From Porphyridium purpureum (Eukaryota), in contig VRMN01000008.1 of the NCBI GenBank assembly GCA_008690995.1, forward strand, positions 186,001-250,000: DNA of 64,000 bases. Reading direction: 5' to 3'. This document shows positions 1-64,000 of the stretch, piece by piece. The notes under the pieces are model-generated. The model was given only the letters and a program-made list of their open reading frames with translations. It was not told the origin of the DNA and searched no databases. How positions within the stretch are numbered: the stretch's first letter is position 1; every line of letters begins with the position of its first letter. Both the position numbers and the translations under genes were made by a program.

Positions 1-213
1 TACGGCCTCGTAGCCGCCGCGCGTAGACTTTGCACTCGCATGAGCGTGATCAGAACTCTGCTCTGTACTGACCACTTCTTGACCTTGCTCTCCAGAAATT
101 CCACCATGCGTTTTCTCCAGGAGCTCCTCACGAACCTGACTTGCGGCTTCACTGCTGTTATGACAAGGCTGCAACGCATCCATTCTCGCATGCTCATTCT
201 CATTCTCTGCCAT
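1..213 (-). CDS. 5' end of an unknown protein running off the left edge (MAENENEHARMDALQP...)
   Basis: ATG at 213 followed by 71 stop-free codons to the window edge; divergent from the mutase across a GTACAG cluster. The true start could be in an upstream exon. Confidence 0.5.
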   Translation of the reverse strand, partial: MAENENEHARMDALQPCHNSSEAASQVREELLEKTHGGISGEQGQEVVSTEQSSDHAHASAKSTRGGYEAV

Positions 214-358
214 GACCCCTCGTGCTAAGTGTCCTTCGATCCCAGGATGCCACTCATGTTCTGTTTCCTGTGTCTGCGTGTCTCCTTCTGCCGTCTGTCG
301 ATGATCGGCTCCCGCCTTTCGCACACGCTCAGACAAAATGTCACAACCCTACGTATAA

Positions 359-411
359 GTACAGTTCGAGACTGTACTTTGAGGGGAAAGTACAGTTATG
401 GAGGTACAGTT
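359..411. promoter_or_regulatory. Cluster of 4 GTACAG/CTGTAC motifs in a divergent promoter
   Basis: GTACAGTT 359-366, CTGTAC 372-377, GTACAGTT 390-397 and 404-411; the same motif recurs at other divergent intergenic regions. Confidence 0.55.
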
Positions 412-549
412 GATGACCGATGACGTGATATGGCGCTGTAAGGCAAATGGCCACATGAGCGCGCGGACGGGAGATAAAGCGCGTGCTGAACATGTGTGCG
501 TGCGGGTGTGTGGGTTCTTGACAAGCGTGTGTGTCTGAATGCGGGCACC

Positions 550-2946
550 ATGGCGTCGCGTCTGAGATGCGCGGCCCGCTCTTGCAGCTGTGCGAGGCCG
601 TGGCTTTTCTCGCGCGGCGCGTTGGTCTCATCAAGTCTCTCGGGCTGGCGCCGATGCGCGTTCGAGTCGAGCCGGAAAAACACTCAAAGCCGGGAGCTGT
701 CGAGCGCGTTTGAGAGCGCAGAGGCGCAGTGGAGGTTCCAGGTCGAGAAGGAGCTCGCGCAGACCGGCGCGCCGAGTTCTCGTAGTACCTCGGTCGACGG
801 CATTTGTCTCAGGCCGGCTTACGGCGACGCTGCGTCTGCCGAAAGCGGTCAGTGGCCGGGTGTGCCTCCGTACAGACGCGGTCCGCACGCAAGCATGTAC
901 GCCTCGCGGCCATGGACAATTCGCCAGTATGCCGGCTTTGGCACAGCAGAAGAGTCGAACGCGTTCTTCAAACGCGCGTTGCAGGGCGGGCAGAAGGGGC
1001 TGTCGGTCGCGTTTGATCTCGCGACACATCGCGGGTATGACTCGGACCATCCACGAGTTCAAGGCGACGTTGGGATGGCTGGTGTGGCGGTAGATGTAGT
1101 AGACGATATGAAGCGGCTGTTTGACGGCATCAAGTTGGACGAGGTCTCGGTGTCAATGACCATGAATGGCGCCGTGCTTCCTGTGCTGGCATTCTTCATT
1201 GTGGCTGCCGAAGAAAGCGGCGTGGCCCGCAGCAAGCTGAGCGGAACGGTGCAAAATGATATTTTGAAGGAGTTCATGGTGCGAAACACGTTCATCTACC
1301 CGCCGGAACCCTCGCTGCGCATCACTGGCGACATCATGGCATTCTGCACACGCGAAATGCCCAAGTTTAATACTATCAGCATTTCCGGATACCATATGCA
1401 GGAGGCTGGCGCAGACCCGTGCCTGGAATTGGCATTTACTCTTGCTGATGGCCTTGAGTATATCCGTGTGGCACGCAGTGCCGGCCTGACCGTGGACCAG
1501 TGTGCGCCGCGCCTCAGCTTCTTCTTCGGGATCGGAATGGACTTTTATGTGGAAATTGCCAAGCTCCGGGCTGCGCGCGAGCTGTGGTACACGCTTCTCA
1601 AGGAGAAGTACGGCAGCGAAATCAACAACCCGAAGTCGTATGTGCTGCGAACGCACTGTCAAACGAGTGGCTACTCGTTGACCGAGAAGGAGCCATACAA
1701 TAACGCGGTGCGTACGACAATCGAGGCGATGGCAGCTGTGTTTGGCGGCACCCAGTCGCTGCACACCAATGCGCTGGATGAGGCTATTGCGCTTCCGAGC
1801 GAATTCGCTGCCAGGCTTGCGCGGAACACGCAACTCATTCTGCAAGAAGAAACAGGCATTTGTGCTGTGGCTGACCCGTTCGGCGGCAGCTACATGATGG
1901 AAGCGCTGACCAGCGAACTGATGCTCAAGGCACGTTCTGTAATTGATCAAGTGGAGCGCGCGGGCGGAATGGCCAAGTGCGTTGCTGATGGGTGGCCCAA
2001 GCAGCGCATTGAGGACGCCGCAGCACGAAAGCAGGCGCGTATCGATTCGGGTCAGCACGTCATTGTCGGCGTGAACAAATTTATTGCCGAACAGCAGTCT
2101 GCACAGAGCAGTGGCAACGGCGGCCAGGGCGGAGACGAAAGAATTGACGTGCGCTCGCTCGATTCGGTGGGAATCAGACAAACTCAGCTTGACCAGCTCA
2201 AGAGAGTGAAATTCAGCCGCAACGCAGAGGCCGCGCAACGCGCGCTCCAGCTTATTGTTCAAGCGGCCAAGTTCCGGAACGGCGTGGATTCTGTGAAAGA
2301 AGGCGAATCGGATGCTGCAAGCAAGAACCTTTTGGACTGCTGCGTGGTTGCGGCGCGCGCGAGATGCACGCTTGGCGAGATTTCATCGGCGCTCGAAAGT
2401 GTGTATGGTCGCTACCAGCCGCAAGTATCCGTCGCGACAGGCGTATACCGGGACAATTTTACAGGCGAAGAGCCAGGTGCGAGCTCCGAGTTTCGGGAAG
2501 CTGTGAGGGCTGTGCAAACATTCTCTGAATTGGCCGGGCGTCGGCCACGCATTCTGATTGCCAAAGTTGGGCAGGATGGGCACGATCGCGGTGCCAAGGT
2601 CGTCGCCAGCGGCTTTGCTGATCTTGGCTTTGATGTTGACGTGGGTCCGCTGTTTCAGACGCCTGCTGAGGTTGTCAAAATGGCAGTGGAAGCAGATGTG
2701 CACGTGATAGGTGTCTCAAGTCTTGCCGCAGGCCACCGGACACTGGTACCGGCAGTCATGGAGGAACTTGAACGCGCGGAGGCACAAGATATTCTAGTCA
2801 TTGTGGGCGGAGTCGTGCCGAGCTCGGACCATGAATTTCTGCGCAAGCTCGGCGTTCCACTCGTCTTCGGCCCCAATACCAGACTCCCATATGCTGTCGT
2901 TGAGCTGATTCGCGTTCTCTCTGAGCGATTACGACTTTCCACATAG
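550..2946 (+). CDS. MMUT: Methylmalonyl-CoA mutase (adenosylcobalamin-dependent), probably mitochondrial
   Basis: [40 protein letters not shown] and B12-binding GQDGHDRG (DxHxxG); R/S-rich presequence; first ATG at 550. Confidence 0.97.
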
Positions 2947-2957
2947 ACCGCACGTAA

Positions 2958-3359
2958 ATGGCAACAAATCATACCAGCACCTACGCCCGGCCCGCTCCAT
3001 TTGATCTGTCCTTAGTTCCGGTATCGTAAGTCTTGTGTCGATCGTGGCGTGCAAGACACTGTTCGAGCAAGTGGTTTGAGGGCTTGGATTAACCAGGATA
3101 GAGAAAGTGTCCACCTTGCGACCTGCGGCATCTGCGTTCTCGGCCACAGAGAATGCCAGACCCACCGCAGAAATCGGAGGGCGTTGCACCAGTTACGAAT
3201 GGGCAGGAAGTATGCAGAACTTGCAACACGCACCGTGTCGAGTACATGGTGCTGCCGTGTCAGCACAAGTACCTGTGCAAGTCATGCGCGATGAAGTGCG
3301 CCACGGGCGGCAAGTGCAAGGTCTGCCATGAACTTTTCACGGAACTGCGGCGCATTTAA
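2958..3359 (+). CDS. Small C3HC4-type RING finger protein; possible intron 3021-3101 (alternative start ATG 3153)
   Basis: CRTC...PCQHKYLCKSC...CKVC RING pattern in ORF 3153-3359. ATG 2958 is in the same frame, and removing GT...TAG 3021-3101 removes all intervening stops. The 5' exon is uncertain. Confidence 0.6.
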
Positions 3360-3793
3360 GGCGCCCTCGGCGATCCGCCGTTCTGCCCAGGACGCTAGGG
3401 CGTATTGTCTAGTGAGAAGGAAGGGGTGGGCGAGTGACGCAAACGAGATTTCTTTTCTTTCCACACGCACAGTTTGACAGGCCAGAAGATCCTTTAATCG
3501 GCGAGTGCCGAATTTGACACTCGCGGAGTGCGTCCAGGGTCTAGATGCACGCGGCTACCCAACTGCGGAAGGATGCAGGGGCTCTGGGAGAGAACGCGCG
3601 CGGGAGGCGACACAGACACACAAGGATGCGCAAGCTGCTGCCGCCAACCACATGGTAAACAGATTGGATACTTCATAGTAAAAGAGACTAATTATATTGT
3701 AAATTTGGGTTCATGGGTTAGCACAAGCTGGCGATGTGCTCGCGTGTGGAAGAAGAGAACGAGGTCGAAGGGGGAAGTTTGGCAGGTTTCGAC

Positions 3794-6679
3794 ATGTTTG
3801 CGTTCAACACATCTTCTGTGGGCGCGGCAGTAGCCGCTGCCGGGGCACTTGCTCACAAGAGCACCCGGGTCTGTGGGTTGCGTGCACTCGGTGCGCGCTA
3901 TATTCCGCAGCACGTGTCGCGCGGCGTGCAGAGGAGGTCGCTGTTTCGAATGATGAGTGCGGAGGCGGCGACGGCCACTCTGGAAACGCAGAAGGCAATG
4001 CCAGCCGTCAAGCTTCTTGCTGATTACACTCCTCCTCCTGTTATGGTGGACAATATCGATATGGAAGTGCAGCTTCATGAGACGAAGACTGTGGTGACTT
4101 CGGTTCTGACGTGCCGGGCCAGGCCGGGTGTTAGCGTGCTGGAGCTCGACATGGATTCTTCGATGGTCATCAACACAGGCTCTGGGATTTCTATCAATGG
4201 GGCCCCTGCGGCAGATGTGTCTGTATCTGCCGAGAACTCCAAGTTGTGCATTCCAATCCCAGGGGACGTATCGAGTGCTGGAGCGTCCTTCCAGGTCCAG
4301 ACCAAAGTGGTCGTGAATCCAGAAGCGAACAAGGCACTAGAGGGATTGTACATGTCGGGTGGCAACTTTTGTACGCAGTGCGAAGCAGAAGGCTTCCGAA
4401 AGATCACCCCGTTCCCAGACAGACCCGACGTGATGAGCACATACTCGACCGTGATCATCGCGGACAAGGAAAAGTACCCGGTACTTCTGGGGAACGGTAA
4501 TCTCGTCGAAAGTGGCGCTTGCGAAAATGATACGACAAGGCATTTTGCCAAGTATGTCGATCCCTGGCCAAAGCCGTGCTATCTGTTCGCTCTTGTAGCG
4601 GGGAAACTGGTATATTTGAAGGATTTCTTCACCACCATGTCGGGCCGCAAGGTAGCGCTTCGCATCTATGTGCGCGACGGTGATATTCCCAAATGCAAAC
4701 ACGCCATGGAAAGTCTGAAGCGCTCGATGACCTGGGACGAAGAGAAATATGGGCGCGAGTACGACCTCGATATTTTCAATGTGGTCGCTGTCGCGGACTT
4801 TAACATGGGCGCCATGGAGAACAAGAGCTTGAACATTTTCAATTCCAAGTATGTGCTCGCGAGCACTGAAACCGCGACCGATGCTGACTTTATTTCGATC
4901 GAGGGGATCATTGGACACGAGTACTTCCACAACTGGACTGGCAACCGAGTGACGTGCCGAGATTGGTTCCAACTGACCCTTAAAGAAGGCTTGACTGTAT
5001 TCCGCGACCAAGAATTCTCGGCCGATATGGGATCGCGAGCGGTTACGCGCATTGGCAATGTGATGCGTCTGCGAAGCGCTCAGTTCCCGCAGGACGCCGG
5101 ACCGATGGCGCACCCAACGCGACCTGAGTCTTACATTGAAATCAACAACTTCTACACAGCCACTGTGTATCAGAAGGGTGCCGAGGTGATTCGCATGTTG
5201 TATACGATCCTAGGCCCGGACGGTTTCCGGCGCGGAACGGATCGATATTTCGAGCTGTTCGATGGGCAAGCCGTTACATGCGAGGACTGGATTCGAGCTC
5301 TTGCGGAAGCGAATCCTGATAAGGACTTGGAGCAATTCAAGCTCTGGTACAGCCAGGCAGGTACGCCCAAGGTTAAGGCAGTCGTCACCGAGGGCGGTGC
5401 TGGGAGCAACACGATGACGGTGCATTTTGAGCAGACCATTCCGCCAACGCCCGGCCAGGCGGAAAAATTGCCGATGCATATTCCCATCGCAATGGGGGTT
5501 TTGGGGCCTGATGGAAAGCCCGTAGCCTTCCGCGTGGGATCCGCGGACGGCGAGCCAGTGATGGAAACCGTTCTGGATCTCAAAGCCAAGCAGCAGACCC
5601 TCGTGCTGTACGACGTCCCTAGCGGGTCAGTCGCGTCGCTGCTCCGTGGCTTCTCAGCACCCGTTGACCTCGAGTATGTGGGCATCACCACATCCCAGCT
5701 GTGCTTCATCATGGCGCACGATACAGACTCATTCAACACGTACGAAGCTTCGCAGCAACTCTTGACACAGGCCATCTTGGAAAATGTGAAACGAGCACAA
5801 GCTGGTGAGTCCATGGTGGAGCTGGATGAACAAATCGTGGATGCCATGAAGCTGAATCTTGCGGATTCTTCGTTGGACCCTATGCTACGTGCTTATGTGC
5901 TGAGCGTACCTTCGGAGGGGACGCTTTTTGAAAAGGTTGAGCTCGCGGACCCCATTGCCACCTATAGAGCTCGCAAGTTTGTCAAGGAACAGCTGGCGTC
6001 TCGCCTGGAAAGCACTCTGAGAAAGGTGATGGCAGATTTAGAACCCAAGTTGGGTGGCGAGTACTCACTCGACCCGACCGCAATGGGTAATCGCGCCTTG
6101 TTTAATGCGTCACTCGAGCTCGTAGCCACGATGAATGCGCAAGAGGACCTGCAGCTGTGTCTGCGCCGTGTTGAGAACGCGACAAACATGACGGATGCGC
6201 TGGCTGCGCTTTCAATTCTGGCACGCAAAGATTGCGAGGAAAGCACGGTTGCAGTTTCTCTGTTTTACAAGAAATGGTCGCATGATTATTTGGTCGTAGA
6301 TAAGTGGTTGCGCATCCAGGCAACCTCAGCAGGAGCCAACGCTCTGGATGTGGTCAAGCAGCTTGTGAGTCACCCAGCATTCGACATTTCTAACCCGAAC
6401 AACGTGTACGCCGTGCTAGGTGGCTTCGCGATGGGTAACCCGTATGGATGGCACGCCGCTGAACCCAAGGGTGCTGCGTACCAGTTTATCGCCGAGCAAG
6501 TGGTCCGCATTGACAAAATGAACCCGCAGGTAGCTTCGCGCATTGTCAGTTGCTTTACACGTTGGCGAAAATTCACAGAGCCGTACCAGAGCCTCATGAA
6601 GGCGCAGCTTGAGTTCATTCGTTCCAGCCCGGGCATCTCCAACGACGTTTATGAGATTGTTGAAAAGTCGCTGGCTTGA
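3794..6679 (+). CDS. M1 family aminopeptidase N (PepN-like) with probable organelle transit peptide
   Basis: GAMEN and HEYFH-x18-E zinc motifs, NFYTATVYQKGAE, C-terminal NPQVASRI. Start at MFAFNTSS (3794) preferred; an in-frame ATG at 3734 is also possible. Confidence 0.95.
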   Translation: MFAFNTSSVGAAVAAAGALAHKSTRVCGLRALGARYIPQHVSRGVQRRSLFRMMSAEAATATLETQKAMPAVKLLADYTPPPVMVDNIDMEVQLHETKTVVTSVLTCRARPGVSVLELDMDSSMVINTGSGISINGAPAADVSVSAENSKLCIPIPGDVSSAGASFQVQTKVVVNPEANKALEGLYMSGGNFCTQCEAEGFRKITPFPDRPDVMSTYSTVIIADKEKYPVLLGNGNLVESGACENDTTRHFAKYVDPWPKPCYLFALVAGKLVYLKDFFTTMSGRKVALRIYVRDGDIPKCKHAMESLKRSMTWDEEKYGREYDLDIFNVVAVADFNMGAMENKSLNIFNSKYVLASTETATDADFISIEGIIGHEYFHNWTGNRVTCRDWFQLTLKEGLTVFRDQEFSADMGSRAVTRIGNVMRLRSAQFPQDAGPMAHPTRPESYIEINNFYTATVYQKGAEVIRMLYTILGPDGFRRGTDRYFELFDGQAVTCEDWIRALAEANPDKDLEQFKLWYSQAGTPKVKAVVTEGGAGSNTMTVHFEQTIPPTPGQAEKLPMHIPIAMGVLGPDGKPVAFRVGSADGEPVMETVLDLKAKQQTLVLYDVPSGSVASLLRGFSAPVDLEYVGITTSQLCFIMAHDTDSFNTYEASQQLLTQAILENVKRAQAGESMVELDEQIVDAMKLNLADSSLDPMLRAYVLSVPSEGTLFEKVELADPIATYRARKFVKEQLASRLESTLRKVMADLEPKLGGEYSLDPTAMGNRALFNASLELVATMNAQEDLQLCLRRVENATNMTDALAALSILARKDCEESTVAVSLFYKKWSHDYLVVDKWLRIQATSAGANALDVVKQLVSHPAFDISNPNNVYAVLGGFAMGNPYGWHAAEPKGAAYQFIAEQVVRIDKMNPQVASRIVSCFTRWRKFTEPYQSLMKAQLEFIRSSPGISNDVYEIVEKSLA

Positions 6680-6943
6680 CCGAACGGCTGACTGATTAGC
6701 ATGAGACAGAATTGAAGAATGACAGTCATAGACTTCACGCTCGTGCCAGCTATCTGCGTCGATAGTGATTGTAGGTGAATATCACGACATTAATCTCTCA
6801 GTAAAGTCAGCGAAGACTATGCGTTTCGATTTGGGACTCGGCAGACGCTCAAGACGTCGACTCGCACGGCAAAGTGTTATCTTGAATGGACTTGATGCAC
6901 ACGACCTGGTGCCGGCGAAAGATTCTCTTCAATTGTGGATGCG

Positions 6944-8512
6944 ATGACTACTTTTCAAGGATGCGGTTTCATTGCCTCCGCGTCGAGCCTAAAACTTCCC
7001 ACACGAGCTGGTGCGGTGCACCGCTGCACGTGGAGCGAACATGCCGCTGATCAACGGCCCCGTGGTTGCAGGCGCGCCAAGCGCACAGCGCAATTCAGAA
7101 TGTCAGCGGAGGGTCGCGACGGGACTTCCGCATTGGTGATTGGACTGGATTTCGGTACGTCATCTGCCAAGGGCTGCGTGATACGTGCAAAGTCTCAGGG
7201 TGCAGAGGAGCGGCTTGTGTTTAGTTGCGAAGCGGTGACATATGAAGGGCAGACGCAGAGTGTTGAATCGTGGACGGACGCTCTGTATGCGCTGCTGATC
7301 CAGATCCCAGAAGCACTGCGCCGACGTGCGGTGCGTATCTCGCTCGACGCCACATCTGCCACCTCGATATGTTTGAACACAGCTCAAGTGCTCATGTACG
7401 ACCAAGGCGTTGGACGAGAAGTGGTTGAGCTTCTGAAGAAATATGCGCCAGCGGAGAGCTGTGTACTTTCAGGCTCATCGTCTCTTGCCAAGCTTGTATT
7501 TTGGTTGCTGGAATCTCCCCCGGCGGGCTCGGCGCTCAGGTTCTGCCACCAAGCTGACTTTCTTTTGCGCGCTCTTGTGGGATCTCCTGTCGAAGTCGAT
7601 GGCGCGTCACACCTTATCCGATACTTGAGGGAGCATGCGGCATTCACATCCGACTGGAACAATGCGTTAAAGTTGGGATATGACCCAGAAGCCGACGAGT
7701 ATCCTGCGTGGCTGATTGAAGGTCTGCTGAATGGCGATCCGAGTCTGAAGGACAAGCCTATTCCCGAACTTCCAAAAGTTGTTCGGCCTGGGGCTGTTTT
7801 GGGATCCGTGGGGTTTCCTTTCAATGCGCTGCTGCCTCCTGATTGTCAAGTGTGCGCAGGCACGACAGACTCAATTGCAGCATTTCTGGCGTCTGGCTGC
7901 TGCCAGCTTGGTGACGCATGCACGTCTTTAGGCTCTACGCTTGCTATCAAAATGCTCAGTCAGCGCCGTGTCGAAAGCGTGCAGCACGGAATCTACTCGC
8001 ACCGCTTTCCAACCTCGGGGTCAGCTTCCGATAGGCTGTGGCTTGTTGGCGGTGCTTCGAATTGCGGATGCCGTGTGCTGCGCGACCTCAAGTTTACAGT
8101 GGAGGAGCTGCGCGCCCTGAGTGAGGAAATTGATCCGCAGTCCCCGACTGGCTTCCACTTTTACCCGCTTCCACTGAATGCGACGAATGGTGAGCGATTT
8201 CCAGATGCGGACCCGCAGAAGATCAGCACCGTAGATCCGTCTGTTCGCCCACGCTCAAAATTGTTGCATGCGGTGTTTGAATCCATCGCGCGCGTGGAGC
8301 TCAGCGCATATGAAAAACTTTATGAGCTAGGCGCCGAGTGTAAGCAGCCACTTCGCCTGTTCAGTGCGGGAGGCGGTTCGGAAAATGGCACATGGTCTCG
8401 GATGCGTTCCACACTTATTTATGGCGTACCTGAAGCGCCGCAGATGTGTGCGGCTGAATCCTCCGAAGCTTGCTACGGTGCTGCTTTGCTCGCGGCTGAC
8501 TTTACGGAATAA
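6944..8512 (+). CDS. FGGY carbohydrate kinase (plastid D-ribulose/xylulose kinase-like)
   Basis: IGLDFGTSSAK, SDWNNALKLGYD, GTTDSIAAFLA, TSLGSTLAIK, WLVGGASNCG, GERFP; transit-peptide-like N-terminus. Confidence 0.9.
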   Translation: MTTFQGCGFIASASSLKLPTRAGAVHRCTWSEHAADQRPRGCRRAKRTAQFRMSAEGRDGTSALVIGLDFGTSSAKGCVIRAKSQGAEERLVFSCEAVTYEGQTQSVESWTDALYALLIQIPEALRRRAVRISLDATSATSICLNTAQVLMYDQGVGREVVELLKKYAPAESCVLSGSSSLAKLVFWLLESPPAGSALRFCHQADFLLRALVGSPVEVDGASHLIRYLREHAAFTSDWNNALKLGYDPEADEYPAWLIEGLLNGDPSLKDKPIPELPKVVRPGAVLGSVGFPFNALLPPDCQVCAGTTDSIAAFLASGCCQLGDACTSLGSTLAIKMLSQRRVESVQHGIYSHRFPTSGSASDRLWLVGGASNCGCRVLRDLKFTVEELRALSEEIDPQSPTGFHFYPLPLNATNGERFPDADPQKISTVDPSVRPRSKLLHAVFESIARVELSAYEKLYELGAECKQPLRLFSAGGGSENGTWSRMRSTLIYGVPEAPQMCAAESSEACYGAALLAADFTE

Positions 8513-8563
8513 AAAAAAAAAAAAAAAGTTGACGGGAAAGATTAGCGAAAAGAAAAAAAAAAA
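8511..8563 (+). repeat. Poly(A) run (17 A) overlapping the kinase stop codon, plus a second A-rich tract
   Basis: TAA stop at 8510-8512 continues as A through 8527; a second A run lies near 8547-8563. Confidence 0.9.
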
Positions 8564-8829
8564 CAAAGAATGAAAGAGAGAGCAAAGACAGGTACGTCAA
8601 GCGAAATGCATCTCCGGTGATCTTTGCGTCGTGAAGCTTCTACCGTGCAAGAGGTGCGCCTTTGGTACGTTTTCAGTCGACAGTCAAAAGGCCGTCATGA
8701 TGATGTCTTTCCATCAGCCATTATCGCGTGAACGCGTGCATCTGCTCGCTCAACGCTCACGAGCGTTTCACCCTCTTTCGACTTTTCCCGGCCCATCCTT
8801 CTTTCAGAAATCGCATTTTACTTTCGCTA

Positions 8830-10995
8830 TTATTCCAACTCCAGGACCTTGATTATTCCTGCGCTGTTTGCAGCAAGCAGCATGTTGGGGCGATTCGGAC
8901 ACCAACACACAGAAGACACAAATTGGTTGCCGACGTCTTCTACTTCCTCGCCTGTGATGGGATTCATCGAGCCAAACTTGTATGCCAGCAGCGGCTTGGA
9001 CACCGACTTGTAGTAAGTATATACACAGTTGTCCTCGCTGCCGCAGCTGATGTAGTTATTATGTACCGACAGACCTACAAAATTCTTGTCGTTCTTATGT
9101 CCTTGGAATGACGACTCCAGTCCTCCGCCGGGCTTTGCGCTCCACAACTTTAAAAAGGAGTCTGTGCTCGCAGATACGATTTCTGTGCCGGACAGAAATT
9201 TGACGTACGAGACTGCCTTCGAGTGGCCGCGAAACACCGACAACGCGTCACGCGGATAGCGCAGATCGTAATAATGGACATTATGATCCGCAGACCCAAA
9301 AGCAATGTGATGCGCCGAGTCCGGATTAAACTTGACACAGCACACGTTTGCCCGGTTCTCGATGGTCGTCGCCGAATTGAGTTGCGTCGTTGACCAGATC
9401 TTTACCCGGCCGTCATCCGAAGCCGAGGCAAACAGAGTTGGATTCACGGACGAGAAGTCGACGCACCACGCGCGCTTCTCATGCTCCTCAAACTCGGCAA
9501 TCACACGGCAGCTGTGCGTGTCCCAAAGCGTCACGACGCCTTCGTAGTCCGAGCTGATTAAATGGCTCCGGATGTACGAATTCCACGCCAGACAGCTCAG
9601 CTTTGCGCGCGTTACCATTTCGCGCACAGGGTAGTGAATTTCGACGCGCGAGTTAAGCATGTTGCCCAACTCAAAAATTTTGATCCGCTTCATCACGCCT
9701 GCGGTCGCAATGAGCTCAGAGTCACGATCAAACTCTATACTGCTCACGATATTGTTCGTACCGTAAAGGTCGCCCGTGCCTGAGCTTCCTTCAAAGTGCC
9801 TTGCGCCATGTTTGAGCGTCGCAATGCATTTGTAGGTAGAGTACTTTGTGAAACTTGCCAAATCATCTGCAAACATGTCCAGCGCGTGTTGTCGATCACG
9901 CGGCGCCGTTGCGTTGACGCGAGTGAGGTACCGTTCCTCAAGCTGGTTGAAACCGTCGTCAATCCTTTTCTTCTTCATGTAGAATTGCGGGTCATTCAAG
10001 CTTTTCTCAATGGACTCCTGCAGCGAGAGCGACGGCGAGGAGCCATCCCGGTGCCGAATGGTTTCGATGTCACTCACGAGACTGTTGCACTGTTGCTGCA
10101 GTCGCGCTATTTCCGCTTCCTTTTCTCTGCGCGCGCGGTCAAGGAACTGTAGTACAAGCATGTCTTGCAAGCCACGCTCGTTATTCTCGAGCTCCTGCTG
10201 CTTCTGTTGCAACAGACCGATAAGTTCCGAGATTTTCGACGCGCTAAGACCTTGTGTATCAATGACCATATTCCCTATCGAAAGGCCGCCACTTGGCTTC
10301 CCGTTCGTGCTACCCCTGCCGCCGCCTCTGCGGTCTGCGTTGGCCGCCTCCATCGCGGCACCATTCCCTGAAGGTTCAAAGCAGGGCGGCGTGGGCGGCC
10401 GTGACGTATTTGACGCGAATCCTTGTTGCCGCGGACTTGACGGAAGTCCCGGTCCTGAAAGCGCGGACCTTACCCCGCCTCCGCCTCGATTTGATGCCGC
10501 CAACTGATGTTGCTGAAGCTGGGCGTGAGAATACTGTTCGTGTCTAGCGAGTCCGTTCGTAGCCGAGTGATTTGGTGTTCCCACGACTCCATAATCCGGC
10601 TGAATCATTTCGGCCGTCAAGTAGGCGCGACAGGACGGGCAATTCTTGCGCGCTTGCAAGTGGCGGCTAATACACTCAAAGCAAAAGGTGTGCGCGCAGT
10701 CGGTGACGAACGGCTCCTTCGGCGGGTTAAAACATATCGGGCACGCGCGAACTGTGCGCTTTGCAGCGTGCTGCAAGCTGGTGCTGCGCTGCGCGTGCCT
10801 ACTTCTGTCGTGGGTCGCCGGCGGCGTGCCATTCATGACTGCGCTGCTCTGACTCCCCTGCTGCAGCTGCGCGGCATCGCGCTCGGGACTGCCGCTGAGC
10901 GAGCCCGCGGCGACTCTCTTCATGCCGGCGCCACCACCATGCGTAGCGCCGCGCGACCCCGCCGAGCCCGCACTGCTCGAGTCCTCTCTCGGCAT
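8830..10995 (-). CDS. COP1: E3 ubiquitin ligase COP1 (RING, coiled coil, WD40)
   Basis: CPIC..CAHTFCFECI RING; NIVSSIEFDRD, FEEHEKRAW, ANVCCVKFNP, GHSKAVSYVKF, KNFVGLS, LLAANSAG. Start could be 11070, 10995 or 10923. Confidence 0.96.
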   Translation of the reverse strand: MPREDSSSAGSAGSRGATHGGGAGMKRVAAGSLSGSPERDAAQLQQGSQSSAVMNGTPPATHDRSRHAQRSTSLQHAAKRTVRACPICFNPPKEPFVTDCAHTFCFECISRHLQARKNCPSCRAYLTAEMIQPDYGVVGTPNHSATNGLARHEQYSHAQLQQHQLAASNRGGGGVRSALSGPGLPSSPRQQGFASNTSRPPTPPCFEPSGNGAAMEAANADRRGGGRGSTNGKPSGGLSIGNMVIDTQGLSASKISELIGLLQQKQQELENNERGLQDMLVLQFLDRARREKEAEIARLQQQCNSLVSDIETIRHRDGSSPSLSLQESIEKSLNDPQFYMKKKRIDDGFNQLEERYLTRVNATAPRDRQHALDMFADDLASFTKYSTYKCIATLKHGARHFEGSSGTGDLYGTNNIVSSIEFDRDSELIATAGVMKRIKIFELGNMLNSRVEIHYPVREMVTRAKLSCLAWNSYIRSHLISSDYEGVVTLWDTHSCRVIAEFEEHEKRAWCVDFSSVNPTLFASASDDGRVKIWSTTQLNSATTIENRANVCCVKFNPDSAHHIAFGSADHNVHYYDLRYPRDALSVFRGHSKAVSYVKFLSGTEIVSASTDSFLKLWSAKPGGGLESSFQGHKNDKNFVGLSVHNNYISCGSEDNCVYTYYKSVSKPLLAYKFGSMNPITGEEVEDVGNQFVSSVCWCPNRPNMLLAANSAGIIKVLELE

Positions 10996-11188
10996 GAAGC
11001 ACGAACCAACAACCCACCACCACCCTTCTTCTCCATTCCTCCTCTCCTCATCATCCTCTTCACCCTGCACTAAATGAACATTAACAAAATAAGATCAAAA
11101 CCAATACAAAAACGCCCGGCCTGCCGCTTGGCTCGCGTCCGCGCACTTAAAAAATGGAAGAACCAAACGTGAAAAAAAGGGAAATTGA

Positions 11189-11254
11189 CTGTACCCCCAT
11201 ATCCACAAATCATAAGATACCGCCGTTTATATATGAAGAGACGGACGTACAGTT
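11189..11254. promoter_or_regulatory. COP1 upstream region: CTGTAC, TATA-like element and GTACAGTT
   Basis: CTGTAC 11189-11194; TATATAAA on the minus strand at ~11226-11233; GTACAGTT 11247-11254. Confidence 0.45.
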
Positions 11255-13075
11255 TCCAGTTTCGTGCGTGCGCAGCGCGTGAGAGGCGTGGAGAGCGCGG
11301 GAGCGGGTAAACGGCGTATCGGTTCAAAAGCGCAGGAACGCGAGCGCATGACCGGTAGGAGCGGGGTGAGGGTTGCGGCTGTTGTGTTTGGTTTCGCGGT
11401 GTGAGCGCGGCGGAGCGGTGTGTTGGTGTGTGTGTATATGGGTAGATATGGAGCCCGCGCATGAGACTAGACGCTGAGCGAGGCTGCTGCGGCAGTCGTC
11501 GGCAGGGGATATGCGAAGGCTGGGAATGTGCTTTATGGAGCAAGTTTGGGTGTGATAATATGGCTTTTGAGTTGGTAATTGGATCACATTGGCGGAATGA
11601 GACTTCCGAACAACCAGAGACGCACAAACACACACGCACACGTACACATGCAAGGTGTTTGCCGCTGCCAGGGTCTAGAACTTCAGCAGAGAGACGGCCG
11701 CAAAAATTAGTATGCAGCGGCCTGGGAGGCGCGCCCATGGCTGCGACACAAGATGGAAGAGAAGGCCGGAGTAGCGACGAGTAGTTCAAGTTCCTGTCCA
11801 AAGGGAACACACAAGAGCTCACGCTCGAATCGCCATCAGTCGATGGCTGCAACTGTAATAATGCGTAAGCATCGTGCACTTTTGGTGCAGCCAGGACATT
11901 TGCATGTTGGTGCAAGTCGAAGAGAAGTGAGACAGATGCCAGAATTCGGGAAGCCCATGTGTGCAATGCGTAAGTTTCAGTCGCTTCTTCTTTACTTTTT
12001 TTAGCACTTGCACAGTAGTTCCACGCCACTCTCGGCACTCTCACGTTTCTACTGCCGCAGTCCGCGACCTGCATACATAGGTCGCAAGTCCGCGTACGAA
12101 TGCCGTGTGCTCAGAGAAAAGGTAACCATGAGAACAAAAGGACATGAAGACTAGGACAAAACCGGTCTCCAAGACATACATGCGCTCAGTCAAAAAGTCG
12201 AGCTTTTATTCACCTGAGCTCATCATGGCCGGCTCACGCCCCCTACGAAGCGGATATCAGAAGCAAAATATCAAAGACACAACAACCTCGCTCCCGCGCT
12301 CCCGCGCTCCCGTGCCCGCCATTTAATGTCCGCTCAGATATTTAAAAAATCCATGATTAAATAGCCGTGGGATTAAAAATCGCAAGTGCATGATCGAGCG
12401 TTTCGTGCACCTTCGAGCTTCGAAAAGGCGGAACGAAATGGTGCATGCGAGCAGGCTGAACAGCTGGTCGGAGGCCTGGGCAGGTGCAGACTCGACGCTG
12501 AGCATAAGGAGGCCGTTCAGCGTGCTTGGAGCTCACGCACTGCACGCATGTGTGTGCGCGAGGTCTGTCTGATGGATAATGTATTTCTCGTGTGTCGTGC
12601 CGTAGTCGAGTGGTGCAGAGCTTGGGCCCTGCTGCGCGGAAGGATTGGTATGGTCAGAATCAGACATGCCGTGTTTCCTTGAGCTTCTGCACACTGCGCG
12701 CACAGGGTATCTGTGCACGTGGTATTACGTTGCCTTGGTTCGTGCTCGAGCGTATGACGCGAGATGAGGCTCACAGCGTCTTGACATTAAGTTGGGCGCG
12801 CCCGAACAACGTGGAGCGCCTGCTGCAGCTGACGTGTCCGTCGGTAGACGGGGCAGTAGACTCGTGAGTACGGTACTCCATGGCCTTCAGAACAATGAAT
12901 GAAACATTTGCTGAATCATTCAAAGTGCCCTTGGGTATGCATCGAAAGCGTTCCAAGCCGCCATCCAGCACCCACTCCCGTCCTGCCAGCATGGCAAGGC
13001 CATGTTCGGCCACTCATGCCGGGGGCGCCAAGATGGAAAGCCTACAGATGATGATCACGCAACCATGGAAGCGTG

Positions 13076-16000
13076 TCAAAGCAGCAACAGCTGCTCTGGC
13101 AAAGCATTTAAAAGACGCTGAAGTGCCAAAGCAGTCCCGTCGTCCTCTGGAGGAGGAGCCAGACGACGAAGCGCACGAGCATGTATGACAGGCTCTTCAC
13201 TGATAGGTCCGCGCGGCTCTCGATCACCGTGATCGAGCGATTGCAGCATATCGGCAACTGTGAAGGCGTGCAGCAAACCTGCTCGCTCCCCTACCTTGCG
13301 GCGCTTTGGGGCGCGATCGCCACGTCGTTCGCTGACAAGAGCCGCGCCAAGAAGAACGAGATACCTTCGGCATATCGGCGAGCTGGATAGTAGCGCATGT
13401 CCAAACAGCGGAACAAGCACAGATGCGAGCTGCCGTTTGGATGCCGAGTCCATGAATTCGAGATCCATTACAGCGCGTGAACATGCAGCAAGCTGCATCG
13501 CACAATGGCGGACAGACTTTGCGGCTTGACCAATACTGCTGACGGTTCTGCTTCCTCCAAGACTGCCTGCTGTACTGCCCATGTCTTCCAAGCATAGCAT
13601 GACAAAGTCTTGGACTACGCGACCATGGAGTGCATGCGAAACCGCTGTTCCATCGGATGCACTTGACACACCAACGCACAGTGTAAATAGCTCTAAAGCT
13701 TGATCGAATGCTTTCTGCTGACGGGCGATGCAAAGCAGGACGTCCAAGGCGGAAGAGGGAAAGCGGATTGGCGCAGCGTCAGCAAGACTATGTTTCAGGA
13801 CTGAGACCGACTCAAGCGTTTGCCATAAGGGCTCAAGCAGACCCTCAACCTCAACGTTGAGGAGGATCTTATCTCGCACGCACGCTTCGTATCCGCTTTC
13901 AGCAATCACGCGATTCGCGACATACAGCGCGAACACCTTGAAACAATGTGCCAGGTCTTTACACATCGATCCATACTCCCCAACTGCCATACAATGGGCA
14001 ATTGTTGCGAGAAGATGCAGTGCTTCAGGCAAGAGCTCACCGACACACCATTCGGCGAGACTTGCCAACCACGCAAGTATGCCGTTCGATTGTACTACAT
14101 CCAGCGCAACTCCACTTACACTCCTGCAAATATCAGCGAGCGCGAGCAGGGCCGCGCGTTTCACCCCAATGTCCACGGAAGTATTCTCAGAAGAGATGAG
14201 CACCATCATGATTTCGTAAAGATGGCGGCGCTTCAGAATCAGGTGATCAGCCCATGTTCGAGTTCCTTCACGCATGAGCCGGATAACGGCCAGTCGCGCG
14301 GCCCGGATACCCTGCTCCACCGAATCCCCGGAGCGCACCGAAAAACTGTCTAGCGACAGCAAGTAGTTGAGAATCGGAGCGTCATCCAGGGCAAGCTGCG
14401 GCTTACTCAACCAAAAATGAGTCAAAGGCACGAACAATGCGTGGCCCGGGTTCATAAATATGTCAAGACTGAATCGCAAAAAGGCAGCCGTTAGCGGCAA
14501 GATGCGTTGCAAGGGCTCGGTCACTGCGTGGCGAAGCCGAATGAGAAAGAACACGAACTGTTTCCGCTCCTTAAAAAATGCAGCGGAGGGGTTTAGATGG
14601 CCATGCCGTCCTTCGAAAGCGTGCTCGCTCGAGCCATCGATGCTCAACGAAGCGTCCTTGTGGGTACCCTGAGTGCCGTATTTGCCACTACTTTGCACAT
14701 GTGCATTTTTGCCGGAAGATTCGGACGTCATCTGGAGTTCGGGAACTCGTCGCTCCTCAGTAATTTCCAAAAGACCAGCCAAAACGTTGTACGCATACAG
14801 GCGATCTTGATCATTGTTCGAGGACAACCACCAGATAGCACATCCGACCAACCCAGACCTCACCCAATGATCTAGATCCAGAATCTTGCCGGTTTCGTCT
14901 ACATTACGTGCGTCTTGAATAGCAAGGTGCATGTGCCGCAACACAAACATGGCGCCGTATGCAGTAAACTCGGGTGATTTGGACGGACGCGACGTTATCG
15001 CTTGTATTCTCGAAGGCTCCAGTTCTCCTAGAACTTGCGTCGAGTCCAGTGCAAGCAGGCCATGCCGGTAGTCACCAATTTTGGCGGAGGCCGCGTCAAG
15101 CTCCGGCAATCGATCAATCGCATTTGCGACACAGCGCATCAGCTCATCGCCCGGCGAATCGGAAGCCGAGTACAAACGTGAAGCAATGAGTTGCTCGATC
15201 GCCCCGATCGCGTGCAGTGCCTGATCCGGCATCGCCTCAGAAGTTGATAGGGATCCACAGACATGTTCCTGGATCAATACCTTCAAAAAGGCACCAAAAG
15301 CGCTGAGATTTGAATCAGCGAGGCATATTCTGCCGTACATATGAGATTTGTCACACACGGTCGTCTCAATCGTCTCTAGAATTTGTCTTATGTACGGTAC
15401 GGAAAGCTTCGATGTGTGTGAAAGCAGCATTGTGCAGGTCATGAGTGCACGATTCCACCCATCCATGATCTCGTCTTCATCCTTCGGGGACACCCAACAG
15501 ACCAGCTGCCGGCAAATAAACTCTGATACGAGAGCCGGGTCGAGATCGAGCCGATCTTTTTCCACTTGAATCAACCTTCGAAGCAGTGATCCGATAGCAT
15601 TCACCTGAAATGACGATGTCCCGCATCCGGTGTCACCAATCGCCAGAAGCACTTTCAAGTAAGACGACCAATGTCCTTCTTCGGCGACGTCACATGCCCA
15701 CTCCAGTATTCGGCTCGCTGTGGCATATCTTTTCCCACGTGATTGCGGCTTCAAGATGGAAGCCGCTCTCGCGATTCGAGAGTCAGACAATCGATCAGAT
15801 TCTGAGCACAGAGGAGAAAAGTCAATGGGCAAAGACAGAATCGTACTGCGGGCATCAGAGATTCCAAGCAAAACATCCACGACATTCAGTGCAAAAGCGG
15901 GACCGATTCCTCCGCCTTTGGAACAAGCTTGGCGCAAATGCACATGTACAAGGGATTCTGCAGATCTCGAGTTCATCTCGTAGAAAATGCAGGGCCAGAA

Positions 16001-19000
16001 CAAGGCAACATTCGATAATACCAAGAAGCGATCAAGCTGACTGGACCTGAAATCAAAACCGAGATTCGCATTCATCACAGTCTGCTGCCTTTCATGCCAA
16101 GCAGCAATTGATTTCTGCAGCGCGCAGGCCTCAAATGTACGAGCGTGCACTGATTCTGGCGTGCAAGTAAACGTCGAATTGCCGTTTTTGAACCAGGACA
16201 GGAGTCTTCTCCCGAACGATGCATGGCATGCTTGGCTATCCCGAATCAAAATGCTAAGCACGTCATCATCTATCGTTGAGTTCTGACGCACTATAGCTTC
16301 AGAGACTCGGTGCATTCGCACTAGCACAACGTTTCGCACGACTCGAATTCGGCTCGGGACAAACCAGAAGAGCAAGCGCTCGGCCAGCGGATGAGTCTCC
16401 ACGATTCTTTGCAAGCTGAGCACAACATGGCGATACTGAGACGTTGAGAGCATTTTTTCAGACACTTGTGCATCGTATCTGTGTTGAAAAAACAGTTGCA
16501 GGAACCATTTAACGAGCCTGCTGCAGTCAGCGGCATCGTTGTTCGATGCTTTGCTGTCCACTCTCAGGGCTGAGCTGAACAATTTGTCACAATCCTCCAG
16601 GCATGCATTCACAAGAAATGCGCCCAGGGATAAGCGCCCTGGTGGCGCACGAGACGAAGTATCCACGGCGAGAACAAGACAGCCGAATCCCAGGGCTGCA
16701 TCACACTCCGACGACTCTATCTTCCCAACGATATACTTCGCGACCTCGCGAAACCTCCTATCACGCCTTGCGCTCTCTGCACTGTTGTACAGCTTGTCTG
16801 TATCTCCCGGTTGGCTGCTCCAAAGAAGCTCGGCAAGGATGGTCTCAAAAATTAGCAATGGATTCGACGGGAGTTTGTCTAAGCTCGGCAGTACGTGGTC
16901 GCACAAAGAAAGACAAGGGTCTGAGATAGAAAGATTGTCTTTCATCCGCTGGTCCTGTTCCGGAGTCAGAGATCCGCAGTTCATCAAGCTGATGAAAGCA
17001 TGATACGTTTCGAAGCGCTTTCGTGCGTGCTCATCGCAGATATGCACAACAAGTACCTTGTCCGAGCCGGACTTTTGTTTTCGAGAGCGCTCACGCGCTA
17101 GCACGTCATCAACAAATGCGATCAGCTCAAACGGATGCATGTTTGAATCCTTTGCCAAGGAAGACTCCATCCGTTCTGCGACCAAACGGAGAGTGTCTTG
17201 GGCGCTGGTTCTTAGGAGACTGACGAACGCCTCAAAGAGCTCAATGAGCCTCTCCTGTTCACCCTGGGAGCGCGCGATACGGTAAAGTAAACTCACAAGA
17301 AGAATGCTCAGGCCACCGCGAGTCATGTCCGTTCCTGAATCCCCGACAGGCAAAAAGTCGAGGAACATGTGAGGCTTCAGCTTCGCACTCACAAGCAATG
17401 AGCCGATTTCAACACAAAAGCTGAAATTTTCAGAGTCACTTCTTTCGCATCGAGGGCGCTGACGGCACACGGCACATATTGAATTTAACCACAGCAAATG
17501 TTCCATTCCGCTTTCGGGAGGTTCGGCGTCAGCAAACAGTCCAGTTGAAAGCATGAGCGTGCCTACTAGGCGCTCAAGCTGAATTTTCATTGTCAAAGCT
17601 TCTTGTCCAATTGATTCCTTGAGCTCCGGCTCCCTGTCTGTAGCATATTCAAACAACAATTCGGAAAAGAAGGAACAGCTTCGGCTATCAACCATTCTCT
17701 GCTTAGAGAGAATCTGAAAAGCACCTTCGCTCCATGTTTCACACGCACGTTGACAAAAGTCGAGGGCCGCAAACAAACCCATTCTCCCGCAGTTCAATCG
17801 CAAAGCCTGAAACGAACCAGGAGCGACGAACTTTGCAATGTCAAGGTGATTTCGGTGCAGCTGCTCCGGAAAAATGTCGAGAAATGACGTCAGCACGCGA
17901 AGTATGGCATCATGCTCAAGGCTTCGTATGCAACCGGCGCTAACGCTGTGAACAGGAACTTCAAGTTTAGCCTTCAGCGAAAGTAGTACATGCCAGTCCG
18001 GGTAGCGAACACGCACAGAATTCCAAAACAAAGCTCGCGACCCGGTGCTTTCTACAGTACTGCGAGTCGCAGATGAAGTCGATGAGCAAGATAACACCCT
18101 GTCACAGACATCCTGCAGCAATCTAGAACCCATGAAGGCACTGACCTTCTTCTCCGTTTCAAATAAGGTAAGCAATCGTTTTGCTCGCCGCAGAAGAAAT
18201 TCCAGCGATGCCAAACTCTCGAAGCGCACCAACGCATCGGCGTTCGTCAAGCCCGCACTGATGCAGCGAGCAACGTGTTCAGGCGCGAGCAGATTCAGAG
18301 CAATTCTAGAAACTAGGCTAGGCCAGGAAGAACTGGGATTTGAAACATCGACGATTGCTCCCTTCGGGCCAGTATCAGAAGAGCTCGTGCTCACCGGCCC
18401 TTGGCGGCTGACCTCACAAAAGTCGCGTGGAAGGCTAACTTGACTCAAAAGAGCAGCTTGGACGACAGCACACGCACCGAAAAAGTCAACTGATAAGCCA
18501 GGAGATTCAAGATGCGGCACCGCTCCTGTGGCGGTGAGCAGTTCTGGAACGCAATCCAGACGGCGCGCAATGATCTTTTTCACAAAGGTAAACGAGCGCG
18601 CACTGTAAACTTTGCAGCATTCGTGAATAAGCCGTACGACGTTGGTTGTATCCAGCAGCGCTCGAGGTTTTTGAACAAGCACGAGAATGGTAAGAAATCC
18701 TTCTATGTAGTTCACAAGCGGTTCGAGGTCGCGGACTTGACATGCTAAGGAAAAGAAGCGCGCCAATGTAGAATTGAACTCTGTTCGGAAACGCACCGCA
18801 TGGTCAAATGAAGAGGCTGCATCGAAGATGACGCCACTTGCCGAACGTCCCGCAATAGTCCGTCGCCTAAGCAAAGCACGAACCAGCTTGTGGCCCAAGG
18901 CTTTGAAAAGATCACTGTATAAATGCACTCTGTGCGAGCGTGCTGACTTTGAGAGAGGCTTTCTCGCTTTAGCGCCACCAATGCGTCCATTTGGCATCAA

Positions 19001-19711
19001 AGTATGCATCGAATTCGCAATTGCTTCCAATGCTCGGGACAGGTTCCGGAGAACGGCGCCAAGGTTTCGGGGTTCCACTGCTTCAATCATTGCGATGACA
19101 AAGCGGATGCAAGCTTCATGCGTGCTACTGTCACTTCGCGCATGCAGCGTGAGGTACCTAGAGCCCAAGTCAAATCTGGCAGAGATCTCATTCACCATGG
19201 GCGTGCCCTTCCTTGCAAGGCTTTCGAAGAGCTCGAGCATCAACGCGGCCGGCTCGTCTCTTCCCTTCTTCAGCACATTGAACAAAAGCGACGAATGCTT
19301 TCGAAGTAGATCGCGAACGAGCTGGTTTGCTGCATGTCCTGAGCCAACCGTCACAATCTGCACGAGTGCGCGAATCGCCAATGCTCGCCGCATCACGCCT
19401 CGCGCATCGTCTTCGACGATCTGCAATATTTCGTCCGCGCTGGGACTTACCGACAAAAACGCGTCGACGCGATCGCGCTTCGCCGCCGCAGAGTCCTCGG
19501 TGCGCTCCGTCGAGCCACCATTGAACTGCTTGAACGCTCGGATCGCTGCATTGCGAGCGTCCGGGTCTTTCGGATACTTGATGCTGCGCCGAAGCACAGA
19601 GACAAATTCCGTGGCGTCAAATGCATCATCGTGCTGCTCTACGACCCTGCGTGTCCAGTCCAGATCCGCCGCCGCCGCCGCAGCCGCCGCCGCGTCAGCA
19701 TCTTCGTCCAT
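13076..19711 (-). CDS. URB1: Nucleolar pre-ribosomal-associated protein 1 (URB1/Npa1-like), 2211 aa
   Basis: Large helical protein with N-terminal FLSVSPSADEIL; the C-terminal block FKERKQFVFFLIRLRHAV...FMNPGHALFVPLTHFWLSKPQLALDDAPIL resembles the NopRA1 domain. Confidence 0.8.
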   Translation of the reverse strand: MDEDADAAAAAAAAADLDWTRRVVEQHDDAFDATEFVSVLRRSIKYPKDPDARNAAIRAFKQFNGGSTERTEDSAAAKRDRVDAFLSVSPSADEILQIVEDDARGVMRRALAIRALVQIVTVGSGHAANQLVRDLLRKHSSLLFNVLKKGRDEPAALMLELFESLARKGTPMVNEISARFDLGSRYLTLHARSDSSTHEACIRFVIAMIEAVEPRNLGAVLRNLSRALEAIANSMHTLMPNGRIGGAKARKPLSKSARSHRVHLYSDLFKALGHKLVRALLRRRTIAGRSASGVIFDAASSFDHAVRFRTEFNSTLARFFSLACQVRDLEPLVNYIEGFLTILVLVQKPRALLDTTNVVRLIHECCKVYSARSFTFVKKIIARRLDCVPELLTATGAVPHLESPGLSVDFFGACAVVQAALLSQVSLPRDFCEVSRQGPVSTSSSDTGPKGAIVDVSNPSSSWPSLVSRIALNLLAPEHVARCISAGLTNADALVRFESLASLEFLLRRAKRLLTLFETEKKVSAFMGSRLLQDVCDRVLSCSSTSSATRSTVESTGSRALFWNSVRVRYPDWHVLLSLKAKLEVPVHSVSAGCIRSLEHDAILRVLTSFLDIFPEQLHRNHLDIAKFVAPGSFQALRLNCGRMGLFAALDFCQRACETWSEGAFQILSKQRMVDSRSCSFFSELLFEYATDREPELKESIGQEALTMKIQLERLVGTLMLSTGLFADAEPPESGMEHLLWLNSICAVCRQRPRCERSDSENFSFCVEIGSLLVSAKLKPHMFLDFLPVGDSGTDMTRGGLSILLVSLLYRIARSQGEQERLIELFEAFVSLLRTSAQDTLRLVAERMESSLAKDSNMHPFELIAFVDDVLARERSRKQKSGSDKVLVVHICDEHARKRFETYHAFISLMNCGSLTPEQDQRMKDNLSISDPCLSLCDHVLPSLDKLPSNPLLIFETILAELLWSSQPGDTDKLYNSAESARRDRRFREVAKYIVGKIESSECDAALGFGCLVLAVDTSSRAPPGRLSLGAFLVNACLEDCDKLFSSALRVDSKASNNDAADCSRLVKWFLQLFFQHRYDAQVSEKMLSTSQYRHVVLSLQRIVETHPLAERLLFWFVPSRIRVVRNVVLVRMHRVSEAIVRQNSTIDDDVLSILIRDSQACHASFGRRLLSWFKNGNSTFTCTPESVHARTFEACALQKSIAAWHERQQTVMNANLGFDFRSSQLDRFLVLSNVALFWPCIFYEMNSRSAESLVHVHLRQACSKGGGIGPAFALNVVDVLLGISDARSTILSLPIDFSPLCSESDRLSDSRIARAASILKPQSRGKRYATASRILEWACDVAEEGHWSSYLKVLLAIGDTGCGTSSFQVNAIGSLLRRLIQVEKDRLDLDPALVSEFICRQLVCWVSPKDEDEIMDGWNRALMTCTMLLSHTSKLSVPYIRQILETIETTVCDKSHMYGRICLADSNLSAFGAFLKVLIQEHVCGSLSTSEAMPDQALHAIGAIEQLIASRLYSASDSPGDELMRCVANAIDRLPELDAASAKIGDYRHGLLALDSTQVLGELEPSRIQAITSRPSKSPEFTAYGAMFVLRHMHLAIQDARNVDETGKILDLDHWVRSGLVGCAIWWLSSNNDQDRLYAYNVLAGLLEITEERRVPELQMTSESSGKNAHVQSSGKYGTQGTHKDASLSIDGSSEHAFEGRHGHLNPSAAFFKERKQFVFFLIRLRHAVTEPLQRILPLTAAFLRFSLDIFMNPGHALFVPLTHFWLSKPQLALDDAPILNYLLSLDSFSVRSGDSVEQGIRAARLAVIRLMREGTRTWADHLILKRRHLYEIMMVLISSENTSVDIGVKRAALLALADICRSVSGVALDVVQSNGILAWLASLAEWCVGELLPEALHLLATIAHCMAVGEYGSMCKDLAHCFKVFALYVANRVIAESGYEACVRDKILLNVEVEGLLEPLWQTLESVSVLKHSLADAAPIRFPSSALDVLLCIARQQKAFDQALELFTLCVGVSSASDGTAVSHALHGRVVQDFVMLCLEDMGSTAGSLGGSRTVSSIGQAAKSVRHCAMQLAACSRAVMDLEFMDSASKRQLASVLVPLFGHALLSSSPICRRYLVLLGAALVSERRGDRAPKRRKVGERAGLLHAFTVADMLQSLDHGDREPRGPISEEPVIHARALRRLAPPPEDDGTALALQRLLNALPEQLLLL

Positions 19712-19820
19712 TCCGTTTGCTCGGCACTCGTCTGCACGGCCGCAACGCGCACGCCCTGGCCGAATCGGTTCCGCAAGTTTAAACCGTTAACTGAATCGGC
19801 GAAAGTTCATTCCTTTGGAG

Positions 19821-19836
19821 GTACAGTTCACTGTAC
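19821..19836. promoter_or_regulatory. Inverted pair GTACAG-ttca-CTGTAC between URB1 and the hotdog gene
   Basis: Read directly in the ~190-bp divergent spacer. Confidence 0.55.
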
Positions 19837-19900
19837 TTTTGCACTGCGGACAGGCTTGGCTCGCAGTCTGGTCAGCCATGTGCGGCGTTTGTGTGCGCCG

Positions 19901-20383
19901 ATGGCCGCCTCGTTCCCGACGGTGCGCAGTCTGCTGCGGCACCGCGAGCCGCTTCTGTTTCTCGACCGCATCCAGGCCCAGAATGTCGGGGACTGGTGCC
20001 TCGCGCGCAGCGCCGCATGCACGAACAGTGAAAGTGGGTGGGGCCGCTTTGATGTGCTGGAGATGCTCGGACAGTGTTCCGCGCTTATTCTCGCACAAAT
20101 GCCCAAGTACAAGGACTCGGGCGTGCCGGTGTTTGCAGCCATGAACTGGGTGCGGTGGAAGGAACTGGACACCGTCGTACCGGAAACAAAGTTGGACGTC
20201 TATGCCAAGCTCGATCCGACCCGCTCACGAACCAGCATGGGCACTGTTCGTGCATGCGCGGGTTCGCTCAAGCCAGAGGATTTCAGCGAAGGGAGCACGG
20301 GTTTGATCTTTGATAGGGGCAGCTGGGTTTGTGAAGCAGAACTTGTATTTGCATTCGTTCCAAGTACACACACGACCAGATGA
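19901..20383 (+). CDS. Hotdog-fold FabZ/FabA-like acyl dehydratase, divergent
   Basis: LLRHREPLLFLDRI (cf. LPHRYPFLLVDR), LEMLGQ (cf. EAMAQ), FAAMNWVRW, VCEAELVF. Confidence 0.7.
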   Translation: MAASFPTVRSLLRHREPLLFLDRIQAQNVGDWCLARSAACTNSESGWGRFDVLEMLGQCSALILAQMPKYKDSGVPVFAAMNWVRWKELDTVVPETKLDVYAKLDPTRSRTSMGTVRACAGSLKPEDFSEGSTGLIFDRGSWVCEAELVFAFVPSTHTTR

Positions 20384-20468
20384 TGCTGGATTTCGCAAGC
20401 TAAATGACGGCCAAAAATCTTTAAACATGGAGACCGATCAACACGCACTCACAGAAGCGCTCTCCAGC

Positions 20469-21896
20469 TCATGCGCCCATGGCATATCGCATAATGCGGT
20501 CCTTGATCCCTGGTGCGGAGGAAATAATGCCAGTGCCCATGGCTCGAATCGCAGCCGCGACCGGACCGGGCGTCTTGTAGATGCGGCCGACGGCGTCAAT
20601 CGACATAATCATGGCTACGTTTTTGAGCAGACGATCTTTTTGATAATTGAGCAGCACCGCGCCCCCGTCTCCCCCCAGATCGCGCCCGCATTCCGCGGCG
20701 CACATCAGCCTGTTCGCCATGCTGGCTGCATCTGCAAGTCCAAGATTGACCCCTTGCCCAGCGAGCGGATGAACCGCATGAGCAGCATCGCCGAGCAAAG
20801 CGACTCGCCCATTCACGTATTGTGGCGCATGTCCAAAAACGAGAGGAAAGGTTGCTCGCTGCGACCCGGCCGCAAGACTTTTGAAATCTAGGGCGTGAGG
20901 TCCCGTGAGAGCGTCTCTTAGCTCCTCGATGAACTCTGTTTCCGTGCAATCCTGCAAAAGCATGGCCTCTGTGTCTGATGTGGACCAAACCACATTCATG
21001 ACGGTTTCGCCGCTCGCGAGGTGACGAATGGGTAGAAGAGCAATCGGTCCCGTGGGGAGAAAGTTCTGGAAAGCCGTCGAAGATATCGAACTCGCCCCTG
21101 GCTTGTCCTGTTTCTGTTCATCTCCGGAAACTATCACGTTGGCAACAACCGCTCGTTGCTCGTACGAGAAAGAAAACCATGGCATCGAAAAGAGCTTTCG
21201 TATATTGCTGTTTCGTCCGTCCGTCGCCACAAGAACCCGGGCGGTCAATGGTTGGGGTGTGCGCTGGATCACAGGCCATTCGTCGCCGCGGGGATTATAC
21301 ATGACGTCACGGACCGGCTCTGCAAAAATATCTAGACACGAAGGAGCGCTCGTACTATTTTCGTTTTGAACGTCGCGCAGCTGAGAGTACAGCGCCGAAA
21401 GCAATGTTTCGTTCTCCACGACGGACGCCATGTACTCGGGCTGCTGCGTCCGACTGGCAGCACTTGCGTCAAAGTTGAGTACGCTTGCTGCGTGCAGCGC
21501 AGCGCTGGAGTATCCCGTGTGATCCCATACCACCATGCGTTTGACCTTTGGCCTGCGCAACTCTGGAATTCTCTGCCACACGCCACAGCTTTGTAGCACA
21601 GCCTCTGACTCGACTGTGATAGTGCTCGTGCGCAAGCTGACATTCCGATCCTTTTGCTCCCCATACTCATGTTTTGCGTCTTCTTTTCCGGCACGTTCCA
21701 GAAACGCATGTGCGTTTGGCTCAAACAGCGCGACGCGCAGACGCCGCTGGCTGGTCAACAAGCACGCCACGGTCGCTCCAACAATGCCACCTCCGCTAAT
21801 AACCACATCATACCAAGCATCCGATATCTTTGTTGCGTATGCGCGGCGGGCCGGTGCCCGCCACAACGCACAAGAATTGCCAACACGACGCATCAT
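20469..21896 (-). CDS. COQ6: Ubiquinone biosynthesis FAD monooxygenase COQ6 (UbiH family)
   Basis: DVVISGGGIVG, DGRNSNIR, AFQNFLPTGPIALLP, RVALLGDAAHAVHPLAGQGVNLG; mitochondrial presequence MMRRVG. Confidence 0.9.
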   Translation of the reverse strand: MMRRVGNSCALWRAPARRAYATKISDAWYDVVISGGGIVGATVACLLTSQRRLRVALFEPNAHAFLERAGKEDAKHEYGEQKDRNVSLRTSTITVESEAVLQSCGVWQRIPELRRPKVKRMVVWDHTGYSSAALHAASVLNFDASAASRTQQPEYMASVVENETLLSALYSQLRDVQNENSTSAPSCLDIFAEPVRDVMYNPRGDEWPVIQRTPQPLTARVLVATDGRNSNIRKLFSMPWFSFSYEQRAVVANVIVSGDEQKQDKPGASSISSTAFQNFLPTGPIALLPIRHLASGETVMNVVWSTSDTEAMLLQDCTETEFIEELRDALTGPHALDFKSLAAGSQRATFPLVFGHAPQYVNGRVALLGDAAHAVHPLAGQGVNLGLADAASMANRLMCAAECGRDLGGDGGAVLLNYQKDRLLKNVAMIMSIDAVGRIYKTPGPVAAAIRAMGTGIISSAPGIKDRIMRYAMGA

Positions 21897-22274
21897 CTGC
21901 GACTCAACCTTTCTCCCCGCACGCTTCCTCCATCTCCACCTCAACCACAAGCTTCCCGCACAACCAGAAGAAAGCGCGTGTAATTTCTCATGTAATTTTT
22001 CACGCCGCACTGTACCGCCTCTCCGAATATTGGAATTACACGTCTCGTAAATTCCGGAGTCAAATTACAACGCAAATTGCATCTGCGCAAGTGGTGCGTT
22101 GCGAGAATGAATCGGGAAGAAAGCGCAAGTTGTCGACGAGCGTCTGTGGCAGGAAGGAAGGGTCTGCGTTTGACAGACTTGCCGCGAGCCCCGCCGCCTT
22201 GGTACCTGCGCGGCAATCGGAGTTCTCTTGAGAAACGAAACCTGCGCGGCGGTTACCTTCATGCGCGCAGCGAA

Positions 22275-25200
22275 ATGGAGCAGAGCGATGACGCGTATCG
22301 CGTGTCAGAAACTCATACGGCCGCCATCGCACAACGCGACTGGGACGTGCCTGAGGCAGATGGTGGCCAGGATTGGACGGAGAACAGCTCGGACGACTGG
22401 AAGAAACAGAGGCAAGGGCTCGGACTTCCGCTCCGCGTGCGCCGGACTGCGCACGAGTTCGTGATTGAAGACGAAACACAGCATGCAGACGAGCGGGTCA
22501 CTGCTGAGCAGCAAGAGGATTGGGAGGACCAATTCAGCTACTCTGCATTGCAAGCTGAAGATAGCGCAGGCCATGGGGCTACGAGACATAGACATGCTGC
22601 TTTAGATAGGAGCTCGTTCGCGTTTGAATCGGTACCTACCCACTTGGACAGAGGCGCACAGAATGGTCGTGACGACGCTGATGCAGATGATAACGGTGAT
22701 TTCATAAGTCCGTCACTGGAGCCAGACGAGGCAGAAAATTATGCCATGTCGGTGGCATTGCAGTATACCGACCGCTTTTCTTCTTCCGGACGTACGAGCC
22801 AGGCTCCTTCACCGTCTCGTCTGGCCTCTGTGTCATTCAGCGCCAGCGGCGGAAGTGCTCATCAGGCGGAGAGGGACGATTCTAGGCCGCACGATGATTT
22901 GAGCCCGTGGGAGTGGATCCGTGCAATGCTTCCGTCGACCGGAAAGTATCCGTCTGGCCCAAATGATCACGGCGCTACATATCATGCCGTGGCATCTGAG
23001 CCCCCCTCGTCTCAAGTCTTCGGGTACCGTACCTCAGCACCAGAGGCGAGCATGCTTTCTCAGATTTTTTTTCGGCGGAATACACAAAGCTCGGACGTTT
23101 CATTCATGAACCCGAGCGAGGTCCGTGATGCCCGCATTCGCGCGCTGAACATAGATGCCCCAGATATGGTTCCCACAGATGCTCAGCTACTGGTGAACTA
23201 CATGAATCAATCCCGTCCTGTGGAAGGCTTGTTGAATGTCTTGAGGAATGCTAAAAACCGCTTGGATGACATTGGGCGGGCGATGATGACGCATCGAGGG
23301 AACGGCCAACCTGTTCAAGATTTCTACGATGTTGGAAGTAAGCTGGAGCGCTTTCTTTTCGGGCGGCTGGTGCGCGAGTATGGCTCTGAGAATCCAGTGG
23401 AGATGCAGCTTCAAGAAGCAGCTGTAGTGGATGAAGAGGAAGAGCAGCTACAAATTTTGCGAACTCAGTTGCAAGACATGAACACGGATCTTTTCCGAGC
23501 TCGCAAGAGCTCCCTCGTGTCGCCTTGGAACTCGTCATGGTCGCTGGTTCTGTTGCCGGCGCTTCCGCTGGCGACCATGTATACGTGGATGGTCCTATCG
23601 TATGTGTATCCGATATTTTTGTCATTCGTCGTTACCTTTGGGGTACGTACGCTCTCTCTCATTGTGCTTGCATTTTTTGCGCTTCTACTCAACTATCTTG
23701 ACGATGTACGTCAAATTACATGGCTCAAGACCAGAATCTTGGAAATCGAGTACAAAGTCGTGCTGATCTCAAACTACTTTGGTGAGGCCATTCTCCGGAA
23801 CTTTACCCCGGAGATGGCGCAGAATGTTCGAGCGCGAATGTTTCGTGTGCGGGACAGGATTCTTCATTTGAATGGAAAACTTCACCGCACCTTTGGGTTT
23901 TCCTTGGTAGGGGTTTGGGTGTATCTTTTCAAGGGTTTCGTTCGGTATCGCGATATACATAATGTGCTTTGGAGCAGCCACCACGGTTCAATAGACAGCG
24001 CGGAATTGCAGGAGGATGATGGCAATGGTACCTCTGGCGCCCTCGCATCTTCCTTCCCGTCCATGCGGCGTCGTCCTTCTGTGAAGGGTGATTTTGAGGC
24101 CTTCAAGACCATTGCGGTGGAAATTCAGCTGCTGCGCATTTACGATCTGATACTGACGGATATCGTCAATTCCATTTGGGTTGAAGTCGAGATTCAAGAT
24201 GAAACGGTGTCTCGATCTGACGTATTTGATCTACCCTTGTACTTTGACGCCCAAAAGAGATCACTGAGTATCGAGTGGTCTGCGAAACTCGTATTCAACG
24301 TGGCCCTGCGCCCAAGATCTCGACATAAGAAAGAGATGGAGAAGAAAACTGCAATGGCGGGGACCGGGATACAAACCGGGGAGTCGACCAGAGACTCTGA
24401 GAGAAGAGGGTCGATCGGGGCACCAGACATGTTGTCCATGTTTGACGACAAGCGCATTCGCATGAGAATTATGGGGATTTTAGGCATACCGCTGTACAGC
24501 CCTGATGGAGCAAAGCGATATCCTTCAATGGAGGCATGCATTCAGGCATCCAAACGTGCATTGATGCGCCTCAAGTATGCCATGGGAAGACGTGTGCCCG
24601 AGTATACAGATGAGCCGCTCGAGCTCGCATGGTGTGACCTGTCAGGCAAAGCGCTGGGCGGTGGCCTTTTGCAGAAGGATCGCATCGAACATCAGGAACT
24701 AAGAATACCATTCAAGCCCGTGCACGCGCGTGAATTTGTGCTTCCTCAGAACACGGCTTGTGCAGTGCTGGACTGCAATATTTCGCTTGCGACGCTGCCG
24801 GATGTGAGTCTTTCATATGCCCTGCGCAGCTCAGAACTCAAAGGATGTGACTGGAAAGTTGCCATGCATATTTTTGAAATTCGTGGCATCGACATACCCG
24901 CAACTCACTCAGTACATAGTCCGTACGTTGAATTGCGAGCATTCGACCGCACTCGATACTCGAGCGTCGTCAGCCGCTCGTCAACTTTTGTGCTAGGCGA
25001 AACACTTCAACTGAACGGTTTATGCACGGGCAGGGAACTCGAAAAGCAGGCCGTCACGCTGCGCTTGTGGGCGAGTCGACTGGGGTTTAACGACTTGCTT
25101 ATGGGCGAGCTCACTTTCAAAGCCTCAGCAATTTACGCGCTGGCCAGCCACACGTTGTACAGTGCCTGGTTTCCATTCATGGCCGACGGGTATCGGCGCA

Positions 25201-28200
25201 TATCGGGCTTCGTAAGACTCTCGGTGTGCGTCGTACCGGCTGATGTCAAAGTGCCAAGAGCTCTGACGGATCCGGGTCCAGAAAATGACCCCGTTCTGCT
25301 TCAAGATGCGATTGTGACGTTACCTTCTTCGCGGGTTTATCGAAACACTGTGCAAGTATCGGTTGGGTTTGCCGATTTTTTGCCGTACATGGTAAAGTCA
25401 GAAGGTCAGTTTGCGCCGGACATTGTGCGATGTTACGCTGAGCTTGAGTATCCAGGACACGGCAAGGTGGTCTCCAACATTTACCCTGGCAAGATGATGC
25501 GAATTGAAGACCCAAACTTGAACGGCTGTGCCACGATTCGCGTGCAGAGAAAGGCAGATATGAATCTTGAGTTTTCACTCTCCGTGCTCTGGCCGCGTAC
25601 GGCGCAGGAGTGGAATCGGTTTCACGGCCTGATTTTCCGGCTGTGGCACCGTAATGACGTGATCAGTGAACGTCAAAAACTCATTTGCGAAATCCCTCTT
25701 GATGCCAGCCTGTTTCTACGCGGGCGTTGCACAGCGTATGTGCGAACCAAGCCAAGTGAGGGAGAGGGGACCTTACATGCAAATGCGACTGCTGACTTGC
25801 CGGGTGACCGGATAGCCCCTTATGTGAGCATGCAAAGACCGAGGTACTTTCACATGTACGGAAATGTTGAAGGGCCAATTAACCTGGACGCAACCCCGTA
25901 TGAGTACAGGGGCCGCGTACTGATGAGCTTAAGCGCTCGAGAGGATTACTCTTTGGTGCCGATGTCCGTCCGGGAAGTGTTGCGTGCACCACTGCCGCGG
26001 CCACCAATCTCCCGTTACCGGTTTCGACTCAGCATTGTTCGTGCCACAGAAATCCCCGTACCAGATGGATTTGAAATCAGCGTGAAGTGCTCGTTTGGTC
26101 CGTACGAATTTGGGCATAGTATTCCAGATCAGAAGGTGTCTGGTGCGCAGGTGACATGGCCGCAGCACGAGTCCGTCATTGACGCGGACTTTTTGCAGTT
26201 TCCTGAGGATATACTGCAGATCCCAGACTTGTTCATTACGCTGCTGACCCTGCCGAAAATCAGGTACACGGAGTACTCGAGGCGCGAATACCTGGACGGC
26301 CTGTCGCGAGGAAAAATCAGAAAGTCTTATGCTGGAGACCCGGCAAGAAGGCACATCATCAATGACCGCACGGCGCTGGTGCCTGTGACGGAGGATCGTC
26401 AGTGGCGGCGCCTGTCATTCATTCGACTGACTGCGCATTACGTGCTGTGCTCGCCATTCATCTCGAGATGGATGTACATGGACTTTCCAGGCACCACAGA
26501 CTTGCACTCCGAGAAAGTGCCCGGCAGTCTTTTGTTTGCCATTGAATTATGCAGCAGTAAGAGCGAAAATGAAGGCGGTACTTCTGATGTGAGCTCGGTC
26601 CGGGATTCAACTGCATTCCGTGATGACAGTACAAGGTCAGCCGTTGGCAGTCATCCGGGGATGGATTCAGATGGGCGGGAGCTCGGACCCAGTGCTTCAC
26701 AGCTCAATATGGACGGAGCCAAACTTTCTTTGCGTGGTCAACATCAAGGTTTTGCAGGCGACACTTCTCCGCCGCAGGGACATCCAAGCTCGTCGATGGC
26801 ATCCTTCAATGGCGCGCGAAGTAAGGCTTGGAGCCACGTACCGGCGAAACTGTATCAGAGCCGCGCTGACGGGATTGAAATTGCGCATAGTGCGTCAGAG
26901 GCGGCCAAGCAAGCGTCCACAGCTTCTGAAGGGGCAACAATATCATCTGGAGATACACGATTTCCTGCAGCATGTGCAGAGGTGGTCTTCTCAACTGCAG
27001 CACACGCTGCGAAGGATGTCATTTCATCAGCTGCTCGCGCTGTCCGTCTCTCGAAACAGGAGCCAGCACCCGTCTCTATTCCAGCAGCGTCCTCTTCCGA
27101 CAAAACTCACGCCGCGGAACCGGTCACTTTGCCATCCTCTCGGTGGAATTCGAATGGGCAGTCATTGGCGCGTCCTTTTACGACCCTTGCAACGCCCGAG
27201 GCTCACTCGTATGGCGGTGTCGCAGAGCGTCATCGCATGAATCTTTCGGATCGACAATCTCGCAGTGGTGCAACAGGCTCGGCTGCGACGACCATGAGAA
27301 GGACTATCCGAGGGGATTTGCTTGCTTTTATCATCAGAGGAAAAAATATTCCAGCGGCAGATGCATCGGGACTGTCAGATCCTTTTGTAGTTCTCAGCAT
27401 TGGTAACCGACGACAGAAAGGGAAAGTTGTGTGTTGGCAGACAGTTGCACCTGTCTGGAAAGAAATTATGCTGATTGAGAATGTTGAATGGCTTGAAGGC
27501 GAGTCGCGACCGAATTTGAACATCATTTTGTATGATTGGAACGAGACCAAAGTACAGTATCTAGGTCGTGCAATCATCAATGCTGAGAACCTCGACGAAC
27601 GTCCACCGTCCGTGGAAACCGCAAAGTGGCATTCAGTCTTCACGACGAACCCGGTCTATCCTGTCGGGGAGATTCTGGCCGATTTCCAACTCATCCAGAA
27701 ATCTGGCCCGGGCAGCGGTCACCGCGAGGATCTATCCGCTTTATTTACCACCAGGATCGTAGCCCCAACGTTTTCTTCATCTTCAAAGAGCGGTCGCGAG
27801 CTCCCAATTCGACACGAGCCAACCGTGGCGGCGACTTTGTCTCTTGACTTGCTGCCAAAAATGGTGACGCGAACAATTATGGTGACATTTGTTGGCTTGG
27901 AAAAGGTACGTCTGCTGCGTAAGCCACATGGACGTTTCTTCGTGGACGTGTCGCTTTCTCCGAAGGAGGAGCTGCGCCCGTTGTACACGCTCCGGTCGCG
28001 TTTCGGAAAGATTACTCAAACTGATGAGTACGTAGGGAGCTGCGCCCTGATTGACTGCCTCGTCCTGCGCGCGCAATTTCCTGCAGAGCTTGCACATTCA
28101 GATTTATTTCCTTCGGTGAACCTCTTTGTTTACGTGCAGTTTGACTATCGGCATGAGCCGGAGCTCGTGGGCACGCGAACGGTGTTGGTCAGCGAACTTC

Positions 28201-30680
28201 TGCAAGAAGGACGTGCAAGCGTGCGCACTGCCGAAGACGTGTCACACACGCTTCGGCTTTGGTCACGTGTCTCAATCGAGCGCGACCGGGAGCCACTGCT
28301 ACGGCTCTTGGAGTGTGGGGTCACGCTAAAGCCATCAGTCATGGAGCAGCTCGAGCCATTTCTTTGCTCCTCACTGAGAGAATCGAACATAAGAGTGAAG
28401 TCTTCGAATCGTGGGTGGAGTCGCAAGGACGTTTGGATCAGGAGATCGCCGTCCGCGGACGCCACTGCCCTTTCGAAGACAAAGAGGAAGGCTGCTATGA
28501 AGGGATACGGGCTCTTTGGCCGTTTTGAGCCCCTTTTTATCTTTCATGAAGCCGTGCGAAGCCGCGTCGGTAAAATACGCGAAGCGCTCTGGCGGTTCTG
28601 GAGACATATATTGACGTCGGTGTCTCAGGTGATGCCTGATGCCGCGGAACTTGTCGGGCTGACTGTCCTGAACATGTACACGAGCGCGCAGGAGGCAGAC
28701 TATGCAGGGTTTTCATCACCAGGTGCGATGGGCGATGCAGATGAAGACGAAAGTGTCGGAGAAGAAGATGATGATGACGAGCGTTCCGGAAAAGCGGGCG
28801 AGAAGGCAGGCAAACGACGAGAATTCTCGGAAGAAAGCGAGACGCGATGGGACGATACTTCGATTTTGCGGAAGAAACATGGTTATATCCCCGAAGAAAT
28901 AGAAAGCGTGGCTGGTTTTATACGGGTCTTTACGAAGGTCGGGATTCGAAGAGGTGACAACCGGCGCCCGGCAGAAGAGCTTGTGCACATGACTGCGGAG
29001 CAGCGAAACGAGATTCTGAAAGAGCGACGCGTTTTGGGAGAGCCGAGTCAGGTCCAGATCGAAGTGGACCATCTCATCCGCGCAGGACGCACTCCGGATT
29101 ATGGTTCAGTGAGTTTGCGCGTCGATGTGTTTCAAGATGTAGATGGGCATGATATGGACGAGATGCGACGCTTGCGGTCCGTCTCGCTGCGCGCTCTTGG
29201 AACCTGGTTTCAGCCGCGCTCCGTGATGTGCCGTCTATATCTGCTCGTGGGTCGCAATCTGCTTCGACGTCACGCCACATGCAACTCGTATGCAAACGTC
29301 TACTTTCATGGCGGCACGCCGCGAATGTATACCTCACGAAGAACTCCTGTCTACAAGTCATTTGATCCGGCTTTCTTTGTCATGTTCCAGAGCCTCATCG
29401 CCATGCCCGGTGGAAGTGTCGATATTGAGATCCGCAACAAGGTTGATCCTCAAGTATCGATCCCGGTACGCTTCCCTTGGTACATTCGAGAGCATGGTGC
29501 AGCCGGTGCGGCGGGTCTGGGCTTCATCAGCAACGAACTCGATATCAATTTCGGTCAAATCGGATTGGGGTGGGATGAGACAATTGGCGTCTGTCAAGTC
29601 AGTCTGAATGATCGCTGGTATAATCCTTGTTGGCGCGCTATGCAGTGCGTGCCCGTAGAAACACGGCTGCTGCTGTCGGAGAAGTCCCCGCATGCACAGG
29701 GGCGCGTCGACATCATGCTTGAAATGATGGACGCCGAAGAGTATGAAAAGGCACCGCGATTATACCCGCCAGTGCAGCTGAGCATTCCTCCGCGCCGCAA
29801 CTTTATGCTTCGCTGTGTAGTCTTTGACATTTCTGAGGTGCATCTGCCGTTCATGCTTTCAGATGACGTGAACAAGTTTGCCAACTTTTTTGTGCACTTG
29901 CGGCTGGGCAACGAGCCTTCCGAGGCACGCCGCACGGATATTTGCAAGTATTCGACGGACGGTTCCGCGCAATTCAACTGGCGCGTAGGGTGGAAAATCC
30001 AGCTGCCTGATCTGGTGCTGAAACCACGCCTTAAACTGCAAGTCTACGAGACGGGTCCACGTCTTGGGGGTGAAAGTCGATTGTGCTGTGTGGCCGATAT
30101 ACGACTTCGTGGCCTCTTCCAGGAAGCGCTGCAAATTTCGGAAAGCGAAAGCGTAGTGCGCGTGCGGCAAAAGGTACTGATGAAGCACCCCAGCTATCCG
30201 GAAGTGCTTGCGTATGCTCAAGTAAGTCTGGAGATCATTCCCGAGGGGCAAGCGGCGCTCAAGCGGTGCAATTACGGCGAAGCCGGCCGCGAGTTTAATC
30301 AACACGAAGATTACATCCTGCCGCCACCATTTCGACCGGCGCCATTCAGCATTGTGAATCCGTCGCCATACTTTTCGTACAGCTTTCGAAAGATCCTCGT
30401 CTGGGCCAACGAGGAGCTTGTGACCGTAAGTCTCCTCGTCCCGTTGATCCTGTTGGGGATTCAGCTGCTTTGGTACACTCCGTGGCAATGGTATTTGATC
30501 AGTGGCATCATCGGCCTCGTGCTGTTTCTTCGTGTCGCATACTTGCAAAGAAAGCGCCGTCGGGTCATCTTTGACGGCGTCCGCGCTCGTGCAGTCGAAA
30601 AGCAGCGCGCTAGGGACGACCAAGCCCGCGACCAAGAGAAGATTTTCAAGGGCGTCTCTTGGGTGGGTAAGGCTATCTAG
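22275..30680 (+). CDS. Ferlin-like multi-C2-domain membrane protein (~2800 aa, intronless)
   Basis: C2 motif ADASGLSDPFVV; ferlin C2E-like IGVCQVSLNDRW...VETRLL...QGRVDI; C2F-like LRCVVF...RTDICKYSTDGSAQFNWR; C-terminal hydrophobic segments. Start uncertain (22107 or 22275). Confidence 0.85.
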   Translation: MEQSDDAYRVSETHTAAIAQRDWDVPEADGGQDWTENSSDDWKKQRQGLGLPLRVRRTAHEFVIEDETQHADERVTAEQQEDWEDQFSYSALQAEDSAGHGATRHRHAALDRSSFAFESVPTHLDRGAQNGRDDADADDNGDFISPSLEPDEAENYAMSVALQYTDRFSSSGRTSQAPSPSRLASVSFSASGGSAHQAERDDSRPHDDLSPWEWIRAMLPSTGKYPSGPNDHGATYHAVASEPPSSQVFGYRTSAPEASMLSQIFFRRNTQSSDVSFMNPSEVRDARIRALNIDAPDMVPTDAQLLVNYMNQSRPVEGLLNVLRNAKNRLDDIGRAMMTHRGNGQPVQDFYDVGSKLERFLFGRLVREYGSENPVEMQLQEAAVVDEEEEQLQILRTQLQDMNTDLFRARKSSLVSPWNSSWSLVLLPALPLATMYTWMVLSYVYPIFLSFVVTFGVRTLSLIVLAFFALLLNYLDDVRQITWLKTRILEIEYKVVLISNYFGEAILRNFTPEMAQNVRARMFRVRDRILHLNGKLHRTFGFSLVGVWVYLFKGFVRYRDIHNVLWSSHHGSIDSAELQEDDGNGTSGALASSFPSMRRRPSVKGDFEAFKTIAVEIQLLRIYDLILTDIVNSIWVEVEIQDETVSRSDVFDLPLYFDAQKRSLSIEWSAKLVFNVALRPRSRHKKEMEKKTAMAGTGIQTGESTRDSERRGSIGAPDMLSMFDDKRIRMRIMGILGIPLYSPDGAKRYPSMEACIQASKRALMRLKYAMGRRVPEYTDEPLELAWCDLSGKALGGGLLQKDRIEHQELRIPFKPVHAREFVLPQNTACAVLDCNISLATLPDVSLSYALRSSELKGCDWKVAMHIFEIRGIDIPATHSVHSPYVELRAFDRTRYSSVVSRSSTFVLGETLQLNGLCTGRELEKQAVTLRLWASRLGFNDLLMGELTFKASAIYALASHTLYSAWFPFMADGYRRISGFVRLSVCVVPADVKVPRALTDPGPENDPVLLQDAIVTLPSSRVYRNTVQVSVGFADFLPYMVKSEGQFAPDIVRCYAELEYPGHGKVVSNIYPGKMMRIEDPNLNGCATIRVQRKADMNLEFSLSVLWPRTAQEWNRFHGLIFRLWHRNDVISERQKLICEIPLDASLFLRGRCTAYVRTKPSEGEGTLHANATADLPGDRIAPYVSMQRPRYFHMYGNVEGPINLDATPYEYRGRVLMSLSAREDYSLVPMSVREVLRAPLPRPPISRYRFRLSIVRATEIPVPDGFEISVKCSFGPYEFGHSIPDQKVSGAQVTWPQHESVIDADFLQFPEDILQIPDLFITLLTLPKIRYTEYSRREYLDGLSRGKIRKSYAGDPARRHIINDRTALVPVTEDRQWRRLSFIRLTAHYVLCSPFISRWMYMDFPGTTDLHSEKVPGSLLFAIELCSSKSENEGGTSDVSSVRDSTAFRDDSTRSAVGSHPGMDSDGRELGPSASQLNMDGAKLSLRGQHQGFAGDTSPPQGHPSSSMASFNGARSKAWSHVPAKLYQSRADGIEIAHSASEAAKQASTASEGATISSGDTRFPAACAEVVFSTAAHAAKDVISSAARAVRLSKQEPAPVSIPAASSSDKTHAAEPVTLPSSRWNSNGQSLARPFTTLATPEAHSYGGVAERHRMNLSDRQSRSGATGSAATTMRRTIRGDLLAFIIRGKNIPAADASGLSDPFVVLSIGNRRQKGKVVCWQTVAPVWKEIMLIENVEWLEGESRPNLNIILYDWNETKVQYLGRAIINAENLDERPPSVETAKWHSVFTTNPVYPVGEILADFQLIQKSGPGSGHREDLSALFTTRIVAPTFSSSSKSGRELPIRHEPTVAATLSLDLLPKMVTRTIMVTFVGLEKVRLLRKPHGRFFVDVSLSPKEELRPLYTLRSRFGKITQTDEYVGSCALIDCLVLRAQFPAELAHSDLFPSVNLFVYVQFDYRHEPELVGTRTVLVSELLQEGRASVRTAEDVSHTLRLWSRVSIERDREPLLRLLECGVTLKPSVMEQLEPFLCSSLRESNIRVKSSNRGWSRKDVWIRRSPSADATALSKTKRKAAMKGYGLFGRFEPLFIFHEAVRSRVGKIREALWRFWRHILTSVSQVMPDAAELVGLTVLNMYTSAQEADYAGFSSPGAMGDADEDESVGEEDDDDERSGKAGEKAGKRREFSEESETRWDDTSILRKKHGYIPEEIESVAGFIRVFTKVGIRRGDNRRPAEELVHMTAEQRNEILKERRVLGEPSQVQIEVDHLIRAGRTPDYGSVSLRVDVFQDVDGHDMDEMRRLRSVSLRALGTWFQPRSVMCRLYLLVGRNLLRRHATCNSYANVYFHGGTPRMYTSRRTPVYKSFDPAFFVMFQSLIAMPGGSVDIEIRNKVDPQVSIPVRFPWYIREHGAAGAAGLGFISNELDINFGQIGLGWDETIGVCQVSLNDRWYNPCWRAMQCVPVETRLLLSEKSPHAQGRVDIMLEMMDAEEYEKAPRLYPPVQLSIPPRRNFMLRCVVFDISEVHLPFMLSDDVNKFANFFVHLRLGNEPSEARRTDICKYSTDGSAQFNWRVGWKIQLPDLVLKPRLKLQVYETGPRLGGESRLCCVADIRLRGLFQEALQISESESVVRVRQKVLMKHPSYPEVLAYAQVSLEIIPEGQAALKRCNYGEAGREFNQHEDYILPPPFRPAPFSIVNPSPYFSYSFRKILVWANEELVTVSLLVPLILLGIQLLWYTPWQWYLISGIIGLVLFLRVAYLQRKRRRVIFDGVRARAVEKQRARDDQARDQEKIFKGVSWVGKAI

Positions 30681-30872
30681 TATCCGTGTGGACGGCTTCA
30701 GGCATAGCGAGCACAGCCGTCAAACGGTGGGTGCCGTGCTGGCTGAGTAGGTTCCCGCGCTTTCTTTTCTGCCAGGAACGAATTTCTTCGATTTCTAATT
30801 CAGAAAAAGTATAAAAGCACGACGCTGGCGTTTCTGTGGCGAAGGTTGGGTCTGTCCGGTTGTGGTTTGAGC

Positions 30873-31856
30873 ATGCAGTCTACAGACGCTGATGAAAAGT
30901 GCAAGACCGCAGCCTACACGGCTGCATGCGCGTCTCTAGGCCTGGATGCCAGGCGGGATGGTGTATTCACTGAAGCCGCAATTCGCAAGGCGTACAAGGT
31001 GCGCGCGCTGGCCTGCCATCCAGACCGACAACGGAGCGAGGACGCGAAACGCGCCGCACACAAGCAGTTTACAGATCTGTTTGTTGCATACGAACTTTTG
31101 TTAGACTCCGACTTTCGCGCGCTCGGTGCGGGAAACAACAAGCACGGGCTCGAACAACCCCTTACGACCGAGAAAACGTGGACCGCCGATGTGCGTCGTG
31201 TTGACTTTGACCACGCGCGGCGGACCCAGTTGTACAATGACCTAGTCAGGAAAGAGACGCAGGCGCAAGCACATGCCGACGCCGAAGAATGCGAGCAGAG
31301 GATGCGCGAGAGACTGCGACGGGAACTGGAGGTCCTCAGTCGCGAGCTGACAGAACAGCTTGACGTGTCTGTTATCCCGGTTCACAATGATGCTGTGGTC
31401 GTGAAAACGGAGCAGGAGAAAGACGAAGCCAGATTTGCCCACATTCTGAAGCTGAGACGGAACGCACACGTCTCGCCGGATGTTGCGTTGAGTGCTGCAC
31501 AGCTGCAGGATTGGATATATTCCGTCTTTCACGTGCCGTCGGACGTGGTTGTGGGATTTAAGGGAGATACTGTGCTTGTGCGGTTCACAAACGCCGCGTC
31601 CTGCAAGCGTGTGGCGAGCGCAACCACGCTGCTTGCTCAAAAGCATCTAGCAGTTGCCAGCCTCAAGACAAGAAAGCGAAAGGACACAGTGAAGGAAGAC
31701 AGCACCTCTCGTGGAGGTCAAGCGCACGTAAACTCCGAGCCTGGATTCGGGCGAACGCAGCACTTTAATTTCGGGACAGAACTTGACGCATACGAGCACG
31801 AAACTATGAACAGGATACAGAGGCGCAAGTTGGCTGATGGAGAATCGCACCGGTAG
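30873..31856 (+). CDS. J-domain protein, DNAJC17/Cwc23-like, with degenerate RRM-like region
   Basis: IRKAYKVRALACHPD J-domain, coiled region, RRM-like TVLVRF, C-terminal YEHETMNRIQRR; TATAAAA at 30810-30816. Confidence 0.8.
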   Translation: MQSTDADEKCKTAAYTAACASLGLDARRDGVFTEAAIRKAYKVRALACHPDRQRSEDAKRAAHKQFTDLFVAYELLLDSDFRALGAGNNKHGLEQPLTTEKTWTADVRRVDFDHARRTQLYNDLVRKETQAQAHADAEECEQRMRERLRRELEVLSRELTEQLDVSVIPVHNDAVVVKTEQEKDEARFAHILKLRRNAHVSPDVALSAAQLQDWIYSVFHVPSDVVVGFKGDTVLVRFTNAASCKRVASATTLLAQKHLAVASLKTRKRKDTVKEDSTSRGGQAHVNSEPGFGRTQHFNFGTELDAYEHETMNRIQRRKLADGESHR

Positions 31857-32028
31857 CCACGCAAAATAGAATAACCTATTGGCATAACAAGTCATATGCA
31901 GCGCACTTGCGGCTCACAAGAATCAGAACAAGCTCCTGAACCAGCCTTACGTACAAGAAGCTTTAGACCACGGCAAAAGCCTTGAGCGCAGTCATCCTAA
32001 TGCCTGTTCCGGCAAGCTTCACGACAAC

Positions 32029-35000
32029 TCACCGTCGTGTCTTGACGAGTGCTCGACTTCGAGTGAAGGCCTGTCCTTGGCCCACCTTGGACGGTCGCAT
32101 TTCTGGACGCCCGGTCCGAGCCGCTTTACGCTTCCCTCCCTGTGATTTGGCCTGTTTGCGACTCTTGTCCTTTCGCAACTTGCGAATTTGCGCCACATCA
32201 CGCAGTTCCGAGTCCTTCTTAGTTTTGCCAGGGCCAGTACCGCTACCGCCGCCTCCCGGTGTCTGTTTCGCCATACGTAGCGCTCGATGACGCCCATGAC
32301 TGCCTTTTCTGAAATCACGACTACCCAGCCCGCTAAAGTCGTCGCCTTTGCTCTGAGCTCGCAGCTCCGAGCCGACATCTCCAGTCGTGAGTTTACGTTT
32401 CTGCCGCCAAGCTTGGAATAAAGCTCCCGCGGGCTTATTCTTCTGGTCGGCATTGTTCCTATTACCCCCCGTAGGTCTTTTCAAATCGGCCTGTCGAACA
32501 AATCGCTTTCTCTTCGAGTCCCATACCATCGGATTCGTGCGTTTCTTGAGGAGATGCTTGGACTCTTCCGGGTCTTCACCGACCATGTCAACGATTTGGT
32601 CGCGTAACGTGTTCGTACGCTCCCCTCGCTGCGAGCTTTGAATGCGCAAACCGTCTTCACGCACTTGGTCAGCTGCTTCATCCGGCACAAGAGGCAAATA
32701 AAACGAAGAATTTCGCTGACTTTGCTTTGCAAGATCTCGCAATGACGTCTTTTTCCGCTTTGTCTTGGGGTATATTTCTTCATCTTCATCCGCACGAGAC
32801 TGTAAAAGAGCGACGGCAGACGGCGCCGCACCGGCATTCATCACTTCGTGGCCGGCTTCCTCATCAAGCCTACTTCCGTGCAGCAAAACAGCACGCCGGT
32901 CTTTCTGGCGGCGCATGATCTGGGATGCAATCGGCAAGGGGCCACCCGCTCCATCTGGTCTCCATGTACTTAACAAGGCAAAGTCACCAATCTCCATCCC
33001 GGGTTTGATGAGATCGACCGCCGACCGCTCGTTCCCACGCGGATCCGGTTCGACATCGTTTGTGCTACTCTTCACGGCCCCACCTGCGCATGCGTCCAAA
33101 TACCACGGGTGCAGAGGCACCGTTTCCAAAGACCCTAATGATGCGATAAAGTCCTTGGCACGTCTCGCACTTTCGCCGCTCGCCTGTGGGCGCGTCTTCA
33201 CGTACAGACGATGAGCATTTTCTGCGGACTTTAGTTGGCTCGCCAACTCAGACCGCGTTTGAACTTTATACTGTACAGATTCCATTTCGTCTTCGAGCGC
33301 GGCCTGCGGAAGCCGTCCCAGGTAGAATGACGTCTGCATTTGCCACGCGAAGGCCGAGGCTGCATTAATGTCGCCGTCCCAGTCCGGAACACTTGCTGCG
33401 GTACTCCTGTCAAACGTAAAAACTTTGCGCCCAAGGAACAAAAACGTGTCTAAAACGTACGGCAAGTCCTCTGAGGAAACAATACAATGCGTAGTGCCCG
33501 TGCGGCCGGCCCGAGCAGCGCGCCCGCATCGATGCACGTACAGTTTCGGAGTCGCAGGAAAGTCGTAATTGATCACTGCGTCCAGAACTGGAATGTCGAT
33601 GCCTCGCGCTGCCACATCAGTCACAACCATGAAGCGTGCGCGCCCGTCTCGGAATGCGGAAATCGCCGCCGTGCGTCCAGACTGATCCATATGCCCATGG
33701 ACGCCGACAACCAAGTTGGACGAATGCTCGTCAACATCCAACGCGTCCGCCGCGGTCCCGAATCGCTTGCGCTTTTCTGAACGAGGTTTCTTTTTCTTCA
33801 TGACCTGGCTGTTCTCTAGCACCGCAGAATCACTCAGAAAAGGAAACGATTGCAGAAGCTGCACCAGAAAGTCGACGCGATGCTTTGTCGCCACGAAAAT
33901 AAGGACACTGCGGACGTTCTCGGCAGAGACCATGCTGCGAAGCAAATGCAGCAGCGCCGCTGTGCGTTCGTCTGAGCGGGTCAAGTAGAAAGCGCTGGCG
34001 AGTGTTGGTGACAAGTTTTTTTCGACATCAAGACGCACAAATTTCTGGTCCTCCCCACCTCGCAGCCCAAAGCGCGAGAAATCGGCGAGCGACTTGGGCA
34101 TGGTCGCCGAGACAAGCAGTGTTTGCCTCTTGAGCTGGGCCGTGTTTCCGCCTCCCCCCATCAACGCTAGAATTTCTTTGGCCTCTTGAGCAAGCGTACC
34201 TTCAAAGAGACGGTCTGCTTCGTCAAAGACAGCCACGCGTGTCTGCCGAAGCGAGTACTTGGACTTCATCTCAGATACGACCTGCAACAACCTGCCGGGC
34301 GTTGCAATCACAATGTGAGGGTTGGATGACAATGCTGCAAATTGCGCATCAAGCGGCTCCCCACCGACAATCACCGTTGTGCGTATGGTGCTCATAAACT
34401 TGCTGTACTCTCGTACGAATCGAAACGTCTGCATGGCGAGCTCTCTCGTAGGACTCAGAACCAAAACCCGCGGCCCCGGCCCGTGAATGGCCACCGCATC
34501 CGCGTTCAATCCACTGGCACCACCACTCAGCGCGCCCATTCTGAACTGCTCGAGCACCGGAAGCAGAAACGCAGCGGTCTTGCCCGAACCCGTCCTTGCC
34601 ATCACCACAACATCATCGCCTGCGAGGGCCAGTGGAATAACCTTTCTCTGCACAGGAGTCGGGAATCGATACCCTTTCTTCTTGAGTGCCATACACAGCT
34701 CGGGGCCCAGGCCAAGCTGCTCGAAACTGCCCTGCCGAACCGCTTTCTCGGTCCTCGCAGGCCTGCTGGCCCCCGGCAGCTCTGCCCGCTTGGCCAGGCC
34801 CGGTTCAGCGTCCGACTCTGACGCGGTATCCAAATCCAAGAGCGACTCCAAATGCGTCCCCACACCTGACGCAAGATCCAACTCTGCCTCTGCTGACCGC
34901 TCGTGCTGCTGCGCGTCGGCGGCCGGCGGGTGCACGGCGCGTGCGCCCTTTCCGCTGCGCTGCGCCTGCGTGCCGGCGCGTCCCCGCGCCTTGATCACGG

Positions 35001-35058
35001 CGTACTTTTGCGTGACTGGGTCATCACCAGCCACGCCATCGACAGTCGGAAACCCCAT
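32029..35058 (-). CDS. DBP10: DEAD-box RNA helicase DBP10/DDX54
   Basis: PTPVQRKVIP, MARTGSGKTAAF, FDEADRLFE, SAT, DVAARGIDIP, HRCGRAARAG, WDSKRKRFV and ELRDVAQIRKLR. Confidence 0.93.
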   Translation of the reverse strand: MGFPTVDGVAGDDPVTQKYAVIKARGRAGTQAQRSGKGARAVHPPAADAQQHERSAEAELDLASGVGTHLESLLDLDTASESDAEPGLAKRAELPGASRPARTEKAVRQGSFEQLGLGPELCMALKKKGYRFPTPVQRKVIPLALAGDDVVVMARTGSGKTAAFLLPVLEQFRMGALSGGASGLNADAVAIHGPGPRVLVLSPTRELAMQTFRFVREYSKFMSTIRTTVIVGGEPLDAQFAALSSNPHIVIATPGRLLQVVSEMKSKYSLRQTRVAVFDEADRLFEGTLAQEAKEILALMGGGGNTAQLKRQTLLVSATMPKSLADFSRFGLRGGEDQKFVRLDVEKNLSPTLASAFYLTRSDERTAALLHLLRSMVSAENVRSVLIFVATKHRVDFLVQLLQSFPFLSDSAVLENSQVMKKKKPRSEKRKRFGTAADALDVDEHSSNLVVGVHGHMDQSGRTAAISAFRDGRARFMVVTDVAARGIDIPVLDAVINYDFPATPKLYVHRCGRAARAGRTGTTHCIVSSEDLPYVLDTFLFLGRKVFTFDRSTAASVPDWDGDINAASAFAWQMQTSFYLGRLPQAALEDEMESVQYKVQTRSELASQLKSAENAHRLYVKTRPQASGESARRAKDFIASLGSLETVPLHPWYLDACAGGAVKSSTNDVEPDPRGNERSAVDLIKPGMEIGDFALLSTWRPDGAGGPLPIASQIMRRQKDRRAVLLHGSRLDEEAGHEVMNAGAAPSAVALLQSRADEDEEIYPKTKRKKTSLRDLAKQSQRNSSFYLPLVPDEAADQVREDGLRIQSSQRGERTNTLRDQIVDMVGEDPEESKHLLKKRTNPMVWDSKRKRFVRQADLKRPTGGNRNNADQKNKPAGALFQAWRQKRKLTTGDVGSELRAQSKGDDFSGLGSRDFRKGSHGRHRALRMAKQTPGGGGSGTGPGKTKKDSELRDVAQIRKLRKDKSRKQAKSQGGKRKAARTGRPEMRPSKVGQGQAFTRSRALVKTRR

Positions 35059-35173
35059 CCTGTCTATGCACGTTCAGCGGCGCTATGTCGCTTCACACTA
35101 TCCTTCCCCGCCGCCGCCACATTCTCCTCCCGCGCACACAAAACCGCCAAGACGGTACACTTCATCCTCCATA

Positions 35174-35564
35174 AACTGTACACCCTGCCCGAATTGACAC
35201 GCACGCGGCGCGGGTTATCGGTTACCGGTTACCTGTACTTAACCGATAAGAATGGCAAGGTGAGGAAACCGCGACGCTGGTTGGTTGGTGGCCATGGCAA
35301 AAAGCTGTGCGGACGCGCGCGCGACGCTGTTTGCCAAGCGAGAATCCAGCGCTCGGCATCACAGATATCACTGCCGCCGTCGATGCGCATGGAGCGCGAG
35401 TTGCAAGCTGTCACATCGGTCCACCGTGTGTATCTGATGGGCGTTGACCGCGCTGTCGAGACTGAGGTGCTTGGCGAAATTCGCAACAAGACCGCCGCGG
35501 CGGTTGTCGGCGCCTGTCATGAACCGAATCACCGCTGTACCTTATTCAATTTAGTCAACTGTAC
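35174..35564. promoter_or_regulatory. Divergent promoter with 4 CTGTAC motifs and GGTTA(T/C)C repeats
   Basis: CTGTAC at 35176, 35233, 35535, 35559; GGTTATC-GGTTACC-GGTTACC at 35213-35233. Confidence 0.45.
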
Positions 35565-35824
35565 CATACCCTTGTTCATCACTTGCGCGCGCGCGTTTTT
35601 TATTTTTGAGGAGAGCGGAGCAAGTTTATATGAAAGCAGAGCCGGTTGATAGAGAGAAGGGGGAGGGGGGTTAGCAACGGAAGAAGGGAAGAAGAGACAG
35701 AAAGAGGGATGTGGTTGGTTGCTTGGGGAGAAGAAGAATCTGGGTGTGGCGGGGGGAGAGAGGAAGAGGAGGGGTAGTGTGTGTGTGTGGCGCACGTGCA
35801 GGGGGGTTACGGGCTACGGTCAAG

Positions 35825-36631
35825 ATGAATATTGATCGGCCGTTGGATGAGATCCTGAAGGAGGAGAAGAAGGCCGCGCTGGCAAAGCGGAAGGAGCTGC
35901 AGAAGGAAAAGGCCGCCGCAAAGGCCAAGCTGGACGCGGAAACCCCCAAGCCTGCGGGGAAGAAGGGCGCGCACAAGGCACAGGGACAGGCGCAGGCGAA
36001 AGGGGAGGGAGAGACGAAGAAGGGCGCAAAGGGCGCGCCGGCGCCGGCAAACGGGGCGGCGAATGGCGGCGGCGCGGAAGCGGGCGGGAAGGGAAAGAAC
36101 GCAAAGAAGCGCGAGCGCGACGGCGCGCCAGATCCGGTGAAAAGTGGCGCGGCGCCAGTGAAGAAGCAGACGGGTGATCTGAGGAGCAAGATCAGCACGC
36201 CGTCGAAGTTTGCGCTCGTGAGAGTCTGGAACATTGAGGATTCTGTCTCGAAGAAGGATGTCACGGAGCTCGCGGCGGGCGAAGGCGCCGTCAAGATGGT
36301 CAAGATGTGGTCCACACCTCGCAGCCAGCAGACGGCCGAAATTGCATTTGAATTGCTTACCGCGGCGCAGGCGTTCATCACCAAGTACAACGGCGTACCG
36401 TTAGACGGCAGACCGCTTCGAATGTCCCTGACGTCTCCCGAAAAGCCTGGCTCCGAGCCGCCAAAAAAGAAGGTGGACACGCCCGCCAAGCAGGTACAAG
36501 ACGAAGGAAAGTCCAATGCCGCAGAAGACGGGAATCCGAGAAAACGGGCAAAGCGCGGGGCCCGGAACAACAAGAACAGCAAAGAGGCTGTGAAGGCAGA
36601 CGCTCAGGACAGTGAGAAGAAGTCTGACTGA
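35825..36631 (+). CDS. RRM protein, ALY/REF (Yra1/THOC4)-like
   Basis: N-terminal NIDRPLDEIL resembles the ALY N-box; RRM VRVWNI...TAEIAF...AFITKYNGVPLDGRPLRM; K/A/G-rich linkers. Confidence 0.75.
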   Translation: MNIDRPLDEILKEEKKAALAKRKELQKEKAAAKAKLDAETPKPAGKKGAHKAQGQAQAKGEGETKKGAKGAPAPANGAANGGGAEAGGKGKNAKKRERDGAPDPVKSGAAPVKKQTGDLRSKISTPSKFALVRVWNIEDSVSKKDVTELAAGEGAVKMVKMWSTPRSQQTAEIAFELLTAAQAFITKYNGVPLDGRPLRMSLTSPEKPGSEPPKKKVDTPAKQVQDEGKSNAAEDGNPRKRAKRGARNNKNSKEAVKADAQDSEKKSD

Positions 36632-36967
36632 TAGGTACATACGCGCTCAGTGTTCAAAAGGAGCTTGCGGAGTCGGTAAGTAATAAAGAAATAACTATCT
36701 CGAAACCTTGATGCGCACGTTTGGTTGGCGGTCTTCGACACGCCTCGATTGGCTGACCTTCCTGGGCATGGAAGCCGTCACTCGCGTGTCCCGACAGACT
36801 GATATATTTGGTCACGGAGGATTCGACCGTGTCGGCACATCAGACGGCGGGGCGCGCCCGCCCTTTTACGCGTCCCGATTCCAATCGCAAAGCTGCTTTG
36901 CGCTGCATAGTTCGAGTTACGGTTGCTGCAGGAGGGACATGTGCAAGGGCGGACATCGGTGTCCCCG

Positions 36968-38860
36968 ATGAACTACTGGCAAGGTATGGGTCGAGCGCGC
37001 GTTGTTGGGCGCACCAAGGCGATCAAAGGAACGACGCACGAGGAATATGGCCCGGAAGAGACGCCGCGCAAGGTTTTTGTGAGTGCGCAGACGCGCAAAG
37101 TGATTTGGGCTCTAAAGGTGGTCGCGGTTGCCGCCGTTTGGATCGCGCTGTTAGGAGGGCTGATTTATCTTATGCACATCGCGTTCCGCGGCCGCCCAAA
37201 TGCTGTGGACAGAGGACGCGTGTCCGACAGTGTGACCACGAATGACCAAGGAATGGCTACTGGCAGTGCTGGTGAACCTCAGGATGCTTCCAGCCAGGCG
37301 TCAAGCGACGCGAATGTAGAAACACAATCGCGCAACGAAAACCAGACCGCTCTTAAGCAGCTCCACGACCGTGTGCAGGCTAACTTTGAAGAGAAAGACA
37401 AGCAGCGGGAAGCACACGACGGAATCGGTAATTCAGATTCCCAGAGTGGGTTTGGAAGCGACAGCGCAACTCCAGGTCGAGAAGACCAAGTTGCAGAAAC
37501 CCCCGCTGTGCACAGGGGAAAGATCGACTCGCCATCGTACGAAGGGACTTGCTACCTTTCACTGCGTCAGGAGCGCGTGTGCGTCTTGTCGCCGTTTTGC
37601 GTGGAAGTGAACGGGCAAGGCGTCGCGACACCCGTAGTCGTTCTCGATCCGGACAAGGATCTTTCCTGCTTTCGTTTAAGGAAACATCGTGAGGTGACCA
37701 GCACGGGACAGGATCGATGTGATGAGTGGCTGCGACAGTTTGTGAAGGAAGCCGACTTTTCGCGGCCGCTGTCTTTCCAAAACAGGTCTTGGTTTGAGGC
37801 ACTTACGTGGAACAATAAGAGCGTTTATGTAGACGCACAGCCGGCTGCCTTTTTGAATCTGATGGCAGCATCGAACGCGAATATTGCGCACTTTAGTGGG
37901 CGAATCGGTCATTTATTTCACGTCATGCAGAATCTGGATCTTTATGGTTTCGCGGGGAAGAAGTTGCGACACATTGCGTTGCTCGGAGAAATCACGCATC
38001 AGAAGATGATGCACGTACCAGGCGATGCGCAATACGACAATTGGCACATGCGGCTGGCTCAGGTGCTTGGGGACAACGAGATTCCGGTCGAGCTAGGATT
38101 TCCAATGTCGCGGTTTACGCAGCCCGGCGTCCATTTTCTTGGTGGGCACCGCACTCGCAATTTCCGCATTTGCTGGAAAAATGCTGTGCTGCCGGCATTT
38201 CTGAAGGGCAGAATGTTTGTGAGCGCGGACGAGCTTCAGGCCAAGGCAGATCTACCGGAAAACGCCATTGGCGTGCCTCTGGACGCCATCGCTCTGCGCA
38301 AGGGTATTGGCAAGGTTGTCTTTGATGAGGAGAAACTTCCGGACATGAAGAGACGGCTCGTGCTCCTGGCTCGGGGCCGTACTCGAGTGTTTGAAGCGGA
38401 GGACCAAAAGGCCCTGGAAAAGCAGCTCGAGGATCTGGCCAAATCCAGAGGGTGGGAATACGAGACAGTTTCGTTTGAGAACAAGCCCTTCACTCAGCAA
38501 CTAGACTCGGTCAAGAACGCCGCGGTGGCTGTAGGGATCCACGGCGCGAATCTTGTGAATACGATCTTCATGCCACCGCACGCGGGTTTGGTCGAGATCT
38601 TCCCATACGGCTTTGCGCACGGCATGTACGAGCGCGGGCTCAACTCGGGCCTGCGATACGCGTCCGTGGACCTGACAACTGAGCCAGAGCGCCCTCCATA
38701 CCTGGAGAATCACGAAAACAGTGTCACCAAGTGCGTGCGCGAAAACCCAGCATGCAAGCTCTACTATAGATCGGACAGGCGCAAGGTACCCATTTCGGCC
38801 GCTGACGTGCGTCAAATTGTACAGGAAGTCGAGCTTATGATGAAGAGCACACCGTTGTAG
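36968..38860 (+). CDS. Type II membrane glycosyltransferase, GT61 family
   Basis: Single N-terminal TM and stem; NIAHF, PFTQQL, VGIHGANLVNTIFMP, LVEIFPYG. Confidence 0.85.
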   Translation: MNYWQGMGRARVVGRTKAIKGTTHEEYGPEETPRKVFVSAQTRKVIWALKVVAVAAVWIALLGGLIYLMHIAFRGRPNAVDRGRVSDSVTTNDQGMATGSAGEPQDASSQASSDANVETQSRNENQTALKQLHDRVQANFEEKDKQREAHDGIGNSDSQSGFGSDSATPGREDQVAETPAVHRGKIDSPSYEGTCYLSLRQERVCVLSPFCVEVNGQGVATPVVVLDPDKDLSCFRLRKHREVTSTGQDRCDEWLRQFVKEADFSRPLSFQNRSWFEALTWNNKSVYVDAQPAAFLNLMAASNANIAHFSGRIGHLFHVMQNLDLYGFAGKKLRHIALLGEITHQKMMHVPGDAQYDNWHMRLAQVLGDNEIPVELGFPMSRFTQPGVHFLGGHRTRNFRICWKNAVLPAFLKGRMFVSADELQAKADLPENAIGVPLDAIALRKGIGKVVFDEEKLPDMKRRLVLLARGRTRVFEAEDQKALEKQLEDLAKSRGWEYETVSFENKPFTQQLDSVKNAAVAVGIHGANLVNTIFMPPHAGLVEIFPYGFAHGMYERGLNSGLRYASVDLTTEPERPPYLENHENSVTKCVRENPACKLYYRSDRRKVPISAADVRQIVQEVELMMKSTPL

Positions 38861-38898
38861 CCATGCAGAGGTAAGCCAAGGCGCCCGCGTGCCCACGC

Positions 38899-39427
38899 CT
38901 AGGAATTGACGGTGAAACGGTGCTTGCACTTCAAGCACGTGTAAAAAATCGTTTGTCCTTCGTCCACTGATCGCAGTTGTGCAGTGCGGTAAGATAATTT
39001 GTTGTGGCCACACTTAGGGCACTGCTCTTCGATCACTGCGTCCCCTCCCGCTTCGTCCTCCGCGTTTTCTGTCTCCGGTGCATGGAAGCGACTCAGCTCT
39101 CGCGCTGGTTCGGTCAGCGGCTGCACCTGGAAGATGGGCTTGTGCTCCTGGCGCGTTCGTCCTGCAGAATTCGATAACAAGTAATAATCATGACAAAAGA
39201 GTTAGACATGCAGCTCGCTTGTTTAATTTCGGAAAGCGGAGACACGGCAGCGTCGTGCCCGCAGCCGCTTCCAAAGAATCGTCGAACACATTCGCAAACA
39301 TACCTTGTTTCAAGCCGCACCCTACGCACCGCGCTCTGTGTTTGTCGCCGCAGTATTGCAGACTGCCGCACTGCGCGCAGAAGTACTGTCGAAGCAAGTC
39401 CTCAAACGCTCGCGATGGGTCTTCCAT
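38899..39427 (-). CDS. RPA12: RNA polymerase I subunit RPA12, two exons (39427-39304, 39161-38899)
   Basis: Exon 1 FCAQCGSL...CVGCG; exon 2 CPKCGH...QLRSVDEGQTIFYTCLKC. The 142-nt intron GTATG...CTAAC...TGCAG (39303-39162) splices in frame to 128 aa. Confidence 0.9.
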
Positions 39428-39756
39428 TGCTTTGGACGAAACCTTGTGCAGCGCTCCGCGAAAAAGTTGGGTCCCCGACGAGCAACGACAGACGAATTTG
39501 ACGGCCGCAACCGTGTGCAAGACTTTCACAAAAAATGCAGGCTTTGGAGGACAGAGGCTCGATTGCCTGAGACAAGATGGAGCACTGCACGATACAAACT
39601 TTACTCCACGCGCACACTACCTACTACACTGGCTGCGAATCTCTTGGGGGACTACAGAGTCGGCACATGATTCGCATGATACCCGGTCCGTAACGTGGGA
39701 CGCCAAGAACGCGGTTCCGCTGTTTCTGCCCCTCAGACACAAAGCCATGGACTCTT

Positions 39757-40302
39757 TTACAGGTCGTCATCTCCGTACACGAACTCGTCATCATCGTCGT
39801 CATCCTTGATTTCCGGGAAAAGTCCCTTGGTCTGCAAGAAGGTTATTGAGCTCGAGATGGCGTCGTCGCGCAGCTTGATGGGGTAAATGCCCTTCTCCTG
39901 GTCAGCCTTGATCACTGCAATGCACGTGTTGGCGTCCTCCTTGACGATTTCGGCGCTGTACTTCTCGGTGTTCTTGATGAGCTCGATCGAGGACATCCAG
40001 TCCCTGGGATTGAGCTGATCGAGCTTTTCGGTGGGCACGTAGCACATGAGCCCCAGCTGCTGCTCGCCGGACGACACGATCAGCTTTCCGATCTTGCCCG
40101 AGCCGCCGCGGCGCTCCTCCTCGGCCTCATCGACCTCGAGGTTCATGCCCTCCATGACCTTCTCCAGCAGCGCCGGGTCGCCCTCGGGCGTCTCGACGGA
40201 CACGTTGTAGAACAGAATCCCAGACAGGTCCGAGGCGCCTTCCAGCTCCACCCCGCGCTTCCCGCCTTCCTTGAACGCAGCCTTCATCAGCTTCTCCGCC
40301 AT
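39757..40302 (-). CDS. Uncharacterised acidic protein, 181 aa
   Basis: Clean ORF with strong GC3 bias (KEGGKRGVELEGASDLSG...GGSGKIGKLIVS...PIKLRD) and acidic tail; function not recognised. Confidence 0.8.
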   Translation of the reverse strand: MAEKLMKAAFKEGGKRGVELEGASDLSGILFYNVSVETPEGDPALLEKVMEGMNLEVDEAEEERRGGSGKIGKLIVSSGEQQLGLMCYVPTEKLDQLNPRDWMSSIELIKNTEKYSAEIVKEDANTCIAVIKADQEKGIYPIKLRDDAISSSITFLQTKGLFPEIKDDDDDDEFVYGDDDL

Positions 40303-40331
40303 CGCGCCTCTGCCTCCCGTCCTCACACTCC

Positions 40332-40356
40332 CTCTCTCTCTCTCTCTCTCTCTCTC
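40332..40356. repeat. (CT)n/(GA)n microsatellite just upstream of the 40302 start
   Basis: Perfect CT dinucleotide run. Confidence 0.85.
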
Positions 40357-40595
40357 CCTTTCCCCACACTCCGTTTCTCTCCCAACCCTTCTCACCCACG
40401 CCGCCACACACACCTTGTTTGATCTTTTCTTCTTGCTTTGTCTTTCCCTTCGCTTAAACCGATCCGGCAAACCGTCCGCTTGTCATGTTTCGTTTTCCTA
40501 TTCAAACACACCTCTTTTCATAGGACGCGACCGTGTTCACGCCGCAGCGCCGCATTTCGCGCGCCGGCCGTGGGAAACGGACAGCCAAGTTGCGG

Positions 40596-40626
40596 CTAAC
40601 GGCTTAACGGCTTAACGGGTTAATGG
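40596..40626. promoter_or_regulatory. Four tandem 8-bp-period (C/T)TAACGG-like repeats
   Basis: CTAACGG 40596, TTAACGG 40604, TTAACGG 40612, TTAATGG 40620. Confidence 0.5.
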
Positions 40627-40914
40627 CTAGACCGGAAACCGTTCACGCGCTGGGCTGAAAAAGTGTGACGTGCAGTGCCGGGCGGTCGTAGAACGCCAGC
40701 AGCGCTCAGTGCCGTCGCGCGCGTATGCATATGAGCTGCGCATCAGGATTGGCGCAGAGCGTGCAGTGGTAGTAGCCGCGCCATGATGGTTGCGGCCGAG
40801 TAGTGGATGCCACGTGCATACAATGCTCCGTTGAACGCGTCTCTCACCAACATGCTGTTGCGGTTGGCAACTCACATGGCTTTCGCCGAGATTTCCCGAA
40901 TGACAACGACGGCG

Positions 40915-41052
40915 GTACAGTTGATTCATGTAGTGTACAGTTGAAATGATCAGCAGCTGTACTTTAGTGACGGGCGCGGGTTCAGTTGGGCGCGAGTGAA
41001 AGTTGGCGTGGGGGTGGTGCCTTGGGGGCAGTTAGGGAAGTGGGCGCTGTAC
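40915..41052. promoter_or_regulatory. GTACAG/CTGTAC cluster (4 copies)
   Basis: GTACAG 40915, 40935; CTGTAC 40957, 41047. Confidence 0.55.
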
Positions 41053-41062
41053 GGGTGACCGC

Positions 41063-42073
41063 ATGGACTCGAAGAGCGTGCTTGTGCCGAACGGCTCGCT
41101 GCCTCCGCGCGCGATCCCAGCATCGCGACCATACGCGTACTACACGTTTCGTGAGAAATTGGGATGGGCCGTCGCGGTGGCGCTTCTGCTCGCCGTCGCG
41201 TTGGCCCCCGACTGGATTGCCGGCGATGGTGCCGTCAGCGCGGCGCTGAATGCGTGCGTCGTGGATCGAGCCTTCCAGCTGAATGCCGCCGATATTGACA
41301 CCGCTTCCGCAGCAATCGGGAAAATGAGCAGTCCTCTGCTACGGGCACTCGAAAGCGTGCCAGATAATGTTTTGAATCACGTCGCCGTCGCGTGCATGTG
41401 GCTGACCGCGCTCGGTATTGCGTGCATGGCAAGTGTACGATCGAGACCGGCGCATCGAAGATGGGCGCCCTGGTTTGAGCTGGCGTTCGCTGTGCTGTGG
41501 TTTCACGCCTCCTATTGGTTTTTGTACGTTGCAAAAGCTTGGCTGGGCGATGTGAATTGTAACAGCGCCAGAGCACCATTCTATCCGAATGGTGTCTCTG
41601 GGCACTACGCTTACTTTGGATTTTGCTCCCTGGGCCTCCCAGTCTTCTTTGCAGCTCATCTTCAAACGTCACAGCGGCACGAACGTCGGCAGAACGAAAA
41701 AACCAACGCGTTCTTTTCGGCACTTTATTTGGTCGCGATGGTGTACGCACTAACATCTTCCATCACTCTGTACCGGACGTACGCGCATGGATATCACTCG
41801 GCAAGGCAAGTTTTGCTGGGAGTCGCCACCGCCATACTGTCACACGTCTCTCTACTCGAGATGCTCGGCTCGGACACTGTGGCACCGCTTCACAAATGCG
41901 CTATTCTCGCCCTGTTTACGGCTTGCGGGTTCATGGGAACGCGTTCGACGTGGCCAGTGGAGGCGGCGCGAGGCCCGGCCATTGGTAATGTGCAGCTCTT
42001 GGTGCAGGTGAGCATGTGGAGCATTGTCATTCTTTGTGCATCAATGAGCGGGCGCAAAGAAGCGCTGGACTGA
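41063..42073 (+). CDS. Multi-pass membrane protein, PAP2/FIT-like phosphatase fold
   Basis: Several hydrophobic helices; NGVSGH resembles C2 (PSGH) and RTYAHGYHSARQVLLG resembles C3 (SRxxxxxHxxxD). Confidence 0.65.
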   Translation: MDSKSVLVPNGSLPPRAIPASRPYAYYTFREKLGWAVAVALLLAVALAPDWIAGDGAVSAALNACVVDRAFQLNAADIDTASAAIGKMSSPLLRALESVPDNVLNHVAVACMWLTALGIACMASVRSRPAHRRWAPWFELAFAVLWFHASYWFLYVAKAWLGDVNCNSARAPFYPNGVSGHYAYFGFCSLGLPVFFAAHLQTSQRHERRQNEKTNAFFSALYLVAMVYALTSSITLYRTYAHGYHSARQVLLGVATAILSHVSLLEMLGSDTVAPLHKCAILALFTACGFMGTRSTWPVEAARGPAIGNVQLLVQVSMWSIVILCASMSGRKEALD

Positions 42074-42230
42074 CTGATCGGCAAGGATCGATGACGGTTC
42101 AGAATGCATGTACATTTAAATATAAGGGCTCACAGCTTGCTGTATCCAACTCATGTCCGTCATCTCATCATTGCATCTTCACTCGAGTACCGGGTATTGA
42201 CCACTGCGGCAAGACTTCCTGTGTATTTCT

Positions 42231-52724: not shown

Positions 52725-52887
52725 GTCTTCCCACCCTCACGTCCCGGAACGTGCGGCACTCCCCCCGCGCGCACTGCCTCCCACCCGACTCCCTTTCACC
52801 GCAAGCCACCACCAACACCCGTCACAACCTGCTGCTCCTACTCTTGACCTCGCCCCCCCCACCAAACGTCCCGACCCGAAACACACC

Positions 52888-52965
52888 GAACCCTAATCCG
52901 AACTCAAACCCTAACAAGCAGCCACCACAGTACCTTCGTGTACAGTTTCTCGACCAGAGGTACAG
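52888..52965. promoter_or_regulatory. Divergent promoter: telo-box-like AAACCCTAA and two GTACAGTT
   Basis: AACCCTAA at ~52889, AAACCCTAA 52906-52914, GTACAG 52940 and 52960. Confidence 0.45.
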
Positions 52966-53025
52966 TTGCGGTCAAGTTTTGGACGCAAGTTTTCGGGTGC
53001 GCACGCCGTTTGCCCCCGATTTTGA

Positions 53026-53670
<645 letters not shown>

Positions 53671-54056
53671 ACAAGACGCGTGTCTTGCGTGCGTTATCGT
53701 CTGTGGGGAATCACCGAACGCCGGAACCCAAGACATTCTTGACAAAGGGGCTCAGCGAACAGTTTCTTCTTTTTTTTTTTTCTTCTTCCTTCCTGTCCTT
53801 TGATTTCCTCTTGACCACTTTTTGTGAATGCGGTCGAGAGTACACAATGGTTTAATCAGAGTAAATAGTCACACTCGTGAACGGCTAGATTTTGTAGCCC
53901 AAGCTGCGAAATGCGTTTGTCGCTGTCTATACCAAAGAGGCAGTCTCCAAACCGTCATATTCGCGTCATGAGCTACGCAAACCAATCAACCTTCTTCGAC
54001 TGATGGGAACGGCGGGCTCTCGATAAATACTAGATAAAACGAGTGCACGGGAACTC

Positions 54057-55421
54057 TTAATATACGCGGACGTTGGAAGAAGGTATTTCGTCCGACATTG
54101 TGTTCCCTGCGGCGACCGTCTCGCCAGAATTCGACGCAGCCCCTTCTGAGCTACCCTGCTCTTGCTTCTCATAATCATAAGCAATTTGCATGAGGCTGGC
54201 GTGGCACAAAGGGCACACTTTCTTCCGTCCGATGAGAACCCAATTTGACAGGCACTCGGAATGAAAGACGTGCGTACACGGTAGAAGGAAAATCTCTTGC
54301 TGGCTCTCCTCTTCTATCATCGCTTCTAGACAGATGGAGCATTCTTCGCATTCGCGCTCCTCGACAACTCGTTGCCGCTCCTCAGCGGGAACGAGACAGG
54401 TGAATTCTAAAGCACGGATGATCCGTCGCCGCCGACTGGACGGCCCCTTTTTCTGAGGAGTCTCCACTCCGTCCGGCATCATAGGACGCATATCCTCCTC
54501 CGCCACATAGCGGCGTGCGTGCAGAACGGCAAACAAAACTGAAATCATCCACAGGCTCCCCATAATTAAGGTAGTCACAAGAACAAACCAAAATCCAGTC
54601 GAGCTAGAGTCATCCAATCCGGAGCCCATAGAGACGGTTCGCGACTCGCCCGGCTTCACCCAACAAGCGTATCGGTCCACTGGGTCAAAGGATGAGTTCA
54701 CCGTGTTTGCTTCGCTTTCCGAAAGCCAGTACGAGGGTGATGGTCCCCAGTACGCCACGACCGACTCATCCGGCGGAACTGGCTCCGAGCTGCCGGATAC
54801 TTTGTAATCACGAACCCGAAACTCCACGCGGTAATTCCAATTATTCGGCGGATTGTCGCATCGCCTCAGGCAAGAGCCTTGCACCTTTGAGCTAGTGACC
54901 TCGCAGTTCGTCTTGTCCCAATCGGCGGTGTTCTCACCCTCGGTTGCAAAGATCACGGTCACCACGATACCGCCACTAACAATCAGAAACAGCAGGCAAA
55001 GGTATATCATGTAAGGCAGCGGCACCATTCTCACGTGACGCATAAAATGCTTGTACCATCCGACGAAACCCGTCGGTCGCGGCGGGCGCTCGAGCATCCC
55101 ATCCCTGTTTGGGTCGGCACCATCGTCCCCGAGACCTCCGTCCCGCCGTTGCGGCTCCCCGTCAACCCTCGCTTCCATGTTCTCGCGGTTCACCTCACGA
55201 CTGGCCGCATCATGACGCAACGGCGCGTGTGGGGTGTTGATTCCCGCCGCGGCCGTTTGTGCGGCGTCGTCCAGCACGAGCGAGTCCAACACTCCCGACC
55301 GCACCGAGAATGACGACTGCATGTCTCCCTGCGCGGCGCCGCTCGCGCGCAGCCCACCACCAGCAGCCGCATCCGCGCGCGCTGCGTCGCTCTCACTCGA
55401 AAACACCCTGTCGCGCTCCAT
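54057..55421 (-). CDS. Two-TM membrane protein with Cys-containing loop and C-terminal RING-H2 E3 ligase domain
   Basis: TM1 YMIYLCLLFLIVSGGIVVTVIF, TM2 FWFVLVTTLIMGSLWMISVLFAVL; CSICLE...LPCTHVFHSECL..W...CPLC. Confidence 0.88.
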   Translation of the reverse strand: MERDRVFSSESDAARADAAAGGGLRASGAAQGDMQSSFSVRSGVLDSLVLDDAAQTAAAGINTPHAPLRHDAASREVNRENMEARVDGEPQRRDGGLGDDGADPNRDGMLERPPRPTGFVGWYKHFMRHVRMVPLPYMIYLCLLFLIVSGGIVVTVIFATEGENTADWDKTNCEVTSSKVQGSCLRRCDNPPNNWNYRVEFRVRDYKVSGSSEPVPPDESVVAYWGPSPSYWLSESEANTVNSSFDPVDRYACWVKPGESRTVSMGSGLDDSSSTGFWFVLVTTLIMGSLWMISVLFAVLHARRYVAEEDMRPMMPDGVETPQKKGPSSRRRRIIRALEFTCLVPAEERQRVVEERECEECSICLEAMIEEESQQEIFLLPCTHVFHSECLSNWVLIGRKKVCPLCHASLMQIAYDYEKQEQGSSEGAASNSGETVAAGNTMSDEIPSSNVRVY

Positions 55422-56431
55422 CTGCCACTCTTCGCGCTTCCGCCAAGCACGACCCCTTACGTCCCGACTTTCACCCGCGCGCACTTTCCCACGTCACCGC
55501 ACGGCTACGAATCGCGTGCCGTTTAACGCCGCCGCCGCTCGCCAAACCTCCGATACTGGCGCGTGGTCCACGGCTAATGCATTTCCCTCCTCCCACCGCA
55601 AGCGCGCCGCCTCCGACTCGCCGTGGATCCCCTTCTCCGACAAGCTCTTACCAAGCTCACAAGTCACACGCTACACGCGTCTTGGTACACGCGGAACGAC
55701 GTCAGCGCGCCTTCCAAATCGTGCTATCAAGCTGCACCTTTTTCCATATGTCCCATGCCCCTCCTGCTCATCATTTGGTTTGAGAGAAGGCAAGAACAAA
55801 GAGCGAGGAGGGAAGGAGAGAAAGATCCAGCGACCGAGCGAGAGCCAAGAGAGCGAAGAGAGAAAGAAATTAGCGGGATAGGAGCGGGTGGAACGCGCGC
55901 CGATTTGGCGATGACTGCCGCGCAAACGGCGTACGTGCAGCGTCGTCGAATTCAGCACACGCGCGGGTGGAACGTGAAAAGGCTGTACCGCGGGATCGAG
56001 CGTCTGGGACACAGACCTTGCGTCAGTTCGACGTTTAGAAGGCTGATGCGATGTGAGCCACTTTTGTGCGCTGACGTGCAGAATGCCGTGCGCACGGTCT
56101 GCCGTGTGCGCAAAAAAGCTAAAGCGGTCTAAATTTACACACACGTGTCAATCACCAACCGCAGTCTGAGCGTTGGCGCGTCGTTGCCACTCGGACGGCA
56201 GTACTTGGAACTTGCGCTTGGTCTGGCGCGCTTGGTCGTGGTCGGGCTTGTTGTCGAAGGCAAGGGCCTGGCTGCCTGCATCGCGCAAAGAGACGAAGGT
56301 TGCTTGTACAACACGGCCCTGCGCTTGCGAACGCGCAACAAAGTAGCGTCGATTCGGCTCACCACTTGATCTTCGTCCTGTTGGCGCGCGGGCTCGCTGG
56401 CTGCGGAGAAACCCTGAAACAGAAGGCTGAG

Positions 56432-56475
56432 GTACAGTGGTATGATGCGGCGCGTGTATGTACAGTGCACTGTAC
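56432..56475. promoter_or_regulatory. GTACAG plus perfect palindrome GTACAGTGCACTGTAC upstream of the RNase P RNA
   Basis: 56432-56437 and 56460-56475. Confidence 0.55.
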
Positions 56476-56538
56476 TTGGTTCGGGGACGAAGACGGCGGC
56501 AGCGCACGACGCAGGGTGAAGAAAACCGGATGGACAAG

Positions 56539-57068
56539 AGGGGTAGGGCTGAAGTGTGCCTTGGGGAACGCGCTCGCATGGACGTGTGTACAGACGGAGC
56601 GCAGTGCCCGAGAGGGCGCCGTCGCTCGTAGGAGATTTACAGCATCACGTGGAGAAGGTCTTGGCAATACCCCGTCCTCCCCGGCGGCGGCGTGTCTGCT
56701 GTCCGGGGCGGTTTTCCGAGACGGACCCGTCATTGATCGTGTACATGGCGGCCGGCCAACAAGAAATGCTCGCCCCGTCGGTTTCCGGCGGGGTCGCACC
56801 CGCATGGCCCCGGATTCGTCGTCCGTGAAGCGATAGCTGCGGCCTGCAGCGCGGCGGTGGCGCCTGGGCGCCCCCCGCCGTGCTGCGCAGGATCCGCGCC
56901 GCTGAGATGGCCGGTCTTGTGCGGTGCTTGGAACATGGGTCGGTGGGGTGACTTGATAATCAGTGCAATGTGTGAGGGGCAGTCCAACCTGATGTTTGCG
57001 CAGCAGGGAAGGATCGCCTAACCCAATCAAGACTACGATGTTCCCAGGATACTTCAGCCCTCACCCCT
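56539..57068 (+). ncRNA. Nuclear (eukaryotic-type) RNase P RNA, ~530 nt
   Basis: CR-I GGAGAAGGTCTTG 56651-63; CR-V AACCCAATCAAGACTAC 57020-36; P4 GGTCTTG/CAAGACT; CR-IV AGTGCAAT 56962-69; CR-II ACAAGAAA 56759-66; CR-III TGAGA 56903-07; P1 56545-57/57049-61; P2 56573-79/56970-76. Confidence 0.88.
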
Positions 57069-57072
57069 TTTT
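57068..57072 (+). terminator. T5 run, Pol III-type terminator candidate
   Basis: TTTTT immediately after the 3' strand of P1. Confidence 0.55.
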
Positions 57073-57184
57073 GCCCCAAAGAGAACGAGATAGAGAAAGA
57101 AGAATACAGGGCTCTTTTTCAGAGGCATTCGTGTCCGACGTCGTCGGAAAGGCTCCGCATTTCATCGACGTGATCCCTACCTTC

Positions 57185-58906
57185 TTATCGCTTTTTACTG
57201 ATCCCGCGCGCAAGTCTACCTTTTCTCTCTGCGCGTTTCGCGAGCTTGGCACGCTCACGACTTACCTTGGTCACCACGGGCCTGCGCTCTAGCTTCCGCA
57301 GTTGGCGCCTATCTGTAGAGGCGAGTTCGAGCATCCACGCTGGCACGTTTGCCCCACTTGCAGCCGCCACAACTGCGACGGCCTTCAGCAGGGGCTGGTC
57401 TTCCTGGCTGAACATGGTGAACGCGCGACTCTGCTCGCTCGTCTCTCCGGCCGCTATCCCGCGACCTGCGCGACCAATGCGATGAACGTACGTCACGGCA
57501 CTGGTGGGGAAGTCGAAATTGATTACCGTGTTCACGCCGCGAAAGTCCATTCCTCTGCAGAGGAGATCCGTTGTTACCAAGGCCCACACAACGCCCGATC
57601 GAAAGTCATCTACGACGCGCTGCCGATGAGAGTGAGACAATCCGGCGTGCATGGCAGCACAACCACTGATGTCCTCGCTCAACGCTTTGTGTACCCATTG
57701 CGCGCGGTCCTGGGTCTGCACAAACACCAGAGCAGGTGCCATTATGCGATTCTCTCGCAGCAGATTCCGCACAGCAAGAACCTTGGCACGATCTCCTGCG
57801 ATTCCACCGTTGCCGACGAAAACAAACTCTTGCTCGACACGCTCAGCCACCTCCTGTACAGCTGCCGTGCCTCCGTACGAAGCGGCGCCCACCACAATTT
57901 TCACATGGCTCTCCGCTTTCGTGTCTAAAACATTCGGCACCAAAGTCTGTGACAACGTGGCCGAGAAAAGGTGCTTCTGGCACCCTTTGCCGCGCTTCAA
58001 GCCCGTTCCGCAAGCCTGAAGAATCCCTTGCACTTGCTCATAGAATTGACCTACTTCAAACATCTTATCGGCTTCGTCGAGCACAACATGCTGCACATAC
58101 TCGAGCCGAATAAAGCCCTTTACCAGCTCGCTGGATAGGCGCAGGGGAGTTGCGATCAAAATATCCACACCCTTGCCCTCGTTACTATGCAACCCAGCAG
58201 CGTGCGCTCGAGTGACCAGCAGGCGACACTTCACGCCTCGAGCCAGTGCTTCACGCTCGATAACCAACTGCTCGAGGAAAAGGTCGCACACACGACATAT
58301 TTGCTGCGCAAGCTCAATGGTGGGCGCCAGAATCACAGCCTTGGGCAGTTCAAGTCGCTTCAGTTTGCTCTTCTCCTTCAGCGTGTGCCGCAGGCGCATA
58401 ACGTGAACGACCAGTGGCACCAAAAATGCGAACGTCTTGCCGGATCCAGTGGGAGCCACTGCTACGACTTGTTTGTCCAGGAGCATGCAGGGGATCACTT
58501 GACGCTGCACAGGCGTCGGCTGCAGTGCGTGGATGGCTGCCAAAGCATTCGGCACAGCAACATTCAAATTATACGGAGCATCGCAAAGGTCCACAAAGCT
58601 TTCCAGCGGATCGGGTAGATCAGTTAGTCGCGACGCATTTTCGACTTTGATCTTTAGTTGGTTTCTCAGCGCATTCGATCGCTCGCGATGCGCGAGGCTT
58701 TCGTCAGAAGCCCCTTTGCTGCCGGCTTTCTCCCTGGCCGTTCGTGTACCTTTCGTTGCGAATTCAGGCTGCGGCACTGCCGTGCGCGCGTCTTTCGACT
58801 TGGCACCAGCCCCAGCTTCGCTGTTCGGCCCCTTAATCCTCTTGCCCACATTTTGCGAACTGCCTTGCACGCCACCCATGAGCGCGCGCAGCACGGCATT
58901 GTCCAT
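57185..58906 (-). CDS. ROK1: DEAD-box RNA helicase ROK1/DDX52
   Basis: PTPVQRQVIP, APTGSGKT, DILIATPLRL, DEADKMFE, FSAT, PALVFVQT, YVHRIGRAGR; N-terminal NALRNQLKIKV..LPDPL. Confidence 0.9.
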   Translation of the reverse strand: MDNAVLRALMGGVQGSSQNVGKRIKGPNSEAGAGAKSKDARTAVPQPEFATKGTRTAREKAGSKGASDESLAHRERSNALRNQLKIKVENASRLTDLPDPLESFVDLCDAPYNLNVAVPNALAAIHALQPTPVQRQVIPCMLLDKQVVAVAPTGSGKTFAFLVPLVVHVMRLRHTLKEKSKLKRLELPKAVILAPTIELAQQICRVCDLFLEQLVIEREALARGVKCRLLVTRAHAAGLHSNEGKGVDILIATPLRLSSELVKGFIRLEYVQHVVLDEADKMFEVGQFYEQVQGILQACGTGLKRGKGCQKHLFSATLSQTLVPNVLDTKAESHVKIVVGAASYGGTAAVQEVAERVEQEFVFVGNGGIAGDRAKVLAVRNLLRENRIMAPALVFVQTQDRAQWVHKALSEDISGCAAMHAGLSHSHRQRVVDDFRSGVVWALVTTDLLCRGMDFRGVNTVINFDFPTSAVTYVHRIGRAGRGIAAGETSEQSRAFTMFSQEDQPLLKAVAVVAAASGANVPAWMLELASTDRRQLRKLERRPVVTKVSRERAKLAKRAERKGRLARGISKKR

Positions 58907-59254
58907 AGCAAGATCGACTGGAAATACAAGTTGCCTACACCACCCTCGCCGTCGCCGTCGCCTTGCACACGACGAATCAACTCTACTTTTGCGAGGAAGC
59001 AGCCCTCGTCAACAAAGATGCGACTCGGGGAGTGACATTTGGCAATCCGTCTGAATGTTGCGTGCCACGTCGTGGACTCCGGGGCTTCGCACCAAGTTTT
59101 GCGAATCGTGGATGGCTGGACCGTGGCTAGTGTGCCTTTTACTTTAAGAGAAGTCTCACAACATCAGGCCTTTTCTCCTTTCAACAAACTGGAATGTAGA
59201 GTACGCGCATGGAAAGTGAGTGATCATGTACTACTGAGCTCTGAAAAAATCTTT

Positions 59255-60202
59255 CTACTTCTTTCTCATGTATCGCTCCCAGCGGCGGTGGTTCAAGCCG
59301 GAGAGATCTGAGAGTTCTGCAATACACTCCAAGTATTCCGAAAGCTTGAGCAATTCGCGATCGGTTGCCCGCAAAGTGTGCGCATTTTTGAAAGGCCGGA
59401 TCTTTAAGCCATTCTGTGGGTTCATGATAAAGTTCCGTGACAAGTCATCGAACATAATGGTGTTGTGAGGTGCATAGTGGCACCTTAGCGTCTGCCAAAT
59501 GTAGCCCAGCGGCTTGCAATTGAACACCCGTTCTTCGTGTTGCACTGTCACCATGGCAAGATGATCCACCAACATCGTGATTTTGTAGTCTGAGTGCGAG
59601 AGCACCCCAAGCTCCTCCATCTTAACTTTGATCCACTTCATGTTTGTTGCGCTCCAGATGATGATGTCGTAATGCCGATACGCGATCGTCAAAAATTCGT
59701 GCAGGAACGGGCGCATCAGCTCGTGCGCGTGTTCCGCGTTACTGCGATGGTCAAACAATGTGTAGTCAATGTCAAGGACAAGCAGCTTCTTGCCCTCCCT
59801 CGGTGGATTCAGAGGCTCCAATTTGTAGTTTTCGACTCGTCGCGCAAGCTTCTGCAAATTCTCCGGGCGCGTACATGTTTCCATCAGCGCGGCGCCGTCC
59901 GCGCCGTCCAGGTCGAGGTCATCGTCAACCTCAGGCAGCGGATTATTCGCCTCATCAAACTTGAACGTCTCGATTTCGGCATCCGGGGTCCCCATCAACA
60001 TAATTTGCTTGGGGAGCGCCAGCTCGCTTAACTTGCGGTCGTCGCGCGCCGGCTTGCCGCCTTCTTTCAGGTTCAGCAGCTTCTGCCGCTTCACATCGAC
60101 ACATGTCTGCTTAAAAAGCGCATGCTTCAGCCCGCCCACCGTCGCATCGTCCGCCACTTCAACCACGAGCGTCCGGCCCTGCCACTTGACCTGTATCTCC
60201 AT
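59255..60202 (-). CDS. UBLCP1: Ubiquitin-like domain-containing CTD phosphatase
   Basis: N-terminal UBL (VKWQG...RQKLLNL...LMGT); LLVLDIDYTLFDHRS; NTIMFDDLSRNFIMNPQNGLKIRPF. Confidence 0.95.
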   Translation of the reverse strand: MEIQVKWQGRTLVVEVADDATVGGLKHALFKQTCVDVKRQKLLNLKEGGKPARDDRKLSELALPKQIMLMGTPDAEIETFKFDEANNPLPEVDDDLDLDGADGAALMETCTRPENLQKLARRVENYKLEPLNPPREGKKLLVLDIDYTLFDHRSNAEHAHELMRPFLHEFLTIAYRHYDIIIWSATNMKWIKVKMEELGVLSHSDYKITMLVDHLAMVTVQHEERVFNCKPLGYIWQTLRCHYAPHNTIMFDDLSRNFIMNPQNGLKIRPFKNAHTLRATDRELLKLSEYLECIAELSDLSGLNHRRWERYMRKK

Positions 60203-60378
60203 CGCAGCCGCCTCTTCCCGTCTCGCCACTCTTCCTTCTTCTCAGTGTCAGTCGCTCAGTTTACACTTTCGGTTTGCAAGAAATGAACCGTTTCGGAAAT
60301 GCGCCGATTCGGTTTCTACTTGGCGCTTGACCGAGCTGCGTTGCGCAGCAGCTCGAGCGACATGGGCACGGCCACGCA

Positions 60379-60807
60379 TCAGTATTTGTACTTGGTGGAG
60401 TAGTCATGAGTGGAGGTCACAAGCCCCTTGCCCTTCACGGCGCCGCGATACACAATTTCCACAATGTCGATAAACTCCTGCGTCTCCTTCAGGGCCCACG
60501 TGATCTTGTTGTTGTTGCCCGTCCCGCAGTCCACCATGATGTGCTTGTTCCGAAAGAAGAACATGAGCGCGCAGTCCTCGTACAATTCGTACATCTGCGT
60601 GAACTCGGGCACCTCGCGCTTGTCCACAAGATACACCACGCAAAAGTTTTTCACCAGCTCAGCCGCCTTGTACAACGTTTCATCCATCAACATGCACTCT
60701 GGATCGGCGTCCGACCCAAAGCGCACCGCAACCACCTTGTCTGTCTCCTTTTGAATGGCTTGGTCGACAGCGTACGCCGTCCGCAGATGAGGCAGAAAGT
60801 ATGCCAT
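60379..60807 (-). CDS. DIM1: U5 snRNP thioredoxin-like protein Dim1/Dib1/TXNL4A
   Basis: MAYFLPHL..VDQAI, MFFFRNKHIMVD.GTGNNNKI, DYSTKYKY. Confidence 0.97.
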   Translation of the reverse strand: MAYFLPHLRTAYAVDQAIQKETDKVVAVRFGSDADPECMLMDETLYKAAELVKNFCVVYLVDKREVPEFTQMYELYEDCALMFFFRNKHIMVDCGTGNNNKITWALKETQEFIDIVEIVYRGAVKGKGLVTSTHDYSTKYKY

Positions 60808-61079
60808 GATCAGCGTGAGCACGACCCTCCTTGTTCAAAGCTACTCGTCCCTTGCGGCGCGGTCTGTAGAATCGTCGTTCTTCGAAAGTAGAGTAGCAGC
60901 GTCGTTGGAAGACGAGGTCGAGGCAAGTCCGTCCAAGCTCTTCGACATCAGCTCGGAGCTCGGCAATGCTGTTCATCAGCTGTTCCGTGTGGAGAGGGCG
61001 CGAGCGAGGCATTAACTCAATCAAGAGAGCGAAGGGGCTCTGGGCAGAAGCGCCTAGAAGGGGACGGGTAACTTGTGCA

Positions 61080-62087
61080 ATGGGCGGATTTATGTCAAAG
61101 ATTCTGGGCAAGAATGAGCATGTGTACCACGAGACGCTGGCCAGAATGGCAGCCATGGATGGGAAAAATATCGTCATCACTGGGACCACATCTGGGACCG
61201 GATACGCGACCGCGCTTGCATGCGCGAGGAAAGGTGCGCGCGTGTATATGATGAATCGGCCGTCCAGTCGCGCCGAGCGCGCGATCGAATCGCTGCGTGC
61301 AGAGGTGTCGAGCGAATTAGTCATTCAGGTCGATTGTGATTTGATGAGTTTTGCATCTGTGCGCGCGGCGTGTGAAACAGTGAATGCGCAAATCAAGGAC
61401 AAAGGAATCGATGCGCTTGTGTGTAACGCCGGGATAATGACATTCCCAGACGTCCGCACACTGGACGGTTTCGACCAGCAGATGCAGACCAATCATCTAT
61501 CCCACTTTCTCATAACCAAGTTGCTGCTGCCAGAGCTTCAGAAGGCTGCAGATCTTCGTGGCGAGGCGCGCGTCTGCCTTCATACAAGTCTTTCGCGGCT
61601 TGGCTTTCCGCTCGATGCCAAGTACTACCGCAAGTGCATGCCGGGGACACTTGGGGGCGACGGGCTGGGTGCTAGAATTGAGAGATACCACCAGTCTAAG
61701 CTTGCAAATGTAGTTTTCCAGCAGGCGCTCGCAGATCGACTTGGTGCGAACAGTAATATTCTCGTGCTTTCTGCCGCACCCGGCTTTTCTGAAACCAATT
61801 TGGCTGCGACCATCATCCAGGATACACGACACAATGTCGGGGCTCGCCTTCTCCTGCAGCTTTTTGGCATTTGCGCTCAAGGCTCTCTGGCGGGCGCAAG
61901 CCCACTTCTGACCACCGCATGCCTTCCTGTGAAGACCCGCGAGCTTTGGGAGCCATCGCACCTTGGTCGTGTTCGCGGCCCGCCAAGATCATTTTCCATC
62001 GAAAAAGTGTGCTTGGACGAGGAGGCGCGGGACGTTTTGTGGGAGGTCAGCGAGGAGGCTATCGGTGAAAAGTTCATGGTCTCATAA
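61080..62087 (+). CDS. Short-chain dehydrogenase/reductase (retinol-DH/WWOX-like)
   Basis: ITGTTSGTG, CNAGIM, QMQTNHLSHF, YHQSK (YxxxK). Confidence 0.92.
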   Translation: MGGFMSKILGKNEHVYHETLARMAAMDGKNIVITGTTSGTGYATALACARKGARVYMMNRPSSRAERAIESLRAEVSSELVIQVDCDLMSFASVRAACETVNAQIKDKGIDALVCNAGIMTFPDVRTLDGFDQQMQTNHLSHFLITKLLLPELQKAADLRGEARVCLHTSLSRLGFPLDAKYYRKCMPGTLGGDGLGARIERYHQSKLANVVFQQALADRLGANSNILVLSAAPGFSETNLAATIIQDTRHNVGARLLLQLFGICAQGSLAGASPLLTTACLPVKTRELWEPSHLGRVRGPPRSFSIEKVCLDEEARDVLWEVSEEAIGEKFMVS

Positions 62088-62184
62088 GGGCGCGGTAGGG
62101 ACTCGAGGGAGATCGCATTAAGATATTATTAATTTCAGAGCAAAGCAAACCCCTCAAAATTTCTGTTCCTGTACACATTGCGAA

Positions 62185-64000
62185 CTAGTCTGTGCGAAAG
62201 TCATGCGGTAGGAACAATAAATTGTTGCCTTCAAGACTGGACTCCTCTTCTTGAAGCCCTGTCTTGAACATGACAAGTTCTTTCCAGATGCGAGAACCAA
62301 GGCGGCGCCACGAGCGCGACTTGCTGGTGCCCGAAATCATCGCATCCTTCGGACGAAGCATGCTTGCAAGCTCTTCGAAGCGTGCTTCACTCTCGCGCAC
62401 AAATATTTGAGCGTCGCGGACCCATTCCTCTAGTTGCTCGACACTGGTTTCGTCAATTTCCAAGTTTCTTGTTGCCGGATTCAAACGAAAGTACTTTTCG
62501 CTTGGCAAAACATCCGACAGCGTATGGTGTACGCTCTCAGTTGATGTGGCTGAACTAATGACAGACTCGAGGATATCGTTCCAACTGACTGATTTCTTCA
62601 CCTCCGCCGGCACTGCCGCTTCTAGCTGGCTCTTAACCTGCCCTCCGTTTCCCAACGACACCAGACACTCAATGGGAACGCCAGGATAGATGTGCTTGAC
62701 CTCGTGAAGCGCGACCGCAGCGGGATTATTAGCCACGATTGCACCATCCGCGTGTAAGTCTCCGTTGACACGCACTTCTGAGAAAAACGTCGGCGCTGCG
62801 CTCGAAGCACGCATGCCTTCCCAAACCATCGCATCCGGTGTCCCTTCGTACCGGCTCTCATGTCCCACAGGGTACGTATAGTTACGAAACAGATGTAGCT
62901 GCTTGGGATTTCGCGACATCACACTGCTCACCACAAAAACCATGTTCGAATCTGAATGGCCCCGAGAGTCCATGAAACGGTATTCGCCTGCCTCGCGTCG
63001 CAGAATTTGTTCAAAGACCTTTGTGTCATAGAAAGCTTTGGTCACCAAGAGCTTCGGCCCATTCACAGGGGTCTTGCTGAAAATCTTCCCGATCAAATCC
63101 CGGTATAGAGCTTCGACCTCCTCCACTGACTTATGCATAATGCCGATGCTCGCTGCAACAATCGCGCCTGTGCTTGTGCCGCAGATGACATCGAAAAGCT
63201 CGTGGATCTCGCGCCCGGTGATCCTTTTGAGATGCTTGAGCATCTCAAACGACATGACTGCTCTTGTGCCTCCTCCGTCAATGCACAAAACACGGATACC
63301 CCGCTGCCCGGGAATACGAGGCCGCCATTCGTTGACACCGAGCGCCGCCAGCACGCGGCGTGCCCCTCGTGCCGCACTCTCTGCGACCACCCCGACCAAA
63401 TCTGAACAACCAGCGTATCCTGTCAGCGTCTTCATCACACTTTGCCGTTCCAAGACCTGGACTCTGAAATCGCGACCCGCGGCTGTATCAAGCAGCGCCA
63501 GGCTGCCGAGCAAATTTAGCGCCGAAACGCGCGCTTCCGTCTCCCACCCCGCGCTGTACACGCTGAAGTAGTTGCTCTCGCTAATTGCGGCTTCAATGCC
63601 GTCCAAAATCGATCCACCATCTGCGTTCAAAATGTCTTGCCTGCAGGTCGGCATGAGCTTTGCAAGTCCCGCGAGCGCAGTAAAAGATGCAGCGACATCC
63701 GATTTCTCCAGGATGCGGGCCCCGGTAACCAGTATGCCAACACCAACCGCATTCACATAGTCCCGAGCGGAGGCCTGGGACCGGACGCGCCCCGCGAGAT
63801 GAATAGCTTTGCGAATGTGAAACAGCTGCGGTTCTGAAAGCTGGGCCGGTGGGCTTTCGGCAGCAAGCGCTTTCTCCTTTGCTCGAAGCGAGGCGATAGC
63901 GGCAGCATCCGCAAACGCATTCCTCCCGCCACTTGCCTTGCCTGAAAGCAACGCCGCCAGGCTGACTAGATCCTGGTCCAGCTCAACACCATTTAGAATG
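62185..64000 (-). CDS. Patatin-like phospholipase (iPLA2-gamma/PNPLA8-like), 5'-truncated by the window edge
   Basis: IDGGG, GTSTG, RASSAAPTFF, DGA; the frame stays open to the right edge. Confidence 0.92.
   Translation of the reverse strand, partial: ILNGVELDQDLVSLAALLSGKASGGRNAFADAAAIASLRAKEKALAAESPPAQLSEPQLFHIRKAIHLAGRVRSQASARDYVNAVGVGILVTGARILEKSDVAASFTALAGLAKLMPTCRQDILNADGGSILDGIEAAISESNYFSVYSAGWETEARVSALNLLGSLALLDTAAGRDFRVQVLERQSVMKTLTGYAGCSDLVGVVAESAARGARRVLAALGVNEWRPRIPGQRGIRVLCIDGGGTRAVMSFEMLKHLKRITGREIHELFDVICGTSTGAIVAASIGIMHKSVEEVEALYRDLIGKIFSKTPVNGPKLLVTKAFYDTKVFEQILRREAGEYRFMDSRGHSDSNMVFVVSSVMSRNPKQLHLFRNYTYPVGHESRYEGTPDAMVWEGMRASSAAPTFFSEVRVNGDLHADGAIVANNPAAVALHEVKHIYPGVPIECLVSLGNGGQVKSQLEAAVPAEVKKSVSWNDILESVISSATSTESVHHTLSDVLPSEKYFRLNPATRNLEIDETSVEQLEEWVRDAQIFVRESEARFEELASMLRPKDAMISGTSKSRSWRRLGSRIWKELVMFKTGLQEEESSLEGNNLLFLPHDFRTD

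What the first reader, a model, noticed from the sequence alone, without database searches (positions are those of the whole stretch)
56539..57072. Hidden nuclear RNase P RNA gene in an apparent intergenic gap
Seen in sequence: all five conserved regions occur in order. CR-I GGAGAAGGTCTTG (56651), CR-II ACAAGAAA (56759), CR-III TGAGA (56903), CR-IV AGTGCAAT (56962), CR-V AACCCAATCAAGACTAC (57020). The helices are consistent: P4 pseudoknot GGTCTTG/CAAGACT; P1 AGGGCTGAAGTGT/ATACTTCAGCCCT plus GGGAAC/GTTCCC; P2 CTCGCAT/GTGTGAG; P3 ACGTG/CACGT; P7 TACCCCGTC/GGTGGGGTG; P10/11 GACCCGT/ATGGGTC and GCCGGCCA/TGGCCGGT; a P19 hairpin at ~56977-57019; then T5. Established knowledge (recalled): human H1 RNA has GGGAAGGUCUGAG, AGUUCAAU and AACCCAAUUCAGACUAC at these positions, whereas MRP has a GUCCCC/GGGGC-type P4. 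Land plants use protein-only PRORP, and nuclear P RNAs have been hard to find in Archaeplastida. Inference: this alga keeps an RNA-based nuclear RNase P, and ORF-based annotation would miss the gene. I cannot confirm it is unreported.
Basis: partly seen in the sequence, partly recalled or inferred. Interest (0 to 1): 0.9.

Follow-up and report, generated by a model that had tools for sequence, protein, structure and literature searches.

The report
Red alga's nuclear RNase P RNA
This protein-free stretch of a red algal genome matches the standard model of the RNA part of nuclear RNase P and likely encodes the catalytic RNA that trims the front end of new tRNAs; it is an expected member of a well-known family rather than a surprise.

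Summary
The feature is real. Rfam's nuclear RNase P model matches 56561-57047 (+) end to end at 38.5 bits (cut-off 28, E 8e-08), the only hit in the window. Two P4 pairs differ from the consensus on both sides and still pair. An eight-base CR-IV and CR-II/CR-III mark it as P, not MRP. One total-RNA run shows contig depth of 15,000-22,000 against 0-6 on the neighbouring gene; two DNA runs show no rise over the gene. The host is likely a Porphyridiales red alga. Reviews say red algae lack PRORP and name only Cyanidiophyceae among Archaeplastida as lacking an identified RNase P, so an RNA-based enzyme is expected here. The key survey (Lechner 2015) could not be read, so prior listing is open. No relatives, protein partners or activity were tested. 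The scan earlier noted such genes in fungi; its look-ups returned no look-alike of this sequence. Verdict: new member of a known kind, interest 0.3.

The parts
56539..57068 (+). Nuclear RNase P RNA gene, about 530 nt, 64% G+C; ends inferred from the outermost P1 pairs, not mapped
   Evidence: Rfam RF00009 56561-57047; P1 pairing to 56539/57068; RNA contigs
56539..56570 (+). P1 5' strand: four segments of 6, 13, 3 and 7 pairs with 57039-57068 (29 pairs in all)
   Evidence: 13-pair segment has pairing probability 0.99
56573..56579 (+). P2 5' strand, pairs with 56970-56976
56582..56650 (+). P3 domain with large internal loop (eukaryote-type; likely Rpp20/Rpp25 and Pop1 site, recalled)
   Evidence: strain variant at 56635 lies in the loop
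56651..56664 (+). CR-I and P4 5' strand (56660-64 pairs with 57027-31); U56659 is the likely metal-binding uridine (position inferred)
   Evidence: alignment; PMC10966300 section 6
56665..56667 (+). Possible 3-pair P5-like stem with 56953-55 (unproven)
   Evidence: 13% of shuffled 11-base windows hold the partner triplet (1207 of 9400)
56668..56673 (+). P7 5' strand, pairs with 56945-50
56679..56708 (+). Inserted 12-pair hairpin between P7 and P8, absent from the Rfam consensus
   Evidence: insert; pairing probability about 0.7
56715..56725 (+). P8, 3 pairs with loop GAGAC (or 4 pairs with a 3-base loop)
56727..56751 (+). P9, 7 pairs
56752..56757 (+). P10/11 5' strand, pairs with 56938-43 (preferred register)
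56758..56767 (+). CR-II (first T-loop strand)
56768..56927 (+). Expanded P12 region, 160 nt, with firm hairpins at 56772-94 and 56846-86; base of P12 not resolved
56928..56933 (+). CR-III (second T-loop strand), identical to the Rfam consensus UUGGAA
56962..56969 (+). CR-IV, eight bases with A1, G2 and A7 (P type)
   Evidence: PMC13184271
56977..57019 (+). P19, extended
57020..57036 (+). CR-V and P4 3' strand; 15 of 17 bases equal the Rfam consensus, the two changes being the P4 partners
57068..57072 (+). T5 run, likely RNA polymerase III terminator; a second T5 at 57115-19
54057..55421 (-). Upstream neighbour, divergent: RING-finger membrane protein (context only)
57185..58906 (-). Downstream neighbour, convergent: DEAD-box helicase (context only)

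Best explanation
The stretch 56539-57068 matches the nuclear RNase P RNA family and likely encodes the catalytic RNA of the nuclear RNase P of a red alga (likely Porphyridiales), predicted to cut the 5' leaders off precursor tRNAs together with a set of protein subunits. Shown: family match, order of the five conserved regions, helices, compensatory P4 pairs, RNA contigs over the gene. Inferred: RNA polymerase III makes a transcript of about 530 bases that stops at the T5 run; it folds into a catalytic domain (P1-P4, P19) and a specificity domain (P7-P12); Pop1, Rpp29, Pop5, Rpp30, Rpp21 and P3-binding proteins assemble on it; the CR-II/CR-III T-loops grip the tRNA elbow while CR-IV with Pop1 holds the acceptor stem; two magnesium ions at P4, one bound by the conserved uridine, cut the leader. 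The extra 230 bases over the 301-position model sit in peripheral arms (P1, P3, a hairpin before P8, P12, P19) and likely leave the core unchanged.
For: Rfam RF00009 full-length hit, best of its clan, only hit in 64 kb; 3' third alone above cut-off. P4 pairs 3 and 4 are U-A and G-C where the consensus has G-C and A-U. Eight-base CR-IV, CR-II/CR-III present, P7 starting 3 bases after the P4 strand: the P-type features of PMC13184271. The MRP P4 consensus of PMC1796607 is not matched. RNA run X18: depth 21196, 15117 and 22228 in the three bins inside the gene against 0-6 on the helicase gene, of which a 506-base contig has no differences; X19, same study: 440-447 over 56742-57009 against 0.1-9 on the helicase gene. 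DNA runs X8 and X16 show no rise over the gene. In X8, 2 listed substitutions in 530 bases of the gene against 15 in 1117 upstream bases; the three variants seen inside the gene (56635, 56713, 56915) miss all conserved regions. Host: best named relative of the window's sugar kinase is Timspurckia, Porphyridiales. Rhodophyceae lack PRORP (PMC10941002); the P-specific subunit Rpp21 was found in the red alga C. merolae (PMC1636426). Mechanism from PMC10966300.
Against: Score is modest (38.5 bits, printed bias 16.6) and the 5' 241 bases alone give no hit. Two MRP-like traits: P8 loop GAGAC matches 4 of 5 positions of GARAR, and a 3-pair P5 next to CR-I is possible. No relative was found, so no covariation across algae. 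No TATA, A box or exact B box in 56250-57130, and a T4 run lies inside the gene at 56712-15, so polymerase III is not shown. RNA evidence is from contigs only: no strand, no ends, depth is a poor measure, and the runs were chosen with this stretch; X19 has no contig over 56608-56741; X5 (RNA by guess) shows only 45 against 188 on the RING gene; X20 has one contig at depth 2.9. The variant count leaves out 5 rows not shown. Protein subunits and a separate MRP gene could not be sought (no genome). Host assignment rests on one of three protein searches.
Confidence: 0.92

Rival explanations
1. It is the RNase MRP RNA (pre-rRNA processing), or one RNA serving both P and MRP roles.
For: P8 loop GAGAC is close to the MRP hallmark GARAR and a 3-pair P5 next to CR-I can be drawn (features in PMC13184271). 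MRP RNA is described in red algae (PMC2996960).
Against: Rfam keeps RNaseP_nuc as the best clan match for the whole RNA and for its 3' third. CR-IV has eight bases, whereas MRP has 'rigorously six'. CR-II and CR-III, which MRP lost, match the P consensus. The MRP P4 consensus is not matched. The MRP bit score itself is hidden by the clan filter and was not seen.
Confidence: 0.03
2. [quoted passage not shown]
For: Large insertions relative to the consensus; no recognisable promoter; the rest of the genome could not be searched for a second copy.
Against: Core motifs and P4 are intact; high RNA contig depth with 26 of 34 contigs laid at 99% or more in X18; DNA depth does not rise over the gene; fewer strain differences than upstream DNA.
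Confidence: 0.03
3. It is a plastid or mitochondrial rnpB moved to the nucleus, or a chance arrangement in G+C-rich spacer DNA.
For: Red algal plastids carry rnpB (PMC4264200); G+C-rich DNA pairs easily (many alternative stems); a loose motif pattern hit 2 of 100 shuffles.
Against: The best clan match is the nuclear model, not a bacterial one, with E 8e-08; eukaryote-type P3 loop; compensatory P4 pairs; high RNA depth.
Confidence: 0.02

Closest known systems
Nuclear RNase P RNA (Rfam RF00009; human H1/RPPH1, yeast RPR1)
   Same: Five conserved regions in order, P4 pseudoknot, P1-P3, P7-P12, P19, eight-base CR-IV, CR-II/CR-III; CR-V 15 of 17 and CR-III 6 of 6 equal to the Rfam consensus.
   Different: About 530 bases against a 301-position model; 29-pair P1, inserted hairpin before P8, 160-base P12 region, long P19; two swapped P4 pairs; purine-rich P8 loop, whereas human and yeast P8 loops are described as not purine-rich (PMC13184271).
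RNase MRP RNA (Rfam clan CL00002; human RMRP, yeast NME1)
   Same: Shared catalytic domain, P3 and P19; GARAR-like P8 loop (4 of 5); possible short P5.
   Different: Eight-base rather than six-base CR-IV; CR-II/CR-III kept; P4 sequence of the P type; P7 present.
Expanded RNase P RNAs of Plasmodium
   Same: Extensions in P3, a P8-side helix, P12 and P19, as listed in PMC1636426.
   Different: Sequences were not compared here; resemblance is in which arms grew.
Plastid rnpB RNAs of red algae (bacterial type)
   Same: Same enzyme family and same host group (PMC4264200).
   Different: This RNA is nuclear-type and lies among nuclear genes such as histone H3 and Dim1.
PRORP, protein-only RNase P of green algae and land plants
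   Same: Same reaction.
   Different: Unrelated catalyst; reported absent from Rhodophyceae (PMC10941002).

Membership tests
Nuclear RNase P RNA (RF00009) | Covariance-model score above the gathering threshold, best in clan | tested here: met
   38.5 bits against 28, model 1-301; 3' third 30.5 bits
Nuclear RNase P RNA (RF00009) | CR-I and CR-V forming the P4 pseudoknot | tested here: met
   5 of 5 model pairs, two changed on both sides against the consensus
Nuclear RNase P RNA (RF00009) | CR-II and CR-III flanking P12 | tested here: met
   56758-67 and 56928-33 in the Rfam alignment; T-loop fold itself not tested
Nuclear RNase P RNA (RF00009) | Eight-base CR-IV with A1, G2, A7 | tested here: met
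   56962-69; criterion from PMC13184271
Nuclear RNase P RNA (RF00009) | P7 several bases after CR-I, no P5 | tested here: inconclusive
   P7 begins 3 bases after the P4 strand, but those 3 bases could pair as P5 (chance about 13%)
Nuclear RNase P RNA (RF00009) | Eukaryote-type P3 with internal loop | tested here: met
Nuclear RNase P RNA (RF00009) | Discrete, abundant transcript of the + strand | tested here: inconclusive
   High contig depth confined to the gene in X18 and X19 (one study); strand and ends not shown by contigs; not enriched in X5
Nuclear RNase P RNA (RF00009) | Covariation of helices across related algae | tested here: inconclusive
   5 of 5 loci fetched by pattern were chance matches; runs X21 and X24 laid nothing
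Nuclear RNase P RNA (RF00009) | Pop1, Rpp29, Pop5, Rpp30 and Rpp21 encoded in the same genome | not testable with these tools
   No genome held
Nuclear RNase P RNA (RF00009) | RNA-dependent pre-tRNA 5' cleavage | not testable with these tools
   Needs bench assay
RNase MRP RNA | Six-base CR-IV | tested here: not met
   Eight bases
RNase MRP RNA | MRP-type P4 consensus | tested here: not met
   Consensus of PMC1796607 against 56654-63 and 57021-34
RNase MRP RNA | Loss of CR-II/CR-III | tested here: not met
   Both present
RNase MRP RNA | GARAR pentaloop on P8 | tested here: inconclusive
   Loop GAGAC, 4 of 5; a 3-base loop register also pairs
RNase MRP RNA | 3-pair P5 adjacent to CR-I | tested here: inconclusive
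   Possible but not above chance
Bacterial/organellar rnpB | Best match to a bacterial-type model | tested here: not met
   Best clan match is the nuclear model

The most novel reading that the evidence does not exclude
This red algal RNase P RNA is a mosaic relic close to the common ancestor of P and MRP: it keeps the P-type tRNA anchors but also an archaeal-like P5 stem followed by an adenine (56665-67 with 56953-55, A56956) and an MRP-like purine-rich P8 pentaloop docking on P4. It would then be the first described nuclear P RNA of its order and the seed that finds the missing P RNA of Cyanidiophyceae.
Probability: 0.1. Interest if true: 0.6.

Novelty: new member of a known kind. Interest (0 to 1): 0.3.

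Why it matters
It gives a full-length, apparently well expressed nuclear RNase P RNA for a red algal lineage in which surveys of 2006 and 2010 found none (PMC1636426, PMC2996960), and it fits the view that red algae kept the RNA enzyme while green plants switched to PRORP. Its practical value is as a seed for a red-algal covariance model to look for the RNase P that is still unidentified in Cyanidiophyceae (PMC4919922), and as a bench target: none of the ten searches returned a paper whose title or abstract start points to an experimental study of a red algal nuclear RNase P. It does not overturn anything.

Tried and rejected
Whole-genome search for protein subunits, MRP RNA and PRORP: no genome held. 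Search for relatives by DNA pattern: 1 metagenome match in a bacterial coding sequence, 3 matches in prokaryote genomes and 1 in a viral contig; none of the 5 has an RNase P hit; all rejected as chance. The metagenome pattern was an exact 20-mer and too narrow to reach other genera. Runs X21 and X24 of other organisms laid nothing at 80% (no proof of absence). A first spaced pattern in the window found 0 because its gap was set too short. Two of three protein searches did not place the host; cluster look-up gave no names. Protein-coding reading: 0 Pfam families for ORFs 56148-56579, 56359-56805 and 55755-56132, and strain indels that shift the frame at 56192-56243. Promoter: no sigma-70-type site (not relevant to a eukaryote), no TATA, A box or exact B box (consensus patterns recalled). 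No tRNA gene in the window. A weak ceN126 snoRNA match (E 8.9) rejected. A K-turn in P12 could not be placed convincingly by eye. The missing X19 cover at 56608-56741 proves nothing either way. Papers not held and not seen: Lechner 2015, Piccinelli 2005, a 2021 RNA Biology paper on MRP asked for by recalled DOI, a 2010 P/MRP review asked for by recalled id.

Full report
Observation. A default Rfam scan of the 64-kb window gives one hit: RNaseP_nuc (RF00009), 56561-57047, + strand, model positions 1-301, 38.5 bits against a cut-off of 28, E 8.1e-08. Where clan members overlap only the best is kept, so MRP and the bacterial and archaeal models score lower or not at all; their scores were not shown. 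The 3' third alone gives 30.5 bits with no composition bias; the 5' 241 bases alone give no clan hit. The 519-base strand folds better than all of 100 shuffles (z -3.17).

Anatomy. P1 has 29 pairs in four segments, the outermost (56539-44 with 57063-68) ending at a T5 run at 57068-72. P2, a eukaryote-type P3 with an internal loop, P7, P8, P9, P10/11 and P19 can all be drawn with standard pairs. In P4 the five pairs of the Rfam model are kept, and pairs 3 and 4 read U-A and G-C where the consensus has G-C and A-U; these are the only two differences from the consensus in the 17 bases of CR-V. This double compensation is the strongest single sign of a functional RNA. The RNA is about 530 bases against a 301-position model, the extra length lying in P1, P3, a 12-pair hairpin before P8, a 160-base P12 region and P19.

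Correction. Rfam aligns CR-III at 56928-33, identical to its consensus, and pairs 56751-57 with 56938-44, which also leaves room for P9. Constrained folding favours this arrangement (ensemble -243.2 against -237.8 kcal/mol).

P or MRP. PMC13184271 (passages) lists the features that separate the two: P has an eight-base CR-IV, CR-II/CR-III T-loops and P7 some bases after CR-I; MRP has a six-base CR-IV, a 3-pair P5 next to CR-I and a GARAR loop on P8. Here CR-IV has eight bases with A1, G2 and A7, CR-II and CR-III are present, and the MRP P4 consensus of PMC1796607 (passages) is not matched. Against this, the P8 loop GAGAC matches GARAR at 4 of 5 places and 56665-67 can pair with 56953-55. The second is expected in 13% of shuffled windows (1207 of 9400), and the Rfam P consensus carries similar letters at both places, so it may be nothing special.

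Expression and copy number. Of 24 runs listed, 8 were laid. In X18 (random-primed RNA-seq) the three bins inside the gene have depth 21196, 15117 and 22228, against 0-6 over the convergent helicase gene, of which a 506-base contig has no differences from the window. X19, of the same study, has 440-447 over 56742-57009, no contig over 56608-56741, 0.1-9 over the helicase gene and 91 over the RING gene. X5 (RNA by guess, library not on record) has 45 against 188 and 17, as a poly(A)-selected library would give (inference). X20 has one contig at 2.9. DNA runs X8 and X16 show no rise over the gene; X21 and X24 laid nothing. All are contigs chosen with this stretch: they give no strand, no ends and a poor measure of level, so this is a strong hint from one study, not proof. 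The three variants inside the gene (56635, 56713, 56915) avoid the conserved regions; X8 lists 2 substitutions in the gene's 530 bases, 15 in 1117 upstream bases and 6 in the 1722-base helicase frame (5 rows were not shown).

Host and context. The window holds long uninterrupted eukaryotic frames: histone H3, Dim1, condensin, a COP1-like RING-WD40 protein (name recalled) and others; 20 of 27 frames scanned had a Pfam family. The best named relative of the sugar kinase at 6944-8512 is from Timspurckia oligopyrenoides, Porphyridiales (E 1e-102, next hit 5e-86). Two other protein searches did not place the host. With about 55% G+C and DNA runs of 18-31 million letters, Porphyridium is my guess, from recalled genome properties. 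The gene lies between a divergent RING gene and a convergent DEAD-box gene. No TATA, A box or exact B box was found in 56250-57130.

How it likely works. Shown: family match, conserved regions, pairing, RNA over the gene. From established work on yeast and human RNase P (PMC10966300, passages and section 6; PMC13184271): the CR-II/CR-III T-loops, steadied by Rpp21, stack on the tRNA elbow; CR-IV with Pop1 holds the acceptor stem; two magnesium ions at the CR-I/CR-V core, one bound by a conserved P4 uridine, cut the 5' leader. Inferred: that this RNA does the same in the algal nucleus, that U56659 is that uridine, and that polymerase III makes it and stops at T5. The internal T4 at 56712-15 and the absent promoter boxes leave the polymerase open.

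What is known. PMC1636426 (passages) found no P RNA in C. merolae but did find Rpp21; PMC2996960 (passages) thought loss in red algae not unlikely. PMC4919922 (passages), citing Lechner 2015, names Jacobida, Cyanidiophyceae and Nuclearia as the lineages without an identified RNase P, which implies, by my reading, that other red algae had one assigned. PMC10941002 (passages; its figure is not held) says Rhodophyceae and Glaucophyta have no PRORP. [quoted passage not shown] PMC4264200 and PMC3858429 (passages) concern plastid rnpB. Passages of PMC11740979, PMC8509007, PMC5039416, PMC6380272 and PMC3978253 added nothing on red algal nuclear P RNA. The 8 supplementary files of PMC13184271 hold none of six red algal names (figures there are not readable). 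Lechner 2015 and Piccinelli 2005 were not held, and their supplements bear directly on whether this sequence is already listed. Ten searches listed no paper that, by title and abstract start, describes a Porphyridiales nuclear P RNA. The scan's own notes hold nuclear P RNA genes from fungi, and no look-alike of this sequence.

Verdict. A genuine nuclear RNase P RNA gene (confidence 0.92), an enlarged but orthodox member of RF00009, expected in a red alga and found by a default scan, possibly already catalogued. Interest 0.3. The bold reading, a P RNA that keeps ancestral P5 and MRP-like P8 traits, has probability about 0.1.

Noticed in passing
window 56460-56475: Perfect 16-base palindrome 64-79 bases upstream of the inferred 5' end, with its half-site repeated at 56432; the only one of this length in the window, where about one is expected by chance. 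Possible upstream promoter element.
   Followed up: partly
window 55824-56540: Low-depth RNA contigs upstream of the gene (X18 56172-56348, X19 56137-56540, X5 55824-57095). Could be a 5'-extended precursor, antisense read-through or DNA; strand unknown.
   Followed up: partly
window 56712-56715: T4 run inside the RNA gene; a variant at 56713 breaks it in about half of the X18 depth and in X20. Suggests four T do not stop transcription here.
   Followed up: no
window 57058: An X19 contig of 2300 bases leaves the window's sequence here, a few bases before the end of P1, and runs on in unrelated sequence; probably a library chimera at the RNA's 3' end.
   Followed up: no
window 56192-56243: The same three indels (4 and 14 bases absent, 1 added) appear in X5, X18 and X19, and a close version in X8, but not in X16: strain polymorphism or an assembly error in this spacer.
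   Followed up: partly
window 550-2946: Methylmalonyl-CoA mutase with B12-binding domain, a vitamin B12-dependent enzyme in this alga.
   Followed up: no
window 53110-53670: Histone H3 whose N-terminal tail looks diverged around residues 20-35 (comparison with canonical H3 recalled).
   Followed up: no
window 59255-60202: UBLCP1-type phosphatase; no red algal name among the best 120 of 1588 relatives shown, many of which carry no name.
   Followed up: no
L003 1131-1196: Fluoride riboswitch (43.3 bits) in a chance-fetched Chitinophagaceae locus; unrelated to the finding.
   Followed up: no
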